From positions 67,349 to 131,348 of the forward strand of contig JBMORT010000009.1 in NCBI GenBank assembly GCA_049319825.1: a DNA stretch of 64,000 nt. The letters run 5' to 3'. This stretch comes from Patescibacteria group bacterium (GTDB lineage: Bacteria; Patescibacteriota; Patescibacteriia; UBA11705; DATKZF01). Positions 1-64,000 of the stretch are shown here, piece by piece; the first letter of the stretch is position 1; each line of letters starts with the position of its first letter. The notes below the pieces were generated by a model. It did not search any database. It saw nothing but the letters and a program-made list of their open reading frames with translations, and was not told the DNA's origin. Made by a program: the position numbers and the translations under genes.

Positions 1-28
1 ATAATTTCGAAATACTAAACAAATTCCA

Positions 29-391
29 ATGATTCAAATTTCAAATAACAAACAATACGATCTTGAGGATAGAACCTTAAAATTTTCAAAGAGTGTTATT
101 GAATTTACGAAACATTTGCCACGAACAATAGAGAATATTGAAATAATTAAGCAATTGATCAGAGCAGTTTGTTCTGTCGGGGCAAATTATATTGAAGCTA
201 ATGAGGCACTTAGTAAAAAGGATTTTTTGATGAGGATAAAAATAAGCAAAAAGGAAGCGAAAGAAAGCATATATTGGCTTAATTTGATAATTGTGAATAA
301 TGACGCTGATAGAAATTTAAGAATAAAATTAATCAATGAAGCTACGGAATTGATGAAAATACTAGGATCAATTTTAGAAAAGTCAAAATAA
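29..391 (+). CDS. four-helix-bundle protein (former '23S rRNA intervening sequence protein' family)
   Basis: 120 aa; the motif ...RAVCSVGANYIEANE... resembles the RAxxSIxxNIAEG signature of 4HB proteins; a paralog sits at 56330-56710. Confidence 0.65.
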   Translation: MIQISNNKQYDLEDRTLKFSKSVIEFTKHLPRTIENIEIIKQLIRAVCSVGANYIEANEALSKKDFLMRIKISKKEAKESIYWLNLIIVNNDADRNLRIKLINEATELMKILGSILEKSK

Positions 392-468
392 AGCCTATAA
401 AATTGTGATTTCGATATTAGAATTTGTTTAGAGTATAATGCTTCTGATTTAGAGTTTCCAAATTTATT

Positions 469-1164
469 ATGGAAAAAATTCGTTTACAAAAATACTTGGC
501 AGACTGCGGCATAGCATCTCGGCGACAAGCCGAGGTGTTTATTGCGCAGGGAAAAGTCACAGTGAATGGTGAGGTGGTCAGAGCGCTCGGCACGAAAGTC
601 GGGCCCCGAGACAAAGTTGAATTCAAAGGCCATGTTGCCAAGCCTGAACGGAAAAAGGTGTACATCATGCTGAATAAGCCTGTCGGATATTTATCGACCG
701 TCAAAAAAGGAAAAGAAAAAGGAAAGACTGTTTTGGAATTGGTTAAAGGCTCGGCCAGAGTGTTCCCTGTCGGTCGATTGGATAAAGAATCAAGCGGGCT
801 GTTGATTTTAACCAATGATGGTGATCTCGCGCTGAAATTGACACATCCCAGGTATGAAAAAGAAAAAGAATATGAAGTGGCGATCACCAGACCGTTGACT
901 GATGAATTTCTTAAAAAAATGAGAAGCGGAGTAAAAATTGATGGAAAAAAGACTTCTCCGGCCAAAGTCATACCCAGGGGCGTTAAAAAATTTAATATTA
1001 TTTTAAAGGAAGGCCGCAAGCGCCAGATCAGGCGCATGTGCGAAGCGCTCGGCTGCGGCGTGATCAGCCTGCGGAGAATAAGGATAAACAAATTGACTTT
1101 GGGAGACCTGAAAATGGGTAATTGTCGAAATTTAACCGAAAAAGAAGTGAATTTATTAAAATAA
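469..1164 (+). CDS. rRNA pseudouridine synthase (RsuA/RluB family) with N-terminal S4 domain
   Basis: S4-like N-terminus (LQKYLADCGIASRRQAE) and catalytic motif VGRLDKESSGLLILTNDG. Confidence 0.85.
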   Translation: MEKIRLQKYLADCGIASRRQAEVFIAQGKVTVNGEVVRALGTKVGPRDKVEFKGHVAKPERKKVYIMLNKPVGYLSTVKKGKEKGKTVLELVKGSARVFPVGRLDKESSGLLILTNDGDLALKLTHPRYEKEKEYEVAITRPLTDEFLKKMRSGVKIDGKKTSPAKVIPRGVKKFNIILKEGRKRQIRRMCEALGCGVISLRRIRINKLTLGDLKMGNCRNLTEKEVNLLK

Positions 1165-1256
1165 GGGTTGCCCTCATGATTATACGTGATTTTTTAATGT
1201 TAATAAAAATTTTTCTTTTTGTGTTATAATGAGTGTAGAAATAAAAATAAAAATTC

Positions 1257-2645
1257 ATGTTGTACAAGTCATGCGGAGCGGCGCGTGAAGTGACCGGCTC
1301 ACGTCATTTATTTGAAATCGGCGGTAAAAAGATACTGTTTGATTGCGGTTTTTTCCAGGGAGGGAATACTCACGAGTCCGAGGAAAAGAATCGAAATTTT
1401 TTGTTTGATCCAAAGGAAGTGACCGCGCTGGTATTAAGCCACGCGCACATAGATCACGCCGGCAACATACCTCGTTTGGTCAAAAGAGGCTTTAGAGGCG
1501 CGATTCACTGCACGTCGATAACGAAAGAATTGATGGAGTTGTTGCTTTTGGATTCGGCGAAGATACAAAAGCAGGATGCCGATCATATTTACAGACATCA
1601 ACATCGAAAAGTCGAGCCGCTGTATGACGAATCCGACGTCCGTCAGGCGATGAAGCAGGTTGAAATTCATGAATATAACGAAAAATTTGAAATTTCCGGC
1701 GGGTGCCGGATCGAATTCATCGAAGCCGGACACGTGCTCGGATCCGCCATAACTTTGGCGGAATTCCGTGAACCCGGAAAGGAAATAAAATTAATTTACA
1801 CGGGAGATTTGGGCAGACGGGGCATGCCGATTTTAAATGATCCGGCTTTGCCCGGACCAGCCGACGTGCTGATCACGGAATCGACATACGGCAGTCATCT
1901 GCATGAATCCATCAATCAGGCGAAAGACGAGCTGAATTGGATCATCAATGATGTCATCGGTCGCGGAGGAAAAATAATCGTGCCCGGATTCTCACTGGAG
2001 CGGACGCAGGAATTGGTATACCTGCTCAATCAGCTTTATGAGGAGCGAAAAATTCCCAAAGTGCCGGTTTACGTCGATAGTCCTCTTTCCACCAAAATTT
2101 CTCAAATATTCATCAAACATCCGGAGGCCTATGACAAAGAAACCGCTCAGTTATTTTTAAATAAAAGAAAAAGCCCTTTTTATTTCGAGGGGTTGCATTA
2201 TATCGTGGATAAAGCCGAATCGATGGCCCTTAATTCATTGAAGCATTCGGCAATTATCATCTCGGCATCCGGCATGTGTCAGGCGGGTCGAATTCAGCAT
2301 CATTTAAAATTTAATGTCAGTGATTCGAAAAATCTGATTTTGGTGGTCGGCTACATGGCTCGGGGAACTTTGGGACGCGCGTTGGTGGAAAAAGAAAGAA
2401 CCGTCACCATTTTGGGAGAAAAATATCCGCTGCGCGCGGAGGTGGTGGTGCTGAACTCATTTTCCGCGCACGCGGACAAGCACGAATTGTTGGAATTTGC
2501 CAGAAACATCAAAGGCTTGAGGAAGATATTTTGTGTCCACGGTGAAGAAACCGAAAGCTTGGTGCTGCGCGATAATTTATACAATATCAACCGATTTGCC
2601 GGCAAAGTGGAAGTGCCCGTGCTGGGGCAGGAATTTTATTTATAA
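1257..2645 (+). CDS. MBL-fold beta-CASP RNA-metabolising nuclease
   Basis: HxHxDH motif (LSHAHIDHAGNIP); 462 aa; CPSF/RNase J-like architecture. Confidence 0.8.
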   Translation: MLYKSCGAAREVTGSRHLFEIGGKKILFDCGFFQGGNTHESEEKNRNFLFDPKEVTALVLSHAHIDHAGNIPRLVKRGFRGAIHCTSITKELMELLLLDSAKIQKQDADHIYRHQHRKVEPLYDESDVRQAMKQVEIHEYNEKFEISGGCRIEFIEAGHVLGSAITLAEFREPGKEIKLIYTGDLGRRGMPILNDPALPGPADVLITESTYGSHLHESINQAKDELNWIINDVIGRGGKIIVPGFSLERTQELVYLLNQLYEERKIPKVPVYVDSPLSTKISQIFIKHPEAYDKETAQLFLNKRKSPFYFEGLHYIVDKAESMALNSLKHSAIIISASGMCQAGRIQHHLKFNVSDSKNLILVVGYMARGTLGRALVEKERTVTILGEKYPLRAEVVVLNSFSAHADKHELLEFARNIKGLRKIFCVHGEETESLVLRDNLYNINRFAGKVEVPVLGQEFYL

Positions 2646-2689
2646 TCGAAAGAGATTACGGATAAATTAAAATTTTTAATCCAAATTTC

Positions 2690-3625
2690 ATGAATCACAT
2701 TGATAAGATGTATAAAAAAATAGTTAACATCGAAATTCAAGGCGCCACTAACGTATGTGAAGCGGTTTTAATGACATTGAAAAAGATCGCCGCTGACCGA
2801 AAAGCCAAAGACGCGCGCGCGTTGATTAAAAAGCTGCATCAGGCAGGCCATTATTTGATCCGTGCGCGCGCGACAGAGCCGATGGCGGTCAACGCCGTCA
2901 GATTCATCGACTTTCATCTCGATCGCCATAGGGATTTGTCTGTGGCGAAACTTCGAGTGTTAATCAGTCGCGCCATCGGCAGTTTTTTATTCGATCTTTC
3001 AAATAACCGAAAAATTATCGCCGATCAAGGCGACGGATTAATACGGCGGGGCGATAATATCTTTACTCATTGTCACTCTTCGACAGTCATTGATATATTA
3101 AAACACGCCCATAAGAGCAAAAAAAAGATTCGAGTTTTCAATACGGAAACCCGGCCGCTTTTTCAGGGCCGGACGACTTCCAAGGATTTGGTAAAAGCCG
3201 GAATATCCAATACGCAGGTTGTTGATTCCGCCGGTCCGTTTTTTGTCAGCAACTTCAGCACAGGATATAACATGGATATTTTGATTTTGGGTTGCGATGC
3301 CATATCGCGTAGCGGAGATGCGGTCAATAAAATCGGATCGTTTGGATTGGCATTGGCCGCTCGGCAGTCGAACATACCGCTTTATGTCGCCACTCAATCT
3401 CTTAAGCTGGATGTGGGAGCGGCGCATTTGGAAAATTTGGAATTGGAAAAAAGGATGGCTCGAGAGGTCTGGCCGACCGCGCCCGAAGGGCTGAAAATCG
3501 TCAATTATGCCTTTGACATCATCCCGGCCGCTTACATTTCCGGTTATATTACCGAGCTGGGAATCATCCGTCCCCGGTATTTGGCGAAAAGGGTTTTCAA
3601 GAAATATAAATTTTTAAAATTATGA
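2690..3625 (+). CDS. ribose-1,5-bisphosphate isomerase (eIF-2B alpha/beta/delta-like, e2b2)
   Basis: eIF-2B-like fold by sequence; placement next to RuBisCO and AMP phosphorylase. Confidence 0.7.
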   Translation: MNHIDKMYKKIVNIEIQGATNVCEAVLMTLKKIAADRKAKDARALIKKLHQAGHYLIRARATEPMAVNAVRFIDFHLDRHRDLSVAKLRVLISRAIGSFLFDLSNNRKIIADQGDGLIRRGDNIFTHCHSSTVIDILKHAHKSKKKIRVFNTETRPLFQGRTTSKDLVKAGISNTQVVDSAGPFFVSNFSTGYNMDILILGCDAISRSGDAVNKIGSFGLALAARQSNIPLYVATQSLKLDVGAAHLENLELEKRMAREVWPTAPEGLKIVNYAFDIIPAAYISGYITELGIIRPRYLAKRVFKKYKFLKL

Positions 3626-4050
3626 TCAAATTAATAATCTGGGATTTGATCGGGGTGGTTTATCAAAATGCTCACATCGATGAAAAAGCCAAGATCATAA
3701 CCAACGATGTTTCCAAAATGGGCATAAAAAATTGTACGATCAGCAACACCATTCCCGATTTGATAAAGGAAGTGTCAAAAGTGTTGGGCATGAATCCGGC
3801 GATATCCACCGTCGAAACGGGATTGAGCAAGCGTGACCGGGAAACTTATGAATATTTGCTCAAAGAAGCCGGAGTTTTAGCATCGGAAACATTAATGATT
3901 GATGATCATAAAAAAAATTTGCACGCGGCAAAAGAACTTGGAATTATCACGGTGTTTTTCGGCGAAGGCTGGCCACGGGAATTGGGAGTGGATTACGCGA
4001 TAAAAAAATTGGATGATTTGATCGATATTTTAAATAAATTAAATACATAA
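3622..4050 (+). CDS. HAD-superfamily hydrolase
   Basis: N-terminal IIWDLIGVV (DxD-like motif I) and C-terminal LMIDDHKKN (motif IV); overlaps the upstream stop (ATGA). Confidence 0.5.
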   Translation: MIKLIIWDLIGVVYQNAHIDEKAKIITNDVSKMGIKNCTISNTIPDLIKEVSKVLGMNPAISTVETGLSKRDRETYEYLLKEAGVLASETLMIDDHKKNLHAAKELGIITVFFGEGWPRELGVDYAIKKLDDLIDILNKLNT

Positions 4051-4072
4051 GAAAAATGAAAAAGTGCCATAA

Positions 4073-5374
4073 ATGTTTTTTTCTTCTTCATTATTTCTTT
4101 TAGATCACCTTATGCCATCAGTCAAATTCGTTGAAATCGGCTATAAACCTAAATATGACAGAGAATTAATCGCCACTTTTTATCTTGAGCCCAATAAAAT
4201 CAGGTTTCAGGAAGCGGCCGACGCTGTGGCCGGCGAAAGTTCCATCGGATCATGGACCGAATTGAAAACTCTAAACCCGAAGCTGGCCCAGCGGTTAAAA
4301 GCTCGAGTTTTTTTTATCAACGAAAAGAAGAAAATCATCAAAATCGCTTACCCGATGGATCTTTTTGAGCGAGGCAGCATACCGCAAATTTTGTCGAGCA
4401 TCGGTGGCAATATTTACGGCATGAAGGCCATAAAAAATTTGCGTTGGTTGGATATTGAATTTCCGAAAAAATACATTGATTCATTCCAGGGTCCGGCTTT
4501 AGGTATCGAGGGCATCAGAAAAATCACCAAAATTAAAAATCGCGTCATTTTGGGAAGTATCATCAAACCCAAAGTTGGGTTGACCGCTTTGCAGCAGGCA
4601 AAGTTGTCGGCGACAGTTTGGCTTAACGGCATTGATTTGATCAAGGACGACGAGAATTTGACCAGCATGTCGTTCAATCGTTTTGAAGATCGCGTTAAAA
4701 AAGTTTTCGAATGGAAAAAACGCGTGGAAAAGGAAACAGGCTGTCCCAAGATATACGCTTGCAACATCACCGCGACGCCCGATGAAATGATCAGGCGCGC
4801 CAAATTGGTTAAGAAATACGGCGGACGCTGCGTCATGGTTGATTTGGTCTCGGTCGGGCTGGACAATGTTCAATATTTGCGAAAGCAGAAGCTCGGTTTG
4901 ATTATCCACGGTCATCGAGCGGGCCATGCCATGTTCACCAGATATAAAAAGCATGGCATGAGCATGCTGGTTTTGGCGAAATTGTCACGATTGGCCGGCA
5001 TTGATCAGCTGCATACCGGGACGGTGGTCGGGAAAATGGTGGGCAGCGGCGAAGAGGTGGTGACCGTTAACAATTTGCTTAAAGAAGACTGGAGCATATA
5101 TAATGCCGTTCGAGAAGATTGGAGCAAGATGAAACCGGTGATGCCGATCGCTTCCGGCGGCCTTCATCCCGGATTAATGCCTAAGTTGGTGGAGATTTTG
5201 GGCAGTGATTTGATCGTGAATTTTGGCGCAGGCATTCACGGCCACCCCGACGGCTCAGCTGCCGGCGCCAGAGCCTGCCGCCAGGCGGCAGAGGCGATTT
5301 TTAAAGGCGTTGATTTACGGGAATATGCTAAAAATCATGAAGAATTGAATAGAGCGCTGCAATTCTGGGGATAA
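4073..5374 (+). CDS. rbcL: RuBisCO large subunit, form II/III-like
   Basis: KPKVGL (carbamylated Lys), GIDLIKDDEN, IHGHRAGHA and SGGLHPG motifs; the real start may be the Met at 4112. Confidence 0.9.
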   Translation: MFFSSSLFLLDHLMPSVKFVEIGYKPKYDRELIATFYLEPNKIRFQEAADAVAGESSIGSWTELKTLNPKLAQRLKARVFFINEKKKIIKIAYPMDLFERGSIPQILSSIGGNIYGMKAIKNLRWLDIEFPKKYIDSFQGPALGIEGIRKITKIKNRVILGSIIKPKVGLTALQQAKLSATVWLNGIDLIKDDENLTSMSFNRFEDRVKKVFEWKKRVEKETGCPKIYACNITATPDEMIRRAKLVKKYGGRCVMVDLVSVGLDNVQYLRKQKLGLIIHGHRAGHAMFTRYKKHGMSMLVLAKLSRLAGIDQLHTGTVVGKMVGSGEEVVTVNNLLKEDWSIYNAVREDWSKMKPVMPIASGGLHPGLMPKLVEILGSDLIVNFGAGIHGHPDGSAAGARACRQAAEAIFKGVDLREYAKNHEELNRALQFWG

Positions 5375-5495
5375 TGAGGACACGGATTACCACGAAGCGG
5401 TCACTTGATGCCCAGATCATCGTACAAGATGTGCAATGTAATTTTTGAGGAAGTAATTTATGCACGCGGTATCATGTAATCTGCTAACATAAAAT

Positions 5496-6995
5496 ATGGC
5501 TTTTTATTTAAAATGCAAAAAATTGGATTTTTCCACCGGTGATAAATTGGTTGTCGTCATCAACGAGGATGAAGCCGATTCTTACGGCATATATCCGGGC
5601 GATCGCCTGCAGCTGGTTTGGAGCAAAACCAAAAAAGTGATCGCCACCGCCGACACCTCCAATACCAAGGTCAAGCCGGGCGAAATCGGTTTGTTTCAGG
5701 AGGTTTGGAAAAAGCACGCGGTCGAGCAGGCGGACATTGTCGAAGTCAGCATCATGAGCCGCCCCCTGTCTATCGAGACGATCAGGAAGAAGTTATTGGG
5801 TCAACCGGCCACATACCAAGAAATTCACGCGGTAATCAAAGACATTGTTGACGGCACTTTGGGTTCGATCGAAACAACGTATTATGCCGCCTCGAGTTTC
5901 GTGAAAGATTATTCTTTGGACGAGCTTTATTACGTCACCAAAGCAATGGCGGATACGGGAGAGAAGATGAATCTCAATGTCGAAGTGGTTGATAAACATT
6001 CGGTCGGCGGCTTGGCCGGGAATCGGGTCACTCCACTGGTGGTTTCCATTATCGCTTCACTCGGACTTTATATACCCAAAACTTCATCCAGAGCGATTAC
6101 TTCGCCGGCGGGCACCGCCGATACCATGGAAGTGATTTGTCCGGTGTCTTTTTCCATGAATGAGATACGCAAAATTGTTAAAAAAACGAAAGCATGCTTG
6201 GTTTGGGGCGGGGGATTAAGTTTGGCGCCGGCTGATGATAAAATCGTCAATGTCTCTCGGCCGCTGGCTTTTGAACCTTATGATAAAATGATTGTCAGTA
6301 TTTTAGCCAAAAAAGTGGCGATGGGAGTCGATTATTTGGTCATCGACATACCCGTCGGTCCGAGTACGAAAGTACCCAGCATGGCCAAAGCCGACATGAT
6401 CGAAAAAAAGTTTGTCGCGCTGGGCAAGCGATTCGGCATGAAAATCAAAGCGGTAAAGACTAAAGCGATGGAACCTATCGGCCGGGGAATCGGTCCGGCA
6501 TTGGAAGCGCGGGACATTTTTCGAGTGCTACAGCGTCATGAACTGCGACCGCTTGATCTGGAGAGAAAAGCGGTTAAACTGGCTGGCGAGCTGCTGGAGT
6601 TGAAAAAATTCGCGCCCAAAGGTCAAGGCCGGATTTTGGCCATGCAGCAGCTAAAAAGCGGGGATGCTTGGGAAAAAATGAATGAAATAGTTGTCGCGCA
6701 AGGCGGCAACCCCAACCAACATTCCGAGGATTTTACCTCTGGAGCGATCCGCTACGAGATACACGCGAAAAAAACGGGCAAAATAATTGCCGTGGACAGT
6801 AAGGCGATCAATGAAATTTGCATGAACTTGGGTGCTCCCAGCGATAAATTGGCAGGGATTCACTTGCATGCCTTTTATGGACAAAAGATAAAAAAGGGAG
6901 ACAAATTGTTCACTCTATACGCCAGCTCGAACGATCGCCTTAAGCTTGGTTTGATGGCGACTAGCAAGGTGGAAATTTTTAAGATAGGTCGGTAG
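5496..6995 (+). CDS. AMP phosphorylase (thymidine phosphorylase family, DeoA-like)
   Basis: 499 aa; N-terminal AMP-phosphorylase-specific domain followed by the glycosyltransferase fold (SVGGLAGNRVTP, TSSRAITSPAGTADT). Confidence 0.8.
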   Translation: MAFYLKCKKLDFSTGDKLVVVINEDEADSYGIYPGDRLQLVWSKTKKVIATADTSNTKVKPGEIGLFQEVWKKHAVEQADIVEVSIMSRPLSIETIRKKLLGQPATYQEIHAVIKDIVDGTLGSIETTYYAASSFVKDYSLDELYYVTKAMADTGEKMNLNVEVVDKHSVGGLAGNRVTPLVVSIIASLGLYIPKTSSRAITSPAGTADTMEVICPVSFSMNEIRKIVKKTKACLVWGGGLSLAPADDKIVNVSRPLAFEPYDKMIVSILAKKVAMGVDYLVIDIPVGPSTKVPSMAKADMIEKKFVALGKRFGMKIKAVKTKAMEPIGRGIGPALEARDIFRVLQRHELRPLDLERKAVKLAGELLELKKFAPKGQGRILAMQQLKSGDAWEKMNEIVVAQGGNPNQHSEDFTSGAIRYEIHAKKTGKIIAVDSKAINEICMNLGAPSDKLAGIHLHAFYGQKIKKGDKLFTLYASSNDRLKLGLMATSKVEIFKIGR

Positions 6996-7102
6996 CTGAG
7001 TCGTATCGTACCGGATGCGGTTATAATTCCCATGTATCCACTGCTTGCTCTAAACAAAAATTTTTGTTAACATAAAGTCGTTGATAAATAACTCAAAATA
7101 TT

Positions 7103-7801
7103 ATGGAAAAAACAAAAAATAATTTTTGGCTGGGATTCTTCGTGGGATTGGCCGTGGTCAGCGTCGTTTGTTTCGCCGGGCTGCTGGTATTCGTGCTGAG
7201 TCAGGGAGAAGCTGTGAATTTAGCGGAAAAGGTGCAAGCCGCGCCGGAGACTGAACAACCAACGGAAGCGAGCGCCCAACCGGTGCCGGCAGTGACCGCG
7301 GATGATCATCTTAAAGGTTCAGCCGACGCCAAGGTTATTTTGATCGAATATTCCGATTTTGAATGCCCCTATTGCGCCGCGCACGCGCAGACCATCAGCC
7401 AGATCGCTAAAAACTATTCAAAAGACGTCGCCATTGTTTTCCGGCATTTCCCTTTGTCTTTTCATGCCAATGCGCAGAAAGCGGCCGAAGCATCCGAATG
7501 CGCCGCCCGGCAAGGCAAATTTTGGGAAATGCATGATAAGCTGTTTGATCTCAACCAAAAAGGGAACATGGGGATCGCGCAATTCAAGTCAGCCGCTAAA
7601 GAAATTGGTTTGGATACCGGCAAGTTCGATGATTGTCTAGATAGCGGTCAAACCGCCCGGGAAGTGTCGAGCGACATGGCCGGCGGCCAGCAGGCCGGAG
7701 TCAGCGGCACACCCGGCACGTTCGTCAATGGACAGTTGGTGAGCGGCGCCTTGCCCTACGATCAGTTTTCACAGTTTTTGGATCAGCTGTTGGTTAAATA
7801 A
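7103..7801 (+). CDS. DsbA-family thiol:disulfide oxidoreductase, membrane-anchored
   Basis: N-terminal TM helix; thioredoxin CPYC active site (FECPYCAAH). Confidence 0.8.
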   Translation: MEKTKNNFWLGFFVGLAVVSVVCFAGLLVFVLSQGEAVNLAEKVQAAPETEQPTEASAQPVPAVTADDHLKGSADAKVILIEYSDFECPYCAAHAQTISQIAKNYSKDVAIVFRHFPLSFHANAQKAAEASECAARQGKFWEMHDKLFDLNQKGNMGIAQFKSAAKEIGLDTGKFDDCLDSGQTAREVSSDMAGGQQAGVSGTPGTFVNGQLVSGALPYDQFSQFLDQLLVK

Positions 7802-7819
7802 AAAAAACAATATGGAAAG

Positions 7820-7842
7820 CTCGGCATAGCAGCCGAGTTTTT
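7820..7842 (+). terminator. rho-independent terminator
   Basis: ctcggc-atagca-gccgag hairpin followed by T5. Confidence 0.5.
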
Positions 7843-7909
7843 CGGTCTTATTGACTAATAATTTGGTTATGATAATTTTAAAATATGATTTATTCGTCAC
7901 ATTTAATTT

Positions 7910-9358
7910 ATGAGCAGAAAGATTAAAATCGGTGTTATCATTCTTTCCTTATTGTTTGCTTTGGGCTATGACCTGCTTTTCCCTTCGCCGGATTTGGGCA
8001 TTAATTTTGGCGTTTTTATCTTGGCATTTTTGGTCGCCGCCATCTTGCTGAAGTTCTCGATCGACAAAAAAACATCGAATTTATGGTCTTTGTTTTTTTG
8101 CGTGCCGATTTTATGGTACGCGGGATGCGTTGCCGTCTATCAGAGCCTTTTTGTCCATGTGGTGGCGCCGCTGGCCAGTATTTTTCTTTTGATTCTATTT
8201 TTGTTTTGGTTTGGCGTTGAGGATCTGCCGATGAAAAAAGTGAAGAGAATTTTACCGCTGTCGTTGATTTTGTTTGTCGGCAGATTTTTCTCAAAAATCA
8301 GCGCTCCATTTTCAGGAATTTTTAAGCTCGATGCTAAAAAATCCGGCAAGGTGATCGTCGCTTTGATCATATTAGTGCCGTTGCTTTTTATTTTTGGCGC
8401 GCTTTTTATCAGCGCTGATTTAATATTCAGAGAATGGATCAAGCAGCTTTTTGATGCTTCGATAGACGTTCATAACACTTGGCGAGTCGTCAGAACCATC
8501 GGTCTGTTTTTGTTCTTTGGCGGATTGATGTTCGCCTTTATCATGAAAAAAAGATTTCCGCAAAAAATCGAATCGGAAGCCGCGACCAATAAAGAGCCGG
8601 AGCAAATTAAAAGGGATTCGATCATTGCCAACATCATTTTGGGGGTGTTAAATTTATTTTTTCTGTTGTTTATCGTGATTCAGGTGATGTTTCTTTTCGG
8701 TGGCCATGACATCATTAAAAAATACGATATTACTTACGCGGATTACGTCCACCAGGGGTTTTACCAAATGTGCGCCATTGCCGTTTTGGTGTTGATCATC
8801 AGCTATATCATGTTTAGAATGAATCGATCAGAAAAATTCGACACCGTAAAATTATTAAACAGCGTTTTTATCATTCAATCGCTGATCATCGTCAGCTCGG
8901 CGTTAAAAAGATTGTTTTTGTATCAAGAAGCCTACGGTTTGACTCAGTTGAGATTTTTGGTCTGGCATTTCACTCTTTATATTGGATTAATTTTGCTGTC
9001 GTTAGCTTTGATAATTGTTTTCAAAAAGCATTATCGGCTGTTCGTGAAGGTCGGCTTGGTGATCTCGACAATTTATCTGATGTTCATGACCGGTATCAAT
9101 ATGCAAGCAAGAATCGCCAAAGTCAATATCGATCGGTATTTGTCCGGACAAGATAAAGAAATAGACATGTCTTATTTGTTAAATTTATCCGTGGATATTT
9201 CCGAACAAATGAAGCGTTTAAAGAACGACCAATCTGAATCTGTCAGAGATTATTATCAGCGCTGGCGAGATTCAAAAGACAGACGGGGAAACATCGACAC
9301 CCAATGGCAAAATTACACTTTGACAGAAATAAAATTTTGGCGGGATATCGACCAATAA
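7910..9358 (+). CDS. polytopic integral membrane protein, unknown function
   Basis: 482 aa; about 10 or more hydrophobic helices. Confidence 0.6.
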   Translation: MSRKIKIGVIILSLLFALGYDLLFPSPDLGINFGVFILAFLVAAILLKFSIDKKTSNLWSLFFCVPILWYAGCVAVYQSLFVHVVAPLASIFLLILFLFWFGVEDLPMKKVKRILPLSLILFVGRFFSKISAPFSGIFKLDAKKSGKVIVALIILVPLLFIFGALFISADLIFREWIKQLFDASIDVHNTWRVVRTIGLFLFFGGLMFAFIMKKRFPQKIESEAATNKEPEQIKRDSIIANIILGVLNLFFLLFIVIQVMFLFGGHDIIKKYDITYADYVHQGFYQMCAIAVLVLIISYIMFRMNRSEKFDTVKLLNSVFIIQSLIIVSSALKRLFLYQEAYGLTQLRFLVWHFTLYIGLILLSLALIIVFKKHYRLFVKVGLVISTIYLMFMTGINMQARIAKVNIDRYLSGQDKEIDMSYLLNLSVDISEQMKRLKNDQSESVRDYYQRWRDSKDRRGNIDTQWQNYTLTEIKFWRDIDQ

Positions 9359-9391
9359 CAAAAACCTCGGCATAGCCGGGGTTTTATATAA

Positions 9392-9640
9392 TCAGAAGAT
9401 AGCGAATTTTTTACCCGTGCCCCCGCATTCGAGGCAATCGGGATATGTTTCGACTTCTCCTTGGCCCAAACAGTGGGTACATATTGTTTTTATTTGTGTG
9501 TTACGGCTCGGTGATCCATGATGGAAAATTGATCGTGGGGTCATCTTCTCTCCCTGGCAAAAGGGGCAGATTACTGTTTCCACTATTTTCCCGGTTCCGT
9601 TGCATGTTGGGCAATTTCCGCATTCAACGAGTTGTGTCAC
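9392..9640 (-). CDS. stand-alone DnaJ-type (CR-domain) zinc-finger miniprotein
   Basis: four CxxCxGxG-like repeats (CGNCPTCNGTGK, CPFCQGE, CTHCLGQGE, CLECGGTGK); GTG start 8 nt after an AAGGAGGG RBS. Confidence 0.6.
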   Translation of the reverse strand: MTQLVECGNCPTCNGTGKIVETVICPFCQGEKMTPRSIFHHGSPSRNTQIKTICTHCLGQGEVETYPDCLECGGTGKKFAIF

Positions 9641-9839
9641 CTTCAGCTCCCTCCTTATAGCTGGAACCGTCTACTGCTTGGTCAAGGTAAGTATGATATC
9701 AAAAAAAATATTATTTGTCAAATGCTTGTATGAATTTTAGGCTAATTTTAGAAAAAAAGAAGCGGCTTTTTAAAAATCAATTTATTATTTTGATGGTTAA
9801 TTATTGAGTATATTTATTCATTATTAAATCAGATTCAGC

Positions 9840-9868
9840 TTGATTTTTCCAAGGAAATTTGGTAGAAT
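9840..9868 (+). promoter_or_regulatory. sigma-70-like promoter upstream of tRNA-Ser
   Basis: TTGATT-17 nt-TAGAAT about 60 nt upstream of the tRNA. Confidence 0.4.
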
Positions 9869-9929
9869 AGTTTTCGAATGGTCATTGATTATAAAAAATT
9901 ATTTTTAGAAATAATAGCAAACAAACCAT

Positions 9930-10017
9930 GGAGAGATGGCCGAGTGGTTTAAGGCGCACGCTTGGAGAGCGTGTATGGGGAAACTCATCCAGGGTTCGAA
10001 TCCCTGTCTCTCCGCCA
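9930..10017 (+). tRNA. tRNA-Ser (anticodon GGA)
   Basis: cloverleaf with long variable arm, G73 discriminator, encoded CCA; anticodon loop TTGGAGA. Confidence 0.8.
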
Positions 10018-10077
10018 TGTTCCTCACGACGACGTGGCTACGTTATACAACGAGTTTAAATCCTTCAAAATATCAAC

Positions 10078-10658
10078 ATGTCCAGCAAAATAGCTCAAAT
10101 CAAAAATTTAGTAAAAAATGAATGCGCCAGTCTCGGATTTATTGATGACTGGTTTTATAATGTGCATTTATTGGGAGTGGAAAAGTTCGCCAAAATATTA
10201 TTGAAAAAATGCCCAAGGCCGATAAAGAAATCGTTATGCTCGGAGTGTGGCTGCATGATCTGCAATATATTCATGGAATAAAGGGCGATCATGGCAAAGT
10301 CGGCGCGGCTGAAGCGGTGAAAGTAATGAAGCGATATAATTATCCTGCAAAAACCATTGAACAAGTAAAGGAGATAATTTTATCTCACAGCTGTGATACT
10401 GGCCCAATGCCGAAGACTTTGGAAGGTAAAATTTTGGCTTCAGCCGATGCCATGTCCCATTACATTAATGATTTTTATTTTGCCATTGCCGTTACCGGAG
10501 AGAGAGATTTGAAAACTTTCAAAAAGTGGGCGCTGAAAAAGCTTGATAAAGATTACAATAAAAAAATATTTTTCGGTTTTGCGAAAAAGATGATTGCCGG
10601 GCGGCATCAGACATTAATGGATGTTTTCAAAATGGGTAATTTTAAAAATCAACAATAA
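10078..10658 (+). pseudogene. HD-domain phosphohydrolase, interrupted by a frameshift
   Basis: ORF 10078-10281 (helix-1 His) and ORF 10209-10658 (LHDLQYIHG HD motif) lie in different frames; adding one A to the A6 run at 10204-10209 fuses them seamlessly. Confidence 0.55.
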
Positions 10659-10671
10659 ATTTAAAAAAATT

Positions 10672-11157
10672 ATGACCGATCAAACCGTGAAATCAACCGG
10701 CTGCTGCGAGCCATTTAATCCCCAGCCGTGGCAGGAAAAAGAAATTGTCTGGAAAGACAAAATTTTCGTAAAAGATCATGTGACCAATATTTTTCACATT
10801 CCGATCAACATGGGGAAGAAAGTCGTTAAAAACATGAAATTGATTGAGAAAGCGGGCGCAAAAACTTCATATCAGCTGATGCTGGTGGATGAGAAATCGT
10901 CTTGGGGGTCGGATATATATATTGATGTGGCCAAAGACGTTCCCGGCGCCGAGATGTCCAAGCTTTCCGGCACGTTTTTAACCAAAGTTTTCGAAGGGCC
11001 TTATCAGAATGCCGGCCAGTGGGCGAAAGAAATGGAAAGCTATGTAAAAAGCAAAGGCAAAGAGTTGAAGAAAATATATTTTTCATATACGACCTGTCCC
11101 AAATGCGCCAAAGCGTACGGCAAGAATTACGTGATATTGTTCGCTCAAATCAGTTAA
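10672..11157 (+). CDS. hypothetical protein
   Basis: ORF only; C-terminal CPKC pair; no recognisable family. Confidence 0.45.
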   Translation: MTDQTVKSTGCCEPFNPQPWQEKEIVWKDKIFVKDHVTNIFHIPINMGKKVVKNMKLIEKAGAKTSYQLMLVDEKSSWGSDIYIDVAKDVPGAEMSKLSGTFLTKVFEGPYQNAGQWAKEMESYVKSKGKELKKIYFSYTTCPKCAKAYGKNYVILFAQIS

Positions 11158-11415
11158 AGGATGCGTATGTATCACCTTTGTATCCTCGAACGCGCTGATC
11201 GGACATTAAATACGGGCATTTTCATTGATTTGGAAAAAAGAATCAAGAGCATAATTCAATCGACCTTTGCGTCGAATACACGCGCGAACGCCGGCCAGTG
11301 AAATTGATTTTTTAAAAAAATTCCATGATCGATCGAGTGAGAGCCTCTAAAGAAGAGGCGGGGGTGAAGAAGATGTCGCGAGCGGAGAAGTTTAAGATGA
11401 TTTGAAATAAAAACA

Positions 11416-12282
11416 ATGTTATTTGATAAAATAATTATGGATAATCAAGTCACTGCCACAAAAATCGCTTTATTCAAAGGTAAAGAGATAAGAAAGACGC
11501 TTTTCGAGAATGAATGGTGGTTTTCGGTTATAGATATCGTAGAAGCACTTACAGATAGCGTAAAACCACGTGTTTATTGGAATGCGATGAAAACAAGGGT
11601 AAAAAGCGATGATGGAATTGAGTTGTCTACAATTTGTAGACAACTGAAATTGGAATCCGCTGACGGAAAATGGTACGAAACCGACTGTGCCAATACTGAA
11701 GGCATTTTCCGCATAATTCAGTCGATTCCTTCCCCCAAAGCTGAACCGTTTAAGCGCTGGCTGGCAAAAGTCGGATATGAACGCGTTCAGGAAGTTGAAA
11801 ATCCGGAACTGGCCACCAAGCGCACCAGAATGCTCTATAAACTCAAAGGTTATTCCGATGACTGGATTGAAAAGAGAATGCGCGGCATCGCGATTAGAGA
11901 AGAGCTGACTGGCGAGTGGCGACAGCGAGGAGCGAGAGAGAAAAAAGATTATGAAATTCTTACCGCGGAAATTTCTCAAGCGACGTTTGGCATGACTCCA
12001 AATGAATATAAGAAGCTTAAAGGACTGGAAAGAGAAAATTTGCGGGATCACATGGATGATCTTGAGTTGATTTTCACGATGCTCGGAGAAAGGTCAACGA
12101 CGGAAATTCATCGCGCCAAAGATACGAAAGGAATAAAAAAATTAAAAGATGACGCCAAAGTCGGCGGGCAAATAGCGGGAAACGCGAGAAAAGAGCTGGA
12201 GAAAAAGATAAAAAGACCGATTTCCTCGAAAAACAATTATTTGGAAAAACCTGAAAATAAAAAATTATTATCGGACGCCTAA
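11416..12282 (+). CDS. Bro-N domain protein
   Basis: N-terminal FENEWWFSVIDIVEAL (Bro-N/KilA-N-like signature); charged C-terminal half. Confidence 0.65.
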   Translation: MLFDKIIMDNQVTATKIALFKGKEIRKTLFENEWWFSVIDIVEALTDSVKPRVYWNAMKTRVKSDDGIELSTICRQLKLESADGKWYETDCANTEGIFRIIQSIPSPKAEPFKRWLAKVGYERVQEVENPELATKRTRMLYKLKGYSDDWIEKRMRGIAIREELTGEWRQRGAREKKDYEILTAEISQATFGMTPNEYKKLKGLERENLRDHMDDLELIFTMLGERSTTEIHRAKDTKGIKKLKDDAKVGGQIAGNARKELEKKIKRPISSKNNYLEKPENKKLLSDA

Positions 12283-12292
12283 AATTTCAACT

Positions 12293-13912
12293 ATGCTGGA
12301 AAAGCAATTGGAAAAATATTTTAAATTTAATCAATTTCGTCCCGGCCAAAAAGAAATAATCGAAGCGATTTTAGCGGGCAAAGACGTAGTGGCCTTAATG
12401 CCCACGGGCGGCGGCAAATCCTTGTGCTATCAATTGCCCGCTATTTTACAGGATAAATTAACCATTATCATCTCGCCATTGATCGCGCTGATGAAAGATC
12501 AAGTGGACAGCCTGACCGTCAGAGGGATTCCCGCGGCGTTTATTAATAGTTCAATCTCTCAAGAGGAGATTCGCTCGCGAATGGAAAAAATTTTGGCTGG
12601 CGAGATAAAAATTTTATACGTGGCGCCGGAGCGACTTTCGCTCTTGCGATATAACGAATCTTTTTCAAAATTGAATATCAGTCTTTTGGCCGTGGACGAG
12701 GCGCACTGCGTTTCTTCGTGGGGGCATGATTTTCGCCCCGATTATTTACAAATTAAAGATTATATCAGCGACTTTGAATCGCGGCCGACGGTCGCGGCTT
12801 TTACAGCCACGGCCACGCCCGAGGTTCGGCAGGATATTATTGGCAGACTGGGTTTGATCGAGCCTGTCATTTTTACCAGAGGATTTGATCGGCCAAATCT
12901 GAAATTTTTCGTCCAGAAGGACATTAAGCCTGCGCAAAGAATGGACGAGGTTTTGAGATGGGTAAAATCAATTGAAGGCTCGGGCATCGTCTACGCGCTC
13001 ACCAGAAAAGAAACCGAAGCCATCGCCGACTATCTTGTTCGGCAAGGAATTGACGCTGTTGCTTATCACGCGGGCATGGGCAGTAACTGCCGGGAAGAAA
13101 TTCAAAATGAATTCATGGAAAATAAGCATAAAGTAATCGTGGCCACGATCGCCTTTGGCATGGGCGTGGACAAGGCCGATATTCGGTTTGTCATCCACGC
13201 GGGCATGCCGAGAAACATGGAAGGCTATTATCAAGAAGCCGGCCGAGCGGGCCGGGACGGCGAGATCGCTTATTGCGTGTTGCTGCACAGCAAAAAGGAC
13301 GTGTCCGTTCACAATCATTTCATTTTTTTGGACAGAAACGAAATGCTCAGTCAGGGAAAGAGCTGGGAAGAAATAAACAGATTGATTAACATTAAAAAAA
13401 ATAAATTGGAAAAAATGGCGGAGTACGCGACCGCGGATAAGTGCCGCCGGAAAATGATGCTTGAATATTTTGACGACCCGGCCGCCCGACAGTTGAATCA
13501 AAATTGCCAAGGCTGCGACGTTTGCCTTGATTGGAAAAGCGACAGTCAGCCGCTGGGGAGCGATAATTTTAAAAAGAATGAGGTTATTGGAACCTGTGGC
13601 GGACTAAGCGACACTGTGGCGCAAACAGTCAATTTGTACCGGCAAGATTATTCTATCGAGCAAATCGCCAAAGCTCGAACACTGGGCGAAAGCACCATTT
13701 TCGGCCACCTGATCAAATGGTATTTGGCCGGCGGAGACATTGACTTTGGCGAAATGATCTCGCGCGAAGAAGAAAAGCAAATCTTAACGGCCATGGCCGC
13801 GGCAGACGATTATCAGCGCTTGTCCGCGATCAAGCAGCATTTGCCCGAAGAGATTAGTTATGAAAAGATAAAATTGGTATTTGCTAAGATTAAACGGATT
13901 GATTTGCATTAA
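12293..13912 (+). CDS. recQ: ATP-dependent DNA helicase RecQ
   Basis: Walker A GGGKS; DEAH box (LLAVDEAHCVSSWGHDFRPDY); helicase C and RecQ zinc-binding region. Confidence 0.9.
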   Translation: MLEKQLEKYFKFNQFRPGQKEIIEAILAGKDVVALMPTGGGKSLCYQLPAILQDKLTIIISPLIALMKDQVDSLTVRGIPAAFINSSISQEEIRSRMEKILAGEIKILYVAPERLSLLRYNESFSKLNISLLAVDEAHCVSSWGHDFRPDYLQIKDYISDFESRPTVAAFTATATPEVRQDIIGRLGLIEPVIFTRGFDRPNLKFFVQKDIKPAQRMDEVLRWVKSIEGSGIVYALTRKETEAIADYLVRQGIDAVAYHAGMGSNCREEIQNEFMENKHKVIVATIAFGMGVDKADIRFVIHAGMPRNMEGYYQEAGRAGRDGEIAYCVLLHSKKDVSVHNHFIFLDRNEMLSQGKSWEEINRLINIKKNKLEKMAEYATADKCRRKMMLEYFDDPAARQLNQNCQGCDVCLDWKSDSQPLGSDNFKKNEVIGTCGGLSDTVAQTVNLYRQDYSIEQIAKARTLGESTIFGHLIKWYLAGGDIDFGEMISREEEKQILTAMAAADDYQRLSAIKQHLPEEISYEKIKLVFAKIKRIDLH

Positions 13913-13953
13913 TGAATGAGGTTCGATTTTTTGAAAACGAAAAAAAATTCAAA

Positions 13954-13976
13954 GAAGCGGCCTTAAGCCGCTTTTT
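13954..13976 (+). terminator. rho-independent terminator
   Basis: agcggc-cttaa-gccgct hairpin plus T-run after recQ. Confidence 0.5.
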
Positions 13977-14057
13977 GACATTTCAGGAGGGATATTATAA
14001 ATTATTTTGCTGAATAGCAAAACGCAATCAAGGAAACCAATCGAAAAGGAGAGGGAA

Positions 14058-14669
14058 ATGCCTGATATTTTCGCAATTGCCGGCAAGGCGGCAGGTATCA
14101 TTTCTTTCATCGCTTTCATCCCGTATATCGTGTCGATTTTGCGAAAAAAGACAGTGCCTAATCGCGCGTCCTGGTGGATTTGGGCGATTGTCGGATTTAT
14201 GCTGGCCGGCAGCTACTATTCATCCGGAGCCGAGCATACAATTTGGGTGCCGGTGAGCTATGCGGTCGGCCCGTTAATCACTGCCATTCTTTCAATCAAG
14301 TATGGCGAAGGGGGATGGACTGTATTTGACAGGTGGTGCGTAACAGGAGCGGTCGTGAGTTTGATACCATGGTTTTTGTTCAACTCGCCGCTGATTGCAC
14401 TGCTGATTAACTTGTTCATTGATTTTTTGGGCGCTCTGCCCACAATTCGCAAAGCTTACCGCAAACCGGAAGACGAAGACCGCCTCGCCTGGATTCTATT
14501 TTTCACTGGCAATACGATTAACATGCTGTCTGTGGGAAGATTGGATTTTGCCATTGTTGTTTACCCCGTTTATATGTTTCTCGCCAGCGGTTTGATAACT
14601 GCATTTTTATTTTTCCGGCCTCGGGAAAAAGAGCTCTCAAATGATGTTAAAAGTAACTCGATAACGTAA
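14058..14669 (+). CDS. integral membrane protein, unknown function
   Basis: about 6 TM helices; start taken at MPDIFAIAG. Confidence 0.5.
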   Translation: MPDIFAIAGKAAGIISFIAFIPYIVSILRKKTVPNRASWWIWAIVGFMLAGSYYSSGAEHTIWVPVSYAVGPLITAILSIKYGEGGWTVFDRWCVTGAVVSLIPWFLFNSPLIALLINLFIDFLGALPTIRKAYRKPEDEDRLAWILFFTGNTINMLSVGRLDFAIVVYPVYMFLASGLITAFLFFRPREKELSNDVKSNSIT

Positions 14670-14719
14670 AATTGAAACATTGATCCCTGAGCAATCTCAG
14701 GGATTTTTTAATAAAGTTA

Positions 14720-14748
14720 TTGACAAACTTTTTCAAATATCCTATAAT
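14720..14748 (+). promoter_or_regulatory. consensus sigma-70 promoter upstream of typA
   Basis: TTGACA-17 nt-TATAAT. Confidence 0.5.
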
Positions 14749-14836
14749 TTAACAATCGAATATTTTATTCGCCAATTTAAGCGAATTTTTTATTTCATTT
14801 TTAACTTTCCATTTACTTATAGCAATTCAATATTTT

Positions 14837-16657
14837 ATGAATAATATCCGAAATGTCGCCATCATCGCCCACGTTGACCATGGCAAAACCACTCTTGTTG
14901 ATGCCTTGCTGCGTCAGGCGAAAGTCAAGCTGAGCAAGGAAATTGCGGCGGCTGATTTGATAATGGACAGCAATGATTTGGAAAAAGAGCGCGGCATTAC
15001 CATCTTTTCAAAGAACGCTTCAGTGAATTGGAATGGCACGAAGATCAATATCATTGACACGCCCGGACACGCGGACTTTGGCGGGGAAGTCGAACGCGTG
15101 CTCAATATGGCCGACGGCTGTTTGCTGTTGGTTGATGCTAAAGAAGGACCAATGCCGCAAACGCGTTTTGTGCTGAAAAAAGCTTTGGCCATGAAGCATA
15201 AAATAATTGTGGTTATAAATAAAATCGATAAACCGGATGCTCGGCCGGCTTATGTGCTGGATAAAACAATGGATTTGTTCATCGAGTTGGGAGCCGATGA
15301 TCAGGCGCTGGATTTCCCGGTCGTTTACGCTGCAGCGAAAAAAGGTCTGGCCGGCGCCCAGCCTGATTTGAAGGCCATGAAGGACATCGTGCCAATTTTC
15401 GAGGCGATCTTGAAAAACATTTCCGCGCCTGAAGGCGATGTTCAAAAACCTCTTCAAATATTAGTTTCCAATATCATCGGCGATAATTTTAAAGGCCGCA
15501 TCGCTATCGGCCGCGTCCATAACGGAGTAGTGAAGGCCGGCCAAGACATCATGCATATAAATCGTCAAGGTGAAATGAAAAAAAACCGTCTGGTGTCATT
15601 AATGACTTTTGATGGTCTATCGAGAAAGGAAGTTGATCAAGTCAGCGCCGGCGATATTGTGGCCGTGGCCGGTATTCCGGAAATCACTATCGGCGAGACT
15701 TTGGCCGACACCGCCAACCCGATAGCGTTGCCGGTTTTAAGCATTGATCAGCCGACGGTTAAAATGACTTTTATGGTCAATGATTCTCCATTTGCCGGCC
15801 AAGAAGGGCAGTATACCACGTCGCGGCAAGTGCGTGAGCGATTATATAAAGAACTGGAAAACGACATGGCGCTGAAGGTCGAAGATACCGATGACGGTAA
15901 ATGGACGGTTTCGGGCCGGGGCGAGCTTCATTTGTCAATTTTGATTGAAAGAATGCGGCGCGAAGGTTATGAATTTCAAGTATCACGGCCCCAAGTGATC
16001 AATAAAAAAGCGGATGGGAAAACATTGACTCCATTTGACCGTTTGTTTATCGAAGTCCCGGAAGCGCATTACGGATTGGTCGTTCAGAAATTAAACAGTA
16101 GAAAGGGCGAGCTCAAAGACATGAAAGTGATTGACGGCGTCGCTCACATCGAATACATCATCCCAACCAGAAGCTTATTCGGCTATCGCACCGAATTTTT
16201 AACCGATACGCGAGGCTTGGGCATCATTAATACCTCTTTTTACGATTATTTGCCCGACCCGGGAAATTGGAAGGAGCGGGAGCAGGGATCACTAGTCGCA
16301 CACGAAACCGGCACCACCAATCTTTACGGATTGGTGAATGTTCAATCGCGCGGGGTTTTGTTTTTTGGCCCCGGCGTCCCTGTTTATATGGGGCAGGTCG
16401 TCGGCCAGAATTCTCGTGGCGACGATATCCGAGTGAATGTCTGTAAGACCAAGCAACTGACCAACATGCGCTCAAAAGGAGACGGTCCGATGGAGCATTT
16501 TAACGTGCCGAAGGAAATGAGTCTGGAAGCGGCGATTGAATACATCGGCGATGACGAATTGGTGGAAGTGACGCCTGAAAACATCAGAATCAGAAAAATT
16601 TATCTCGACGAGCTGACCGCTAAAAGAGCAAGGTTTGCGGAAAAAGCGGAAGCTTGA
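14837..16657 (+). CDS. typA: translational GTPase TypA/BipA
   Basis: AHVDHGKTTL G1 motif, DTPGHADF, NKIDK; 606 aa. Confidence 0.95.
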   Translation: MNNIRNVAIIAHVDHGKTTLVDALLRQAKVKLSKEIAAADLIMDSNDLEKERGITIFSKNASVNWNGTKINIIDTPGHADFGGEVERVLNMADGCLLLVDAKEGPMPQTRFVLKKALAMKHKIIVVINKIDKPDARPAYVLDKTMDLFIELGADDQALDFPVVYAAAKKGLAGAQPDLKAMKDIVPIFEAILKNISAPEGDVQKPLQILVSNIIGDNFKGRIAIGRVHNGVVKAGQDIMHINRQGEMKKNRLVSLMTFDGLSRKEVDQVSAGDIVAVAGIPEITIGETLADTANPIALPVLSIDQPTVKMTFMVNDSPFAGQEGQYTTSRQVRERLYKELENDMALKVEDTDDGKWTVSGRGELHLSILIERMRREGYEFQVSRPQVINKKADGKTLTPFDRLFIEVPEAHYGLVVQKLNSRKGELKDMKVIDGVAHIEYIIPTRSLFGYRTEFLTDTRGLGIINTSFYDYLPDPGNWKEREQGSLVAHETGTTNLYGLVNVQSRGVLFFGPGVPVYMGQVVGQNSRGDDIRVNVCKTKQLTNMRSKGDGPMEHFNVPKEMSLEAAIEYIGDDELVEVTPENIRIRKIYLDELTAKRARFAEKAEA

Positions 16658-16689
16658 AGTACGTAGCACATAGCATGGAACATGGAGCA

Positions 16690-16742
16690 AAAATAACGCT
16701 ATCATAACGCAGAATAACGCATATATAAAGCCATATAACGCC
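16690..16742 (+). repeat. array of four ATAACGC heptamers (~10-bp period)
   Basis: aaATAACGCtatcATAACGCagaATAACGCatatataaagccatATAACGCcc; the same heptamer flanks the 4HB cassette at 56276-56775. Confidence 0.5.
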
Positions 16743-16762
16743 CATTCCGGGCGTTTTATTTT
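16737..16762 (+). terminator. rho-independent terminator after typA
   Basis: aacgccc-attcc-gggcgtt hairpin plus TTATTTT. Confidence 0.5.
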
Positions 16763-16815
16763 AGACAAAAACCGTTGATTTTAGTATAATAATTTTATAA
16801 ATAGCCCCTAATATT

Positions 16816-17526
16816 ATGAGGAAAATTATTGGAATTTTCTTGGTTTTCTTTATCGGTTTTTATTTTGCAGCATCAGCCAGCGCTCATCAGCCGAGAATTG
16901 CTGAGGAGGAAGTAATATACGTAGAAAATCCGGAGGTTTCGCAGGCTTTTTACGGAGAGCTTAACGGCGCTCCGGAAATTTACATTATCGATTCAGATCG
17001 GAACTTTCGATTATACGTCGGCATACTTTCTCCTGATATACCCGGAGCGGATAAAGATTTTTCAGTGCGAGTAGCCGAACAGGATACGGATCAGCCGTTT
17101 GAATATCTTTTGGACGCGTCAAAATCGGATTGGGAACTGTTTCACGAGGAATTCGCCAAAGACGATTATTTCAACGGCCCTGAATTAAAAGACACTTCAT
17201 ACGAAGGCGAATTGCCCCGCGGCGTGGAAGTTGGCGCCGGCAAATATCAGCTGACTGTGTTCAGTCCTGATAATTCGGGCAAGTATGTTTTGGTTGTTGG
17301 CGAAAAAGAAGAGTTTCCGCCAAAGGAAATTTGGAACACATTTAAGGTATTACCAAAACTGAAAAAAGATTTTTGGGGTAAAAGCTATCTGAGCGCGTTT
17401 TGGAATCTGATCGGATTATTTTTCCTGATCGCGATTGTGATTGCCGTTGTTATCGTATTATTATTGATTTGGATAACAAAAAAAGTTGTTAAAAGATATG
17501 GCAAAAGTCGAGCCAGGCGTTTATAA
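16816..17526 (+). CDS. secreted/membrane-anchored hypothetical protein
   Basis: N-terminal signal/TM and C-terminal TM anchor followed by a basic tail. Confidence 0.5.
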   Translation: MRKIIGIFLVFFIGFYFAASASAHQPRIAEEEVIYVENPEVSQAFYGELNGAPEIYIIDSDRNFRLYVGILSPDIPGADKDFSVRVAEQDTDQPFEYLLDASKSDWELFHEEFAKDDYFNGPELKDTSYEGELPRGVEVGAGKYQLTVFSPDNSGKYVLVVGEKEEFPPKEIWNTFKVLPKLKKDFWGKSYLSAFWNLIGLFFLIAIVIAVVIVLLLIWITKKVVKRYGKSRARRL

Positions 17527-17740
17527 ACATTTCAAAGGCAAGGAATACGAAGTCATCGGCACTGCCCGCGACAGCGAAACGCTGGCTGAGTTAGTAGTTT
17601 ACCGCGCGCTTTACGATTCGCCGGAATTCGGCCCGAACGCGCTCTGGGTCAGGCCCGTGAAGGAGTTTTTTGATGAGGTGGAGGTGGACGGGGAAAAGAT
17701 CCGCCGTTTCGAAAAAATCAATATCACGAAAGTTTTATGA
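17486..17740 (+). CDS. DUF1653-like small protein
   Basis: YKHFKGKEYEV...VVYRALYD resembles DUF1653. Confidence 0.45.
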   Translation: MLKDMAKVEPGVYKHFKGKEYEVIGTARDSETLAELVVYRALYDSPEFGPNALWVRPVKEFFDEVEVDGEKIRRFEKINITKVL

Positions 17741-18468
17741 CTCGCCAGGAATTTTATAGGAAAAAATATAAGAAGATAAATCCGGAATGGCAGGATAGCC
17801 TGACGCTCTACAAAGAAATTATTGATAAGTATGTTAATCAGGAAACCAGAATTTTGGACATTGGCTGCGGTCATGGCGATTATTTAAAAGATGTTTATAG
17901 CAAAACGAGCTATACTTATGGCATTGATCCAGATCGCAGCGCTCTTTCTAAAAATTCAATAATAAAGAATAAATTTTGTTTCGAGGCCGAGACCTTGTCC
18001 TTTTGCGATAATTTCTTTGATTTAGTTGTCAATGCCTGGGTGATGGAACATCTTATAAATCCATATCCAGTGTTCAAGGAGATTTTTCGGGTATTAAAGC
18101 CTTCTGGCAAGCTGATTTTTTTGACGCCCAACAGTCTTAATTATAATATTTGGATCATCAGAGCCGTGCCTCAAAAATTTCATCATTTTTTCACGCACAA
18201 GCTCTACGATCGGCAGGAACATGACACTTTTTCCAAGTATTATAAGGTGAATTCAATGAAAAAAATTGATAAAATGTTGCTGCCGCTTGGTTTTAATAAG
18301 ATTCAATTTATTTGTAATGGCGATCCCACCTACATCAGTTTCAATAATTTATTTTTCAAGATTGCGGTTTGGATAGAAAATATTATAAATAATAAATTTC
18401 CAGATGCCAAAGTGCATTTAATCGGTATATATGAAAAATCTTCAAAAATTATTTCAAAACTCAGTTAA
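17737..18468 (+). CDS. class I SAM-dependent methyltransferase
   Basis: ILDIGCGHGDY motif I; 4-nt overlap with the upstream gene. Confidence 0.75.
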   Translation: MTRQEFYRKKYKKINPEWQDSLTLYKEIIDKYVNQETRILDIGCGHGDYLKDVYSKTSYTYGIDPDRSALSKNSIIKNKFCFEAETLSFCDNFFDLVVNAWVMEHLINPYPVFKEIFRVLKPSGKLIFLTPNSLNYNIWIIRAVPQKFHHFFTHKLYDRQEHDTFSKYYKVNSMKKIDKMLLPLGFNKIQFICNGDPTYISFNNLFFKIAVWIENIINNKFPDAKVHLIGIYEKSSKIISKLS

Positions 18469-19132
18469 TTTTTTGAAAACAAAAAACAAAATTTTATTTT
18501 TGACCACGTCCAATCGTTGGTTTGGAGAAAAAGGAGGCGAGCAGCCGAAGAGCACTCGTTTGGCGGAAAAAATTGCTGAGCATGTGGGCGGAGATAAAGT
18601 TGAAATCGTTGACGTTTCCAAATTGAAAATTTATCCCTGCGAAGGCAATGTTTCGACCAATGCCGGCAATAATTGCGGGCCCAAAGGCGCGGTACTGAAA
18701 GACCATGAGAAAAATCCCAGCGGCCACCATCGCTGCTGGGCGAGTATCAATAATCCTGACGATGAATTATGGAAAGTTTCCAAGCCGCTGCTCGAGAGCG
18801 ACTGCGTTGTATTTTTCGGATCAATTCGCTGGAGCCAGATGAATTCGATTTATCAGAGATTAATTGAGCGATTAACTTGGCTCGAGAACAGGCGGTCGAC
18901 TTTGGGTGAAGAAGATTTGCTCGGCAAAATTGATGCCGGAATCATTATCCTTGGCCACAATTGGAATGTTGATAAAGTCCTTAAAATTCAGAAGGACGTT
19001 ATATCATACTATGGATTCAAAGTTCAGCGAGACATTTGCTGGGGCTGGCAGTTCACCAAAGACGACCATGATGAGAGCGCTGACACTTACAAAAAAGCGG
19101 CTGATTATTTTAATGAATTTTTAAATCAATAA
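18431..19132 (+). CDS. flavodoxin-like fold protein (NAD(P)H-dependent FMN reductase-like)
   Basis: ILFLTTSNR...GG N-terminal flavodoxin-like signature; weak. Confidence 0.45.
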   Translation: MKNLQKLFQNSVNFLKTKNKILFLTTSNRWFGEKGGEQPKSTRLAEKIAEHVGGDKVEIVDVSKLKIYPCEGNVSTNAGNNCGPKGAVLKDHEKNPSGHHRCWASINNPDDELWKVSKPLLESDCVVFFGSIRWSQMNSIYQRLIERLTWLENRRSTLGEEDLLGKIDAGIIILGHNWNVDKVLKIQKDVISYYGFKVQRDICWGWQFTKDDHDESADTYKKAADYFNEFLNQ

Positions 19133-19134
19133 TT

Positions 19135-19539
19135 ATGCAGGAAGTTTTTTGTGCCATTACAGCTGTAATTAAAGACGATGACAAGTTTTTAATTATAAAA
19201 AAGAGTTGGACAAATTTGTGGAGTATTCCGGGAGGCAAGATTGAATATGGTGAAAATCCCTTTAACACGCTTCATCGAGAAATAAAAGAAGAAGTGGGTC
19301 TTGCGGTCAGGATTATTAAACCAATTGGCATTTGGTGGTTTTTCCGCGTCATTGATGATAAGCAAGTGGTTTGTTTTACCTATTTATGCGAGCCGGAAAA
19401 TGAAGATGTTGATATTTCAAAAAATCCGGGCAAAGATAATATTACTGAATTCAAATGGGTGACCAAAGATGAGTTTTTACAAAATAATGAATACACGCCG
19501 GATCATGAAAGTTTAAGGGAATTAATTAAAAATTTATAA
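19135..19539 (+). CDS. NUDIX hydrolase
   Basis: Nudix box GGKIEYGENPFNTLHREIKEEVGL. Confidence 0.8.
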   Translation: MQEVFCAITAVIKDDDKFLIIKKSWTNLWSIPGGKIEYGENPFNTLHREIKEEVGLAVRIIKPIGIWWFFRVIDDKQVVCFTYLCEPENEDVDISKNPGKDNITEFKWVTKDEFLQNNEYTPDHESLRELIKNL

Positions 19540-19573
19540 TGCTTGAAGCGCAAAATAAATTTTTGAATTATTT

Positions 19574-20074
19574 ATGAAGAATACTTGCTTGATAATCAGA
19601 GGTCCGGCAGGAGTGGGCAAAACTACTTTGGCCAAAAGCCTGCAGAAAGATTTTGATTTTGAATATATCAATTGCGATCAGCTTCGAAGAAAAATATTTG
19701 GAGACGACAAATGGCAAAAAGAATATAAAATTCAAGCGATGCAACACGCCGCTGAGCAGGCGAGTGATTTATTGAATCAAGGTAAGAATGTCATAATTGA
19801 CGATGTGTTTGAATACCCGCAGCAAATTGAAATAATAAAAAAACAATTGCCCATTGCGAAATGGGTAACATTGGAAGGGACAGAGGAGCTTTGCATTAAA
19901 AGAGATATTGGCCGAAAAGAAGGCGAAGACGAGCGCGGATATTGCGGCGAGGAAGCGATCAGATATTTGTATAAACATTATTTGAAAGAACCAATTGAAG
20001 GAGAAATCAAAGTCCAAACCGCGGAAAAAACTTCGAGAGAGGTATCTGAAGAAGTAAAGAAGAAACTGATATGA
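19574..20074 (+). CDS. P-loop NTPase (AAA/kinase-like)
   Basis: Walker A GPAGVGKTT; Walker B-like VIIDDV. Confidence 0.6.
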   Translation: MKNTCLIIRGPAGVGKTTLAKSLQKDFDFEYINCDQLRRKIFGDDKWQKEYKIQAMQHAAEQASDLLNQGKNVIIDDVFEYPQQIEIIKKQLPIAKWVTLEGTEELCIKRDIGRKEGEDERGYCGEEAIRYLYKHYLKEPIEGEIKVQTAEKTSREVSEEVKKKLI

Positions 20075-20077
20075 TCT

Positions 20078-20329
20078 ATGATAAATAATATTGAAGCTGT
20101 CACAAAAATAGCGATCTTCAAAGGTCAAGGGATTAGAAAAACTATTCATAATAATGAATGGTGGTTTTCTGTTGTTGATATAATTGCAGTTTTAACAGAC
20201 AGTGTGAATCCTCGTGATTATTGGTATAAAATGAAAGTTCGCGTAAAAAATGAAGACGGTGTTGAGTTGTCGACAAATTGTCGACAACTGAAACTTGAAT
20301 CATCAGATGGAAAAAGAAAGCGGCAATAA
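20078..20329 (+). CDS. Bro-N domain fragment (truncated paralog of 11416-12282)
   Basis: 83 aa, about 65% identical to the N-terminus of the 11416 protein (NNEWWFSVVDIIAVLTDSVNPRDYW...); the ORF stops where the paralog continues. Confidence 0.55.
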   Translation: MINNIEAVTKIAIFKGQGIRKTIHNNEWWFSVVDIIAVLTDSVNPRDYWYKMKVRVKNEDGVELSTNCRQLKLESSDGKRKRQ

Positions 20330-20395
20330 AGTTTCAACACAAAATAATTATCTCAATAAGCCCCAGGATAAGAAGTTATTAGGTAAAAATTAAAT

Positions 20396-20884
20396 ATGAA
20401 AAAGTTAGTGGTATTTTATTCCCTCGACGGCAGTACAAAATTTATTGCCAATATCATTGCGGAAAAGACCGGCGCTGAGCTCTTGGAATTAAAGCCGATC
20501 AAGCCGATCTCAAGCAAAGGATTTGGAAAAATGTTCTGGGGAGGAAAACAGGTGATGATGAAGCATAAGCCCGACTTGGAGCCGTTTGACAAAGATCCGC
20601 AAGATTATGATTTGATTTTTATCGGCACGCCGGTGTGGGCCTGGACTTTTACGCCGGCATTGCGAACATTTTTCAGCCAGGTTAAACTTCAAAATAAAAA
20701 GATCGCGCTTTTCGACTGCAATGGCGGCCAGCCGAAAGATACGCTTAATGATATGGCAAAAGAACTCGAAGGCAATGAAATTATTGGTCAATATGAATTC
20801 GAGGAGCCGATCAAGCGGCAAGAGGCTGCCAGAGAAATGGCGGAGAAGTGGGCGGGGGAAGTTTTAAATAAGTTAAATGAATAA
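20396..20884 (+). CDS. flavodoxin family protein
   Basis: MKKLVVFYSLDGSTKFIA flavodoxin N-terminal signature. Confidence 0.7.
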   Translation: MKKLVVFYSLDGSTKFIANIIAEKTGAELLELKPIKPISSKGFGKMFWGGKQVMMKHKPDLEPFDKDPQDYDLIFIGTPVWAWTFTPALRTFFSQVKLQNKKIALFDCNGGQPKDTLNDMAKELEGNEIIGQYEFEEPIKRQEAAREMAEKWAGEVLNKLNE

Positions 20885-20886
20885 TT

Positions 20887-21579
20887 ATGAATCAGAGCGA
20901 AAGACCTTATGTTTTCTTGGTTACCGGAATGTCTCTGGACGGTAAAATTTCCAATTATAAAAGGACATGCTCGCCGATTTCAAGCGATGACAATCGGGAC
21001 ATGCTTTATGACGGCAGAATCAGAGCTGATGCGGTGATGGTTGGCGGCAGGACATTGCTTTTAGATGATTCTGCATTGGATGTTAAAACAGAAGAGAGGC
21101 AAAATAAGCGTGTACAATTAGGTAAAACCAAGCAGCCAATGAAAGTGGCTGTCGTTTCAGATGCAAGTGATTTGAAGTTGGATTCTGACTTTTTAACAAG
21201 AGGCAATGGTGATAAAATAATATTTACTACTGAAAGAACTTCCAAAGAAAAAATCAGAGAGCTTGAAAAAGTATGCAAAATTTTTGTAATTGGAAATGAA
21301 AAAGTTGATTTGAAACAAGCTTTAGCAAAGCTTAAAAAGTTTGGAGTGAAAGAATTAATGGTCGAAGGCGGCGGAGAATTGATTTATTCCTTATTTAAAT
21401 ATGATTTGGTTGATGAAATAAATTTGAAGATCGGCGATATAATTTTAGGGGGAAGAAATGCTTCAACTTTATGCGATGGTGACGGATTTTTAGCTGATAC
21501 AGCTAAAAGAGTTGAATTAATTGATTTGAAGCGGATGGGAAGTGTTTTAGTTCTGAAATATAAAGTAATTCGTGAATAA
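20887..21579 (+). CDS. RibD C-terminal-domain / dihydrofolate reductase-family reductase
   Basis: PYVFLVTGMSLDGKIS start typical of the RibD_C/DHFR-like family. Confidence 0.7.
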   Translation: MNQSERPYVFLVTGMSLDGKISNYKRTCSPISSDDNRDMLYDGRIRADAVMVGGRTLLLDDSALDVKTEERQNKRVQLGKTKQPMKVAVVSDASDLKLDSDFLTRGNGDKIIFTTERTSKEKIRELEKVCKIFVIGNEKVDLKQALAKLKKFGVKELMVEGGGELIYSLFKYDLVDEINLKIGDIILGGRNASTLCDGDGFLADTAKRVELIDLKRMGSVLVLKYKVIRE

Positions 21580-21631
21580 ATTCCAGCGAATTTTTTATAC
21601 TATTGCACCAAAAATTCGCTGATAAAATGAT

Positions 21632-21892
21632 ATGAGAATCGAGAAAAAAGTCTGGCCGAAATATTTCCAAAAAATTTTGGACGGCGATAAAACTTTTGAA
21701 ATCCGCCTGGCTGATTTTGAGTGCGGCCCGGGTGACACTTTGGTTTTAAAGGAATGGGATCCGGAGACTGAAAAGTATACTGGACGTGAAATTGAAAAAG
21801 AGATTACTTATGTTTTAAAAACCAAAGAGTTGGAATTTTGGCCAGAGGAAGACGTTGAAAAATACGGCTTTCAGATAATTTCATTTAAATAA
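21632..21892 (+). CDS. ASCH-like (DUF3850) small protein
   Basis: similarity pattern KTFEIRLADF...GDTLVLKE; weak. Confidence 0.45.
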   Translation: MRIEKKVWPKYFQKILDGDKTFEIRLADFECGPGDTLVLKEWDPETEKYTGREIEKEITYVLKTKELEFWPEEDVEKYGFQIISFK

Positions 21893-21894
21893 AC

Positions 21895-23046
21895 ATGAAA
21901 ATATTATTTTTTACTGACACATTTTTACCGGAGATCAGCGGCGTGGTCACTTCAGTGGTTAATTTTTCGAAAAGATTGGCCGAGCGCGGCCATGAAATTT
22001 TTATTTTCACCACCCAAAAAAAATCAGCAGAAAAAATCGACCTCGGGCCGCGCATTCATCTGCGGTATTTCAAGCCGATGAATTTTTTAATTAAATATCC
22101 TGATTTTCATCTGGCGCAGCCGGAGATTATCAAAACATTCAAAGATATCAGAGAAATAAAGCCGGATATCATTCATCTTCACATTCCTTCGCCGCAAACC
22201 TGGATGGCGATCGTGCTGGCGCGGCATTATAATATTCCGGTCATTGCCACTTACCACACGCTGCTGCCTAAATTTCTGGGCCATACCTCGCTTCGGGTGC
22301 TGGGCAATGGCAAATCAATGGAAAAGCTGGCCTGGGCATACACGAAAACTTACTATAATCGCCTGAATTTGATCATCACTCCCAGCAAAGTGATGAAGCA
22401 GCAGCTGGCCAGACACGGAGTGAAAAAGAAAATCGAAGTGGTCAGTAATGGCGTCGACGAGACGGTTTTTTCGTATAATCCGATCGCCCATGATAAAATT
22501 CGTCTGCTTCATCTGGGCAGAATAAGCGATGAAAAAAATATTGATCAGGTCGTTCAGGCATTTAAATTGGCAAGGCAAAAAAATGATCAGCTGACATTAT
22601 CCATTTTAGGAGATGGCCCGGCGCTGGGCAGCATTAAAAAGCTGGTTGAAGATTTAAATCTTGGCGGCGACGTCACTTTCATTTCGCCTCAGCCGCTCAG
22701 CGAGCTGCCCAAATTTTATAATGCCCATGATATGTTCGTGACCGCATCGCCGATTGAAACCGAAGGCATAGTAATCTTGGAAGCCATGACTTGCGGCCTG
22801 CCAATAGTCGGCTGTCGCGAAATGGCTGTGCCGCATTTGGTGAGGCATAACAAAAATGGCTATTTATTTGAAAATGGCGATATTGATCGAATGGCTGAGT
22901 ATATGCAGACGCTTGCCATGAATGTAAAAAAACGAAAGCGATTTTCCAGAAATTCATTGGAAATGAGCAAAAGATACGCGCTGAAAAGAAGCATTGATAA
23001 AATTGAAGGAATTTACAAGAAATTAATCAAGAAGAATGTGAAATAG
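21895..23046 (+). CDS. glycosyltransferase family 4
   Basis: GT4 C-terminal EGIVILEAMTCGLPIVG motif. Confidence 0.85.
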   Translation: MKILFFTDTFLPEISGVVTSVVNFSKRLAERGHEIFIFTTQKKSAEKIDLGPRIHLRYFKPMNFLIKYPDFHLAQPEIIKTFKDIREIKPDIIHLHIPSPQTWMAIVLARHYNIPVIATYHTLLPKFLGHTSLRVLGNGKSMEKLAWAYTKTYYNRLNLIITPSKVMKQQLARHGVKKKIEVVSNGVDETVFSYNPIAHDKIRLLHLGRISDEKNIDQVVQAFKLARQKNDQLTLSILGDGPALGSIKKLVEDLNLGGDVTFISPQPLSELPKFYNAHDMFVTASPIETEGIVILEAMTCGLPIVGCREMAVPHLVRHNKNGYLFENGDIDRMAEYMQTLAMNVKKRKRFSRNSLEMSKRYALKRSIDKIEGIYKKLIKKNVK

Positions 23047-23098
23047 GCAGTAGGCAGAAGTATTTTAAGATATTCTTAAGTTCAAATAAAAACAAAAT

Positions 23099-23500
23099 AT
23101 GTCTATACGAATTCCGTTAAATGCTTTGATTTTAACTTTGATAAACTTGGGATCAGTACTTTTATCTTTAGAAATAGTGAATGTGTCCAGCATTAGGAAT
23201 AATGTCGCTTGGGTAGCGGCACTTCTAGCTGTCTTATTCAGTATGATCGGATATTGGGTATTTCGATTCATCGCCAGAAGTTTCAGGGAGCGATTTGTGA
23301 TTTTTCAGGGTATTGCCTTTGCGTATCTGTATATATTCTCTTTGATTTGGATGGCAGTTATTTATATCGCCGGATATTACATGATTCGCGGCAGCTGGCC
23401 AGAATTCGGAAATCTGGTAATGCTCTGGGCTTTTCAGCTGCCTACGAATTATTTGGCTCTATATATTGTGTATGAAATTCATCATAAACAAGTAAAATAA
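23099..23500 (+). CDS. small integral membrane protein
   Basis: 4 predicted TM helices. Confidence 0.45.
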   Translation: MSIRIPLNALILTLINLGSVLLSLEIVNVSSIRNNVAWVAALLAVLFSMIGYWVFRFIARSFRERFVIFQGIAFAYLYIFSLIWMAVIYIAGYYMIRGSWPEFGNLVMLWAFQLPTNYLALYIVYEIHHKQVK

Positions 23501-23504
23501 ATTT

Positions 23505-23918
23505 ATGTTTAAATTTTATTATCCAATCAGAATAAAATCTTTAATCATTCCGGTAATTTTTTGGGCAGGCTGGATGATCGCTTGGATCTGGGCGCCGTCG
23601 GAGATTTTGGTTTGGGGGCCGATCAAATATATCATCATCGCCATTTTCGCTCCCATCGGCGTAATAATTTTAGGCGCGCTGACTGGCTATCGAGTTGAAT
23701 TTGATCAGGTGACGCTCAAAGTCGGATTTTTTCCGTTTATCAGAAAAATTAAAGTTGAAAAAGTGTCAGCCATCAAAAAGGGCGGCATCTATCCGCGCAG
23801 TCTGTGGCAGACGTCAGATTTCGTGACGCTGGGATTCAAAGATAAAAAAGGTTTTTCTTTCCCCTGCAACGAGGCGGAGAAAATAATCGATATTTTAAAA
23901 AGATTCATCAAGCCATAA
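23505..23918 (+). CDS. membrane protein with bPH-like C-terminal domain
   Basis: 2 TM helices, then a PH-like beta segment; tentative. Confidence 0.4.
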   Translation: MFKFYYPIRIKSLIIPVIFWAGWMIAWIWAPSEILVWGPIKYIIIAIFAPIGVIILGALTGYRVEFDQVTLKVGFFPFIRKIKVEKVSAIKKGGIYPRSLWQTSDFVTLGFKDKKGFSFPCNEAEKIIDILKRFIKP

Positions 23919-23920
23919 TT

Positions 23921-24340
23921 ATGAGAAAATTACCCAAAGTCGGCGTCGGCGTCATTATCCGAAAAGACAATAAAGTTTTATTAGGCTTGCGCACCGGGCA
24001 TCATGGAATCGGGACGCACAGCCTGCCCGGCGGACATCTCGAATGGAACGAAAGCATTGAACAATGCGCCAAGCGTGAGACTTTAGAAGAAACCGGATTG
24101 AAGATAAAAAATTTGCGGCACTCAATTTATACCAATGACATTTTTAAAAAAGAAAAAAAGCACTATGTCACGGTTTTTATCGTCGCTGATTATGCGAGTG
24201 GCGAGCTGAAAATAAAAGAGCCGAATAGGGAAGTAAACTGGCGCTGGTACAGCTGGAATAAATTGCCAAAGCCGCTTTTTCTGCCGGTGAAGCATTTGGT
24301 CGAGGCGGGATTTAATCCGTTTAAAAATGTAAGGGATTGA
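23921..24340 (+). CDS. NUDIX hydrolase
   Basis: Nudix box GGHLEWNESIEQCAKRETLEETGL. Confidence 0.8.
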   Translation: MRKLPKVGVGVIIRKDNKVLLGLRTGHHGIGTHSLPGGHLEWNESIEQCAKRETLEETGLKIKNLRHSIYTNDIFKKEKKHYVTVFIVADYASGELKIKEPNREVNWRWYSWNKLPKPLFLPVKHLVEAGFNPFKNVRD

Positions 24341-24365
24341 AAAAAAATAAGTATTTTGCTATACT
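24337..24365 (+). promoter_or_regulatory. sigma-70-like promoter upstream of tRNA-Val
   Basis: TTGAAA-17 nt-TATACT about 40 nt upstream of the tRNA. Confidence 0.4.
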
Positions 24366-24406
24366 GCTTTAGTGAAATAAATATTTGAAAATTCGAAATT
24401 TTGTTC

Positions 24407-24483
24407 GGGCGTATGGCTCAGCTGGTTAGAGCGCTACCTTCACACGGTAGAGGTCTCTGGTTCGAATCCAGATACGCCCACCA
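24407..24483 (+). tRNA. tRNA-Val (anticodon CAC)
   Basis: GGGCGTA/TACGCCC acceptor stem, anticodon loop TTCACAC, A73, encoded CCA. Confidence 0.85.
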
Positions 24484-24800
24484 TTCTTCGCTCGCTAGAG
24501 CGAAGAATGTCCTCCGAAGCCGTCCTTCACTAAAAGCTCCGAACAGCGAAGGAGGACCAGTAAAATAAGTTCGTACTGCCCTTCTTGACGCGAGCTTCGA
24601 ATGGCGCAGCCATTTCAGGGCGAAGGATGTCGTTCGAAGCCTTGGCGAGGAACGCCCAAGTTACGTATAGGTACTGAAGCTCTCAATCGCTTCGGATGGC
24701 ATGGCCATCCTGAATTTTAAAGCAAACACCGATTTCGGCGTTTTTTTTATTGTTGCTATTGACTAATCTGGTTAAAATATCTACAATACCAAATCCTGTG
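24484..24800 (+). other. GC-rich structured region (possible ncRNA or long structured 5' leader)
   Basis: series of hairpins immediately 3' of tRNA-Val (ttcttcgctc...gagcgaagaa; gtcctcc...ggaggac; ggatggcatggccatcc); GC content well above local background. Confidence 0.3.
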
Positions 24801-24832
24801 AAAGGATGGAACCTTTACAAAGGAGGCACCCA

Positions 24833-26017
24833 ATGCCCGGCCGAAAGGAAATTGCCAAAAGAAGAATTACAGCCAAAGAGCTGTTTGAAATGGGCCATAA
24901 GATACCTGATATTGCTGACATGTTAAGAGTGGCAAAGGAAACAATCGATCGGGACTTATTCATTATCAGAGATGAAAAGGAAAATAAGCCGGCCCCAAAG
25001 CGTAGTCTGTTGGCTAGATCGATCGTCATCATTTTGGCTGAACGCGAAGAGGAACTTGATTTAAGAAAAGCGCTTGGCCGCTGGCGGCCGCTGGCGCAGT
25101 TGCCAGCTCAGGCGAAGACCATTGAACTGGTGCTTGGAGAACTTCGGGTCGGCACTGATTTGCCGAAAAAATATCAAAGAATCATCAATGACATTTTCGG
25201 CGACTATTACCGTCCAGCCGAGGACATGGTTATTTTACGAAAATTGCCTGAAATTCTTCACTATGTCTGCCAAGAAACAATTCCCGAAACCGAAAACGAG
25301 CTGATCGCGGCCTATGTCAGGCAATATAAAACAGCAATAAGGCGATTTACCGGCGATATCGCCTTGCCGTGGTGTCCGGCAGTAATTATTTATGAGATTG
25401 ATGAGGCCATCGCCTCGCTCAAGCCGCTGCAGCGGCACGCAATTAACTTGCGCTACGGCGAAAAAATGACTTTTAGAGCCATTGGCAAAGAAATGGGTTA
25501 TCGCAGTGGGCAAAGAGCCAGACAAATCATCGAAAGAGCGTTCATTACTCTCCGACATCGGATTAAAATCCGTGAAATTATGCCAGAAGTCGACACTCTG
25601 CGGTCCGAAATCAAGCGGCTGAATGATTTGCTGGGTAAGCAGGAAAGATTTAGTAAATTCCAAGCTCTGCAGCTAAAGTCTCTTAGAGACGGCCAGTGGC
25701 CATCGGAAGCTGAAATTGCTGAATATACGCCCCATTTCAAAGAGTTGTTTACCAGTCTTGATGAACTTGAATTATCGTGTCGATCGGCTAATTGCCTGCA
25801 AAACGCCAATCTCCGTTTGGTCGGGGAATTGGCGCAGACAACAGAGGAGGAATTGCTCAAAACCAAGAATTTTGGACGCAAATCGCTCAGAGAAATCAAA
25901 GAGATTTTAGCCGAGATGGGTCTTTCGCTTGGAATGAACGGACCCGAGATTGACGTTTTCAATGACCGGCTCAATCGGGAGTCGGCAAGTCAGCGCCACG
26001 GCAACGAAGTCAGATAG
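24833..26017 (+). CDS. chimeric sigma-70 region-4-like / RNA polymerase alpha-CTD-like protein
   Basis: start ATG 7 nt after AGGAGG; central [37 protein letters not shown] matches sigma-70 region 4.2 (compare rpoD in this window); C-terminal [57 protein letters not shown] matches the RpoA alpha-CTD. Confidence 0.7.
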
Positions 26018-26144
26018 CGCAACGGTTATCCGGCTATTTAATAAATAGCCGGTTTTATATTGGCAGAATTATGCACAGGGGAGTCTACATTTGGCATTAA
26101 AAATGGTATAATTTGTTTAACTTTTAAATAAAATAAAAAAAATT

Positions 26145-29100
26145 ATGAATTTTAGGCAAGAGTCAATTTTCAAGTATTTTTTAATCTGCGTTTCACTTTT
26201 TTGTCTGTTCTTCTACGTGGTGCAGATAATCAATGCTTATCCTTTTGAAACAGTGCGTCAAGACACTGTAAACGGCTCGGATGTCGCCGTATTGGTATCT
26301 GAGGATTTTAATACCGATGGCTGGCTCGATGTGGCGGCCACCAGCTGCAATGATAACACGCTTTCGGTGCATATGGGCAGGGGGGATGGCTCGTTTGAAG
26401 ACGCGGTTTCATATTCGACCGGAAATTGTCCATGGGCGGTTCGATCAGGCGATTTTAATTTGGATCGTAATGTCGATTTGATGGTGACCAATTCAGGGGA
26501 AGATACGATCACGGTTTTTTTAGGAAATCCTGACGGGTCATTTAATGCCGGAATTGACTATACGGTTGGAAATAATCCTTATGACGCGGTCGCTTCGGAT
26601 CTCGATGGAGACGGATTTTTGGATTTAATCGTCGGGAATTATAGCGATAGCACCGTGTCCGTTTTGTTAAATGACGGTACGGGTAATTTCAATTTTGACT
26701 CTGAGTATGACACGGGCGATAATAATTGGGGAGTTGTTGCCGGAGATTTTAATAACGACGGCTTTAATGATATTGCCACCGCAAATTATAATGACGATAG
26801 TGTGTCAGTGCTGCTGGGCAATGGAGACGGCACGCTTGGAATCCATACGGATTATCCTGCCGGAGACAATCCTGATGCGATCACTGCCGCCGATCTAAAT
26901 AGGGATAATCAATTGGATTTGATGACCTCAAATGAATTGAGTAATGATGTTACTGTTTTGATAGGAAACGGGGATGGCACGTTTCAGGCGGCAATCAGTT
27001 ACGGGGTCGGGGCGGCACCGTATTCCGTAGCTGCTAAAGATTTGAATAATGATCGCTATCCGGATTTGATAACGGCAAATTACAACGATAATACCGTTTC
27101 CGTGTTGATTAATAATGGCGGCCTAAACTTCAACGCGGCCACGAATTATTCATCAGGATATGGAACTTTTTGGGCGATCGTGGCGGATATCGATGACAAC
27201 GCCATTCCGGATATTGTCACGGCCGATTACGATTATGGAATTTTTTCCGTGCTTTTCGGAAATGGCAACGGTACATTCAAGGTTTTACCGGAATATTCGG
27301 TTGGGGATTCTCCCTACTTTGTTTATAGCGCCGATATCAATAAAGACAATAAGCCGGATTTAATATCGGCTAATTACGATTCTGATAATATTTCCGTACT
27401 AATCAATAATGGTAAGGGGACTTTTGCCAATGCTCAGAATTATAATGTCGGGAGTAATCCCGGTTCCCTGGTATCCTCGGATTTAAATAAAGACGGCGAT
27501 GAGGATTTGATTGTCGCCAACTATGGAAGCTCGACATTTTCCGTGCTTTTTGGCAATGGAAATGGAAGTTTTGGCGATCCCGTTGATTATTTGACAGGCT
27601 CCGGACCCAGGCAGGTAAAAACCGCGGATGTTGACAATGATGGTGATCAGGATATGGTGATCGTCGGGTCAAAAGTGGTTTGTCGCTTGCCGATTTTTCC
27701 CATATTATTCGTAATCAGACCTCGTCCGCCGTTTCCTCCGGACTGTCGATTAAGAAATTTCGGTTCAGTATATTATAATGACGGTACCGGATCTTTCACC
27801 GGCAGCGCCGCTTTAACGGTGGGAGGAAATCCGATGGATATTTCGACCGGAGATTTTAACGGTGATGATTATATCGATTTAGCGTATTCAGTCGCCGACG
27901 AAGGTAACTTGTATGTTGTTTTGAATGATGGAGCTGGTGTATTCGGATCACCGACGTCCTACGCCGCCGGCGGCGGCGCTCATGGCGTCAGCCTGGCCGA
28001 TTTTGATCAAGATGGAATACTTGATGCGGCAGTTTCAAATACCGATGATAATACCATATCATTGTTGATCGGCAATGGAGACGGATCATTCCAGCCGGCC
28101 GTTCAATACGATTCCATCGGCGGGCCGGCGATGATGATCGCTTATGATATTGATAAGGATTCAAAAATAGATCTGATCGCCACAAACACCGCGGCTGAAA
28201 ACTTCGCGATATTGATGGGAGCAGGCAGCTTTAGCGCCACCAAATATTTCGGAGCGGGAGATGCTCCCGTCGCTGTCGCTCATGGCGATTTTAATCATGA
28301 CGGTTATGATGATTTGGCCATTGCCAATTCCGGAGAAGATTCCATATCCGTCGCTTTTAATCGCGCTGCTCGTGCGGGCTCTGGCGGCGGTGGCGGGGGA
28401 GGATCAAATTTTTTGCCTCCCGAAGCATTCTTTCCTCCAAGTCCTCCTGAGGACGGTTTTTCAGTCGAGCTTTACGAAGACAACGATACTAATGACGCTT
28501 GTAAAATGTTTTTGGTGATGAATGGCGGTGTGGACGCCAATAGAATAACCATATCTAATAACCCGGAGTTCGAGCACGCCATTTTAGATTCATATTCGCC
28601 GGTGATGACTTGGAATTTTTGCGATAACCCGACCAACCATGGAATCGGTAACAAAGATGTTTCCGCGGTCGCTGAAAGTCAAATGATTTACGTCAAATTT
28701 TACACGAAATGGGGCAGATGCAGTGATCCGATCAGTATTTCACTGGACAGTATAAAAACCTATGCTGAATTTGAACAGATGATGGTATCCGATGGCAGCG
28801 TCATTGCCGCCAGTGGAGATTCGACTGTGTATTTGATTAAAGATAAAGCCAAATGGCCGTTTATGAGTCAACATGTTTTGGAATCATGGGGGTATCGAGA
28901 AGAGAATGTTATTTCCGTATCGAATTTAAATCTGTGGGCGACCGGGCATGAATTATGGTACCCGATCGATCACCACTATATCCAGGGAATGCTAGTCACC
29001 GGAAAAGATAAATTGTATATTATCTCCGACTCAACGCTAAGAGAATTTGACACAGATTCGATCGCCGAAAAATTGGGATATAAAATTGCTAATGCCGTGA

Positions 29101-29339
29101 CTTTGCCAGATTACATCTTAAACGATTTTCAGATCGGTTCAAAAATCGAGTCGGATTCAGCGCATCCTGACGGCACATTGATAAAATATGATAACAGTCC
29201 GAATGTCTATTTGCTTGATAATGGAGAGAAAAGATGGATCGTGACGATGAACGCTTTCGTTTCCGGCGGATATAATTGGGATTCAATCATAACCATTCCC
29301 GATGATCATCAATATCCTAACGGAGAATCAATAAAATAA
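26145..29339 (+). CDS. giant FG-GAP/VCBS-repeat (beta-propeller) surface protein with C-terminal domain of unknown function
   Basis: N-terminal signal/TM; more than 14 repeats of the DxDxDGxxD...SVLLGNGDGTF type; poly-Gly linker (GSGGGGGGGS) then a ~300-aa non-repeat domain. Confidence 0.8.
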   Translation: MNFRQESIFKYFLICVSLFCLFFYVVQIINAYPFETVRQDTVNGSDVAVLVSEDFNTDGWLDVAATSCNDNTLSVHMGRGDGSFEDAVSYSTGNCPWAVRSGDFNLDRNVDLMVTNSGEDTITVFLGNPDGSFNAGIDYTVGNNPYDAVASDLDGDGFLDLIVGNYSDSTVSVLLNDGTGNFNFDSEYDTGDNNWGVVAGDFNNDGFNDIATANYNDDSVSVLLGNGDGTLGIHTDYPAGDNPDAITAADLNRDNQLDLMTSNELSNDVTVLIGNGDGTFQAAISYGVGAAPYSVAAKDLNNDRYPDLITANYNDNTVSVLINNGGLNFNAATNYSSGYGTFWAIVADIDDNAIPDIVTADYDYGIFSVLFGNGNGTFKVLPEYSVGDSPYFVYSADINKDNKPDLISANYDSDNISVLINNGKGTFANAQNYNVGSNPGSLVSSDLNKDGDEDLIVANYGSSTFSVLFGNGNGSFGDPVDYLTGSGPRQVKTADVDNDGDQDMVIVGSKVVCRLPIFPILFVIRPRPPFPPDCRLRNFGSVYYNDGTGSFTGSAALTVGGNPMDISTGDFNGDDYIDLAYSVADEGNLYVVLNDGAGVFGSPTSYAAGGGAHGVSLADFDQDGILDAAVSNTDDNTISLLIGNGDGSFQPAVQYDSIGGPAMMIAYDIDKDSKIDLIATNTAAENFAILMGAGSFSATKYFGAGDAPVAVAHGDFNHDGYDDLAIANSGEDSISVAFNRAARAGSGGGGGGGSNFLPPEAFFPPSPPEDGFSVELYEDNDTNDACKMFLVMNGGVDANRITISNNPEFEHAILDSYSPVMTWNFCDNPTNHGIGNKDVSAVAESQMIYVKFYTKWGRCSDPISISLDSIKTYAEFEQMMVSDGSVIAASGDSTVYLIKDKAKWPFMSQHVLESWGYREENVISVSNLNLWATGHELWYPIDHHYIQGMLVTGKDKLYIISDSTLREFDTDSIAEKLGYKIANAVTLPDYILNDFQIGSKIESDSAHPDGTLIKYDNSPNVYLLDNGEKRWIVTMNAFVSGGYNWDSIITIPDDHQYPNGESIK

Positions 29340-29346
29340 GATGATT

Positions 29347-29371
29347 AAAACGGCGGTTTATCCGTCGTTTT
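29347..29371. terminator. bidirectional rho-independent terminator
   Basis: aaaacggcgg-tttat-ccgtcgtttt between convergent genes. Confidence 0.45.
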
Positions 29372-29396
29372 ATATTTTAAAAAAGACAGTCTTGGA

Positions 29397-30017
29397 CTAT
29401 CTTTTTATGATGTGTTTGGACAAACTGGAAACAGCCATCAGCAAGGCAAAGCCCAGCACCGCGTTCGCCACTCTGACCAGCACGTAAGTGTTGGCGATTT
29501 GCGACAGGAAAAGCAGCAGTATGCCGATGATTTCCAGATTGCATTTGAGCTTGCCGGAAATATTGGCCTTAAGATCAGCTTTTTCTCCGGTCGCCAATGA
29601 ATCGATCATTTTAAAAATTCTGGTAATCACCAGTGAGCCTTCGACTAGAATAAGAGCCCAGACGAAAAATTGATCGACTGTTCCTTCAAAGAAAATCGCC
29701 AGGGGAACCAGGAAAATCAGCTTATCGACCAGCGGATCGAGAAACGCGCCCAGCTCTGTTTCTTTTTTCGTGGCTCTGGCCAGTGCGCCGTCCAGCAGGT
29801 CAAGCGGCCAGGCTATCAGATAAACCAAAAAAGCCTGCGTCAGCTGTTGGTTTTGAAAGAGTACGATCACTGGTACGATTGAGGCGAGATGTAAAACAGT
29901 CACGAAATTGGGGGTGATTTTTTGAATCGAGCGATGCTCTTTTATGAAAGAAACCAGCTGTCGGTCAAGCTGGTAGTACATTGATTCAAAAATCATCAAA
30001 ACGGTGTTGACATTCAT
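29397..30017 (-). CDS. CDP-alcohol phosphatidyltransferase family protein
   Basis: PLDLLDGALARATKKETELGAFLDPLVDK matches the D-G-x2-A-R-x8-G-x3-D-x3-D motif. Confidence 0.8.
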   Translation of the reverse strand: MNVNTVLMIFESMYYQLDRQLVSFIKEHRSIQKITPNFVTVLHLASIVPVIVLFQNQQLTQAFLVYLIAWPLDLLDGALARATKKETELGAFLDPLVDKLIFLVPLAIFFEGTVDQFFVWALILVEGSLVITRIFKMIDSLATGEKADLKANISGKLKCNLEIIGILLLFLSQIANTYVLVRVANAVLGFALLMAVSSLSKHIIKR

Positions 30018-30194
30018 GTCGCCCCTTCCGATGAGCTCATGTCAGGTATGGTAAATAACCGCAAGATTGTTGTCAAACTTGAAGCTGTTAACGATCGGAT
30101 TCTCCAGATATTGTATCACATCGGGAGCATTATACACAGCTGCTGTTTACAGTATTATCTAGATTTAATATATTACATCCAGCAGGAGGCGAAC

Positions 30195-30455
30195 GTGAAA
30201 AAGACAAACGGCCATGTTGTTGGACTTCATGACACCATAACCAATGCCGCGGTCTTCGAAGCGAAGTTGCATCAATTTCCAGATCAAATCGATGTCGTGA
30301 GATTTGGCGTCCTCGATGATGAATATATTTACGCAGCAGCGTATTCGTCAAAAAACGGCAGTGGATACGGCGGCTTGCTCATGCCATTGATTAAGCTTAA
30401 TGAACTGATGAGAAAGTATAATGGTAGAATTGCATTTGTGAATGTCGCTGAATAA
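30195..30455 (+). CDS. hypothetical small protein
   Basis: GTG start 5 nt after AGGAGG; 86 aa. Confidence 0.4.
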   Translation: MKKTNGHVVGLHDTITNAAVFEAKLHQFPDQIDVVRFGVLDDEYIYAAAYSSKNGSGYGGLLMPLIKLNELMRKYNGRIAFVNVAE

Positions 30456-30495
30456 TCTTTTTTTAGACGATCAATAATATTGATCGTTTTTAATA

Positions 30496-30524
30496 TTGAC
30501 TTTTTTATTAATATATGATATAAT
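30496..30524 (+). promoter_or_regulatory. consensus sigma-70 promoter
   Basis: TTGACT-17 nt-TATAAT. Confidence 0.5.
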
Positions 30525-30549
30525 ATAAAATTAATAAATAATTTGAATT

Positions 30550-30681
30550 ATGGCAAAAAAGACTAAAAAGACGGCGATTTCTAATTTTCCGCACTATTAC
30601 AACATCACCGCGGTGGCGGTGGCCATATTGTCATGCTATGCGGTTTCGTTGATGGCCATTGACTCTTTATCTTCTAAATAA
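30550..30681 (+). CDS. 43-aa basic/hydrophobic miniprotein (MAKKTKKTAISNFPHYYNITAVAVAILSCYAVSLMAIDSLSSK)
   Basis: sits between a consensus promoter and a hairpin terminator; absent from the ORF track (<60 aa). Confidence 0.3.
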   Translation: MAKKTKKTAISNFPHYYNITAVAVAILSCYAVSLMAIDSLSSK

Positions 30682-30697
30682 AAAGAGTGCGCCAAAA

Positions 30698-30718
30698 ACA
30701 GCCTGTCGGCTGTTTTTT
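30698..30718 (+). terminator. rho-independent terminator
   Basis: acagcc-tgtc-ggctgt plus T5. Confidence 0.5.
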
Positions 30719-30805
30719 GGTTAAACGAAAAAAATCCGGGCCCCGATGTTATAAAAGAAACAAGCGTTGATAAACAATAAAAATCGATGGCCCGCATCCC
30801 GCAAA

Positions 30806-30840
30806 AAAGAAACCACCGGCGATGCCGGTGGTTTCTTTTC
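30806..30840. terminator. bidirectional rho-independent terminator
   Basis: gaaaccaccggc-gatg-ccggtggtttc with A-run 5' and T-run 3'. Confidence 0.6.
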
Positions 30841-30852
30841 AATTTAGATCTT

Positions 30853-31452
30853 TTATTTGTTCCACTCCATGAGTTTATCCAGTTTGACCCATTTGGATAA
30901 TCGGTCGCGCATCACTCGAACTCGGCCGGAGTTAACATCATATGTAACCACTTCCCAATTCGGCTCGATTCGGCCGAAAGTTCTTTTAACTTTCACTTTG
31001 TCTCCCATTGAAAAAGGGATTGCCGCCATTGCTTCGACGGTTTTTATCGAATCTTGATCAAGGGATCTCATTGCTCTTACCGGCTCTCCCTCATGTACTT
31101 CTTCCGTTTCATTCGTTATTTCTGACAGCTGTTGTTTTTCATTTATTGCGGCCAATCTGGGATCATTAACGTTTATTTTTATGAATTCCTCGTCTTTATA
31201 CACTTGGGCATCGCCATTTCTCGGATCAATGTCCAATATCTCCCAACCCGGAACGATTTTTTCATTTTTAAAAATTTTAATTTTATCTCCGACTTTAGCT
31301 TTCATTAAGTTCGACTCATCGAACGGTGTTTTTTCAGGGGTTGTATTTAATTCAGTCATCAGTCCGCTACCAATGTAAACATCGGCAGGCCGCTTCGGAT
31401 TATAGGGAACTTCCCCCTTTTTTCTTGGTGGAGGCGTTTCGAATTGTGGCAT
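30853..31452 (-). CDS. hypothetical protein with internal duplicated beta-module
   Basis: KIKIFKNEKIVPGWEILDIDPRNGDAQV and VKVKRTFGRIEPNWEVVTYDVNSGRVRV look like two copies of one small domain. Confidence 0.5.
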   Translation of the reverse strand: MPQFETPPPRKKGEVPYNPKRPADVYIGSGLMTELNTTPEKTPFDESNLMKAKVGDKIKIFKNEKIVPGWEILDIDPRNGDAQVYKDEEFIKINVNDPRLAAINEKQQLSEITNETEEVHEGEPVRAMRSLDQDSIKTVEAMAAIPFSMGDKVKVKRTFGRIEPNWEVVTYDVNSGRVRVMRDRLSKWVKLDKLMEWNK

Positions 31453-31530
31453 ATAATTAATTATGAGTAAATCTTGACATAAATATAGCAGCGTATTAAA
31501 TTATATCAATATCAGCTGAGGAGGTCGGGC

Positions 31531-31737
31531 ATGAACCCAGTGCCGCATTGTCAGCGCGTTCCCGGAAAGAATTCGGTTCGTGGACAGCATTGTCCATATT
31601 TGGTAAATGGCCGGCGGTGTTCCTTCTTTACCCACAACGGGGAGCCTGCTCTCTGCCTGACTAATTCAATCGCTCGTGATATTCAATGTTACAACAAATG
31701 GAAGGTCGCGGCAAAGGATGTTAGCGGTGAAGTCTAG
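31531..31737 (+). CDS. hypothetical Cys-rich small protein
   Basis: ATG 6 nt after GAGGAGG; TTGACA-like box upstream; 5 Cys. Confidence 0.3.
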   Translation: MNPVPHCQRVPGKNSVRGQHCPYLVNGRRCSFFTHNGEPALCLTNSIARDIQCYNKWKVAAKDVSGEV

Positions 31738-31960
31738 AGTGCTCGTTGTGCTCGGGGTGATTTTGCTGCTCGGCTCTATCTGTGCGTTTTTGACGGCCCT
31801 ATACTGGCATCGATCATTGAGCGCTGACGGTAATATAATGGACACGACTCTGACGGCGTTTCTTTCAATTTTAGCAATCAGTATTGGAGCTTTTCTATAC
31901 AATTATGGAAAAGTGCTGTCGGAAAGCTCGACACGCGACAATATCGATGATCTACATTAG
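31724..31960 (+). CDS. hypothetical small membrane protein (2 TM)
   Basis: hydrophobic; start uncertain (GTG 31724 or ATG 31676/31715). Confidence 0.3.
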   Translation, partial: AVKSRVLVVLGVILLLGSICAFLTALYWHRSLSADGNIMDTTLTAFLSILAISIGAFLYNYGKVLSESSTRDNIDDLH

Positions 31961-32060
31961 ATCATTTTTATTATATCAAAAATAACAAAATTTAGACAAT
32001 TTCCATTGATTTTGTTAAGATAACTGAGCGATAGACATCAAGCTTTGTTAAGAGATCAAA

Positions 32061-33842
32061 ATGGTTATGAGCGAAATAGACGAAATAAAACAAAGAATCG
32101 ACATCGTTCAATTGGTCGGTGAGTATGTTCAGGATTTGAGGCAATCCGGTACCAATTGGAAGGCGAAGTGCCCTTTTCACAATGAAAAGACTCCCAGTTT
32201 TTTGGTTTCTCAGGAAAAACAGATTTATAAATGCTTCGGCTGCGGCAGCGGCGGCGATATTTTCACTTTCATTCAGGAAATTGAAGGCATGGATTTTCCG
32301 GAAGCGCTGCGCCTTTTGGCGAAAAAAGCCGGAGTGTCGTTAAAACAGGAAGACCCCAGAATTCATAGTCAGAAAACGCGGCTACTCGACATTCAGCGCT
32401 GGGCCGCGGCGTATTGGTATAAAGTGCTGGAGGAGTCATCGCGAGCCGCCGCGGCCAGAGAATACATCATCCGGCGGGGAATATCAAAAGAAACGGCCAT
32501 TGATTTTAAGCTGGGTTACGCGCCGGACTCTTGGGATCGAACAATGAATTTTTTGAAATCAAAAGGATACACGGAAACGGAAATCAGCTTGGCCGGATTG
32601 ATTAAAAGAAAAGAACGGGGGAGCGGCTACTACGACCGTTTTCGAAACAGGATAATTTTCCCAATCGGCGATGTTCACGGCAGCATTATCGCTTTTGGCG
32701 GCCGCGCCATGGATGAGCAATCGGGAGCGAAATATCTAAATAGCCCGCAGACGCCGATTTATGATAAAAGCTTCACCGTATACGGATTGGATAAAGCCAG
32801 ACAAGAAATAAAATCGAAGGATTTGGCGATTTTTGTTGAAGGGTACATGGATGTGATTTCATCGCATCAAGCCGGTGTAAAAAATGTGGTAGCCACTTCG
32901 GGCACGGCGCTCACTACCGGACATTTGAAATTAATCAAACGCTATACCAATAATGTCGCTTTTTGTTTTGATCAAGATTTGGCCGGCCAGCTGGCCGCTC
33001 AACGCTCGATCGATATCGCCTTGGCCGAGGATATAAACATTAAAATTATTCAGGTGGCGCATGGAAAAGATCCGGATGAATGCGTTCGAAAAGATCCGAA
33101 CTTGTGGTTGCAGTCGATTGGCAACGCCAAGCCGTACATGGAATATTACCTGGAGGTGGTAATGAAAAAACATGACATCGCCGATATCAACCAAAAAAAG
33201 AAAGCGGCCAAAACGATACTGACCCAGTTGTCCAAAATTCCTTCAAAAATCGAGCAAGATTTTTGGATGAAAAAAATTTCCGAATCCTTTGCCGTCGGCG
33301 AAAGGATTCTATGGGAATCCATGCCGAAGCCCAAAAGTCCGCTAGTGACGGCGTCGCCGTCTGCGTCGCCGCCGGCCAAAAGCCAATTTACGATTTTCGA
33401 TCGATTGTTCGGATTGATTTTAGCTAATTCAGAAAACATGGCCTATTTCGTGGAAAATTTGGAAAAAGAAATGGTTAAGGACACCCGGTGGCGTGAGTTT
33501 TACAGTAATTTAATTTCGTTGTATAATGAAAATAATAATTTATCAGGGACAAATTTTGAGCAATGGCTAAAAAAACAAGAAACCGCCAGCTTTAGCGATG
33601 GGTTTTTTAACAACCTTATTTTAGTTATTCAAAGAGAATTCGACGGCTTTTCACACACTGATATCCAAAACGAATTGGTTTCATTAATCAAAAAAATAAA
33701 AAAAGATTATTTCCGCGGACGGGTCAATGAGCTGTCAACCGAAATGAAGCGCCTGGAAGCGTCCGGGCAATCCGACGAACGTATCGATCAATTGATGCAA
33801 GAGATTCAAGAAGTCTCCTGGCAATTGGCGCGGTTGGAATAA
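32061..33842 (+). CDS. dnaG: DNA primase DnaG
   Basis: CHC2 zinc finger (CPFHNEKTPSF...CFGCGSGGD); TOPRIM (EGYMDV); upstream of rpoD. Confidence 0.9.
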   Translation: MVMSEIDEIKQRIDIVQLVGEYVQDLRQSGTNWKAKCPFHNEKTPSFLVSQEKQIYKCFGCGSGGDIFTFIQEIEGMDFPEALRLLAKKAGVSLKQEDPRIHSQKTRLLDIQRWAAAYWYKVLEESSRAAAAREYIIRRGISKETAIDFKLGYAPDSWDRTMNFLKSKGYTETEISLAGLIKRKERGSGYYDRFRNRIIFPIGDVHGSIIAFGGRAMDEQSGAKYLNSPQTPIYDKSFTVYGLDKARQEIKSKDLAIFVEGYMDVISSHQAGVKNVVATSGTALTTGHLKLIKRYTNNVAFCFDQDLAGQLAAQRSIDIALAEDINIKIIQVAHGKDPDECVRKDPNLWLQSIGNAKPYMEYYLEVVMKKHDIADINQKKKAAKTILTQLSKIPSKIEQDFWMKKISESFAVGERILWESMPKPKSPLVTASPSASPPAKSQFTIFDRLFGLILANSENMAYFVENLEKEMVKDTRWREFYSNLISLYNENNNLSGTNFEQWLKKQETASFSDGFFNNLILVIQREFDGFSHTDIQNELVSLIKKIKKDYFRGRVNELSTEMKRLEASGQSDERIDQLMQEIQEVSWQLARLE

Positions 33843-33907
33843 TCATTGTTGTGATGGTTTCGTTTGGGTTCCATCGCTTCGTCATCAATTTTTAATCCAC
33901 ATCAAAT

Positions 33908-35170
33908 ATGCCTAAACAGGCAGACAGTAAAATCAAGCGAGTTCGGCCGCAAAAAAAACGTTCGGCCGCAAAAAAAACAGCCGCCAAGGCTGCTTTGAAG
34001 AAGTTAAAAAAGGGCCATAAAAAGCCCCATCAAAAAGTGAAGGTCGAAAGGCGCGGACGACCCAAAAAAATCGAGCCGCCATCAGAGCAATTTATCAGAC
34101 AATTAATCGATAAAGGCCGTAAGCGAGGTTTTATCACCGAGCGGGAAGTGCTTAAAGTGTTCCCGGAGCTGGAAGGCTACCTGGATTCATTTTATGGTTT
34201 TCAGGAAGAGATGGAAGCCAACGGCATCCAAATCGTTGAACTGCGAGGCGGGGTGCTGGGTGCCGATGATGAACGCGATCAAATATTATCCGGCGTGGGG
34301 CAAGGATCCAATGGCAGTCCCGTAGCTAAATACGACATCCCCGAGCTAACTGCGGATTCAATACAAATGTATCTTCGAGAGATCGGAAAGATAAAATTAT
34401 TGACGCAGGAAGAAGAACTGGCTTTAGCCAAGCGCAAGGAAAAAAGCGATCGCGAGGCGGAAAAAAGATTGATCGAGGCGAATTTGCGATTGGTTGTTTC
34501 GATCGCCAAAAAATTCGTCGGCAAAAGCTTGTCACTTTTGGATTTGATTCAGGAAGGAAACATCGGTTTGTTTCGCGCGGTGGAAAAATTTGAGTATCGC
34601 AAGGGATATAAATTTTCCACCTACGCCACCTGGTGGATCCGGCAGGCGATCACTCGCGCGCTGGCCGATCAGTCGCGAACAATTAGAATTCCGGTGCACA
34701 TGGTCGAAACCATCAATAAATTCCAGCAGATAGAAAGACGGTTGATACAAGATCTGGGCCGTGAACCACTGCCGGAAGAAATCGCCGCGGAAATGAATGA
34801 AGATCTGGACAAAATCAAATACATCATGAAAATTTCACAAGAAACGATTTCGCTGGAAACGACAGTGGGCGATGACGATGAAGATAGCACGCTTGAAGAT
34901 TTTATCGAAGATGTTAAAAATGTGTCGCCGGATCATTCGGCCGCGCTGCGTTTGCTGCGCGACTACGTGCGTGAAGTGATCAGGGAGCTGTCGCCGCGCG
35001 AACAGAAAATATTGGAAATGAGATTCGGTTTGGTTGACGGCGTATCGCACACGCTGGAAGAAGTGGGCCAGGAATTCGACGTGACTCGCGAGCGCATCAG
35101 GCAAATTGAAGCGAAAGCCTTGGAAAAAATTCAAAATATGAAAGGGATTGAAAAATTGAGAGACTATTAG
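33908..35170 (+). CDS. rpoD: RNA polymerase sigma factor RpoD (sigma-70)
   Basis: region 2 [40 protein letters not shown]; region 4 [26 protein letters not shown]. Confidence 0.95.
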
Positions 35171-35313
35171 AGGTAAAAAGAGAATAATAGGCAACTAATT
35201 TTTGAACAATAAAAAGCCGTCTGTTTGGGCGGCTTTTAGATTCGGCAAATCAACTCTTCAGTAAATATCCCGCTTGTGTTATAATTACTGTTGTTTTAAT
35301 GGGAGTGCTTACC

Positions 35314-35577
35314 ATGCCCGAACCTTGGCTGGAAAGATTGAGAAAAGCGCATGAAATTTTAGATCAGCTTGTGTCCTCACGAAATATATCGATTTTAAAT
35401 GTCCGGACATTTATCAGGCAGCTGCACCGAGCCGGTTCGCTGTTATCGGATTATGAATCAAAAAGCACGATCAGCGTTTGGCTGGTTTATTGGAACAAAA
35501 TTTTAAAAAACCTGGAATTGACCGACAACGCTGAAGCCGGGTCGAATTCACCAGTAAAACGCCATCCATTTAAATAA
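35314..35577 (+). CDS. hypothetical protein
   Basis: ORF with a GGGAG RBS-like sequence; followed by a hairpin. Confidence 0.3.
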   Translation: MPEPWLERLRKAHEILDQLVSSRNISILNVRTFIRQLHRAGSLLSDYESKSTISVWLVYWNKILKNLELTDNAEAGSNSPVKRHPFK

Positions 35578-35743
35578 TTGGATGGCTTATTGATTTTAAA
35601 AACCGTCAGCGCCGGACATTTAATTGATCAAGACATTAATTGATCTAACAAAAAACAACCCGAAATCAATCGGATTATTTTCCCAGGTACTGTACTGTAT
35701 TCCGGCGAAGCGTTCTTGGCTCCGTCGGGTACCGTACGATGCC

Positions 35744-35820
35744 TGGCTCCGCGGGTGGGACTTGAACCCACGACCCACTGATTAACAGTCAGTTGCTCTA
35801 ACCAACTGAGCTACCGCGGA
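35744..35820 (-). tRNA. tRNA-Asn (anticodon GUU)
   Basis: reverse complement TCCGCGGTAGCTCAGTTGGTTAGAGC...CTGTTAA...GGTTCAAGTCC...CCGCGGAGCCA. Confidence 0.85.
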
Positions 35821-35998
35821 ATGATAACCAAATGATATCAAATTATCGCTCGATTGTCAAGCGGAGACCACCTGATTTTATGGATTTTATGGGCATTAAG
35901 TAGCCGGCTGTTTAATTTGGCCGGCTTTTATAAATTGACAGAATCAATGCTTTGTCTATAATATTAACTCGGAACAACCATGGACATGGAGGTGTCTC

Positions 35999-36310
35999 AT
36001 GCTGCGCCTGATTGAAGATTTGTTCCTCCTCATCATGGTGCCCGTATTTATCATGATTTTGACTGCCAGCGTGGCAATTGGCATATATGTCGCGGTCATC
36101 GCCATTCCGGCCAGCCTCCTTTTAATGTGGTATGATCGATCCAGTAATCGCTTTTGCCAGGCCGTTTTGTTCGTTTTTTCCCTGCCGATTTTTATTGTCG
36201 GCGCGTTGGCGCTTTTGATCAGCGGTCTTTACCTGTTGGCCATGCTGCCGCTGTTTGCTCCCATGATGTATGGATATAAAAAAGTGGAAGCAGCATCGCT
36301 ATCCGCTTAA
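35999..36310 (+). CDS. small integral membrane protein
   Basis: GGAGGTG RBS; 3 TM helices. Confidence 0.5.
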   Translation: MLRLIEDLFLLIMVPVFIMILTASVAIGIYVAVIAIPASLLLMWYDRSSNRFCQAVLFVFSLPIFIVGALALLISGLYLLAMLPLFAPMMYGYKKVEAASLSA

Positions 36311-36411
36311 GTCTGCGTACGATTACGCAGATTTTTCTTTGATAAATCGATCTTTCCAAAAACATATAAATATAATAAGATGAATGTAGAGTAATTAAAT
36401 CAAACAATTTT

Positions 36412-37362
36412 ATGGAAAATGAACAACAACAAAAAAAACGCAGAGGTTGGCTGTTAATTTTAATAATTCTGGCGCTGCTGTTGGCGGCGGCGGCATCAAT
36501 CATTTTAATAATGCGCGGTCGTGAAGACACTTGGTTGTGTCAGGATGGTCGCTGGGTCAAGCATGGCAATCCCAGCCGTCCCATGCCGACAGAGCAGTGC
36601 ATTCTGGAGAAATTCCCCATTGAGGTAGAAGTCAGGGTTTTTACGCCCGAGCTGGATGCGGAAATTTCCAGTCCGGTGGCAGTGACCGGTGAAGCGCTCG
36701 GCAATTGGTACTTTGAGGGCAGTTTTCCCATCGAATTGGTTGATCAGGACAATAACACGCTGGCCAGCGGCATCGCGCAGGCTCAGTCCGATTGGATGAC
36801 GTCAGAGTTCGTGCCATTCAAGGCTTCTTTGACCTTTGCCGCCGGGCAGGCGACCAAGGGGCGACTGATATTTCGAAATGATAATCCTTCCGGATTGCCG
36901 GAGAATCAGAAACAATACATCTGGCCGATAAAATTCGCGCCAAAGCAGACGGATAAATCACAGCCGACAGCGGAAAAAATGACGGTGAAAGTTTACTTTT
37001 CCAATACCAATTTGGATCCTGAAGTCACTTGCGAAAAAGTTTTTCCGGTCGAGCGGACAATTGAAAAAACATTGGCTGTCGGACAGGCGGCGATCGAAGA
37101 ATTGCTCAAAGGACCGAATGATGTCGAGAAAGCCGATCGATACCAAACCAGCATCAATTCAGGCGTGAAATTGAATTCTATCCGAATCGTAAACGGCACG
37201 GCTTACGTTGATTTCAGCTCTCAAATCGAAAACCAAGTTGGCGGTTCGTGCCGGGTTTCATTGATCAGAAAACAGATCGAACAAACACTGAAGCAATTTT
37301 CATCGGTAAAAGATGTGGTAATATCGGTCGATGGCAGAACCGAAGACATTTTACAACCATAG
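36412..37362 (+). CDS. GerMN-domain protein, membrane-anchored
   Basis: N-terminal TM; the segment VKVYFSN...VFPVERTIEKTLAVGQAAIEELLKGPN...NGTAYVDFS resembles GerMN. Confidence 0.6.
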   Translation: MENEQQQKKRRGWLLILIILALLLAAAASIILIMRGREDTWLCQDGRWVKHGNPSRPMPTEQCILEKFPIEVEVRVFTPELDAEISSPVAVTGEALGNWYFEGSFPIELVDQDNNTLASGIAQAQSDWMTSEFVPFKASLTFAAGQATKGRLIFRNDNPSGLPENQKQYIWPIKFAPKQTDKSQPTAEKMTVKVYFSNTNLDPEVTCEKVFPVERTIEKTLAVGQAAIEELLKGPNDVEKADRYQTSINSGVKLNSIRIVNGTAYVDFSSQIENQVGGSCRVSLIRKQIEQTLKQFSSVKDVVISVDGRTEDILQP

Positions 37363-37370
37363 ATAAAACT

Positions 37371-38147
37371 ATGAAATTGTTAACATGGGCGATTTTTTTC
37401 GCGCTAATGCTTGGCGGTTGCCAAATTTCCTATCAAAATAACATTAGTGACGATTCGGACATTTTATTGGCGCCGGATTTTCCAGCGACGTCAGATTCAT
37501 CGTCAGCCGCAGACAATTTGCCCATCGCGCCGGCCTCCGCCGAAGCGCTCAGCGATCAGGCGATTTTAGCGGATACTCAAACGATCAGTGAAGAGACCGA
37601 TAACATTGCCATTGACGCGCAATATCCCAAGACTAATATCGGTTTTGTCGATCAAACAATAGATTATTTCGTTCAAACGCAAATTGATGATTTTAAAAAT
37701 CAGTATCAGGATGTTGAGAAAATAAACGCTCAGCCGTATTCGATGTGGATCGATTATCAAATATTTTCCGCCAACCGCAATTTTTTTAGCGTGCTTTTTA
37801 TGAATTCTTATGAAACCGGCGGCGCGCATCCGAATCATCTCGTGTTTACTTATAATTTTGACATTAAAAATGAACGCCGGCTGTCACTGGCCGACATATT
37901 TCCCGAACATCAATCGGATATTCTGAATTACGTGAAAAATGAATTAAAACAAAATCCTGATTATTTCAGTGAAAACATTGATGAGCTGACTGGGCAAGAC
38001 ATTCAAAAGTTCACCTTGACCGATCGCTCGATAATTTTTCATTTTTCACCGTACGAAGTGGCCGCTTACGCTTTCGGTCCGATTGAGGTTTCGGTGGAAT
38101 ATGAAAAAATCACTCATTGGATAATGCTTGAACGACTCGAAACTTAG
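37371..38147 (+). CDS. lipoprotein with DUF3298/DUF4163 (RsiV/PdaC-like) domain
   Basis: lipobox LMLGGC; C-terminal MNSYETGGAHPNHL motif. Confidence 0.55.
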   Translation: MKLLTWAIFFALMLGGCQISYQNNISDDSDILLAPDFPATSDSSSAADNLPIAPASAEALSDQAILADTQTISEETDNIAIDAQYPKTNIGFVDQTIDYFVQTQIDDFKNQYQDVEKINAQPYSMWIDYQIFSANRNFFSVLFMNSYETGGAHPNHLVFTYNFDIKNERRLSLADIFPEHQSDILNYVKNELKQNPDYFSENIDELTGQDIQKFTLTDRSIIFHFSPYEVAAYAFGPIEVSVEYEKITHWIMLERLET

Positions 38148-38349
38148 GATAATCTTCAAATATTTGAACAAATTGATGTTTTTGGGCTAAAGCCGGTCAG
38201 GATGAGGCTGTATTGTTGATTTATCAACAGCTTATATTGAATATCTAGAAATATTTCTTGAAAATGTTATAATGTAGTCATTCATCAAATAGATGTGGAT
38301 AACTAATTTGGTGGCGGTAAACTACTCGCCAGCCTGATTAATTAATCAC

Positions 38350-39810
38350 ATGGACTATCATCGGTTCATCCGAAAAAAATACAATTTAACAGACCAACTA
38401 AATGACTATCTCACGGTGCGAGACGGTTTTTTGTTTTACAAGGACATCAATTTGTATCAGCTGGCCCAACAATACGGCACGCCGCTGGAAGTGGCTTACA
38501 CCGACATGATCAATGAGCGCGTCGATCAATTGAAAAGCTTATTCAAGCAAGCGATAACCGCCAGCAGCTATCCCGGGAAATTCATTTATGCCTACGCCAC
38601 CAAAGCCAATTATTACAGCGAGGTTATCGCCACCGCCCTGAATAATTGCGATGCCATTGAAACCAGCTCTCCCTATGACCTCTATATAATCGAAAAGCTG
38701 GTTAAAGAAAACATGCTCGGCAGTAAGAAGTTGGTCATTTGCAATGGTTTTAAGACTGATAAATATTTCAATAAAATTTTAGATTTGAAAAAATTAGGAG
38801 TCAATATAATCCCGGTGCTGGAAAATAAAAAAGAGGTGGATTTATTCATCAATAAAACCAAGCTGCAGTTTGAAGTCGGTTTGCGGGTCAACATCGAAAA
38901 GAAGGCCATTAAATTGTTTAACGCCAATGATCGTTTGAGCTCGAACGTGGAAAGCCGCTTCGGCTTATACGCCGACGACCTGGAACCCGCCGCCGAACAG
39001 CTGGTGCGATCCGGGCATTTGAAATTAAAATTGTTTCATTTCCACATCGGCGGTATGATCGAAAACATTTCCCGTTATTTGGAGTTTATCGACGACATAT
39101 TCGAACATGAATACTGTCCGCTGGCGAAAAAATTCGATATAAAATATTTTGACATCGGTGGCGGACTGCCGGTGCAGTATGATTTAAAATTCAATTTTGA
39201 TTACAAAAAGCTGGTTTACGGCTTGGTCGAAACGATCGCTCGACAGGCCGGCAGGCAAAATATCACTCCCCCAAGCATCATTGGTGAATTTGGCCGATAT
39301 ACGGTCAATGACCATGGTTTTTCCATTTTTAGAATAAATTTCGTGAAACCGACTCAAACCGAAGATACATACTGGTACATTATCAACAGCAGTCTGATGA
39401 ATTTTCTTCCCGATTCATGGGCGCTGGGGCAGGATTTCGTCATCTTGCCGCTTAACAGATGGCATCAGGATTACTGCCGCGTCAGACTGGGCGGCATGAC
39501 TTGCGATCCGGACGACACTTATTATAAAAACGAGAAAGAAAACATTCTGTATTTGCCGAAAATCGGCGATGCCGGCCGGGAAGAATTGCTGGTTGGAGTT
39601 TTTGGCGTCGGCGCATATCAGGAAATGATATCCGGCGTCGGCGGCGTGCACCACTGCTTGTTGCCCGAAGGAACCGAATTGATTGTTTATAAAAAATCAG
39701 GAAAACTTCATTTTGATCGAATCACTCCGCTGCAAACTCCAAGGAAAGTGATGAGGATATTGGATTATCACGGACACCATGATTTAAGCCGATATTTCAA
39801 CACCAAATGA
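38350..39810 (+). CDS. PLP-dependent Orn/DAP/Arg decarboxylase family protein (SpeA-like)
   Basis: YAYATKANY (PLP Lys), FDIGGGLPVQY (Gly-rich loop), GGMTCDPDDTY (catalytic Cys). Confidence 0.75.
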   Translation: MDYHRFIRKKYNLTDQLNDYLTVRDGFLFYKDINLYQLAQQYGTPLEVAYTDMINERVDQLKSLFKQAITASSYPGKFIYAYATKANYYSEVIATALNNCDAIETSSPYDLYIIEKLVKENMLGSKKLVICNGFKTDKYFNKILDLKKLGVNIIPVLENKKEVDLFINKTKLQFEVGLRVNIEKKAIKLFNANDRLSSNVESRFGLYADDLEPAAEQLVRSGHLKLKLFHFHIGGMIENISRYLEFIDDIFEHEYCPLAKKFDIKYFDIGGGLPVQYDLKFNFDYKKLVYGLVETIARQAGRQNITPPSIIGEFGRYTVNDHGFSIFRINFVKPTQTEDTYWYIINSSLMNFLPDSWALGQDFVILPLNRWHQDYCRVRLGGMTCDPDDTYYKNEKENILYLPKIGDAGREELLVGVFGVGAYQEMISGVGGVHHCLLPEGTELIVYKKSGKLHFDRITPLQTPRKVMRILDYHGHHDLSRYFNTK

Positions 39811-39889
39811 TATTTGCCGGTCGCGGATAAATCAAGCGCGCAGCGCAATTGTTGTTTGCCCTTGCCAGTAATGATATACTTAAATCGAT

Positions 39890-40765
39890 ATGAAACATCG
39901 ACTTTTCATCATGCCGTTTGATCATCGGACGTCTCTGGTTCGGGATATAATCGGCCATGATAAAATAAATTCCAGGCAGCGTCGGCAAATAGAGAAATTG
40001 AAATTTTTAATTTACCAAGCTTTCTTAAAAGTTTATAATGCTTATTCCAATAAAAGCGAGCTGTCGGTTTTGGTTGACGAACAATTCGGCGCGCGCATCC
40101 TGCGAGACGCGAAAAAAAGAGGCATACAAATCTGTGTGCCCGTGGAAGCCAGCGGTGAAAAAGAATTAAAATTCGAATACGGCAATGCATTTGGTCGGCA
40201 CATAAATAAATTTGCGCCGGATTACGTCAAGGTGCTGGTAAATTACAATCCGTTAAATAGAAAAATAAATCAGCGCCAGAGAAATAAGCTTAACAGGCTA
40301 TCGGATTTTTGTCGAAAAAATAATTATCACCTGCTATTGGAATTGTTGGTGCCGCCGACGGCGAAAGATCTTGAAATTTCCGGAACATTGGCCGGTTATG
40401 AGTCCAAATTAAAGATCAAGAGAACCGTTGACGCGATAAATGAAATTAAAAAAGCGGCCAAACCGGCTATATGGAAAATGGAAGGATTTTCCCGCGCCGG
40501 CTGGCAGAAAGTATTGAAAGCGTTACCGAAAAATCAGGCGGTAATTGTTCTGGGACGCGGAGAAGATGAGCCCAAAGTAAAAAAATGGTTGATTGCCGCC
40601 AGCGGGTTTGCGCGGATCATCGGATTCGCCGTCGGCCGAACAATATTTTTAAAATCACTAAAAAAATATTATTCGGGCAAAATGACAGAAGAGAGCTTCA
40701 TCAATAGGTTGAGCTTAAAATTCGGATCTTTCATAAGATTATGGAAGAAAAATGATAATAATTAA
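39890..40765 (+). CDS. hypothetical protein (possible aldolase-like/DUF2090-like fold)
   Basis: ORF only; assignment weak. Confidence 0.45.
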   Translation: MKHRLFIMPFDHRTSLVRDIIGHDKINSRQRRQIEKLKFLIYQAFLKVYNAYSNKSELSVLVDEQFGARILRDAKKRGIQICVPVEASGEKELKFEYGNAFGRHINKFAPDYVKVLVNYNPLNRKINQRQRNKLNRLSDFCRKNNYHLLLELLVPPTAKDLEISGTLAGYESKLKIKRTVDAINEIKKAAKPAIWKMEGFSRAGWQKVLKALPKNQAVIVLGRGEDEPKVKKWLIAASGFARIIGFAVGRTIFLKSLKKYYSGKMTEESFINRLSLKFGSFIRLWKKNDNN

Positions 40766-40777
40766 CTTACATAAATT

Positions 40778-41188
40778 ATGACAAAAAAAATTGTATCGCT
40801 GGCGATTGCCGTATCATGCGTCTTTCTTCTGGCCGCGTCATGTGAAGTGAGCACGGCCAATCTCTCCGACATCAAAATGTGCGACAACGCTCAGAGTTTG
40901 CAATGCGCGCAAGATGTAACCGAATTTACCACCACCACGCCGGTCATCTATTGCACCGCTGTCTTAAACAACGCGCCGGCAGGCACCACGGTTACCGCCA
41001 GTTGGTATTATTTGGACGAAGAGCTGGGTGGATTCATTGATTCAACGACGGTTGAATCGGAGGAAATGACTTCTGATTTACAGTTTTCTTTAACCAAACC
41101 GACCAATGATTGGCCAACCGGTCCGTATAAAGTCGAATTGCAAATCAACGGGCAGGGATTGGATATTAAAGAATTTTCCGTGAAATAA
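40778..41188 (+). CDS. small secreted protein/lipoprotein
   Basis: signal peptide with LLAASC lipobox-like end. Confidence 0.5.
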   Translation: MTKKIVSLAIAVSCVFLLAASCEVSTANLSDIKMCDNAQSLQCAQDVTEFTTTTPVIYCTAVLNNAPAGTTVTASWYYLDEELGGFIDSTTVESEEMTSDLQFSLTKPTNDWPTGPYKVELQINGQGLDIKEFSVK

Positions 41189-41404
41189 AGACTGATTGCG
41201 ATAGCCGCCATTTAAAGATTTTCGTCATTTGGACGAAAATCTTTTTATCAAGCGAACAGCGAGCGCCGACAGCAATGTTATTTGGGTAATCAACCATTAT
41301 GACTGTCGCGCTGCATTTTTATTCCAGATGATGCAAAGCTAGGTTAAAAAATTGCATAATGTTTACTTTTTCGCTAAATTCGACTAATATTATTATGTCA
41401 TGCA

Positions 41405-42991
41405 TTGTCATCAAATATGAAAAAAATCCTATTTATATTAATAATCGTCGCGGTTTTAATACTCGGCGGGTTCAGCCTGTTGACCGCCTTCGCCCAACCG
41501 ATCGAGCTGGAAAATCCCGTGGTTTTATTGACCGCGCCCTTGGGCGAGGTTTTTTATAGGATATCCGGTTTGTCGTATATTCCGGTCAGCGGTGAAATGA
41601 GGCTGGAAGCCGGGGATTGGGTTAAAACCAACCGCAATTCGAACGTTAAGATTGTTTTTTTCGACAGTCAGGAATTGGAGCTGGATCAAAACACCGAAAT
41701 TCAGATAACCGAAGCGCTGATCGATCAGCACTCGCCGTTTCTCACCAAAGTAAAAGTCAAGCTGACCGAGGGCCAAGTTTGGTCAAGAGTGCTTGAGCTG
41801 CTTCATCCGGACAGTTCATATCAAGTGGAAGCGGAAAACGTGGTGGCCACGGTGCGCGGCACATCGTTTAATATGAAAAACAGCGGCGGCGCGGTTAATG
41901 TTGATGTCTTTGAGAATGCCGTTTATCTTGGGGACGGTGAGCAACAGGTTACAGTGAATGAAAATCAAACAGCGTCGTATGATGATGTCAAAATTAGCGA
42001 TGAGCCAGCGGCGAAAGCAGCGCGCCGGCAACGCCAGCTTATCATTAAGCAAATCGATCCGAATCAAAGAGAAAATTATTGGGTAAAAAATAATTTAGAG
42101 AAAAATGCGTTGTTTAGGCAAAATTTAATTGATAAAAGAAAGAAAATACTCAGTCAAGTCCGACTGCCCGGTGATAAATTTTATAACATTAAACTGCTGG
42201 GCGAAAAACTTTCTTTGTTAACCGCCATGAATCCGGCCAAAAGGCAGGATATTAAGAATCGCATCTCGCTCGAGCGAATGCTGGAGGCGGAAAAGCTGCT
42301 TGATCAAAATAAAAAAACGGAAGCGCTTCGAATTTTAGATAATCTGGGCCCGGCTGCCGCGGCTTATCAAATTCAGCGTCTGCGCGCCATTGATCCCGAT
42401 TTTTTGACTAAATTTTCATCGGACGCGGAACTGCAGGATATTTATCGCGCCCACGTTTTTGGCGAGGGCGCGGTGCAATCATTGCTCGATCGCTGGCAAA
42501 GCATCAATCAGCGCTTATTGACCGCCGTTAGCTCCCAGCCGCTGTCCGACGAGGCGTCGGCATTGATAAACAAGGAATCGAATCAGCTCAAACAAGAGAT
42601 AAACGGCTTAACTCAGCGAGCCAAGGACGCGCTGATAGATTTGAATAGTTTTGATATCGGCGCCACCTTTCCCAGCCAGGATCAAACCGATAAATTTTTG
42701 GCTGATAATCAGCAAAGCAGAAAGCGAATTTTTAAAATTTTGGAAGATCTTGATGCGTTGGAGATTGAAAGAGAATACATTCAGCGACAAGCACTGGCAA
42801 TGGTCGGCTCGCCATCGGAGTCGTTCGCGAAAGAATTATTGGAACGCTGGGCATTGCTGCAGGCCGGTTTTTCAGCGGTACAAAAAGAATTATCTGCGGT
42901 TGAGGCCAAAATTTCCGATATTTCGGTGAATTTGATTGTTCCGGCCACGCCCGATAGCGAAATCAATTTATTAAACATAACTCCGGATTAA
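41405..42991 (+). CDS. membrane-anchored FecR-like domain protein with long coiled-coil region
   Basis: N-terminal TM; VATVRGTSFNM FecR-like strand; helical C-terminus. Confidence 0.5.
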   Translation: MSSNMKKILFILIIVAVLILGGFSLLTAFAQPIELENPVVLLTAPLGEVFYRISGLSYIPVSGEMRLEAGDWVKTNRNSNVKIVFFDSQELELDQNTEIQITEALIDQHSPFLTKVKVKLTEGQVWSRVLELLHPDSSYQVEAENVVATVRGTSFNMKNSGGAVNVDVFENAVYLGDGEQQVTVNENQTASYDDVKISDEPAAKAARRQRQLIIKQIDPNQRENYWVKNNLEKNALFRQNLIDKRKKILSQVRLPGDKFYNIKLLGEKLSLLTAMNPAKRQDIKNRISLERMLEAEKLLDQNKKTEALRILDNLGPAAAAYQIQRLRAIDPDFLTKFSSDAELQDIYRAHVFGEGAVQSLLDRWQSINQRLLTAVSSQPLSDEASALINKESNQLKQEINGLTQRAKDALIDLNSFDIGATFPSQDQTDKFLADNQQSRKRIFKILEDLDALEIEREYIQRQALAMVGSPSESFAKELLERWALLQAGFSAVQKELSAVEAKISDISVNLIVPATPDSEINLLNITPD

Positions 42992-44976
42992 TGGGTAAAA
43001 ACATGGCAAAAATTTCGGCGATATTTTTGGCAATACTGGGAGGTATTGCTTTTGTTTATTTTTTATTTCATTTTCGGTTTTTCTGGCTCTTTGACCGCCA
43101 GCTGACGGATAAGCTGTTTATTTCGGAAAAAATTTCCAATCAAGTGGTGATTATCGGCATTGATGATCACAGCATCGAGGAATTAGGCCAATGGCCTTTC
43201 AGCCGGCGGCAGCACGCTCGGCTAATTGAAAAATTGGAGCGCGGCGGCGCCCTGGCCATTGGCTATGATGTCACGTTCAGCGAACGCAGCGCCGATGATC
43301 AGCTTTTGTTTTCGACAATTTTTAATTATGATAATTTGGTGTTTCCGATGGAAGGAACAATCAGAGTCCGCGAGGGTGATGTCCCGGTGTTTAAGAAAAC
43401 GCTATGGCCGATCGCGGAAATTAAAGATAAATTCAGGATCGGCCATACGGTGCTGGTGCCGGATTTGGATGGCATTGTGCGCCAAGCGCCTTTTTATATT
43501 GCCGAAAACGGCAGCAAAGTCCCGCCGTTTTTTATTCAGGTAATCAAGCAGGCCGGACAATGGTCGGGGATCGAAGGCGTTAATCCTTATCAATATCAAT
43601 ACAGCGATTTGGGGTTGTTCCGAATATTTTTTTTCGGACCCAAACAAACTTTCCGCACGTACTCGTTTGCTAGCGTGCTTGAAAATGATTTTAATCTTGA
43701 TCTGGTTAAGGACAAAATTGTGCTGGTCGGCGCGACCGCCAAAAATCTTCATGACGAGTATTTTGTCCCGCCGTCAAACGGCACGGCCATGCCGGGCGTG
43801 GAAATTCAGGCGAATTTGATCGAGGGATATCGTCAAAATCGATTTTTAAAAAATATTGGAAATGAAGCCGATTATTTTTTGCATCTGCTGATGCTCGGTT
43901 TGATTTTCGGCATCCTGCTGAATTTATCGCGGCCGCGCTATATCGCTTTGTGGCTGTCCGGCGCAATGCTTGTCTATTTGCTGATGGTGGCCTGGCTGTT
44001 TTCCATCGGCTATATCGTGCCGGTTTTTTATCCGCTGCTATTAATGATAATAATAGCGGTTTTTAATCTGATTGTTCGTTATTTTTTTGAGATCCGCGAA
44101 AAGAATAAAATTCGGCAGGGATTTTCGCAATACGTGGCCAAAGAGGTGGTCGATCAGCTGATTAAAAATCCGGAAAAGCTAAACCTTGGCGGTGAACGAA
44201 AAAAGCTGACTGTTTTATTTTCTGACATCAGATCATTTACCTCACTTGCCGAATCGATGCCGCCGGAAAGGTTGGTGGACTTGCTAAATGACTATTTGTC
44301 GGCGATGGGCGAAGCGGTGATTGAAAATAACGGAGTTATTGACAAATTCATTGGAGACGCTATCATGGCTTTCTGGGGAGCGCCGCTTGATAATCCTCGG
44401 CAAGAAACAGACGCGCTCAGAACAGCCCTTTACATGGCCGAGCGGCTGAAGGTTTTTAACGAAAAAAACGCCGGTCTTGGCCGGCCGGAATTAAAGATCG
44501 GTATTGGCATAAACACCGGCGATGTGATTGTCGGCAATATCGGCTCTAAAAAAAGATTTGATTACACGGCTATCGGCGATGAAGTGAATTTGGCGTCGCG
44601 GCTGGAAAGCCTGACTAAATTTTACGGTGTTCAAATTATTGCCTCGGCCAAGACCAAACAGATGGTTGACGCCGAATTTCTATGGCGATATTTGGATACG
44701 GTGGCGGTGGCCGGGAAAAGTGAAGGCGTAAAAATTTATCAATTAATGGGGGTTAATAGGCAGAATGATCGGCGCGTCCAATTTATTAGAACTTTTGAAC
44801 GGGCGGCCAATATTTATCTGGGAGGCCGATTTTTAGAGGCCAGCTATGTTTTTGAAGGAATAATTAAAGAGTATCCCGATGATCAGCCGACCGCAATTTA
44901 TCTGGAGCGCATCGACCAATATTTAAAAAATCCGCCTAATGATTTTGACGGCGTATTCAGGGCAGGATTTAAATAA
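42991..44976 (+). CDS. adenylate/guanylate cyclase with CHASE2 sensor domain
   Basis: N-terminal TM plus periplasmic CHASE2-like region plus TM cluster; class III cyclase core (KLTVLFSDIRSFTSLAE, KFIGDAIMAFWGAP, GINTGDVIVGNIGS). Confidence 0.85.
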   Translation: MGKNMAKISAIFLAILGGIAFVYFLFHFRFFWLFDRQLTDKLFISEKISNQVVIIGIDDHSIEELGQWPFSRRQHARLIEKLERGGALAIGYDVTFSERSADDQLLFSTIFNYDNLVFPMEGTIRVREGDVPVFKKTLWPIAEIKDKFRIGHTVLVPDLDGIVRQAPFYIAENGSKVPPFFIQVIKQAGQWSGIEGVNPYQYQYSDLGLFRIFFFGPKQTFRTYSFASVLENDFNLDLVKDKIVLVGATAKNLHDEYFVPPSNGTAMPGVEIQANLIEGYRQNRFLKNIGNEADYFLHLLMLGLIFGILLNLSRPRYIALWLSGAMLVYLLMVAWLFSIGYIVPVFYPLLLMIIIAVFNLIVRYFFEIREKNKIRQGFSQYVAKEVVDQLIKNPEKLNLGGERKKLTVLFSDIRSFTSLAESMPPERLVDLLNDYLSAMGEAVIENNGVIDKFIGDAIMAFWGAPLDNPRQETDALRTALYMAERLKVFNEKNAGLGRPELKIGIGINTGDVIVGNIGSKKRFDYTAIGDEVNLASRLESLTKFYGVQIIASAKTKQMVDAEFLWRYLDTVAVAGKSEGVKIYQLMGVNRQNDRRVQFIRTFERAANIYLGGRFLEASYVFEGIIKEYPDDQPTAIYLERIDQYLKNPPNDFDGVFRAGFK

Positions 44977-45054
44977 CACAGGCTAGACATGGTGTTTAAA
45001 TCGAGTGTATAATTATTTTTATATAGGCGACCGTTGACAAAAGGAGGCTGCCCA

Positions 45055-45798
45055 ATGGGGGATCGCGGATCAAATGGCGTTTTTCCCAGTGAAAAATGGA
45101 GAATCGTGCGGGATATTTGGACCAGCGCGCAGGTGAAGCTGCCCAAGGTGATGCGCTGGAAGAAATATTTTGACCATTTCGGCGATATTCGACGGCAGGA
45201 TTGCCTTCAGCATTCCTATGCCATCGGTTTTATCGCCGACGCGGCTATTTTAATGCTGGCGCCGTTCATCAGGCTTGATTCGCATTTGCTTTTGACCGCG
45301 TTTCAGGTGCATGACATCGGCGAAGGAGAGCTGGGTCGAGACGTGGTGCTGAGCCTTAAAAACAAATATGCCGACGATGATTTGAACGAATACTTGGCTT
45401 TCATCGAACGCTATCGATCGTTACCGACAGCTGTTTTTGATCATTATAATCGGGCTTTTTTGCTGCAGTATTGTTTAGAGCTGGATAAGCATCAAGGTTT
45501 CCCCATCGAGGCGCAGTGCGTGATGGCGGAATTGGCGGAAACGAAAAGATACGAAGCCTTGGCCTTTCACGCCATTGAAATTTGGGATTATTTGCTTTAC
45601 GCGTTGGAGCAATATCAAACAGTGGAAAATGGGTACATTTTGCATATCGTTATTTCCGGCCATTTCGATCAATACGAAAAGTTGTGTTTGGAATTGCCCG
45701 GGTTCGAACATGTTTTTTGGACCGCGGATGTCAGGGCTTGGTGCCTGCGTTTTCTGCGCGAACACCCCCCGTGTCCTTGCGGCGGTTATCTGAGCTGA
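45055..45798 (+). CDS. HD-domain hydrolase (YfbR-like)
   Basis: ATG after AAGGAGG; LQHSYAIGF and FQVHDIGEGELGRD metal-binding motifs. Confidence 0.55.
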   Translation: MGDRGSNGVFPSEKWRIVRDIWTSAQVKLPKVMRWKKYFDHFGDIRRQDCLQHSYAIGFIADAAILMLAPFIRLDSHLLLTAFQVHDIGEGELGRDVVLSLKNKYADDDLNEYLAFIERYRSLPTAVFDHYNRAFLLQYCLELDKHQGFPIEAQCVMAELAETKRYEALAFHAIEIWDYLLYALEQYQTVENGYILHIVISGHFDQYEKLCLELPGFEHVFWTADVRAWCLRFLREHPPCPCGGYLS

Positions 45799-45819
45799 AT
45801 TCATAGATTCAGCTTTTTT
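45794..45819 (+). terminator. rho-independent terminator
   Basis: gctgaa-tcatagat-ttcagc plus T6 overlapping the stop. Confidence 0.5.
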
Positions 45820-45902
45820 ATTAAAAAAAATATCGAGAGACTCTGGGTAATTTCCGGCGTGGCCGCAGTAAAAGAAAACCGGTAGCGTGCGCCGGTTTAT
45901 GT

Positions 45903-46154
45903 TTAAATGATTGTCTGCCCCAAGTACCATTGAATTTTTTGGCTGAATTTCATTCGAAAATCTGTGTATAAAAGATTCATCTCTGAAAAATTTTCGCAGA
46001 TGAAAAGTGTTTCCCCAAGGCCGAAATCCACGCCGCAAACCACGCTGTCGCCATTGGAAAGATGTGGAAAATAAAGCGGTTTGTTTTCCGGAAATGTCAG
46101 CGGTGTTAATGTCAGCACGGCAATTAAATCTTTTTTCAGCCCAGCCTTTTTCAT
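45903..46154 (-). CDS. hypothetical small protein
   Basis: GGAGGTG immediately upstream of the ATG; 83 aa. Confidence 0.3.
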   Translation of the reverse strand: MKKAGLKKDLIAVLTLTPLTFPENKPLYFPHLSNGDSVVCGVDFGLGETLFICENFSEMNLLYTDFRMKFSQKIQWYLGQTII

Positions 46155-46292
46155 GCCACCTCCAGCAGAATCACATTATCAATTTTACAAAAAATATTTG
46201 CGTTTGTCGACGGAAATATTAATTGTTTAGTGATAATTCGCTTTTTAAGGCTAAATTATGTTATGATGAAATAAGTTGATTAATTCTATCAT

Positions 46293-47069
46293 ATGCAAAA
46301 AATTCACATTTCCGGTTCGGAAAATGACCGGATAAAACAATTAAAAAAATTAAATCAAAAAAAATTTCGTCAGAAATCCGGGATGTTTTTTATAGAAAAT
46401 TTAAAAACAGCGCATGACGCGGCCAAATCCGGCATTTTACCGATCCAAATTTTTGTGACCGAGGAATTTGAAGAAAGAAATAAAAAAGAAGTTGATTTTA
46501 TTTTAAAAAAATCTGGGGTCAAAGAAATATACGCGATGTCCCCAAAGGTGAACCGTAAATTTTCCAATTTGGACACGCCGGCCGGATTCGCGGCCGTTTA
46601 TAAAAATTTGAATGCGGTTATCAATTTATCAAAACCGGTAATTTATCTGAACGCCATCAGTGATCCGGGCAATTTGGGCACAATGCTGCGGTCGGCTTTG
46701 GCGTTCGGCATCGACAACGTGGTTTTGGATGAAGAATGCGCTGATTTGTATAATTTTAAGACATTGAGCGCGGCCAAAGACTCTTTTTTCAAATTGCGAA
46801 TTGAATATGATCATGGCGCCAAATTGCTGAAAGTCATCAAAAAGCAAATGCCTGTTTACGCCACAAAAAAATCAGGCGGCCAAAGCCCGGATTTCCTTCG
46901 AAAGCAAAAAAAAATCGCGATTATTTTAGGAAATGAATCGCTCGGAGTCGATAAAAATTTATTGAAAATGGCCGATGGCTTCATTACCATAAAAACCAGC
47001 GGACGAGTGGAGTCGCTTAACGTCGCCGCGGCGGCAGCCATTATTTTTTATGAGATTTTCCAATCATAG
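46293..47069 (+). CDS. TrmH/SpoU-family RNA 2'-O-methyltransferase
   Basis: GNLGTMLRSALAFG, ILGNESLGV, ESLNVAAAAAI motifs. Confidence 0.85.
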   Translation: MQKIHISGSENDRIKQLKKLNQKKFRQKSGMFFIENLKTAHDAAKSGILPIQIFVTEEFEERNKKEVDFILKKSGVKEIYAMSPKVNRKFSNLDTPAGFAAVYKNLNAVINLSKPVIYLNAISDPGNLGTMLRSALAFGIDNVVLDEECADLYNFKTLSAAKDSFFKLRIEYDHGAKLLKVIKKQMPVYATKKSGGQSPDFLRKQKKIAIILGNESLGVDKNLLKMADGFITIKTSGRVESLNVAAAAAIIFYEIFQS

Positions 47070-48012
47070 CGTGTTAATCGATTTTTGGCGTTACATTAAA
47101 AAACCGGCATATCAGTGTCGGCCAGTCGCCAAAGGCGCCAGGCGCGCGATTTGGGATGTTTTACGGTTATGGTCTTTATTGTTAGTGATATCCATGCTGG
47201 TTGGGGCGATTGTCACTGTTTTATTAATGGCGGCCGGATATAGTGAAGAAAATCACGCGGTAGTGGATTTAATGATCAATCAGCCGATTTATGTTTTAGT
47301 GCTATTGGCGATAATCTGGGCGCCACTGGCCGAGGAATTGACTTTTCGACTGCCGCTGAAATATTCGCCGTTTCGATTCGGTTTTGGGCTGGCATTTATT
47401 GTCGTACTGGTTATCAATCTACTGGCGATAATTTGGCCGCCGGTTACGGATTTGATCCCTTGGCTTTATCCCGATTCAAGAATAGTCGATTTGCTGATCG
47501 GCGTTGGCATAATCGCCGTGATCGGCTGCACCGTCGGCTGGATACTCAAGAAAAAAACGTCAATGAACGCCTTTAACGACTTCTATTCGAACAAATTCAT
47601 TTGGTTGTTTTATGGCAGCGCCTTGATATTTGGCGTGCTGCATCTGGCTAACTACGCCCGACTGGACCAAATCTGGTATCTGACGCCGCTGCTGATATTT
47701 CCGCAAGTGATGCTGGGATTGGTGCTGGGATACGTGCGCATGAGATATGGCTTGGGGTGGGCAATGCTGAATCATCTCATCCATAATGCTTTATTGGTCA
47801 TTCCGGCTGTTTTGTTCAGCATGTTATCGGCGGATTTGGTTAAAAGCCTTGAATACGGTGAGACCGTTGATTTGGGAAATATCGCGGGCCATGATCTGGC
47901 GATATTATCGCTGATTGGCTGGGGGGCGATGGTTTCTGGAATTATCGTATTGATTCTATTGATAAATTTGATTTGGGAGGCAAGCAGGGAAGCCAGGAAA
48001 ATTAAAAGTTAA
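47050..48012 (+). CDS. CPBP-family (CAAX) intramembrane metalloprotease
   Basis: EELTFR motif (LAEELTFRLP), FGVLH, HxxxN-like (HLIHN) motifs; multiple TM helices. Confidence 0.75.
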   Translation: MRFSNHSVLIDFWRYIKKPAYQCRPVAKGARRAIWDVLRLWSLLLVISMLVGAIVTVLLMAAGYSEENHAVVDLMINQPIYVLVLLAIIWAPLAEELTFRLPLKYSPFRFGFGLAFIVVLVINLLAIIWPPVTDLIPWLYPDSRIVDLLIGVGIIAVIGCTVGWILKKKTSMNAFNDFYSNKFIWLFYGSALIFGVLHLANYARLDQIWYLTPLLIFPQVMLGLVLGYVRMRYGLGWAMLNHLIHNALLVIPAVLFSMLSADLVKSLEYGETVDLGNIAGHDLAILSLIGWGAMVSGIIVLILLINLIWEASREARKIKS

Positions 48013-48037
48013 TCAAGTTTTTATTTAATGGTGTATT

Positions 48038-48063
48038 AAAAAATCCCCATTAGGGGATTTTTT
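48038..48063. terminator. bidirectional rho-independent terminator
   Basis: aaatcccc-atta-ggggattt with flanking A/T runs. Confidence 0.6.
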
Positions 48064-48068
48064 ATATC

Positions 48069-48230
48069 TTAGAATCTTTTCGGTTTGCTTTTTTTGTAGC
48101 ACTCTTTGCAAAAAAGCGGACGAGTGCCATCTGGCTGAAACGGAAGCTCGGTAATTTTTGCTCCGCATTCCGAGCACTCCCAGTCTCCCTGGTACATTTG
48201 ACGTGAACCAAAATCATTTTGGTCTGCCAT
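48069..48230 (-). CDS. 53-aa zinc-ribbon miniprotein (MADQNDFGSRQMYQGDWECSECGAKITELPFQPDGTRPLFCKECYKKSKPKRF)
   Basis: CxxC...17 aa...CxxC pair; terminator directly downstream; not in ORF track (<60 aa). Confidence 0.45.
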   Translation of the reverse strand: MADQNDFGSRQMYQGDWECSECGAKITELPFQPDGTRPLFCKECYKKSKPKRF

Positions 48231-48419
48231 GTGGTTGTTGTTTTGATAAACTTAGCGATAAATACGACTTAATGAAAGTTAATTTGATTGTAAGTTCTAC
48301 AAAACTTTTAATTGTTATGAATTCATTTTAGCGCATTAAAGCGATTTTGTCAATATGTTGACTATTTTTAGCATCTTTGATATGATTTGTTAAGTCTAAT
48401 GGCGAAAAATGGAGGAAGC

Positions 48420-48740
48420 ATGAACTTTAGCGCGGAAGAGACCGGGTTTATAAGAGCCAGCGGATTGGCGTGCGATGGCACGGCACAGTCACTTATTGCC
48501 AATTATGGCAGAACAATAGTGTTTGTCGCTCGACCCGGTGATGCGTTTATTATCATTGGCATAATCACCGGAGTGGAAGTTCGCATTGGACACGGTTTGC
48601 CGAAAATTCGTCTGGAGATCAGCAATAAAGAGCTTGCGGGAAATCAGATCAAATGTCTGGAGTATCAAAGCGGCCCAAATTGGCTGCTGGTCGGTGAATA
48701 CACGTATTACATCCCCGGAATGCTATCGATATCTTTTTAA
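48420..48740 (+). CDS. hypothetical protein
   Basis: ATG directly after GGAGGA. Confidence 0.45.
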   Translation: MNFSAEETGFIRASGLACDGTAQSLIANYGRTIVFVARPGDAFIIIGIITGVEVRIGHGLPKIRLEISNKELAGNQIKCLEYQSGPNWLLVGEYTYYIPGMLSISF

Positions 48741-48865
48741 ACCAAAGCAATGCTTTGGTTTTTTGTCGGCAGATTGTTGATGATAATTTTATATAAATTT
48801 TATATATTTTTTATAAAATATGTTATAATATAAATCATATAAATATCGTTACAAAGGAGGGTGTA

Positions 48866-49675
48866 ATGACTGGGGCCAGGAAAGTGCCGTTTGCGCACCA
48901 AGACACCCAGCCTCCGGAAGAAATTTCAGCAGCGGCAGTGGAGGCTGGTGTGCGACACCGATCATCGAGACTTCTTGTTTTGGGACAAATCGCCTTTGAA
49001 GTGGCACATCAGCTCAATAATTGTCTCACCGGAATTTGTGGCGGCTTATATTGTTTGGAATCGGAAGCGGCAGATCCGCTTCTCAGGCAAGAATTGCGAT
49101 TTCTCAAGGAATCGGCTGAGAGAGCAATCAATTTGACTCAGGGAATCAATGAATTTGGACGGAAAAAAACGCAAACGTCAAAGCTGATTGACGTAAATGC
49201 GGTGATTTCCGATGTGATCAGATTTTTCCGGCAAATTTTCGCTGAATCAATAATGCTGAGCTATACGGTTGATGGCCAATTCACCATTTGGGCTGATCAA
49301 TGCCAGATCTTTGAAATGATGCTGAATATTTTGATCAACGCCTATGACGCTGTCCGGAATAATCAGGAAAAAAACAGGCAAATTTCGATTCATGTCAGCG
49401 CTTTGAGGCTGGAAAGAGGTTTGATTAATTCTCCCCGCAGTCGCGAAGGCAATTTTGTGAAAATTGCCATCTCGGATAATGGTTGCGGAATTTCAAAGGA
49501 AGATTTGCCTAAAATATTCGACGCATATTTTACCACCAAGGGAGATTTTGGTAGCGGGCTTGGCCTCAAAATCGTCAAAGAAATTATCGAGACTCATCAT
49601 GGCTGGATTGATGCGGAGAGCGATCCTGATGAGGGAACCACTTTTTCCGTGTTTTTCCCTGCGGAAATTCGATGA
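48866..49675 (+). CDS. cytoplasmic sensor histidine kinase (HisKA + HATPase_c, no sensor domain)
   Basis: H-box EVAHQLNNCLTGI; N, G1, G2 boxes (DNGCGI, GSGLGL); AAGGAGGG RBS. Confidence 0.85.
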   Translation: MTGARKVPFAHQDTQPPEEISAAAVEAGVRHRSSRLLVLGQIAFEVAHQLNNCLTGICGGLYCLESEAADPLLRQELRFLKESAERAINLTQGINEFGRKKTQTSKLIDVNAVISDVIRFFRQIFAESIMLSYTVDGQFTIWADQCQIFEMMLNILINAYDAVRNNQEKNRQISIHVSALRLERGLINSPRSREGNFVKIAISDNGCGISKEDLPKIFDAYFTTKGDFGSGLGLKIVKEIIETHHGWIDAESDPDEGTTFSVFFPAEIR

Positions 49676-49677
49676 AA

Positions 49678-49704
49678 GGTGTTTATTCAATAAACACCTT
49701 TTAT
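49678..49704 (+). terminator. hairpin/terminator between histidine kinase and HypF-like gene
   Basis: ggtgtttat-tca-ataaacacc 9-bp stem plus TTTTAT. Confidence 0.45.
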
Positions 49705-49716
49705 ATTTGGGTCAAT

Positions 49717-50886
49717 ATGCTAATATTTAAAGATATGAGGGAATATTCGCTAAATTTACCTCGGCAGTCGCGAGTTTTATGTTTGGGAGCGGAATCTGCC
49801 GGAAATTTTACCGTATATGAGAATGGTCAAGCTTATTTTTTTTCTGATTTTGGTGATTTGCTCGATGATAAAAATTTCAATGCATATCAAGAGGCATTGT
49901 TTGGATTTTTTGGAAAAAGAAATTTTGTGCCAGATGTTATTACTGTAGATTTGCACCCTGATTTTAAAACGTCAAAATTAGGCATGGAATTGGCTCAAAA
50001 ATTTGGTTGCAGACTTGAAAAAGTGCAGCACCATGCGGCGCATATCTATTCGGTGTTGTTTGACCATATTCGGGCTTCTCAAACTCAAACTCTGCCTCGA
50101 AATTTTGTTGGAATTGCAGGCGATGGTACAGGGTATGGTCTTGATGGGAAAATCTGGGGTGGAGAAGTGTTTTTATATAGGCAGGAGGCAATAGGTCAGC
50201 CTTCGCCTCATGGGCTTCGGCTGACAGGCAGTAGGCCAGAGGTGCGGATAGGACATTTGGAGAATCAATTGCTTTGTGGGGGAGATTTGGCCATTAAAGA
50301 ACCGGCCCGAATGCTTCTTTCCATACTTTTAGGTATAAAAAAGCCGGCAGAGCTCTGGCCCTTTTTTAGCGCATTTTATGCTGAACAACAGTTTAATGTT
50401 CTTGCAAAAATGCGTGAACAAAAATTTAATTCAGTCGAAACTTCGAGCACAGGCAGGGTACTTGATGCGGCTTCACTGCTGCTCGGATTTTGCGGCAATA
50501 AAAGAGCGTATAAACATGAGCCCATTGATTTATTGGAGAAAAATTCGACAGAACCATTCATTTTGAAACCTCAAATAGAAAAGCAAGATGAATACGTATT
50601 GAACACAACATGGCTGTTTCAATGGATGTTGGATAACTTGGATAAAGATAAGGGCAGATTGGCTGCTACAGTTCAGAAATATATTATTGAGGGTTTAATT
50701 GAAATTGCCGGAAAAGTGAATCCTGATTTGCCGATTTATTTTGGCGGCGGAATGGCTAATAATAAAATAATGAGCCAAATTGCCGAAGAAAATGGGGTAA
50801 TTATGGCTAAAAATATTGAAAGAGGGGATAATTCATTGAGTTTGGGGCAATTGATGTATTGCTTATGGTGTGACAAGCTTTCTTAG
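49717..50886 (+). CDS. stand-alone HypF C-terminal (Kae1/TsaD-like carbamoyltransferase) domain protein
   Basis: VLCLGAESAGNF (start of HypF Kae1-like domain), VQHHAAHI, GIAGDGTGYGLDGKIWGGEVF; lacks acylphosphatase, Zn-finger and YrdC domains. Confidence 0.65.
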   Translation: MLIFKDMREYSLNLPRQSRVLCLGAESAGNFTVYENGQAYFFSDFGDLLDDKNFNAYQEALFGFFGKRNFVPDVITVDLHPDFKTSKLGMELAQKFGCRLEKVQHHAAHIYSVLFDHIRASQTQTLPRNFVGIAGDGTGYGLDGKIWGGEVFLYRQEAIGQPSPHGLRLTGSRPEVRIGHLENQLLCGGDLAIKEPARMLLSILLGIKKPAELWPFFSAFYAEQQFNVLAKMREQKFNSVETSSTGRVLDAASLLLGFCGNKRAYKHEPIDLLEKNSTEPFILKPQIEKQDEYVLNTTWLFQWMLDNLDKDKGRLAATVQKYIIEGLIEIAGKVNPDLPIYFGGGMANNKIMSQIAEENGVIMAKNIERGDNSLSLGQLMYCLWCDKLS

Positions 50887-50999
50887 CACCGCGTCGAGCG
50901 CTACTCCGGTTTGTGGAGATAGTTACCAAAACCTCGGTAAAATCGCGCTATATGCGATTTTTTTATTATAAAAGCCGAAGAGCGATCTTCGGCTATGGA

Positions 51000-51480
51000 A
51001 GTGAGAGACACGCGGGTCCGCGTTTCAAACATCCCGATCTTCGTCTCCCAAACTTGATTCAAAGGATGCGGCGGACAACGACCGGATCATTAAAGACAGC
51101 ATTTTCATCGTCCGCCGCCAGGGGTGAGGGAAAACACGCTGGCAATCGTTTGCGACACCTCGTACTTCGTTTCCCCTCTTCACGGTTTACGATCGCGGAT
51201 CGTGTAGGAACACAAAATTTTGTGTTCCTACATGCCCGGCAAAGCCGGGCCAAACCGTGAAGAGGGGCCGAAGCGAGGTGCGCTTCGGCCGGAGGCAGAC
51301 AAAGGGTCGTACGTTAAATACAACTCCCCGTCCGTCTGCCTAAAGGAATTGGGAGACACATGAACACGCGTCGTCAAACAACCCACCCCTCGTCTCCCAA
51401 ACTTCATTCAAAGGATGCGGCGGACATCTACATCTTCGTGTTGAAACAGATCAAGATTCGTCCGCCGCCTCATTTTTATA
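51000..51480. repeat. GC-rich palindrome-dense element with two direct motif-plus-hairpin copies (possible IS200/IS605-derived non-autonomous element or structured ncRNA)
   Basis: tcgtctcccaaactt[g/c]attcaaaggatgcggcggaca at about 51040 and 51396, each followed by a GCGGCGGAC...GTCCGCCGC hairpin; central 15-bp stem (cccctcttcacggttt/aaaccgtgaagagggg) encloses three perfect hairpins. Confidence 0.4.
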
Positions 51481-51547
51481 TCATAAAATAAAAAACATGT
51501 CAAGGCGGCATGCTCTTTGTATATTTAATTTTAGCGAAAATTTCGAT

Positions 51548-52273
51548 TTATTTATGCTTTTTTCCTAAAAATTTCTTTATTAAGCCATCAATACACTCAT
51601 TTTTTTTCCATTCTTTAGCCATGGCTTGATATAATTTCTCACAGCCCGCGTACGGCTTGATATTATTTTTGGCTTTAAAAATCGCTTTATACGGCTGCCA
51701 GTTTTCGATTACTGTATTAAAAGTCTCAGCCACTTGCCATAAATATTTTGGACTTTTGCCTTTGAATTTATCGCGCTCTTTAATGCCGTAATTTTTTTCA
51801 ATAAAATCGTAGAAAATAAAATGCAGCATTTCATGGCCCACTGTTGACAGCGGATCAAATTTTTTTCGCGAATAGGGGAAATAAAATATTTTGTCCTTAA
51901 TATCTCGCGGGAACATATTGAAAATCGAGGCATAGCCTATATATTTGCCTTTGGGCCAAGGGTGATTTCCAAATATTTTATTCACCAAATTAAAAAATTT
52001 ATTTTCTATTTTTCCCCAGCGCTGCTTGGTCTGCTCGACTCCACGCGCAATGGCTTGCGCATTTGCCTGATAAAAATTTTTGGCGTATTTTGAAATTATA
52101 AGATGTTTTTCTTTTAATGAAAATTTCTTGTCATTTATAAATAAAATTTCCTTGGGCAAAAACAAATCAACAAATTCACCGTTTTTAATGAACCATTTGG
52201 CGTTTTCAATGTCAGACCGAGCGCTTATTTGAAATTTTATTTTGGGTTTGGCTGATTTTTTCATATTAAACAA
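51548..52273 (-). CDS. hypothetical protein with HExxH motif (putative zincin-like)
   Basis: STVGHEMLHFIF; no other family signal. Confidence 0.5.
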   Translation of the reverse strand: MFNMKKSAKPKIKFQISARSDIENAKWFIKNGEFVDLFLPKEILFINDKKFSLKEKHLIISKYAKNFYQANAQAIARGVEQTKQRWGKIENKFFNLVNKIFGNHPWPKGKYIGYASIFNMFPRDIKDKIFYFPYSRKKFDPLSTVGHEMLHFIFYDFIEKNYGIKERDKFKGKSPKYLWQVAETFNTVIENWQPYKAIFKAKNNIKPYAGCEKLYQAMAKEWKKNECIDGLIKKFLGKKHK

Positions 52274-52363
52274 AGTTCTATACTACGGATTGCTCCAAAT
52301 ACTACGACATGCTGAATATAAATTTGTTTTCGTAGTATTCGTAGATTTTTTGTAGATTCGTAG

Positions 52364-52579
52364 TTAACAAATCCTCGGAATCAATTTGCCTTTCGGCTCC
52401 TCAATCCTTCTTTCCGAACCAAGCATTGTCTTCAAAAAGACACCTTCGCCTTCAACGCATTTTCCAATAACTTTGGCTTCAGGATTAAATTCTTGAAGTT
52501 TTTTTAACGCTTCATCAGTGTTTTCCGGACTGACCGCGGCGATAATGATTGCTAAAATGACGATGATTGGGATTAACAA
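52364..52579 (-). pseudogene. duplicated 3' fragment of hypE
   Basis: encodes ...AVSPENTDEALKKLQEFNPEAKVIGKC..GEGVFLKTMLGSERRIEEPKGKLIPRIC, near-identical to the C-terminus of hypE at 54219-55187. Confidence 0.6.
52371..52545. repeat. ~175-bp direct repeat, copy 1 (hypE 3' end)
   Basis: near-identical to 54226-54400 apart from a 9-nt divergent patch. Confidence 0.8.
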
Positions 52580-52595
52580 TTTGTTTTTCTTAGTA

Positions 52596-53303
52596 TTATT
52601 TAATTATATAGATGACATGTCGCATACTTATAATGCATTTGTTGCCGCCGCATTTGGTTGTCAGATCATTAATTATTTTTTGTTTATTTTCTTGATAGAA
52701 TTTTCTTTGTCCTGGGTGCTGAAAAAAGAATTTCAAAATTTCATACATTTCCAGCTCGTCTTTGGCGAAAATTTGCGAAATAAATTTCTTTTCTTTGTGA
52801 TTAAATTTGTTTCTTGATAAATAATCAAACATTTCAGGATACCCGCTGTATTTTTTTACTTTGGTATTGAAATTAAAAAACGGATTATCATGCTTATTTT
52901 TTGAATATTCATCAATGATAACTATCATTCCGTCGGGATTGAGAAAAGATTTCGCTTTTTTAAAAAATGAATCCCATTTTTCATAAGGAATTTCCCATAA
53001 AACATATGCGGCTAAAATAATATCGAATTTTTCCTTAGCTTCAAATTTCAGAAAGTCATTTTTGATGAATTTTACTTTTGAATTCTTTTTAATTTCATCC
53101 TTTAATCTGTCTTCGATGTCAAGCAAGAGGATTCTTTTGAAATTAGAAATTATTGGCTGAATTATTTCTCCGGTACCGCAACCAATGTCCAAAATAGAAT
53201 CAAATTTTTGATTATTAAATAACCTTATTAGTTCGGATTTTATCATTTCTTTCTCGTTCGTGTGGGCAAGAAATTGGTTAAATAGGTCAGTATAATTTCG
53301 CAT
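52596..53303 (-). CDS. class I SAM-dependent methyltransferase
   Basis: ILDIGCGTGEI motif I. Confidence 0.75.
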   Translation of the reverse strand: MRNYTDLFNQFLAHTNEKEMIKSELIRLFNNQKFDSILDIGCGTGEIIQPIISNFKRILLLDIEDRLKDEIKKNSKVKFIKNDFLKFEAKEKFDIILAAYVLWEIPYEKWDSFFKKAKSFLNPDGMIVIIDEYSKNKHDNPFFNFNTKVKKYSGYPEMFDYLSRNKFNHKEKKFISQIFAKDELEMYEILKFFFQHPGQRKFYQENKQKIINDLTTKCGGNKCIISMRHVIYIIK

Positions 53304-53347
53304 AAAATTTCTAGCAAATACTAGGAATCAATTTTCCCTTCGGCTCT

Positions 53348-54178
53348 TTACTGTGTCGGTTGAGAAACGCGCTCAGGAATTTTACTTGTATATGCTGACG
53401 GCTCTTTATTAATGCATTGTTCTTTCATTGACTCACCGGCTGTGTCCGGCTCGTCAACCATGTCATCACAAAGCCATCTGGATGTCTTGCCTGTTTGTTT
53501 ATCATACATGGCATTCCAAATACATACATTTCTTTCTCTCTCCCAGCCATCGCCGTAATCAGCGCTGTTGATTTTAAGGCATGAAGTCTGGTTCTTAGTC
53601 CTTAAGACAATATCGCTGATGCAAAATTTAACCGATCTTGAATACTTTGAATGATCAGATTCGTCAGTTTGTATTTGGTAGCATTTCGTGACATCTAAAT
53701 TTGCCAACGCTTCGCATTTTATGTTTAAACTATTATATGGAATTTTGGCGCAGAAATTTGTGTCGGAATAAACTTCTGCCATATAGGTGCTACAATATGT
53801 CCCATCAATATCCGAAATTTTATATAAAGATTCGCATGCCACTTTGTCATTTGTGTTTTGATAGTACTTGATCAAGCAATCCGTCCTGGGATATATATTT
53901 GTAATGCTATCATCTTCCCATATGATTTTCGGGTGATACTCGCATTTTTCATCTTCGCAAAAATAATAGGTTGTTTCAATTGGTAATTCTTCGCAGATAC
54001 TTACGTCATGAGCCGCTATCGCTTGCGCGGCAGTTGAGTCCATTAAATTAGTAATTTCTTCACTGGAGTATTCAGGCCGAGTTTTTACGGAGTCTCTCAC
54101 ATTGGGCATGGGAGAAGAACAACTGGATAAAAAAAATGTGATTAAAATTAAAAATATTAATGTTGAAAAAAATTTCAT
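53348..54178 (-). CDS. Cys-rich secreted lipoprotein
   Basis: lipobox LSSC; about 18 Cys in the mature part. Confidence 0.6.
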   Translation of the reverse strand: MKFFSTLIFLILITFFLSSCSSPMPNVRDSVKTRPEYSSEEITNLMDSTAAQAIAAHDVSICEELPIETTYYFCEDEKCEYHPKIIWEDDSITNIYPRTDCLIKYYQNTNDKVACESLYKISDIDGTYCSTYMAEVYSDTNFCAKIPYNSLNIKCEALANLDVTKCYQIQTDESDHSKYSRSVKFCISDIVLRTKNQTSCLKINSADYGDGWERERNVCIWNAMYDKQTGKTSRWLCDDMVDEPDTAGESMKEQCINKEPSAYTSKIPERVSQPTQ

Positions 54179-54218
54179 AGGTTTTTTGATAATGATTTAT
54201 CTAAAAATTTCGACTCAA

Positions 54219-55187
54219 TCAACATATCCTCGGAATCAATTTGCCTTTCGGCTCCTCAATCCTTCTTTCCGAACCAAGCATTGTCTTCAAAAAGACACCT
54301 TCGCCCGGAGTGCATTTTCCAATAACTTTGGCTTCAGGATTAAATTCTTGAAGTTTTTTTAACGCTTCATCAGTGTTTTCCGGACTGACCGCGGCGATAA
54401 ATCGGCCTTCGGACGGTAGGGTAAATAAATCAATTCCCAAAAGCTCGGTTAAGGCGACGACTTCTTTTTTATAAGGCAACGTTTCTTCATCCAAAATAAT
54501 TTTCACTTTTGATTTGTCGGCGATTTCATTCATGTTCGCGGCCACGCCTCCGCGCGTGGGATCCTTGGCCGCGTTCAGCAGGTGCCCGACTGCCTGGAAT
54601 TCTGCCAGAAGCGGCTGGCAGTCGCTTTTTAAATCAGTTTGATAATCAAAGCGATAGGCGAGAAGCGTTAAACCATGTTCGCCCAAATCTCCTGATGTAA
54701 TGATATTATCGCCGACTTTGGCGCCGCCATTGTCTATAACTTTTTCAACCAATCCGATGCCGGCCGTGGTTATTTCTATTTTATCAAGTTTGCCTTTTTC
54801 CGTCACTTTGGTGTCGCCGGTAACGATAGGAATATTGGTGTGTTTTGAAACTTTATCAATTGATTCTGCGATTTTGAAAAGGTCTTTTTTGGCAAAGCCT
54901 TCTTCAATGACAATGCTTAAAGACAGGCCAAGCGGCTTGGCGCCCATGACGACTAAATCATTGATCGTGCCGCAAGTGGCGATTTTCCCAATATCGCCGC
55001 CCGGAAAAAATATCGGATCAACTATAAAAGCATCAGTGGTGAAAACGAGCTTTTGATTTCCCAGATCATAAATCGCGCCATCATCTTCTGTGTTGGTCCA
55101 ATTTGATTTGAGATTAATTATTTGGCGAAGCTGGCGGATAAGTTCGTTATTTTTGAATCCGCCGCCGCCGTGGTCGAGTTCGATCAT
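54219..55187 (-). CDS. hypE: hydrogenase maturation protein HypE (carbamoyl dehydratase)
   Basis: AIR-synthase-like fold; N-terminal MIELDHGGGG; C-terminal ...KGKLIPRIC with the terminal Cys. Confidence 0.9.
   Translation of the reverse strand: MIELDHGGGGFKNNELIRQLRQIINLKSNWTNTEDDGAIYDLGNQKLVFTTDAFIVDPIFFPGGDIGKIATCGTINDLVVMGAKPLGLSLSIVIEEGFAKKDLFKIAESIDKVSKHTNIPIVTGDTKVTEKGKLDKIEITTAGIGLVEKVIDNGGAKVGDNIITSGDLGEHGLTLLAYRFDYQTDLKSDCQPLLAEFQAVGHLLNAAKDPTRGGVAANMNEIADKSKVKIILDEETLPYKKEVVALTELLGIDLFTLPSEGRFIAAVSPENTDEALKKLQEFNPEAKVIGKCTPGEGVFLKTMLGSERRIEEPKGKLIPRIC
54226..54400. repeat. ~175-bp direct repeat, copy 2 (authentic hypE 3' end)
   Basis: see copy 1. Confidence 0.8.
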
Positions 55188-55198
55188 ATGAATGATTT

Positions 55199-56275
55199 CT
55201 ACCCCACTTCAGTGGGCATTTTTTTGAAGCCGACTGGAAGTCGGGCAGAATTGCGATATTTATATTCTATTTGGCAATTCCCCTCGACCGACACCATACA
55301 CGCGCCTTGAGGATTTTCCGGCGAGCAGGCCTGGGCAAAAAGGGGACAATCCTGCGGTTTTTTTAGACCTTGTAGAATTTGGCCGCAGATGCAGCCGCTT
55401 GGTTTTAACTTGATTTCTTGTTTGATTTTAGCAATTAAATCGGAATAAGTAAACTCCGCATCCTGATTTTGGAATTCAGCCTTTATTTTTAGACCGGAAG
55501 ACGGGATCAATCCCAAACCACGCCATTTGGCATCCGCGGATTCAAACACTTCATTGATAATTTTTTTCGCTTCGATATTACCTTCGGGTTTAACGACTCT
55601 TGTATATTGATTTTTAACTTGATTTTCATGGTTTAAAATCATTTCGAGCAGCCACTCGATTGAAATCAAAACATCTTCCGGCTCGAATCCGGAAATAACT
55701 TGCGGAATCTCGAACTGCTCATAAGGTTTTGATCCAATTATGGCTGATACATGGCCGGGATTGATAAAGCCATCGATTTGAATATCAGGATTTGATAGCA
55801 AAGCAGCCATGGCCGGAGGAAATAATTTATGAGCTGAATAAACCCTTAAACCCTGCTTGGCTGCCCACGCGGTCATCGGCGTAGTGGTTTCAAAACCGAT
55901 GCCAAAAAAGACTAAATCATTTATTTGTTCAGCCAATTTTAGTGCGTCCAGTGTTGAGTAGACAATCTCAATTTTCTTGCCTTGCTGCTTTAATTTTTCC
56001 AAGCTCGAATTGGTCCCCGGCAAGGATAAAGCATCGCCGTAAGCCGCGATCGGAACATCATTTTCCGCCAGACCGATTACAATGTCAATGTCAGCTTGAT
56101 CAGTGACGCAGATCGGACAGCCCGGCCCGGAAATCAGCTCGATGTTTGAGGGAAGCAAGCTTTTCAAATTATATTTCGCCACAGTCTGCGAATGCGTGCC
56201 GCAGAGTTCCATGAGTTTGACGGAGCGCGAGATTTGATTTGCCAGGGCTTTGATTGTTGTTAATATTTTTTTCAT
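55199..56275 (-). CDS. hypD: hydrogenase maturation protein HypD
   Basis: CGTH, GPGCPICV and C-terminal cysteine motifs. Confidence 0.9.
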   Translation of the reverse strand: MKKILTTIKALANQISRSVKLMELCGTHSQTVAKYNLKSLLPSNIELISGPGCPICVTDQADIDIVIGLAENDVPIAAYGDALSLPGTNSSLEKLKQQGKKIEIVYSTLDALKLAEQINDLVFFGIGFETTTPMTAWAAKQGLRVYSAHKLFPPAMAALLSNPDIQIDGFINPGHVSAIIGSKPYEQFEIPQVISGFEPEDVLISIEWLLEMILNHENQVKNQYTRVVKPEGNIEAKKIINEVFESADAKWRGLGLIPSSGLKIKAEFQNQDAEFTYSDLIAKIKQEIKLKPSGCICGQILQGLKKPQDCPLFAQACSPENPQGACMVSVEGNCQIEYKYRNSARLPVGFKKMPTEVG

Positions 56276-56775
56276 GCGTTAATTTGCGTTATACGAGTGT
56301 TATATGGCGTTATAAAGCGTTGATTTGTATTATTTGGTGGCATTTTTAAGTCTGTTTAATACAACGTTTATTAATCCATTTAAAATTGACTGGACCTTAT
56401 TTGCTTGAAACATGTAATCATCAAATGTATCTTTGTCAATATAACTGACTCTGTAACCAATATGCAGGTCATTTATAACTTCATTCAAACAACCTTTGGC
56501 GATTCCATAAAATCTTAAATTTTCTTTATAGAAATACCTGCCGAATCCTTCCGCAATGTTCGCGCCAACTCCACGCGCGCTTTCGCGCAGATGCTTTACC
56601 AAATTGTATTTTTCCGATTCGGGAAGGGTATTTGTCAATTTGTAAATCATTTCGCAAAAAACCATTGATTCTCTCCACGCATCCAGATCTTCTATATTTT
56701 GTATTTTCATAAAATTAATAACTCGTTCCAACGCAATATAACATTTAAATAACGCCAAATAACGTCAAATAACGC
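56276..56775. mobile_element. 4HB-gene cassette flanked by inverted arrays of GCGTTAT/ATAACGC heptamers, inserted between hypD and hypC
   Basis: left flank gcgttaatttGCGTTATacgagtGTTATatgGCGTTATaaaGCGTTgattt; right flank aATAACAtttaaATAACGCcaaATAACGtcaaATAACGC (reverse-complement orientation). Confidence 0.35.
56330..56710 (-). CDS. four-helix-bundle protein
   Basis: MKIQNIEDLDAWRES...LRESARGVGANIAEGFGR signature; the ORF-track N-terminal extension reads through the flank repeat. Confidence 0.7.
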   Translation of the reverse strand: MKIQNIEDLDAWRESMVFCEMIYKLTNTLPESEKYNLVKHLRESARGVGANIAEGFGRYFYKENLRFYGIAKGCLNEVINDLHIGYRVSYIDKDTFDDYMFQANKVQSILNGLINVVLNRLKNATK

Positions 56776-56985
56776 TTACATAGCATTCAACGCTTTTGTT
56801 ATTTCTTCAGCCTCATTTTTATCAATAATCTCAATCGCAAACCCCGCATGGACAATCACAAAATCACCGTTTTTTGGTTTTACTAGGCTGATATTCACCT
56901 TTTTTTTCAGGCCGTTAAAATCAACCAGCGCGGTTTGGCTGTTTTCTTCGATTGATTGGATTTTTCCGGGAATGGCTAAGCACAT
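56776..56985 (-). CDS. hypC: hydrogenase maturation chaperone HypC
   Basis: starts MCLAIPGKI (the MCLAIP HypC signature); 69 aa. Confidence 0.85.
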   Translation of the reverse strand: MCLAIPGKIQSIEENSQTALVDFNGLKKKVNISLVKPKNGDFVIVHAGFAIEIIDKNEAEEITKALNAM

Positions 56986-57172
56986 AGTAATTTAGAAGGC
57001 TTAAGGGGGTTGAGAGGCAAATGGGTAAAAAGCGGAAAGATAAAGTGGCATTTTCATTAACTGCCCTTCTTAGGCCTTTTTAGCTCTCTACCACGGGTTT
57101 GTTGATAAATATTCGTGTGTTTTTATTAAACATGCTAGAATTTTAACAGATATATTATTAACTTCAAATTTT

Positions 57173-57496
57173 ATGGATGGAGAACAAAAACCAATGTCAT
57201 CTCCGGAATCTCCCAAAATGCAGTTAAAAGTGGAGGTTCCATGGAGAGAAAAAATTTCTCGTTTATTCATTTTCAGAGGGTTGTGGGTCTTTGTCTTCGT
57301 TTGGGTGCTGTATGTGTGGATGATTTGGATCGGATTAATTAATTTTGTGCATTTTTGGTACATGTTAATATTGGGAAAAAGACAAGAGACTCTGTGGAAG
57401 AAAAATGTTCGATTTTTTAGAACGATAACCCAGTGGAATTCGTATCTGCAAAACTTAACTGATGAAAGACCAAAGTTTATCGGAGACAAAGTTTAA
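57173..57496 (+). CDS. hypothetical small membrane protein
   Basis: 2 TM helices; ORF only. Confidence 0.35.
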   Translation: MDGEQKPMSSPESPKMQLKVEVPWREKISRLFIFRGLWVFVFVWVLYVWMIWIGLINFVHFWYMLILGKRQETLWKKNVRFFRTITQWNSYLQNLTDERPKFIGDKV

Positions 57497-57552
57497 TTGC
57501 TTAATAAAAAAATCAGCGATTTTTTCCCCGCTGATTTTTGTTTATAAGAATT

Positions 57553-59130
57553 TTATAAAAGGCTGGCGCCGGTCATTTCTTTGGCTGTGGGCATTCCAAT
57601 TTCAGTTAAAATAGTGGGCGCGACATCGCTTAAAATTCCCAGCGGGGACATTAATGAAAGATCTCGGTTATCGGTCGTGATCGCTTGCCCTTGCCTTTGT
57701 TTGTTGATGATGATGAATGGAACGGGATAGACGCTATGTTCTTTGTCGGTCTTGCCTGTTTGTAAATTAACCAATTCTTCAGCGTTGCCGTGATCGCCGA
57801 CCAAAAACGCGCTGCCTCCTTTCTTAAGTATTTCCGGAATCAATCGGCCTAAATTATAATCCATGACTTCGACCGCCTTGATTGTCGCTTCCAGATTCCC
57901 GGTGTGGCCGACCATGTCCGGATTGGCGTAATTGACAATGATAAAATCATGTTTCTCCGCTTTTAGGTCATTGATTATTTCATCGGTCACTTTATCGGCG
58001 GACATGCCCGGAGTTTTATCATAGCTGTCTGTCAACGGAGAGGGGATAAGTATTCTGTCTTCGCCGGGGAATTTTTCTTCTCGCTGTCCGTTCAAAAAAT
58101 AAGTGACGTGCGCGTATTTTTCCGTTTCCGCGATATGCAGCTGAGACAAGCCAGCGTCGCTGATTATTTTCGCCAGTGGATTGCTTACGATTTGTCGAGG
58201 AAAGGCAACATGGACCGGCAGTCCTTTTTTATATTCGGTCATGGTTATGAAGGTCAAACCGTCTATCAAGTCCCTGCCAAACTTGTCAAAATTTGGTTCC
58301 ACAAATGCTTCGGTCAATTGCGCCGCCCGATCCGCTCGAAAATTGAAAAAAATTACCGCGTCTTGCCGGTCAATCGGCGCCAGTGGCTGGTTTTTTTTAT
58401 CAACCATGACCATTGGCGGGAATTGCTCATCGAAAATTTGTTGGGAATAAGCTGATTCAATGTCTTTGACGGCGTCATGAGATGATTTTTCCGATCGGCC
58501 CAGCGCGATCGCCTCATATGCTTTTTGAGTGCGCTCCCAGTATTGATTCCTATCCATGGCAAAAAATCTGCCGCAAACGCTGGCCAGCTGACCGCACCGC
58601 AATTTTTTCATTGTTTTTAGAGTGTCTTTTAAAAATTGCGCGCCCGAATCTTTGGTCGCGTCTCGTCCATCTAAAAATAAATGTAAAAAAGTTTGTTTTT
58701 TAAGCTTATTTTTTTTACACAAGTTCAGCAGCGCTTCAAGATGACGCTGATGAGCGTGAACACCACCATTGCCGATCAACCCCAGCAAATGAAGTTTGGA
58801 TTTGGATTTTATCACTTTTTCAATGGCCGATATCAAGGCCGGATTGGAAAAAAAAGATTGATCCTCGATTGATTTGTCGATTCTAGGCAAACTTTGATAA
58901 TGCAGAACGCCTGATCCAATGTTGACGTGCCCGACTTCGGAATTTCCAACCTCTCCCCAAGGCAATCCCACGTTCATGCCCGAAGCTTCGAGCAGCATTG
59001 TTGGGAAATCTCCGGTAATTTTGTCCAGGTAAGGTTTATGGCTAAGAGAAATGGCGTTTGAATCATTGGGAGTGGTTATACCGAAGCCGTCGAGGATAAT
59101 CAGGACGGCGGGTTTGAGTTTTAGTGCCAT
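57553..59130 (-). CDS. gpmI: 2,3-bisphosphoglycerate-independent phosphoglycerate mutase
   Basis: start at MALKLKPAVLIILDGFG; GNSEVGH motif; binuclear-metal C-terminal domain. Confidence 0.9.
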   Translation of the reverse strand: MALKLKPAVLIILDGFGITTPNDSNAISLSHKPYLDKITGDFPTMLLEASGMNVGLPWGEVGNSEVGHVNIGSGVLHYQSLPRIDKSIEDQSFFSNPALISAIEKVIKSKSKLHLLGLIGNGGVHAHQRHLEALLNLCKKNKLKKQTFLHLFLDGRDATKDSGAQFLKDTLKTMKKLRCGQLASVCGRFFAMDRNQYWERTQKAYEAIALGRSEKSSHDAVKDIESAYSQQIFDEQFPPMVMVDKKNQPLAPIDRQDAVIFFNFRADRAAQLTEAFVEPNFDKFGRDLIDGLTFITMTEYKKGLPVHVAFPRQIVSNPLAKIISDAGLSQLHIAETEKYAHVTYFLNGQREEKFPGEDRILIPSPLTDSYDKTPGMSADKVTDEIINDLKAEKHDFIIVNYANPDMVGHTGNLEATIKAVEVMDYNLGRLIPEILKKGGSAFLVGDHGNAEELVNLQTGKTDKEHSVYPVPFIIINKQRQGQAITTDNRDLSLMSPLGILSDVAPTILTEIGMPTAKEMTGASLL

Positions 59131-59134
59131 ATTA

Positions 59135-59371
59135 TCATTTTTTGGTGGAATCCTTAATAATCTGTTCGATTCTTTTATCCATTTCTTCCGCATCTTTGGT
59201 GATTTGCTCTTTTTTAAATTGGTCATCTTCTTTTTCCGCCTTAACCACGTAGATGTTTCGGTCATAAATCAATTGAGTGATCTGCGGCAGCAGCTGAGCT
59301 TTGGCGTCCGGATCAACGACGCCATGATCGGCGAAATATTGTTCGATTGATTTTTGTTTAATTTGATTCAT
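59135..59371 (-). CDS. hypothetical small acidic protein, apparently translationally coupled to gpmI
   Basis: its stop lies 4 nt upstream of the gpmI ATG. Confidence 0.4.
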   Translation of the reverse strand: MNQIKQKSIEQYFADHGVVDPDAKAQLLPQITQLIYDRNIYVVKAEKEDDQFKKEQITKDAEEMDKRIEQIIKDSTKK

Positions 59372-59461
59372 ATTTTTTTAGTTATTATCTAAATTATACA
59401 GCATCGGTCTGAAATCTCAAAATTTTTTGATATAATAAAAATAATCTTATAATAAAAAAAT

Positions 59462-59734
59462 ATGAAAAAAATTTTTGAGCAACCAGAGTCTCTCAAGCTT
59501 GAAGTCTTGGAAAAATTATCAGCGCTCATTACCGCCGGGTTCGGATTGGTGGCGGCGCTGGCCTGGAATGACGCCATCAAGGCGATGTTTAATAAATTTT
59601 TTCCGGCGCCGACCGGCAATTTGGTGGCCAGCATTGTGTACGCGTCATTTATTACGATTGTGGTGGTGGCGGTGACCATGCAATTCGGTCGGGCGGTCAG
59701 TAAGGCTAGAAAGCATATTAACAAAACAAATTGA
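59462..59734 (+). CDS. DUF5654-like small membrane protein
   Basis: LITAGFGLVAALAWNDAIKAMF pattern; tentative. Confidence 0.45.
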   Translation: MKKIFEQPESLKLEVLEKLSALITAGFGLVAALAWNDAIKAMFNKFFPAPTGNLVASIVYASFITIVVVAVTMQFGRAVSKARKHINKTN

Positions 59735-59827
59735 CCGATCCGTCGCTTGAGTTTAAAACATTTATCCCCATGCGGAAATTGTTAAAAAATGGTATAATTT
59801 TCATAGTCAAGACTTTAAGCCAAGAAA

Positions 59828-61759
59828 ATGATTAGCAGAACAATCAAAAGAATTTTTATAATATTCGTGATGATCGTCATGGCGCCGTTTTTTTGTGTTA
59901 ATAAAGACGCGCATGCCGCCATTTTAATAAATGTTTCCGATGCCATGTCCGTTGTGACCATAAACGATGACTCGGATCACGTGATCAAAATGCAAACACC
60001 GTCGGGCGTGCACGCGCCGGCGGCAACCATTACCATTGCTTTTGACAATAATTTTATTGTTTCCGGAGTTTCTTACGCGGATATTGATTTATCCCATGGA
60101 CCGGCGACCGGTTATGAAACCGAAGAGTCTTTGGCCGCCGCCGCGGGAGTGAATGTTTGGGGGGCGGCTTTTTCCGGCAACATGTTAACTTTGGTGCCGC
60201 CGACCAATGCCGGCGCCAATGAGATTGGCGCAGGCGATATAATCGTGATTGAGATCGGCACTATCGCCGCCGGCGGCATAAACATGATAAATAACCCCGC
60301 GGCGGAAGGGACATACCCGATAGCCATTGCCGGCGGCTTTGGCGATTATAAAACTATCAGCGTGCTGGTGAAAAACACCATTGTCGGTATTACCGCCGTG
60401 GTATCGTCGCCTCCGGGCGGAGGCGATGCCACGCCGCCGATAATTTCCAATGTTCAAGTAATTAATATCACGCCGTATAGCGCCACGGTAACCTGGCAAA
60501 CCAATGAGAATGCCAATTCATTTGTTGATTACGGGCTAACACTGGCCTATGAAATCGGTACGGTTTTTGATTCTTCCTATGTGACCGCTCATTCACTTGA
60601 TTTAACGGGATTAATACCTGACACTTTGTATCACTTCCAGGTGATTTCCCGAGATATTTCCGGCAATATGGCCGTCGCCGGAGACTTCACTTTTACCACA
60701 TTGCCATTGATCAGCGAATTGATCATCTTTAACGTGCGCGCGGAAAATATTACCGCCCACTCGGCCGACATAGTCTGGGAAACTAATTTGGCCGCGGATT
60801 CACGCGCGGATTTCGGATTAACCGAAGGGTATGAAATCGGCTATAGCGAAAATGGAAATTTGGTGTTCGTACACACGATACCTCTGTTCGGGTTGCTGGC
60901 GGATACGACTTATTATTTTTCCGTCACTTCAAAAGACGGCGATGGGCATGAAGTCACCAGTATCGGTCATTCATTTACCACATTAGCCGAGGAATTTTTT
61001 GTCCCCAATGTCAATAATTTTCAAGCGGAAGCCGATATTGACAATGCCAGAGTGATCCTGACCTGGGTTAATCCTGATTTCCCCGAATTCGCCGGCGTAT
61101 TGATCAAGCGCAGCACCATCGGCTATCCGGCCACGCCACTGGAAGGGAATTTTGTGTATGATGGAATTGCTCAGCTCGCATACGACACCAATGTCGAATT
61201 CGGTATAATTTATTACTATTCGGCGTTTGCCTACGATATCAACGGAAATTTTTCCTCGGGTGCGTTCGCCTGGACTGTTTTGATTCCGGAATATTCAGTG
61301 CACATTAAAGCGTGGCCGGAAAAACGCGTTCCGCGCGAGGGCAATTGGGAGACAAACGGCGTGCTGGCCTTCCTGACTCCGGGTACGCCGGTTATCACCA
61401 ATCTTTACTCCGTCACTACTGATAATCTGGGCGAGGCCGATGTTTTGGTCGATGATTTGCTGCCGGGCGCCTATGATACGACTTTCAAGGGTTTATCCCA
61501 CCTCAAAAAAAAGGTAACCGACATCGACATTGATCCGGTGTCCCACACATTTATAGACTTTACTTTTGGAGAATCATTCAGCGTATTAGCCGGCGATGTT
61601 CATGTGTCCAAGGACAACTATGTCAATGGATTGGATATTTCGGCCATGGTGCCTTATCTGTATTCGGGTAATGTCGATGCCGATTTGAATTTGGATTCTC
61701 AGGTCAATGGACTGGATCTGAGCATTTTGGTATATAATCTTTACAAATGGGGCGATTGA
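59828..61759 (+). CDS. secreted protein with FN3-like domains and C-terminal dockerin-like module
   Basis: signal peptide; YSATVTWQTNE...FVDYG FN3-like segments; two DxNxDxxVNGLDxS calcium-loop repeats at the C-terminus. Confidence 0.6.
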   Translation: MISRTIKRIFIIFVMIVMAPFFCVNKDAHAAILINVSDAMSVVTINDDSDHVIKMQTPSGVHAPAATITIAFDNNFIVSGVSYADIDLSHGPATGYETEESLAAAAGVNVWGAAFSGNMLTLVPPTNAGANEIGAGDIIVIEIGTIAAGGINMINNPAAEGTYPIAIAGGFGDYKTISVLVKNTIVGITAVVSSPPGGGDATPPIISNVQVINITPYSATVTWQTNENANSFVDYGLTLAYEIGTVFDSSYVTAHSLDLTGLIPDTLYHFQVISRDISGNMAVAGDFTFTTLPLISELIIFNVRAENITAHSADIVWETNLAADSRADFGLTEGYEIGYSENGNLVFVHTIPLFGLLADTTYYFSVTSKDGDGHEVTSIGHSFTTLAEEFFVPNVNNFQAEADIDNARVILTWVNPDFPEFAGVLIKRSTIGYPATPLEGNFVYDGIAQLAYDTNVEFGIIYYYSAFAYDINGNFSSGAFAWTVLIPEYSVHIKAWPEKRVPREGNWETNGVLAFLTPGTPVITNLYSVTTDNLGEADVLVDDLLPGAYDTTFKGLSHLKKKVTDIDIDPVSHTFIDFTFGESFSVLAGDVHVSKDNYVNGLDISAMVPYLYSGNVDADLNLDSQVNGLDLSILVYNLYKWGD

Positions 61760-61792
61760 TTTGAATCAAAGAATTATTAGCTTATTAATATT

Positions 61793-64000
61793 ATGACAAA
61801 AATAAAAAAAGCACTGTTTGGGTTGACGATGGTTTTGGCGTGCTTAATCGGGTTGGCTTCGATGGCCGCCGCCGCCGAATTTCATCTGTCACCGGCGTCC
61901 GACACGTTAAGACAAGGCTGTGAATACTCCGCCAACATCATGATTAATACCGAAGGAGTCGAAACAAACGCCGCCGATGCCGTGATAGTTTTTAATCCCA
62001 ATGACGTGGAAATTCTGGATCAAGTGACCAATATGCCCGGCGTGCAGGTTAAACCCGGAACCGTTTATCAAATGTATCCGGGAAACGTGGTCGATGAGGC
62101 GCAGCAGCGGATATTGCTTACGGGCTTCAATGTCATCGGCGGATATACCGGCACGGGGGTATTTGGATCAATTGTTTTTCGAAGCAAACCGGGTGTCACC
62201 AATACCAATTTTAATTTTTATTTTGTGCCGGGATTGACGACCGACAGCAATATCGCCGACATGCTCAGCAATGACGTGTTAACCCGCGTCGCCAACGCGT
62301 CCTATACTTTCGTCCCTGGACCATGCGTCGATGATACCACACCGCCGTGGGTACAGAATCCATCTCCCAGCCCGGGACAGCAAGGAGTGCCGCTCAGTGC
62401 CAATGTCGCCTTCAATATACTTGATAACGCCGCTGGTGTTGATTTGAATGCTGTGACTGTCAAAATTGAGGGGATTGAATATAAATTGGCCGGCCCGAAT
62501 ACATTCACTTACACCGGCGATCCGCTAAATTATAGAATCACCGTGGATACTATCCAAGATTTTACACCGGATACGCCTGTTCAGGTGGAAATTCGCGGCC
62601 AGGATTTATCCGGCAATACGATGAATCCCTATATTTACACTTTTAATGAGCCGATCCCGGATACGGCTCCGCCATACGTGCAGAATCCTGATCCGAGGCC
62701 GGGGCAAAGAGACGTGCCGCTTAATCAAAATGTCGCTTTTAACGTGCTGGATAATGATTCCGGCGTGGATATTAACACCGTCAGAATCGTGGTTGATGGC
62801 GTTACCTATCAATTGTCCGGGCCAAATACTTTCAGTTATACGGGTGACAGCGGTAATTTTAGAGTGACAGTCGATCCGATAAATAATTTTCCCGCCGGCA
62901 CTGGCGTGAGCGTCGAGATTCGAGCGAGCGACTTGGCCGGCAATGCCATGGCGCCATATCGATATCGATTTAACGAACCCATTCCCGATAACACGCCACC
63001 ATGGGTGCAGAATCCGTCGCCTCAGCCTAATCAACGAGATGTGCCGCTCGACGCCAACGTGTCTTTTGAAATACTCGATGATGTTTCCGGGGTTGATATC
63101 GACTCGGTCGCCGTTTCCATTGACGGCATCTTATACACTCTCGCCGGCGCCAATTCATTCAGCCGAACCGGCGATCCGTTAAGGTATTTTATTGAAGTCA
63201 ATCCGATTCAGGACTTTCCGGATCAGCAGGCGGTGATAGTTGAAATAAACGCCCGCGACTTGCGAGGCAATGTCATGGCTCCATATCGTTATCGCTTTAA
63301 TGAGCCGATTCCGCCGCCGCCAACTTGCGAAGAGCTGGGCTGCACCTGCGAATCAATGAGTTGCGTCACCCAGTGCGCGCCATGCGAATATCAAATCCCA
63401 GAACCGACAGTGCCGCCCGATCTGCGTTTGGGTTTGGAAAATGTCGAATTTTGGGCGGCCGGACACACGATTCAGCTGATCCCGAATGCCGATCATTATG
63501 TAACGGTGTTACCCAGCCAAGTGTACGAAGTGGAGCTGGATGCCGAGGCATTGCCCAAAGCAGCGGCCAGTGTCGAATGGTTGGTCGCGGCGTCCGCTTA
63601 TCGATTGGCCCGAACTCAGGATGGCTTGCTTTATAAAACCAGCGTTCAAAGCGATTTTATCCCGGGAAATTATTTAGCCAGCCTGATTGTCAATTACTTG
63701 GACGGTTCGATCGACGTGCTCAAATTCGGGGTGACTGTCGCGCCCTTTGGGTTGATTTATGAGGAAAGCGACGGACAGCAGTCGGTGGTTTCCGGCGCGT
63801 TAATCACATTAAACAGAGCTGATGGCAGCACCTGGCCGGGCAGCGCTTATGCGCAGACAAACCCAATGTATTCCAACAGTTATGGCAACTTCGGTTATAT
63901 GGTATTGCCCGGCAATTATCGAATTTTGATTCAAAAAGAAGGTTATCGTGATAAGGAGGTGGCCATATCATCCAGCTTGATAATCAATCCTCAAATCGAG
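61793..64000 (+). CDS. large secreted surface protein, 3'-partial (runs off the window), with three tandem ~109-aa domains
   Basis: frame stays open from ATG 61793 to the window end; signal peptide; tandem repeats; Cys-rich linker; C-terminal PGNYRILIQKEGY carboxypeptidase-regulatory-like motif. Confidence 0.6.
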   Translation, partial: MTKIKKALFGLTMVLACLIGLASMAAAAEFHLSPASDTLRQGCEYSANIMINTEGVETNAADAVIVFNPNDVEILDQVTNMPGVQVKPGTVYQMYPGNVVDEAQQRILLTGFNVIGGYTGTGVFGSIVFRSKPGVTNTNFNFYFVPGLTTDSNIADMLSNDVLTRVANASYTFVPGPCVDDTTPPWVQNPSPSPGQQGVPLSANVAFNILDNAAGVDLNAVTVKIEGIEYKLAGPNTFTYTGDPLNYRITVDTIQDFTPDTPVQVEIRGQDLSGNTMNPYIYTFNEPIPDTAPPYVQNPDPRPGQRDVPLNQNVAFNVLDNDSGVDINTVRIVVDGVTYQLSGPNTFSYTGDSGNFRVTVDPINNFPAGTGVSVEIRASDLAGNAMAPYRYRFNEPIPDNTPPWVQNPSPQPNQRDVPLDANVSFEILDDVSGVDIDSVAVSIDGILYTLAGANSFSRTGDPLRYFIEVNPIQDFPDQQAVIVEINARDLRGNVMAPYRYRFNEPIPPPPTCEELGCTCESMSCVTQCAPCEYQIPEPTVPPDLRLGLENVEFWAAGHTIQLIPNADHYVTVLPSQVYEVELDAEALPKAAASVEWLVAASAYRLARTQDGLLYKTSVQSDFIPGNYLASLIVNYLDGSIDVLKFGVTVAPFGLIYEESDGQQSVVSGALITLNRADGSTWPGSAYAQTNPMYSNSYGNFGYMVLPGNYRILIQKEGYRDKEVAISSSLIINPQIE
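62333..63322 (+). repeat. three in-frame tandem repeats of ~327 bp (coding)
   Basis: each starts D[TN]xPPxVQNP.P.PxQ and ends APYRYRFNEPIPD. Confidence 0.8.

Follow-up and report, generated by a model that had tools for sequence, protein, structure and literature searches.

A probable AMP salvage module with a form III-c RuBisCO and an interposed capless HAD gene in a Patescibacteria (CPR) bacterium

We analyzed a 64-kb stretch of DNA (hereafter, the window) and identified 4 co-directional ORFs on its + strand at positions 2690-6995, encoding an isomerase, a HAD hydrolase, a RuBisCO large subunit, and an AMP phosphorylase. All 4 ORFs lay where a preliminary description of this DNA had placed them, with Pfam E-values far beyond chance, and identical proteins are already annotated in GenBank (MFZ5365459-62). 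The features of the locus and its flanks were:

1257..2645, + strand: beta-CASP metallo-beta-lactamase RNase-like gene (Beta-Casp, Lactamase_B, and RMMBL domains), upstream neighbour outside the pathway
2690..3625, + strand: e2b2, eIF-2B-like ribose-1,5-bisphosphate (R15P) isomerase homologue, 311 aa (PF01008, IF-2B)
3622..3625, + strand: e2b2 stop and HAD start codons overlapping in ATGA, read in the sequence
3622..4050, + strand: small capless HAD-IA-type hydrolase, 142 aa (PF00702/PF13419, TIGR01509)
4073..5374, + strand: rbcL ORF from the upstream ATG, 433 aa (RuBisCO_large_N, E 1e-38; RuBisCO_large, E 2e-87)
4112..5374, + strand: rbcL, form III (III-c clade) RuBisCO large subunit, 420 aa (profiles, structures, tree)
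5496..6995, + strand: deoA, AMP (NMP) phosphorylase, 499 aa (Glycos_trans_3N, Glycos_transf_3, and PYNP_C)
7103..7801, + strand: DsbA-like thioredoxin-fold gene (PF13462, PF01323), conserved downstream neighbour
7813..7844, + strand: terminator-like hairpin, 13-bp stem followed by a T-run (consensus scan, pattern match only)

The hairpin was the first strong one that the scan placed downstream of the gene string. The DsbA-like gene was syntenic in most close relatives, and the beta-CASP gene was syntenic with the module in loci L002, L004, L006-L009, L012, L086, and L095 and with a lone HAD gene in L094.

By sequence, RbcL is a form III enzyme of the Patescibacteria-specific III-c clade. Its true start is most likely Met14 (4112) rather than 4073, because a length of 419-421 aa is shared by the identical NCBI protein, which carries the name type III RuBisCO, and its closest homologues. 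RbcL exceeded the equivalog cut-off of the type III model TIGR03326 (512.9 vs. 497.45), and relatives labelled "Form III-c" in nr shared 60-71% identity with it. In an NJ tree, the kind of form placement that the preliminary description had suggested, RbcL fell within an all-Patescibacteria clade holding every labelled III-c sequence and was split from form IV with 100% bootstrap. The translation contains the KPKVGL, GIDLIKDDEN, IHGHRAGH, and GGLHPG motifs reported earlier and retains all 6 active-site residues that had been singled out, K175, K201, D203, E204, H294, and H327, together with K177, R295, H298, K334, S379, G380, G381, and G403. Substitutions were found at G404 (Ala, in the P1-phosphate loop) and T65 (Ser), the former being a point against the pathway assignment. 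The earlier label of form II/III, the type first reported from CPR bacteria (work cited in PMC6389311), did not hold: the form III structures 2cwx and 1geh aligned over the full length with 415.6 and 352 bits, whereas the alignment of the form II/III structure 5mac reached 262 bits and ended at residue 352. Further, RbcL fell short of the form II model NF010002 (292 vs. a cut-off of 489) but not of the type III model, and it grouped with the labelled III-c sequences, so that a form II/III enzyme is scarcely credible here.

The isomerase gene matched PF01008 with 203 bits (E 7.6e-60). Among solved structures, e2b2 was closer to the R15P isomerases 5yfj (133.7 bits) and 3a11 (129.4 bits) than to MtnA 1t9k (106 bits). 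The catalytic Cys and Asp of solved R15P isomerases have aligned counterparts in e2b2 (within THCHS and GCDAIS), and most ligand-binding residues are retained. At the positions of the ligand-contacting R20 and K136 of Thermococcus, e2b2 has Gln and Ser, as does nearly every RuBisCO-linked e2b2 examined. The protein is of the "IQGA" type, which was common to 42/42 Patescibacteria and 20/21 archaeal RuBisCO-linked e2b2 proteins examined. The top NCBIfam match was the R15P isomerase model TIGR00511, whose score of 191.6 fell below the equivalog cut-off of 314.1, a shortfall that counts against the assignment. DeoA exceeded the cut-off of the AMP phosphorylase equivalog TIGR03327 (539.9 vs. 535) and aligned with the Thermococcus kodakarensis AMP phosphorylase 4ga5 over residues 6-496, including the N-terminal domain (373 bits, compared with about 128 bits for pyrimidine-nucleoside phosphorylases).

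[quoted passage not shown] An iPGM gene lies within the same window. We infer these steps from homology and from the conservation of catalytic residues and gene order. The closest solved structures for all 3 core proteins were characterised archaeal pathway enzymes. The route from AMP through R15P and RuBP to 3-PGA and its gene assignments, as first outlined in the preliminary description, are backed by nearest structures and catalytic residues and, for RbcL and DeoA, by equivalog models. The e2b2-rbcL-deoA order recurred in most Patescibacteria loci, with e2b2 directly upstream of rbcL in 42 of 80 fetched loci, and this arrangement has been described for the form III-c clade (Jaffe et al. 2019, Mol Biol Evol, PMC6389311). 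We judge with a probability of roughly 80% that this Patescibacteria (CPR) bacterium has, at positions 2690-6995, an AMP salvage module of the carboxylating pentose-bisphosphate type.

The Bacillus subtilis mtnA/mtnW/mtnX genes likewise combine an eIF-2B-like protein, a RuBisCO family member, and a HAD protein, and the domain trio mirrored here, along with sub-threshold matches to MtnA and MtnW models, could indicate a non-carboxylating, methionine-salvage-like set of MtnA isomerase, RuBisCO-like protein, and MtnX-type HAD phosphatase. However, K177, H298, H327, S379, and G380 are kept in RbcL and lost in form IV references, the MtnW models scored 193-236 against cut-offs of 409-514, and the tree parts RbcL from form IV. 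The isomerase is nearer to R15P isomerases than to MtnA, the MtnX model was absent from the profile matches of the HAD protein, and the fourth gene is an AMP phosphorylase; such a set has next to no likelihood. A somewhat better but still small chance is left to a RuBisCO that works also, or instead, in a phosphoribulokinase (PRK)-dependent route of the CBB-like or reductive hexulose-phosphate type, given that PRK homologues occur in some III-c-bearing Gottesmanbacteria (PMC6389311) and that the window covers only 64 kb of the genome. As the preliminary description had noted, PRK was not seen: PF00485 had no match among the scanned called genes or ORFs of at least 110 aa in the window. Moreover, rbcL is flanked by e2b2 and deoA, and the named relatives of the module (Falkowbacteria, Kuenenbacteria, and Komeilibacteria) lie outside the only groups in which Jaffe et al. 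found PRK, Gottesmanbacteria and Peregrinibacteria (PMC6389311).

The AMP to 3-PGA cluster is of an already known kind, and its sole unusual feature is the interposed rare HAD gene. The 142-aa protein exceeded the cut-offs of PF00702 (30.3 bits) and PF13419 (24.4 bits), matching only the C-terminal half of each profile, and that of TIGR01509 (HAD-IA variant 3; 33.9 vs. 29.4). Motif I (WDLIGV) has the nucleophile Asp8 without Asp+2, the second Asp of DxD, and is followed by motif II (TISNT), Lys70 of motif III, and Asp94-Asp95 of motif IV. Among relatives of 28-59% identity, D8, K70, D94, and D95 were invariant, and the motif II Ser/Thr was conserved. Alignment with capped relatives (L006, L032) revealed a clean deletion of about 56 residues that removes the whole cap domain, and the AlphaFold model (pLDDT 95.3) is a bare Rossmann-like core, for which Foldseek returned C0 phosphatases (KdsC/YrbI), the 137-aa capless 2pr7, and the cores of HAD-IA proteins. 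Among the nearest solved sequences were YihX, PH1655, and the sEH N-terminal phosphatase (50-67 bits), with CbbY (4uav, 31.9 bits) and phosphoglycolate phosphatases (PGPs; about 33 bits) more distant. None of the profile or fold comparisons indicated a particular substrate. The earlier assignment to a HAD hydrolase family stands, but the label "phosphatase" is not established for a protein lacking both the general acid/base Asp and the cap. We nevertheless read it as a probably active phosphohydrolase, because every Mg2+-binding and aspartyl-phosphate-forming residue is retained.

The ATGA overlap suggests translational coupling of e2b2 and the HAD gene, and similar overlaps were found in relatives L002, L004, L086, and L088, the last of which also overlaps the rbcL start. 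A tight family (E<=1e-30) comprised 11 representatives among 1.84 billion. Of 11 distinct neighbourhoods, 10 have the HAD gene in the slot between e2b2 and rbcL. At the species level the gene is present in only 3 of 42 modules, which puts a figure on the unusual membership noted in the preliminary description and makes it dispensable to the module. Other occupants of the slot were a cytidylyltransferase-like gene (L016, L021), a membrane ORF (L020), and a PgeF-like gene (L008).

We propose that the HAD protein (3622-4050) may be a rare accessory, derived from HAD-IA by loss of the cap and translationally coupled to the isomerase; that it acts as a phosphatase on a pathway sugar phosphate is a tentative guess by analogy. 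By analogy with YihX, a substrate with a good leaving group would be likeliest, for instance R15P or R1P with their anomeric 1-phosphate, or else the substrate might be a RuBisCO side product. Such a role has precedents in HAD phosphatases that are connected with RuBisCO or with pentose-bisphosphate metabolism (PMC9700705, PMC11032457, PMC10212915). Just as possible is that the HAD gene is a passenger of synteny, serving a housekeeping function outside the AMP/RuBisCO pathway in a conserved beta-CASP ... DsbA neighbourhood, with the pathway genes lying within or around it. The order beta-CASP - HAD - DsbA - DUF4153 in L094, which has no e2b2, rbcL, or deoA, indicates that the HAD gene can persist without pathway genes, and both its absence from 39 of 42 species-level modules and the unrelated genes filling the slot speak for a passenger. 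Against this, overlaps tie the gene to the e2b2 stop and, in L088, to the rbcL start as well, its tight family is almost confined to the e2b2-rbcL slot, and the same slot is occupied in 3 separate parts of the RbcL tree, including L088 and L090, which lack the beta-CASP/DsbA synteny. Rather less likely is a damage-control or branch-point phosphatase acting on 2-phosphoglycolate (2-PG; CbbZ/TK1734-like), xylulose-1,5-bisphosphate (XuBP; CbbY-like), or the 5-phosphate of RuBP (haloarchaeal). Substrate specificity of HAD enzymes normally comes from the cap, and 2-PG, XuBP, and RuBP are alkyl phosphates whose hydrolysis by HAD enzymes normally needs the Asp+2 acid/base; the protein here has neither. 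HAD enzymes with a link to RuBisCO or R15P isomerase are known for all 3 activities, in some species the haloarchaeal RuBP phosphatase shares an operon with R15P isomerase (PMC9700705, PMC11032457, PMC10212915), and relatives of the HAD protein matched NF053830 (RuBP 5-phosphatase) and phosphoglycolate phosphatase models weakly. These matches, however, lay far below cut-offs (e.g., 34.7 vs. 330), CbbY and PGPs scored lower than YihX, PH1655, and sEH, and an RuBP phosphatase would compete with the adjacent RuBisCO.

Compared with known systems, the region is a known system with a modest new variant, the HAD insertion. CPR form III-c clusters share the RuBisCO clade, the e2b2 and deoA partners, the central position of RuBisCO, and the host radiation, but the published ones are made up of 3 genes that follow one another directly or in which e2b2 and RuBisCO are fused (PMC6389311), whereas here a 142-aa HAD gene lies between e2b2 and rbcL, an arrangement seen in just 3 of the 42 species-level loci. 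All 3 core enzymes are homologous to those of the T. kodakarensis pathway, AMP phosphorylase TK0353, R15P isomerase TK0185, and a form III-b RuBisCO (Sato 2007, Aono 2015, as cited in PMC6389311), with catalytic residues conserved and Thermococcales enzymes as the closest solved structures. The differences are an RbcL identity of about 50% (III-c here, III-b there), the Gln/Ser replacements in the isomerase, and a bacterial host. The pathway genes are clustered here and dispersed in T. kodakarensis.

Among HAD enzymes, Escherichia coli YihX (22-24% identity, among the best solved-sequence matches) shares the HAD-IA core, the absence of Asp+2 (FDLGNV vs. WDLIGV), the motif III Lys, and the motif IV DD. 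It is a proven glucose-1-phosphatase (HAD-IA variant 3, alpha-D-glucose-1-phosphate phosphatase) despite lacking Asp+2 but has a full C1 cap, and no specific orthology to it was found (glucose-1-phosphatase model 28 bits, cut-off 295). CbbY, CbbZ/TK1734, and the haloarchaeal RuBP 5-phosphatase resemble the present case in pairing a HAD gene with RuBisCO or R15P isomerase genes, but they are capped and carry the canonical DxD motif, while the HAD protein here is capless and scored far below their family cut-offs. KdsC also uses DxD, and its tetramer supplies a pseudo-cap. The C0 proteins KdsC/YrbI and the uncharacterised 2pr7 share the bare Rossmann-like core (Foldseek TM 0.68-0.75; rmsd 2.0 A for 2pr7) but only 15-20% identity.

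The core of the module, which is predicted to lead from AMP through ribose-1,5-bisphosphate (R15P) and RuBP to 3-PGA, is textbook for CPR bacteria and adds one further example of a system that is already known and annotated, and its HAD-containing layout is a new but modest variant of that known system. The preliminary description had reported four + strand ORFs, all of which were present exactly at its coordinates, and the RuBisCO motifs it quoted were found in the translation. The 4 module genes (identified by ORF and domain match) and 1 gene further along the window (by domain match) were as follows:

2690-3625, + strand: e2b2, R15P isomerase homologue of the IF-2B family
3622-4050, + strand: HAD, capless hydrolase of 142 aa
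4073-5374, + strand: rbcL, RuBisCO large subunit with both large-subunit domains (PF02788 and PF00016)
5496-6995, + strand: deoA, AMP phosphorylase with 3 domains of the thymidine-phosphorylase family
57553-59265, - strand: iPGM, cofactor-independent phosphoglycerate mutase

As read from the sequence, the tetranucleotide ATGA contains both the start codon of the HAD and the stop codon of e2b2. The same 4 proteins are deposited in GenBank from a Patescibacteria MAG (MFZ5365459-62) as eIF-2B, HAD family hydrolase, type III RuBisCO, and AMP phosphorylase. Translation of rbcL probably begins at Met14 (position 4112) because the identical GenBank protein has 420 aa and the closest homologues have 419-421 aa. 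An Rfam scan of positions 1-10500 (E<=1) returned only a tRNA-Ser and 2 chance-level matches and thus no riboswitch or leader in the module. The promoter scan of the module was uninformative, as its 6 promoter-like sites, none of them convincing, were fewer than the 11.6 found in shuffles, and the terminator scan gave one strong terminator-like hairpin, 3' of dsbA. No PRK domain was identified among the scanned genes of the window, and the iPGM would be the enzyme to carry the 3-PGA produced by RuBisCO into lower glycolysis. The AMP/RuBisCO pathway interpretation of the preliminary description was borne out, and a methionine-salvage reading of the gene cluster was rejected.

Judged from its sequence, RbcL is a form III RuBisCO of the III-c subclade and a predicted carboxylase. 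It passed the NCBIfam type III equivalog (TIGR03326, 512.9 against a cut-off of 497.45), reached only 292 of the 489 required by the form II model, and scored far under the cut-offs of the RLP models MtnW and OiaX. The best solved structures were archaeal form III enzymes (2cwx, 415.6 bits; 6hun, 392; 1geh, 352), whereas the form II/III structure 5mac reached 262 bits in an alignment ending at residue 352, so the "form II/III" label under which the RuBisCO had been introduced was wrong. Relatives at 60-71% identity carry the name "Form III-c" in nr. In a neighbor-joining tree of 61 sequences, built without form II, II/III, or III-a references, RbcL fell apart from III-b archaeal and form I sequences, in an all-Patescibacteria clade of 36 sequences (bootstrap 57) that included all 5 nr-labelled III-c sequences, with an inner clade of 11 at bootstrap 100. 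Forms II and II/III were compared through the PDB and NCBIfam scores above. Deep nodes were weak in this tree, as they were in that of Jaffe et al. (PMC6389311), according to which no III-c enzyme has been characterised.

Clustering with form IV or loss of catalytic residues had been named beforehand as evidence that would count against the assignment; RbcL was split from form IV with a bootstrap of 100%, and its catalytic residues were intact. Residues K175, K177, K201, D203, E204, H294, R295, H298, H327, K334, S379, G380, G381, and G403 (spinach numbering) were all kept, and E60, W66, and N123 were invariant across the aligned sequences in a column-by-column comparison (in the 420-aa numbering, K152, K154, K178, D180, E181, H268, R269, H272, H301, K308, S348, G349, G350, and G372, and E42, W48, and N100). 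Five of these (K177, H298, H327, S379, and G380) were lost in 2 form IV references. A form IV RuBisCO-like reading was ruled out by the kept carboxylase residues together with the MtnW and OiaX scores. Two substitutions were identified: T65 is replaced by S47, which is the III-c consensus, and G404, in the P1-phosphate-binding GGG loop, is replaced by A373, a change confined to the window RbcL and those nearest to it, 4 of the 37 Patescibacteria sequences.

DeoA passed the AMP phosphorylase equivalog (TIGR03327, 539.9 against a cut-off of 535) and aligned to the Thermococcus kodakarensis (Tk) AMP phosphorylase 4ga5 over residues 6-496 (373 bits), N-terminal domain included. In contrast, pyrimidine-nucleoside phosphorylases, which lack this extra N-terminal domain, aligned from residue 93 only, with approximately 128 bits. 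For e2b2, the R15P isomerase model TIGR00511 scored 191.6, below its cut-off of 314.1, yet was the top-ranked model, and the closest solved proteins were R15P isomerases (133.7 and 129.4 bits), with MtnA at 106. We checked the R15P isomerase residues listed in PMC6423476 across 63 RuBisCO-linked e2b2 homologues. The catalytic Cys133 and Asp202 (Tk numbering) align in the window e2b2 and, along with R63, S135, N212, K213, and R254, were invariant across the 63 homologues; K238 was also kept in the window and in all but one of them (Arg). Two ligand-contacting residues of the Thermococcales isomerases, Arg20 and Lys136, are instead Gln (Gln17, in "IQGA") and Ser in the window. Among RuBisCO-adjacent homologues, the first change was present in all 42 from Patescibacteria and in 20 of the 21 from archaea, and the second in 32 and 18 of these, respectively. 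Since they are clade-wide, these changes appear, by sequence comparison, to characterise the common type of RuBisCO-linked e2b2 and not to mark a loss confined to the window gene, and the structurally studied Thermococcales enzymes may be atypical of the family. The occurrence of Gln and Ser at these 2 positions in nearly all RuBisCO-linked e2b2 genes outside Thermococcales is important, since only Thermococcales enzymes have served to infer how the isomerase works.

We analyzed gene neighborhoods in 80 species-representative loci obtained from an RbcL profile search. The e2b2 gene lay immediately 5' of rbcL in 42 of these, mostly with gaps of <210 bp, and deoA was usually next. This e2b2-rbcL-deoA order has been reported for form III-c, with occasional e2b2-RuBisCO fusions (Jaffe et al. 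2019, PMC6389311). Close relatives of the window also share a beta-CASP RNase-like gene upstream and DsbA and DUF4153 genes downstream; the beta-CASP gene (1257-2645 in the window) is syntenic with the module in many Patescibacteria, and its best NCBIfam match was the type VII CRISPR Cas14 model (422 bits, cut-off 800). The slot between e2b2 and rbcL was occupied by the HAD in the window and in the relatives' loci L002, L004, L006, L008, L032, L086, L088, L090, and L095, where the HAD often overlaps one or both flanking genes. Other genes were also found there. A 156-aa cytidylyltransferase-like gene (RfaE domain II-like, HxGH) filled the slot, with no HAD, in 2 loci (L016:7511-7981 and L021:2242-2715), with an apparent truncated copy at L018:408-584, and a membrane ORF was found in the slot in L020. 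A 282-aa gene of the PgeF/Cu-oxidase_4 family, which is linked to purine-nucleoside enzymes, lay between e2b2 and HAD at L008:6391-7239. In the HAD-bearing locus L090, e2b2 (4096-5001) was called as 73 aa only, with a tblastn match that was still full-length, and the short call may reflect an in-frame stop or a calling artefact. At L095:5644-6387, 3' of rbcL, the call for deoA spans just 247 aa, comprising the N-terminal and helical-bundle parts, and may represent a truncated AMP phosphorylase; secA lies immediately after it in the opposite orientation. Many records with this Patescibacteria-type module (L006, L008, L009, L015, L016, and others), from binchicken MAGs, bear the title "uncultured Gammaproteobacteria bacterium", and one protein, P0002, is named as Bipolaricaulota; these names are probably taxonomic mislabels.

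The embedded HAD is a minimal member of its superfamily. It covered only the C-terminal half of the HAD profiles, with the Pfam and TIGR01509 cut-offs passed, and its motifs were identified as D8 (motif I), S41 (motif II, TISNT), K70 (motif III), and D94-D95 (motif IV). D8, K70, D94, and D95 were invariant across the family, and the motif II site was always Ser or Thr. The general acid/base Asp+2 is absent (WDLIGV), and every relative has I, L, Y, F, M, H, or N at this site. Alignment to the capped relatives in L006 (193 aa) and L032 (205 aa) revealed a clean deletion of approximately 56 residues in place of the C1 cap. The AlphaFold model (pLDDT 95.3) is a bare Rossmann-like core with no cap, and its structural neighbors were the capless phosphatases KdsC/YrbI, the 137-aa 2pr7, and the cores of HAD-IA proteins. 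When a capped member of the family (pLDDT 88) was used as the fold-search query, only generic HAD-IA matches were obtained, at an rmsd of 4-8 Å (dehalogenases, cis-epoxysuccinate hydrolases, the sEH N-terminal domain, NANP, and PGP), which allowed no substrate inference.

In light of established HAD enzymology, the HAD is predicted to be an active phosphoryl-transfer enzyme, neither of dehalogenase type nor a dead protein, given that the nucleophile and the residues that bind Mg2+ are invariant. Dehalogenases and epoxide hydrolases depend on residues of the cap and do not have the DD pair that binds Mg2+; with this pair invariant and no cap residues, such a reading of the HAD was rejected. The missing Asp+2 would not exclude phosphatase activity because the characterised glucose-1-phosphatase YihX of Escherichia coli, among the nearest solved sequences, likewise has none (FDLGNV in the K-12 record). 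Among putative substrates, its absence would favor those that offer a good leaving group; the anomeric phosphate of R15P or R1P is an example. Computed comparisons by curated models, sequence, and fold picked out no single substrate. The curated CbbY, phosphoglycolate phosphatase, and RuBP 5-phosphatase models did not match the window HAD, relatives of the HAD reached at most 35 bits (cut-offs 180-466), and the CbbY structure gave a sequence match below that of other HAD-IA relatives.

When the HAD sequence alone served as query, a word-indexed search detected only 2 relatives, whereas a profile brought up about 11 tight clusters. Run exhaustively against 1.84 billion representatives, a profile search had 11 matches at E<=1e-30; at 1e-10, these merged gradually into 9,411 generic HAD-IA matches. 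Only 3 of 42 species-level modules carried the HAD, which the preliminary description had thus rightly called an unusual member. On the RbcL tree, the HAD-bearing modules were spread over 3 places with HAD-less modules among them, and the capped form was a neighbor of the capless one. The fusion proteins examined among distant relatives either carried HADs in tandem or had a HAD domain inserted into an EngA/Der GTPase; no pathway enzyme was part of any of them. In P0183 (920 aa) and P0200 (862 aa), the domain lies between the 2 GTPase domains of EngA/Der-like proteins.

HAD phosphatases tied to RuBisCO or R15P isomerase are already known, including a haloarchaeal RuBP phosphatase (PMC9700705), T. 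kodakarensis TK1734 and TK2301 (PMC11032457), and CbbY (PMC10212915), and so the natural reading of the embedded HAD is that of a predicted accessory phosphatase. It may instead be a passenger, an explanation that we consider possible but rather unlikely and that draws on the low occupancy of modules and on L094, where a 134-aa capless relative (840-1244) is flanked by beta-CASP and DsbA/DUF4153, and e2b2, rbcL, and deoA are all absent; the same syntenic slot appears to have kept the HAD but not the pathway genes. A more novel reading, to which we assign a probability of 0.15, is that the capless, Asp+2-less HAD provides the CPR pentose-bisphosphate pathway with a fifth activity dedicated to it. 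As a 1-phosphatase acting on R15P (or R1P/PRPP), it would divert AMP-derived ribose to ribose-5-phosphate for nucleotide re-synthesis; as a docked subunit, it would receive its missing cap and substrate specificity from the isomerase or RuBisCO. CPR bacteria depend on scavenged nucleotides, and the HAD may bear on how ribose is apportioned in these bacteria between energy (RuBisCO to 3-PGA) and re-use (R5P/PRPP), as well as on how the RuBisCO of an anaerobe handles misfire products. At 142 aa, confidently modelled and with few candidate substrates, it is a small and tractable lead.

Elsewhere in the window, a 1064-aa ORF (26145-29339, +) has no Pfam match on record. Hydrogenase-maturation genes were identified at 49672-50886 (+) and 54219-56275 (-), encoding a HypF C-terminal domain protein, a HypE-like AIR-synthase-family protein, and HypD. 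A FecR/DUF5667 protein gene is followed directly by a CHASE2-guanylate/adenylate cyclase gene at 41405-44976 (+), with overlapping stop and start codons.

Follow-up and report, generated by a model that had tools for sequence, protein, structure and literature searches.

Region 4 of sigma-70 and the alpha subunit's C-terminal domain (alpha-CTD) are the RNA polymerase (RNAP) modules by which the upstream half of a bacterial promoter is read, where they normally lie next to each other, and activators mainly target these two. To our knowledge, they have so far been known as belonging to separate subunits of the polymerase. The structure of an alpha-CTD, a sigma region 4 and UP plus -35 DNA (PDB 3N97) brings the two together, and from E. 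coli genetics we take them to touch there through the 261 patch of the alpha-CTD and R603 of sigma. The two-subunit sigma SigO-RsoA and the appropriation by AsiA/MotA of phage T4 are ways to separate or re-target sigma region 4.

Here we describe a gene from an uncultured Patescibacteria genome that joins both modules in one polypeptide. No description of the combination was found in the literature searched, Pfam, NCBIfam, PHROGs or PADLOC, so the statement of the preliminary description that it is not a described class of transcription factor stands. Likewise, none of the known families of anti-sigma factors or appropriators (AsiA, MotA or Rsd-like) is matched by the protein in Pfam, NCBIfam, PHROGs and PADLOC.

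The gene lies in the window, the whole 64,000-nt stretch of DNA that was analysed. Its coding sequence, placed by ORF calling and the alignment of relatives, occupies nt 24833–26017 and encodes 394 residues plus the stop; this and all features below are on the plus strand. The frame spans nt 24806–26017 and is also open from the ATG at nt 24806, which gives a 403-residue form, the version called in the Logan assembly. From the N to the C terminus the protein consists of a small helix-turn-helix (HTH), a helical middle region, a sigma region 4, a variable linker, an alpha-CTD and a tail.

The alpha-CTD covers residues 301–366 (nt 25733–25930). In the first Pfam hmmscan, which uses the numbering of the 403-residue form, RNA_pol_A_CTD (PF03118) matches residues 312–370 with 82.1 bits (cut-off 23.8, E = 2.3e-23). 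All 50 of the 50 PDB sequence matches of the window protein are RpoA chains, with a best E of 5.9e-21. The rpoA models of NCBIfam match through their C-terminal 70–90 positions only, with 46–108 bits against cut-offs of 228–523. A generic HhH repair domain was considered as the alternative for this C terminus; no generic HhH, Sigma70_r2, Sigma70 r3 or alpha N-terminal domain model matches the window protein at E ≤ 10 in Pfam, and PF01193 and PF01000, the dimerisation and assembly domains of the alpha N terminus, are absent even at that threshold. The C terminus is a true alpha-CTD by profile, PDB matches and fold, as had been proposed.

The sigma-derived module covers residues 167–250 (nt 25331–25582) and comprises regions 4.1 and 4.2, preceded by the last part of region 3.2 and followed by the sigma C-terminal tail. 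Sigma70_r4 (PF04545) scores 37.5 bits (cut-off 24.1, E = 1.7e-9) at residues 201–251 in the 403-residue numbering, given elsewhere as 192–242, and Sigma70_r4_2 scores 28.5 bits against a cut-off of 25.7, confirming the central region 4 module. Aligned by hhalign to an RpoD alignment, the family matches RpoD residues 331–422 over residues 167–250 at 98% probability (E = 1.3e-13). This alignment begins at the end of region 3.2, and Sigma70_r2 does not match any family member at E ≤ 1 in Pfam, in agreement with the earlier remark that sigma region 2 is missing. Sigma70_r4 is matched by six of six family members. All full-length members match RNA_pol_A_CTD, and the one non-matching row of alignment A1, which holds five members and the fragment P0126, is the truncated P0126 itself.

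The N-terminal three-helix HTH (residues 1–48, nt 24833–24976) was delimited by profiles, phmmer and the structural model. HTH_23 and HTH_7 of Pfam match it weakly in the window protein (E about 0.05), the N-termini of relatives match Sigma70_r4/r4_2 at E about 1e-3, and the family profile finds sigma-H region 4 and the LuxR-type regulators ComA, VraR and DevR in the PDB with weak scores (E 0.1–1). HTH-repeat proteins are matched by phmmer. The evidence is weak, and it points to a small HTH of the sigma-4/LuxR type, as first suggested. R10, L17, G21, A28 and D41 are invariant in this domain.

The all-helical middle region (residues 49–166, 118 residues, nt 24977–25330) is specific to the family, with no detectable relatives and no match in Pfam, the PDB or the RpoD profile. 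No cryptic sigma region 2 or 3 was found in it by hhalign against six RpoD sequences, by a Pfam scan of A1 at E ≤ 1 or by a PDB profile search. Y114 and G123 are invariant, and the region could be the real functional core of the protein. The linker (residues 251–300, nt 25583–25732) is the least conserved segment, and it is shorter in the members P0124 and P0125. The C-terminal tail (residues 367–394, nt 25931–26014) is not conserved.

In an AlphaFold2 model built from the six family sequences, the three known modules alone are resolved; a model from the single sequence has a mean pLDDT of 36. The predicted C-terminal domain superimposes on solved alpha-CTDs in the PDB (Foldseek matches 9zum, 3n4m, 1lb2 and 3n97) with an rmsd of 0.8–1.7 Å and a target TM of 0.84–0.94, at a local pLDDT of about 80. 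The sigma-derived module is modelled at a pLDDT of about 83 and the three helices of the N-terminal HTH at about 70. For the linker of the window protein a single long helix is predicted. The pLDDT of the middle region is under 50, with no fold assigned, and the model is not reliable in how it places the domains relative to each other (pTM 0.34).

The window protein aligns collinearly, from end to end and with about 30% identity, with the representatives of five other clusters, which stem from independent metagenomes. The six collinear members come from independent assemblies and distant lineages and display 28–33% identity, and by these alignments the layout is common to at least six distant lineages. 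The mean identity is 47% for the alpha-CTD, 34% for sigma-4, 34% for the N-terminal HTH, 22% for the middle region and 16% for the linker.

The fusion family is very rare. In a collection of about 15 billion proteins the 403-residue form of the window protein was found once, on a single contig, and the 394-residue form starting at nt 24833 is absent. A full-length homology search is dominated by about 7,900 RpoA alpha-CTD matches. The N-terminal 306 residues returned only a self-match from a word-indexed protein database, and when the N-terminal and middle regions were searched as a profile, P0124 alone was retrieved. The N terminus of the window protein has no match in viral or GTDB genome contigs, and no relative was found in IMG/VR. 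Searches of phage and plasmid collections by tblastn yielded rpoA alpha-CTDs only. A metagenome scan with alignment A5 likewise yielded rpoA genes only; L103, L106 and L162, which at first resembled longer matches, proved to be ordinary rpoA genes.

A sequence seen on one contig among so many proteins might be an assembly chimera or a functionless gene-fusion pseudogene. However, five other clusters from independent samples have the same collinear layout, their frames are intact and their functional residues are conserved. A proper promoter, Shine-Dalgarno sequence and terminator accompany the gene, and the proteins encoded around it have identical counterparts on a MAG contig of 259,546 bp deposited at NCBI, which carries MFZ5365470.1, MFZ5365484.1 and MFZ5365491.1. 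An assembly chimera is effectively ruled out by the family, and the probability of an artefact of either kind is close to negligible.

The signals around the gene suggest a transcription unit of its own. ATG 24833 is the likely start codon, because the Shine-Dalgarno sequence AAGGAGG, read from the sequence at nt 24821–24827, lies 5 nt before it and the N-termini of the relatives ('MP...') align there. A putative sigma-70-type promoter, TTGACT-17-TACAAT (10/12), is located at nt 24759–24787 and preceded by a T-rich tract, as judged from a promoter scan, the sequence and a comparison of five loci. A predicted intrinsic terminator with a 10-bp stem and a T-rich tail (nt 26030–26062, also given as 26030–26052) starts 13 nt past the stop. 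Bounded in this way by a promoter and a terminator, the gene is monocistronic. The stop codon is directly trailed by a terminator also in L002, L004 and L005. In five of the five sequenced loci a single TTGAC[AT] with an A/T-rich upstream flank is present 74–100 nt before the start codon, compared with a background frequency of 0.70 per kb. The promoter scan of the other family loci gave no enrichment over shuffles; outside the window no promoter is claimed as mapped, and only the single TTGAC[AT] per upstream region is relied on.

The upstream neighbour, outside this transcription unit, is a tRNA-Val(CAC) gene at nt 24407–24483 (ARAGORN; Rfam tRNA, 70.7 bits). The following region, nt 24484–24750, had been described as a structured leader of the fusion gene. 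It is indeed structured, with hairpins, a predicted folding energy of -92.2 kcal/mol (z = -3.4) and a 25-nt direct repeat at nt 24497–24521 and 24617–24641 (two copies versus 0.00 expected). Nevertheless the region precedes the promoter, and its last element, just before that promoter, is a terminator-like hairpin with a T8 run. Therefore it is the trailer of the tRNA-Val and not a leader of the fusion gene. A riboswitch was rejected on the same grounds, and no Rfam family matches the trailer. A mobile element at the tRNA-Val was also considered and rejected: the 3′ end of the tRNA is not repeated in the window, the GC content of the fusion gene resembles that of its neighbours, and signals of a phage, a plasmid or a defence system were not found.

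Downstream, on the same strand and 127 nt away, lies the gene for a 1064-residue FG-GAP surface protein, and the preliminary description made the fusion a candidate regulator of it. Adjacency favors such a dedicated role, and the FG-GAP gene has a promoter-like site of its own at nt 26084–26112. However, the intrinsic terminator stands between the two genes, and the neighbours of the fusion gene are not conserved among the family loci: those of the relatives are entirely different, with the FG-GAP gene beside the homologue in none of four other loci. In 80 related Patescibacteria genomes, the loci around BipA, taken to at most 10 kb on either side, contain neither a fusion family member nor an FG-GAP relative, and the genes between 16.8 and 31.5 kb of the window have no homologues in these same loci. 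The proposal is thus not borne out by the loci, and we consider a dedicated regulator of this surface protein quite improbable.

Residues are given in E. coli numbering, which was checked only by the known determinant residues falling at the right numbers; the positions listed are the established DNA-contact determinants of E. coli RpoA and sigma-70, and all conservation figures rest on six sequences. Within the 265 determinant of the alpha-CTD, whose conservation had been proposed as a check, R265, G296 and K298 are present in six of six members and N268, C269, N294 and S299 in five of six. All seven are identical to E. coli in the window protein. The acidic 261 patch is retained, with E261 invariant. 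In sigma-4, R562, R586 and R588 are invariant (6/6), Q589 occurs in five of six members, and position 603 is R or K in five of six. E585 is mostly kept. At the -35 reader positions the window protein keeps R586, R588 and Q589 and has G at 584 and Q at 585; P0123 and P0124 keep R584, E585, R586, R588 and Q589.

The DNA-contact residues of sigma 4.2 and the alpha-CTD are the best-conserved positions among the six members. Their conservation in both modules makes direct DNA binding the first reading, ahead of the appropriator or anti-sigma-like adaptor that had been suggested as a possibility. Each alpha-CTD of the family is also closer to canonical RpoA alpha-CTDs than to those of the other members (for the window protein 0.75 at best and 0.70 in the median, versus 0.48 to family members), indicating a canonical constraint on this domain.

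Both modules are classical activator targets, and a free alpha-CTD with sigma-4 might instead act as a decoy that titrates class I and class II activators from RNAP. Part of the 287 determinant (E286, E288 and L289) and of the basic 593–603 patch of sigma is retained; V287, R317 and L318 are not conserved, unlike the DNA-contact residues. A decoy could do without the N-terminal HTH and without an intact 265 determinant, and we regard it as very improbable.

Docking to RNAP is a further alternative. The sigma-4 module might bind the beta-flap tip, serving as a trans-acting region 4 for a sigma that lacks one, in a split or two-subunit sigma like SigO-RsoA, or as a decoy that displaces region 4 of the housekeeping sigma, while the alpha-CTD adds a UP-type contact. 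The sigma-derived segment reaches N-terminally past the HTH into the 3.2/4.1 junction. Among the beta-flap-binding residues, F563, L598 and L607 are retained and I565 in most members; together with E555, their equivalents are conservatively retained in most of the family. However, these flap-contact residues double as hydrophobic core, and their conservation is therefore uninformative. In the window protein, position I565 is occupied by E and the 4.1–4.2 loop is four residues shorter. There is no conserved partner gene, and no locus has a sigma-2-only gene nearby. L002 carries an ECF sigma gene 1.6 kb downstream, yet this sigma is complete, with regions r2 and r4. We judge docking to RNAP unlikely. 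The broader proposal of a single-chain upstream-promoter reader that acts on RNAP, either as a new split sigma that docks on the beta-flap and lends -35/UP recognition to an alternative holoenzyme or one without region 4, or as a global competitor that silences housekeeping promoters dependent on UP and -35 elements, appears equally unlikely; if true, it would represent a previously undescribed principle of transcription control.

Our preferred reading, to which we assign a probability of roughly 45%, is that the fusion is a free-standing DNA-binding regulator which reads a -35-like element and the adjacent A/T-rich DNA, probably in competition with RNAP. Sigma-4 would read a -35-like hexamer in the major groove. 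TTGACA-like sites are predicted for P0123 and P0124 from their five -35 reader residues, and the specificity of the window protein may be shifted (G584, Q585). The tethered alpha-CTD would bind the adjacent A/T-rich minor groove via R265, N268, G296, K298 and S299, so that a single polypeptide would reproduce the alpha-CTD/sigma-4/UP/-35 complex of 3N97, and the N-terminal HTH may provide a third DNA contact. The DNA bound in this way would be the very DNA required by the holoenzyme, and promoter occlusion, that is repression, would therefore be the simplest effect. Its own promoter is possibly among those repressed. A consensus -35 is expected at any strong promoter, so the TTGAC[AT] upstream of the family genes is not independent evidence for autoregulation.

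A natural covalent link away from the enzyme would mean that modules of RNAP can be put to use like any other DNA-binding domain. The fusion is also a ready-made probe of how both modules recognize promoters without the rest of RNAP. If it competes with or plugs into RNAP, it would add a new form of transcription control in Patescibacteria, organisms with very few regulators, and could supply a compact part for synthetic promoter control.

Several known systems resemble the fusion in part. The BREX kinase PglW is a non-RpoA protein with an alpha-CTD-like HhH, and its models match the fusion weakly (NCBIfam E = 9e-4, PADLOC E = 7e-4). However, these models span about 1400 positions and are named BREX serine/threonine kinase, and the fusion has neither a kinase domain nor a defence context. 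SigO-RsoA and AsiA/MotA, which are akin in concept, are not known to be related in sequence to the fusion, which also differs from them in lacking a partner gene. The LuxR/GerE family and the C-terminal domain of WhiA show that a sigma-4-type HTH can read DNA outside a sigma factor, and the N-terminal HTH of the fusion weakly resembles LuxR-type domains. These proteins lack an alpha-CTD, and their HTHs are relatives of sigma-4 at the level of the fold only, whereas the sigma module of the fusion is a recognisable primary-sigma region 4 including region 4.1 and the tail.

The closest relatives are the polymerase subunits themselves. The C-terminal domain has the fold of the RpoA alpha-CTD with the 265 determinant and 261 patch intact, and across an alignment of 69 residues it is 62% identical to its counterpart in Caulobacter. 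Unlike RpoA, the fusion has no alpha N-terminal domain and therefore can not be incorporated into core RNAP as alpha is; positions 287, 317 and 318 of the 287 determinant also vary. Regions 4.1 and 4.2 align with those of primary (group 1) sigma-70, and most members carry the 'KLRHPSRS' tail, which resembles E. coli sigma-70 more than the RpoD of the window itself ('EKIQNMKG'). Regions 1.2, 2 and 3 of a primary sigma are absent, so the fusion should be unable to melt DNA or bind the beta-prime coiled-coil, and the window protein departs further in G584, Q585 and the shortened 4.1–4.2 loop. The complex in 3N97 contains the same two modules, and the fusion retains both of their contact surfaces. 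In contrast to 3N97, a linker of 50–75 residues connects its modules covalently, sigma-4 on the N-terminal side and the alpha-CTD on the C-terminal side, and both are detached from RNAP.

The fusion protein (24833–26017, + strand) is a genuine carrier of RNA polymerase's alpha-subunit C-terminal domain (alpha-CTD, PF03118) and of sigma region 4 (PF04545), which confirms both assignments of the preliminary description. In Pfam, RNA_pol_A_CTD scored 82.1 bits (curated cut-off 23.8, E 2.3e-23) at residues 312–370 and Sigma70_r4 scored 37.5 bits (curated cut-off 24.1) at residues 201–251, both in the numbering of a 403-aa form; Sigma70_r4_2 scored 28.5 bits (cut-off 25.7). Sigma regions 2 and 3, the alpha N-terminal domains and generic helix-hairpin-helix (HhH) repair domains had no Pfam match in the protein even at E <= 10. 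It is thus no sigma factor, lacking region 2 as first noted, and no alpha subunit, lacking the N-terminal domain. The NCBIfam rpoA equivalogs align to it through their final 70–90 model positions only, and all 50 matches of a PDB sequence search are RpoA chains (best E 5.9e-21). AlphaFold2 gave a pLDDT of 36 for the window protein alone; with a six-sequence family alignment, pLDDT was ~70 for the N-terminal HTH, ~83 for sigma region 4, ~80 for the alpha-CTD and below 50 for the middle region. In Foldseek, the monomer model's C-terminal domain superposes on solved alpha-CTDs with an rmsd of 0.8–1.7 Å and a target TM of 0.84–0.94. Because the profiles match and the fold is that of an alpha-CTD, neither a missing profile match nor a generic HhH C-terminus applies, and the observation stands.

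The ORF listing of the window begins the gene at 24806 (24806–26017, +, 403 aa). As originally read, the ATG at 24833 is preferable as the start, since AAGGAGG (24821–24827, +) sits 5 nt upstream of it and the relatives' N-termini ('MPVS...') align there, giving a protein of 394 aa. A promoter scan located a sigma-70-type promoter, TTGACT-17-TACAAT (10/12), at 24759–24787 (+), and an intrinsic terminator with a 10-bp stem lies at 26030–26052 (+), 13 nt past the stop codon. The gene has its own predicted promoter and terminator, and these signals therefore show it as a stand-alone transcription unit. Its GC content, 0.47, is within the range of adjacent coding regions. A single TTGAC(A/T) is found within 200 nt 5′ of the start codon in all five loci compared, at −74 to −100 (background 0.70 sites per kb), and the 22-nt flank upstream of it is 59–86% A/T. 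A scan detected a terminator directly past the stop codon at four loci. In L003, the metagenome locus of the relative P0127, the called TTG start (3616–3663) is probably incorrect: an ATG inside the ORF, 45 nt further downstream, follows AAAGGAGG and fits the N-termini of the family (MSISQEK...). A 189-aa ORF called over the 3′ end of that gene has a terminator-like hairpin within it and is possibly spurious.

The upstream neighbor is a tRNA-Val (24407–24483). The following 267 nt (24484–24750), once taken for a structured leader of the fusion gene, are hairpin-rich (−92 kcal/mol, z = −3.4) with abundant CGAAG/CTTCG hairpins. They lie upstream of the promoter and end in a hairpin plus T8 run immediately before it, and are therefore the tRNA-Val trailer rather than a leader. 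The trailer matched no Rfam family. It contains a 25-nt direct repeat (24497–24521 and 24617–24641, 120 nt apart; two found, none expected), which resembles an imperfect 120-nt tandem duplication. Hairpins of similar flavor (CCTCCGTAGC...GCGAAGGAGGG) flank the homologous gene on both sides in locus L004 (~860–925 and ~2425–2460), which may reflect a REP-like intergenic element common to both loci, or relatedness of the host lineages; searched for as an exact pattern, this hairpin type was matched by the window copy only. The tRNA 3′ end has no second copy elsewhere in the window, and nothing of att type therefore points to an integrated element. No phage, plasmid or defence-system signals were found for the fusion gene.

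Downstream lies a 1064-aa FG-GAP repeat protein (26145–29339). Its N-terminal part has a hydrophobic anchor or signal, its FG-GAP/VCBS-type repeats number at least 12, and a glycine run (GSGGGGGGGS) stands ahead of a C-terminal region that has no Pfam match; the protein's exact sequence is absent from a collection of 15 billion proteins. The adjacency had suggested a dedicated regulator of this surface protein. However, the FG-GAP gene stands behind the terminator with its own promoter-like site, and the relatives' gene neighborhoods are unrelated to that of the window, so that such a role is improbable. The earlier interpretation is partly supported.

The 403-aa form occurs once among ~15 billion proteins (P0001, on one Logan contig), and the 394-aa form is absent from that collection. 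A HMMER search of 1.84 billion representatives with the N-terminal 306 aa, the alpha-CTD excluded, recovered P0123 (411 aa), P0124 (393 aa), P0125 (419 aa), P0127 (405 aa) and the truncated fragment P0126, whose cluster includes P0132 (398 aa). The full-length relatives carry both Sigma70_r4 and RNA_pol_A_CTD, align collinearly with the window protein from end to end at 28–33% identity, and come from independent samples (Logan, ENA, JGI). Judged by these alignments, the fusion is a family and not a one-off chimera, and an artefact is hardly credible. The family is tiny, with metagenomes as its sole source. The best phmmer E-value belonged to P0121 (729 aa), a low-complexity tandem-repeat translation that is probably a repeat-DNA artefact and no relative; repetitive sequences can thus outrank true family members in such a search.

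Mean pairwise identity is 47% in the alpha-CTD, 34% in both the sigma module and the N-terminal HTH, 22% in the middle region and 16% in the linker. The N-terminal HTH (aa 1–48) comprises three helices, with R10, L17, G21, A28 and D41 invariant. A region-4/LuxR-type HTH was proposed here. The window protein itself shows weak likeness to small sigma-4/LuxR/HTH_23-type HTHs (E ~0.05); the family profile matches sigma-H region 4, ComA, VraR and DevR in the PDB at E 0.1–1 and strongly matches 8vd6, a designed repeat of sigma-4/LuxR-type HTHs. The natural proteins P0122 (359 aa) and P0128 (227 aa), seen with phmmer, hold 3–6 tandem copies of a ~55-aa HTH module that resembles the family HTH and also matches the 'CAP repeat' design 8vd6. 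The middle region (aa 49–166) is predicted to be helical and has no match in Pfam, the PDB or against an RpoD profile.

The sigma module (aa 167–250) runs from the end of region 3.2 through regions 4.1 and 4.2 to a C-terminal tail. Profile-profile alignment with six RpoD sequences gave 98% probability, spanning RpoD 331–422. In E. coli numbering, for which the reference sequence places the known determinants where they are expected, R562, R586 and R588 are invariant, and Q589 is kept in five of six members, E585 in four and R584 in two. At positions 584 and 585 the window protein carries G and Q, and its 4.1–4.2 loop is four residues shorter. The 'KLRHPSRS' tail known from primary sigmas of proteobacterial type is kept by most members, while the window's own RpoD ends in 'EKIQNMKG'; the module is therefore no recent copy of the host rpoD. 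That housekeeping RpoD (33908–35170), which lacks the 'LRHPSRS' tail kept by the fusion family, has a ~55-aa lysine/arginine-rich N-terminal extension. The linker (aa 251–300), which in the window protein is predicted to form a single long helix, varies in length within the family and is the least conserved segment.

In the alpha-CTD (aa 301–366) the 265-determinant is intact: the window protein equals E. coli at R265, N268, C269, N294, G296, K298 and S299, and R265, G296, K298 and E261 are family-invariant. The 287-determinant positions 287, 317 and 318 are variable; that the protein serves as an activator decoy is very doubtful. Every family alpha-CTD is nearer to canonical RpoA alpha-CTDs than to fellow members. 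For the window protein, closeness is 0.75 at best and 0.70 in the median to an RpoA set chosen by similarity to it, and 0.48 to the family. Its closest source-named rpoA matches are Myxococcota or Bdellovibrionota-type. With the RpoA set so chosen, the relationships appear star-like under strong canonical constraint.

Alignment thus shows preferential conservation of the putative DNA-contact residues in both RNAP-derived modules. Sigma-70 region 4.2 recognises the −35 element, and the alpha-CTD 265 determinant binds the UP-element minor groove. From this knowledge, the fusion protein may bind DNA directly, with sigma region 4 on a −35-like hexamer while the alpha-CTD, tethered to it, occupies the neighboring A/T-rich minor groove; tethering would make one avid reader of two weak binders, and specificity would gain from the N-terminal HTH. 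Since the predicted sites are those the holoenzyme itself needs, the simplest effect would be promoter occlusion, that is repression, plausibly including autoregulation. We give this reading, the likeliest of those weighed, a probability of about 45%. Its main rival, in which the protein docks on the beta-flap and serves as a trans-acting or decoy region 4, is compatible with the retained 3.2/4.1 junction and flap-contact positions, but these are uninformative, being core residues as well, and no conserved partner gene exists at the family loci; we regard docking as unlikely.

The window is part of a Patescibacteria (CPR) MAG: its BipA, a NUDIX protein and its RpoD have the exact sequences of MFZ5365470.1, MFZ5365484.1 and MFZ5365491.1 ('Patescibacteria group bacterium'), which lie on a 259,546-bp contig, and BipA shares 74–77% identity with its counterparts in MAGs of Ca. 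Falkowbacteria and Parcubacteria. Across 80 Patescibacteria genomes, the BipA flanks (up to 10 kb per side) held no family member and showed no synteny with 16.8–31.5 kb of the window, which places the fusion gene within a variable region. The interval 16816–31452 (BipA to DnaG-RpoD) looks lineage-specific; it holds two NUDIX genes, a methyltransferase, flavodoxin, RibD_C, a GT4 glycosyltransferase, two small membrane-like ORFs, the fusion and FG-GAP genes and a CDP-alcohol phosphatidyltransferase. Locus L002, which carries P0125, has small ORFs and, at this locus only, a complete ECF sigma gene (r2 + r4) at 3047–3652, 1.6 kb downstream. L003 has HIT, M28, a P-type ATPase, BipA and L33. Its BipA is only ~50% identical to CPR BipAs, and the family may therefore extend beyond one lineage.

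As first supposed, the class appears undescribed: no account of a primary-sigma region 4 joined to an alpha-CTD turned up in literature searches, and Pfam, NCBIfam, PHROGs and PADLOC hold the domains only separately. We rate the fusion as a putative new domain architecture among modular HTH-type DNA-binding regulators. A natural fusion of this kind would surprise a transcription specialist and is easily tested. Its parts have precedents: a sigma-4-like HTH also serves in known transcription factors (LuxR/GerE, WhiA), and PglW has an alpha-CTD-like domain outside RpoA. In 3N97, which is among the Foldseek matches, separate sigma-4 and alpha-CTD domains were crystallised in the arrangement proposed here for the fusion protein.

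Follow-up and report, generated by a model that had tools for sequence, protein, structure and literature searches.

The HypF_C locus

The window, by which we mean the whole 64-kb stretch of Patescibacteria DNA analysed here, carries a histidine kinase gene followed by a gene for a protein matching the C-terminal half of the hydrogenase maturation factor HypF, with hypE, hypD and hypC further along on the opposite strand. The features discussed below are:

48866–49675, plus strand: soluble sensor-less histidine kinase, 269 aa (NCBI MFZ5365507.1, 'NtrB')
49672–49704, plus strand: hairpin with a 15-bp stem (49672–49686/49690–49704) and 3-nt loop, followed by a T-rich tail (RNAfold, -17 kcal/mol)
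49718–49726, plus strand: TGnTAAnAT extended -10-like motif, 8 nt upstream of ATG 49735
49735–50886, plus strand: stand-alone Kae1-like HypF (HypF_C), 383 aa, identified by Pfam, TIGR00143, motifs, AF2 and Foldseek; alternative upstream starts at 49717 (NCBI, 389 aa) and 49672 (longest ORF, 404 aa)
50939–50961, plus strand: terminator-like hairpin and T-run, 53 nt past the HypF_C stop codon (consensus scan)
54219–55187, minus strand: hypE, 322 aa, presumed substrate protein with a C-terminal ...PRIC cysteine (TIGR02124, 340 bits, cutoff 252)
55199–56275, minus strand: hypD, 358 aa (TIGR00075, 422 bits, cutoff 193; Pfam HypD, E = 2e-127)
56776–56985, minus strand: hypC, 69 aa, N-terminal MCLAIPG (62% identical to HypC of the CPR hydrogenase cluster L005)

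The hypE, hypD and hypC genes are intact and lie, as originally described, 3.3 kb from the HypF_C gene, on the minus strand between 54219 and 56985. An independent Logan assembly recovered window positions 39672–52400 at 100% identity, which rules out an artefact of assembly. Insertions have occurred repeatedly between the HypF_C gene and hypE. A duplicated hypE 3' end was considered as a possible diversity-generating retroelement and rejected, as the differences fall in clusters and show no adenine specificity, and the structured non-coding stretch at 50887–51547 has no credible Rfam match.

Domain content and active site

The 404-aa ORF was originally predicted to encode the Kae1-like C-terminal half of HypF, and Pfam, TIGR00143, sequence motifs and predicted fold all agree with this assignment. 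Its only Pfam matches are HypF_C (residues 32–131, E = 4.5e-19) and HypF_C_2 (residues 147–393, E = 9e-38), the identifiers for the Kae1-like transferase domain being PF17788 and PF22521. The protein covers only positions 387–738 of the 741-position TIGR00143 model, scoring 209.2 bits, under the curated equivalog cutoff of 466.1, and is currently annotated 'hypothetical protein'. The top Foldseek matches of its AF2 model (pLDDT 90.8) are HypF structures (3vti, 3vth, 3tsq and 4g9i; TM 0.78–0.84), of which 3vti is a HypE-HypF complex.

The segments VLCLGAESAGNF, VQHHAAHI and GDGTGYGLDGKIWGGE are all found in the 404-aa ORF. The motifs HHxxH (99–103), DGTG (130–133), WGGE (141–144), SSTGR (237–241), GGG..N (337–343) and GD..S.GQ (364–372) are invariant across the family, and 40 residues are common to the CPR short clade and full-length HypFs. 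Alignment of the catalytic residues, which had been suggested as a check, finds the active site intact, each of the metal- and nucleotide-site motifs matching those of the solved HypFs 4g9i, 3vth and 3tsp. The remainder of HypF is missing, again as predicted: there is no Pfam match in the protein to acylphosphatase (PF00708), twin zf-HYPF (PF07503) or YrdC-like (PF01300) domains, and tblastn with 11 HypF N-terminal halves detected no N-terminal segment across the 64-kb window.

The protein groups with HypF, and not with TsaD or with the O-carbamoyltransferases NodU/CmcH/TobZ, clustering with which had been named as a refuting outcome. TobZ, NodU and CmcH also use a Kae1-like domain for carbamoyl-adenylate chemistry of this kind (PMC6022934, PMC9633730), but in these fusions the Kae1-like domain comes before the YrdC-like one, the opposite of the order in HypF; Pfam gives no Carbam_trans match for the window protein (E < 0.01), and no TobZ-type structure is among its 50 best structural matches. 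TsaD/Kae1 shares only a distant fold with it (TM ~0.5, 10–15% identity), and the window protein has no match to PF00814.

The upstream histidine kinase and the kinase-HypF_C junction

The gene just before HypF_C encodes, as predicted, a sensor-less histidine kinase. The HATPase_c domain is clear (Pfam, E = 2e-23, 83 bits), the HisKA match is weak (20.6 bits, cutoff 26.9) with an intact H-box, and five orthologues retain the H-box histidine together with the N-box and the G1/G2 boxes. Neither a sensor domain nor a transmembrane region was found, the DHp domain being preceded by ~45 residues. The search for a nearby cognate response regulator, also suggested in the original prediction, came back empty, with no Response_reg match among window ORFs of at least 110 aa.

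The two genes had been described as joined by an ATGA overlap at 49672 and as having a 9-bp hairpin between them. The ATG at 49672 and the overlap do exist in the sequence, but homologues begin in alignments at the position of ATG 49735, which is the true start, and the resulting gap between kinase and HypF is conserved (59 nt in the window, 57–58 nt in three relatives). The overlap is therefore a by-product of choosing the longest ORF and not the gene junction, and translational coupling of the kinase and HypF_C through it is rejected on the same observations. The hairpin also exists, but its stem is 15 bp long and spans the kinase stop codon.

A hairpin and T-run occupy the same place at the junction in three related genomes (L003, L088 and L089) with different stem sequences, and a consensus terminator scan did not flag the hairpin at 49672–49704. 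From its position and recurrence we infer that it is probably the terminator of the kinase gene. The extended -10-like motif is present in four kinase-HypF junctions (TGcTAATAT, TGaTAAGAT, TGaTAATAT and TGaTAAGAT), and in L003 the ATG within it leads into a stop codon; a promoter scan at 49718–49726 identified no -35 hexamer. This motif is a candidate promoter for HypF_C, from which the transcript would be leaderless or have a very short leader. Judged by these sequence features, the kinase looks like a transcription unit separate from HypF_C. Kinase homologues are found immediately upstream of HypF_C only in the window's own subclade, in four of six genomes and as one or two small kinases, and are missing at the locus in the other genomes L001 and L090. 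The kinase probably stands outside the Hyp system as a mere neighbour.

Short HypF proteins in Patescibacteria

The one-domain HypF is the standard form in Patescibacteria hydrogenase clusters, among the genomes sampled. It is the form present in 45/45 Patescibacteria species genomes, usually within a [NiFe]-hydrogenase/hypACDE cluster, and in all 45 an upstream stop codon closes the short ORF. The best 120 of 938 homologues are 357–466 aa long and contain PF17788 and PF22521 only; the 24 best representatives at 50% identity range from 281 to 504 aa, with the first match of full-length size at rank 25. Within 10 kb of 49 stand-alone loci we found hypE (41 loci), hypD (35), hypC (33), hypA (21), the hydrogenase small subunit (26) and large subunit (24), and HoxEFU-like genes (~15), and hydrogenase genes flank the short HypF in about half of related loci. 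As the family sits in hypCDE/[NiFe]-hydrogenase clusters, the suggestion in the original prediction that the protein uses a different acyl-AMP substrate is unsupported.

The same conservation bears on whether the window gene is simply decaying, as a hypF pseudogene, truncated at its 5' end, whose hyp cluster is undergoing loss. The gene lacks the first 380 residues of canonical HypF, and the insertions between HypF_C and hypE could be read in the same way. However hundreds of lineages keep the ORF intact and its boundaries conserved, its structural model is confident and its motifs invariant, and HypF_C remains intact in all six subclade genomes at 61–69% protein identity. Decay is thus extremely improbable, and is effectively refuted already by conservation across the family.

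The original prediction allowed for either a split HypF or one that had lost its N-terminal half, and it is the latter that fits. If HypF were split, the N-terminal half would be encoded elsewhere and the two halves would join non-covalently, rebuilding the channel. Databases do contain products comprising only the N-half, and at two loci (L091 and L092) an N-half gene is followed at once by a C-half gene. However the N-half-only matches, obtained with the N-half of the closest full-length relative as query, are mostly contig-end fragments labelled 'partial'; many neighbouring genes are also split in the L092 assembly, and the L091 ORFs overlap by 35 nt in a frameshift-like manner. Both adjacent pairs look like frameshifts and were rejected as true split HypFs. 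No N-half lies within 10 kb of any of the 49 stand-alone loci (the window and 48 others), and we regard a split HypF as very unlikely.

Clustering of 822 neighbouring ORFs, an independent check on the neighbourhood counts, revealed no conserved unknown neighbour able to replace the N-half. YrdC/TsaC, carbamate kinase and carbamoyl-phosphate synthase are not among the conserved neighbours in this clustering, and none of them was detected in the window. Residues G23, K260, H261 and S271 are fixed in the CPR clade, whose phosphate loop is altered (ESxGNF). In the best tree the sister of this clade is a full-length HypF of 732 aa (L054/P0150), and a single origin of the short clade was recovered in only 26/60 bootstraps. 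A literature search found nothing specific on the CPR form of HypF.

Comparison with HypF1 of C. necator

A one-domain HypF is already known. HypF1 of C. necator (Ralstonia eutropha) H16, encoded on megaplasmid pHG1 (WP_011153939.1, 394 aa), likewise consists of HypF_C and HypF_C_2 only and is likewise encoded in a hyp operon adjoining hypC/D/E; it has the same catalytic motifs as the window protein, with 30% identity over 239 residues. However HypF1 lies far from the CPR clade in the tree, where 60/60 bootstraps join it to C. necator's own full-length HypF2, and has residues of the full-length type at the four positions that are fixed in that clade. The one-domain architecture is therefore convergent, and the CPR one-domain HypF arose independently of C. 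necator HypF1.

HypF1 is the only characterised one-domain HypF, and it coexists with its full-length paralogue HypF2 on the same replicon. By analogy, the short gene in the window could be an accessory or partly redundant paralogue, with a full-length hypF elsewhere in the genome doing the main work. Full-length HypF does occur in some MAGs labelled Patescibacteria (L054, P0281, P0327), and our inspection, which detected no full-length hypF, covered ~74 kb of the 259.5-kb contig. Yet the copy in the hydrogenase/hyp cluster is the short form in every one of the 45 species sampled, CPR genomes are small, and the CPR-specific fixed residues are absent from HypF1, which suggests long-term function alone. 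We consider an accessory role of this kind unlikely.

C. necator HypF1 has been inferred to need pre-made carbamoyl-adenylate, and it seemed inactive anaerobically in E. coli (PMC9100943). CPR bacteria with such hydrogenases, by contrast, are presumed anaerobes, a point that tells against a functional one-domain enzyme in CPR.

A subclade without hydrogenase genes at the locus

Neither the 64-kb window and the 10 kb preceding it nor the 10-kb surroundings of HypF_C in the five other genomes of its subclade yielded a hydrogenase, hypA or diaphorase gene, and a working hydrogenase target in this organism is therefore an assumption. A hydrogenase profile search using 12 CPR large subunits saturated, with 7,625 matches, of which the best 120 are all typical Moranbacteria/Parcubacteria proteins.

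It may be that hypF_C, hypE, hypD and hypC have changed function in this subclade, serving thiocyanate/cyanide chemistry or using another acyl-adenylate, possibly under control of the kinase. All six subclade genomes lack hydrogenase, hypA and diaphorase genes at a conserved locus, when these lie by the hyp genes in most other CPR, and four of the six have the small kinases directly upstream. [quoted passage not shown] The kinase, moreover, is separated from HypF_C by the hairpin and promoter-like motif and is not found at two of the six loci. We therefore think a change of function quite unlikely.

Possible routes of carbamoyl supply

HypF is usually viewed as a four-domain machine channelling two labile intermediates. 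In the canonical proteins of known structure (E. coli 3tsp/3tsq, Caldanaerobacter 3vth/3vti, Thermococcus 4g9i) the Kae1-like domain is homologous to the window protein along its full length and has the same fold, and the genomic partners are also the same, namely hypC/D/E plus, in relatives of the window protein, [NiFe]-hydrogenase. Full-length HypF channels carbamate and carbamoyl-adenylate, both described as highly labile, internally (PMC6022934), whereas the window protein has neither this channel nor more than one of the three active sites. In the HypEF complex the cysteine of HypE is directed at the nucleotide held in the Kae1-like domain (PMC4506123). The question of how carbamoyl is supplied to HypE, raised in the original prediction, thus does arise from the missing N-terminal active-site domains: with the two upstream sites gone, the donor would have to reach the domain from another source in the cell.

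We propose that the window gene probably encodes a functional one-domain HypF, the N-terminal part of which was lost early in Patescibacteria and whose donor is provided from elsewhere, with the kinase as a separate neighbour. Under this proposal the acylphosphatase, Zn-finger and YrdC-like domains would have been shed from a full-length HypF at an early stage of Patescibacteria evolution, and the short form would be the normal HypF of the radiation. [quoted passage not shown] The activated carbamoyl donor would most likely be supplied by a separate YrdC-family enzyme, e.g. TsaC/Sua5, and less likely by an altered activity of the HypF_C domain itself. In view of the lability of the intermediates and their internal channelling by full-length HypF (PMC6022934), supply in trans is put forward here as a tentative proposal.

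A working analogy for such supply may be found in t6A synthesis, where, as described in PMC7913687, a stand-alone Kae1-fold transferase (TsaD/Kae1/Qri7) is fed a labile acyl-adenylate by a separate YrdC-family enzyme (TsaC/Sua5). The acceptors differ, that of TsaD/Kae1 being tRNA A37 while that of HypF_C would be a protein cysteine.

It is also conceivable, but on balance doubtful, that the one-domain protein is the sole HypF in Patescibacteria and that CN ligands are made there without the carbamoyl-phosphate phosphatase and adenylation sites, the donor arising from TsaC/Sua5 or from self-activation. In the first case carbamoyl-adenylate would be drawn from the t6A enzyme; in the second, K260/H261 and the altered phosphate loop might allow the Kae1-like domain to activate carbamoyl. 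If this were so, it would represent a shortened route to the CN ligands of hydrogenase, and the tiny gene repertoire of these bacteria would make the question of the donor for truncated HypF tractable by comparative genomics.

Implications for hydrogenase maturation in CPR

That a single domain can suffice was shown by C. necator HypF1, whose source of carbamoyl-adenylate was never identified. The short HypFs of CPR offer a second and much larger natural experiment for hydrogenase maturation, with few genes among which to search for the donor. Their scores lie below the cutoff of TIGR00143 and their annotation is often 'hypothetical protein', and hydrogenase-maturation capacity in CPR may consequently be under-called.

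Identity of the stand-alone HypF

Both open reading frames (ORFs) are present as reported, although the start of the second has to be corrected. The 404-aa ORF following the histidine kinase matches the Pfam domains HypF_C (residues 32–131) and HypF_C_2 (147–393) and nothing else, and it covers only positions 387–738 of the 741 in TIGR00143 (209 bits, where the full-length cutoff is 466 bits), as expected of the Kae1-like half without N-terminal domains that the original prediction described. Searching PDB sequences with phmmer returned HypF only (T. kodakarensis 4g9i, Caldanaerobacter 3vth/3vti, E. coli 3tsp/3tsq). Each of these alignments spans the Kae1-like domain, with VQHHxAH, DGxGYGxDGxxWGGE, SSxGRxxDA, GGxxxN and GDxxxSLGQ in register. 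The AlphaFold2 model, built from a 17-sequence alignment, has a mean pLDDT of 90.8, its sole disordered region being a lineage-specific insert (residues 152–164). Foldseek placed this model on HypF structures, the HypE-HypF complex included, with TM 0.78–0.84; TsaD/Kae1 came a distant second (TM ~0.5) and no TobZ-type enzyme appeared among the top 50. The protein therefore does not group with NodU/CmcH/TobZ.

A HypF split into two genes had also been proposed, as an alternative to loss of the N-terminal half. However, N-terminal halves taken from eleven full-length HypFs and used as tblastn queries found nothing in the whole 64-kb window, nor was an N-terminal half detected by tblastn within 10 kb of any of 49 loci (48 stand-alone loci plus the window). 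We conclude that this is a stand-alone half whose N-terminal domains were lost, and is neither split, nor kinase-coupled, nor a different enzyme; the original interpretation was thus partly right.

Distribution and origin of the short form

The best 120 of 938 homologues are all 357–466 aa long and contain both Kae1-like Pfam domains only, except that one has an additional weak Carbam_trans match. Among 1.84 billion representatives, searched exhaustively, the 24 top-ranking proteins were of 281–504 aa, the first of full-length size (728 aa) ranking 25th. A scan of GTDB species genomes identified 45 loci in Patescibacteria (candidate phyla radiation, CPR) with 37–48% identity; all of them have a short ORF (364–472 aa from the first possible start) that is closed by an upstream stop codon. 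Beginning with L053 the scan returned full-length proteins of ~690–830 aa; their sources are an Altiarchaeales genome, one MAG each of 'Saccharibacteria' and Woesearchaeota, and many other phyla.

A one-domain HypF has already been described in Cupriavidus necator (HypF1; PMC9100943). HypF1, encoded on pHG1, has exactly the same two Pfam domains as the window protein, to which it is 30% identical. When 130 Kae1-like domains were placed in a neighbour-joining tree, HypF1 paired with the full-length HypF2 of the same organism in 60/60 bootstraps and stood well apart from the CPR proteins, so the one-domain architecture is convergent. Residues K260 and H261 (YKHEP) are invariant in the CPR clade, whereas full-length HypFs have Glu-Gly there; G23 lies within the first phosphate-binding loop (ESxGNF, compared to ELKNTF) and S271 is likewise fixed, while HypF1 has full-length-type residues at all four positions. 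The best tree unites the CPR short proteins in one clade, sister to a full-length pair (L054/P0150), with clade support of just 26/60; a single early loss of the N-terminal domains in Patescibacteria is therefore likely but not firmly resolved. The CPR protein is an independently evolved and very widespread one-domain HypF of the HypF1 type.

The Woesearchaeota MAG PCVE01 (DPANN; L056, L061) encodes a full-length HypF of 831 aa. It also has the beginning of a CPR-type short HypF, cut off by a contig end and sharing 50% identity with the window protein; either the two forms truly coexist or a CPR contig was mis-binned.

Gene boundaries and the upstream kinase

In the NCBI annotation the product has 389 aa and begins at ATG 49717, but 17 homologues start at the position of Met22, ATG 49735. 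With this start the gap from the kinase stop codon is 59 nt, compared to 57–58 nt in the three relatives with a kinase gene. The 404-aa reading and its ATGA overlap are thus products of choosing the longest ORF, and the hairpin, previously given as 9 bp, is longer:

49672–49704 (+): junction hairpin, 15-bp stem, includes the kinase stop codon
49735–50886 (+): HypF_C gene

All four kinase-HypF_C junctions share one layout: stop codon, hairpin and T-run, the conserved extended -10-like motif TGnTAAnAT, 6–9 nt, and ATG. Stem sequences vary among the four while complementarity is retained, and in L003, a locus of a related genome, an ATG within the motif meets a stop codon at once, so that the motif is non-coding there. 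A simple consensus scan called neither the hairpin nor a full promoter at the junction; it placed a terminator-like site 53 nt past the HypF_C stop. The shared layout argues for reading kinase and HypF_C as separate transcription units, and from its conservation we infer that the HypF_C mRNA would be leaderless or have a short leader. Window positions 39672–52400 are 100% identical in an independent Logan assembly.

The kinase is sensor-less as claimed: its 269 aa include a strong HATPase_c match and a sub-threshold HisKA match (Pfam), with neither a sensor nor a membrane segment found. Orthologues retain the H, N, G1 and G2 boxes, and no response-regulator domain was found among window ORFs of at least 110 aa. 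Kinase homologues lie within 10 kb at three of the 49 loci (tblastn). The small kinases of the window, L003 (two tandem copies), L088 and L089 share a conserved N-terminal T-Q-P-P-E motif before the DHp helix (region 48866–49000 in the window), outside which they are only ~30% identical. Not far from the hyp locus there is a second signalling module, a FecR-domain gene followed by a CHASE2-adenylate/guanylate cyclase (41405–44976, one-base overlap at 42991), a pair conserved in L088 (427–3940).

Hydrogenase context

Within 10 kb of the 49 loci, tblastn detected hypE at 41, hypD at 35, hypC at 33, hypA at 21, hydrogenase small subunit at 26, large subunit at 24 and NuoE/F/G-like diaphorase at 14–15. 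The 822 neighbouring ORFs, clustered independently, gave a matching result, with the addition of glycolysis genes (GAPDH, aldolase, triose-phosphate isomerase); no partner that is YrdC-like, carbamate-kinase-like or a conserved unknown emerged. The typical order is seen at locus L005: hypA, large subunit, small subunit, HypF_C, then hypE/D/C and diaphorase genes. The HypF that resides in CPR hydrogenase clusters is therefore the short one. The large subunits, labelled sulfhydrogenase-like in the source databases, carry the nickel-site motifs RxCGxC and DPCxxCxxH. Those of L005, L009, L013 and others (~409–419 aa) end at the His of DPCxSCxVH and have no C-terminal extension, so cleavage by a maturation endopeptidase would be unneeded; no HypB homologue was found in the 49 neighbourhoods using C. 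necator HypB as the only query (E < 1e-5). In L005 HypF_C is immediately followed by the core of a diversity-generating retroelement, consisting of a reverse transcriptase gene (RVT_1) and a bAvd-like gene (11117–12536); the reverse transcriptase gene overlaps the 3' end of HypF_C on the opposite strand.

The window belongs to a subclade with L001, L003, L088, L089 and L090 (60/60 bootstraps), whose HypF_C proteins are 61–69% identical to the window protein and retain every catalytic residue. Its shared order is mechanosensitive channel, 0–2 small kinases (present upstream of HypF_C in 4/6 genomes), HypF_C, variable small genes, hypE, hypD, hypC and phosphoglycerate mutase. No hydrogenase, hypA or diaphorase gene occurs within 10 kb in any of the six, or in the 64-kb window. 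In the window hypE, hypD and hypC, scored as bona fide equivalogs, lie on the opposite strand 3.3 kb downstream, confirming the reported distance, and HypE ends in the canonical cysteine (...PRIC).

Source of the carbamoyl group

In full-length HypF an internal channel links three active sites, which serve to decompose carbamoyl phosphate (acylphosphatase), to adenylate (YrdC-like) and to transfer (Kae1-like), the supposed reason for the channel being the lability of carbamate and carbamoyl-adenylate (PMC6022934). The HypE cysteine aims at the nucleotide in the Kae1-like domain (PMC4506123). The window protein, by comparison, retains the transfer site alone, and the best-supported reading is that it would carbamoylate HypE using carbamoyl-adenylate made elsewhere. 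No YrdC/TsaC or carbamoyl-phosphate-enzyme domain was found among window ORFs of at least 110 aa. In t6A synthesis a labile adenylate is passed from TsaC to TsaD (PMC7913687). By this analogy we infer that a YrdC-family enzyme would be the most plausible donor. CPR bacteria that carry these hydrogenases are presumed to be anaerobes. In E. coli, C. necator HypF1 seemed inactive when oxygen was absent (PMC9100943), which, set against this lifestyle, sharpens the donor question rather than answering it.

Other features of the locus

A ribose-1,5-bisphosphate isomerase (IF-2B family), HAD hydrolase, form II/III-type RuBisCO and AMP-phosphorylase-like gene in a row (2690–6995) make up the RuBisCO pathway of nucleotide salvage that CPR genomes typically have, in keeping with the origin of the window from a Patescibacteria MAG.

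Each of the six subclade genomes has its own cargo between HypF_C and hypE. In the window, the region downstream of hypE holds two remnants of its 3' end, and each remnant comes just behind a single inserted gene (a lipoprotein-like gene of 276 aa and a SAM methyltransferase):

52366–52545 (-): 180 nt, 96.7% identity to the hypE 3' end at 54219–54400 (-), annotated by NCBI as a 71-aa ORF (MFZ5365510.1)
53315–53346 (-): 32 nt, 84% identity

The observation extends to L089 (3635–3674). Differences are clustered (ACTCCG vs GTTGAA) and not adenine-specific. The pattern resembles cassettes being inserted one after another at the hypE 3' end, with the target end duplicated, but no integrase was seen. 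The independent Logan contig stops inside the 180-nt repeat (52400).

The non-coding stretch 50887–51547 (661 nt) has a GC content of 0.49, above its surroundings, and matches no Rfam family. It contains two 58-nt direct repeats (51025–51082 and 51374–51431), each followed by a GCGGCGGAC/GTCCGCCGC hairpin, and a perfect 16-nt inverted repeat (51173–51188/51252–51267) around a perfect 30-nt palindrome (51203–51232) that recurs in L003 (6825–6856).

Genes of PF05635 ('23S rRNA intervening sequence protein') occur at 29–391 (+) and, between hypD and hypC, at 56330–56758 (-); in L003, L089 and L090 they occupy other hyp junctions, sometimes twice. They behave like small mobile insertions.
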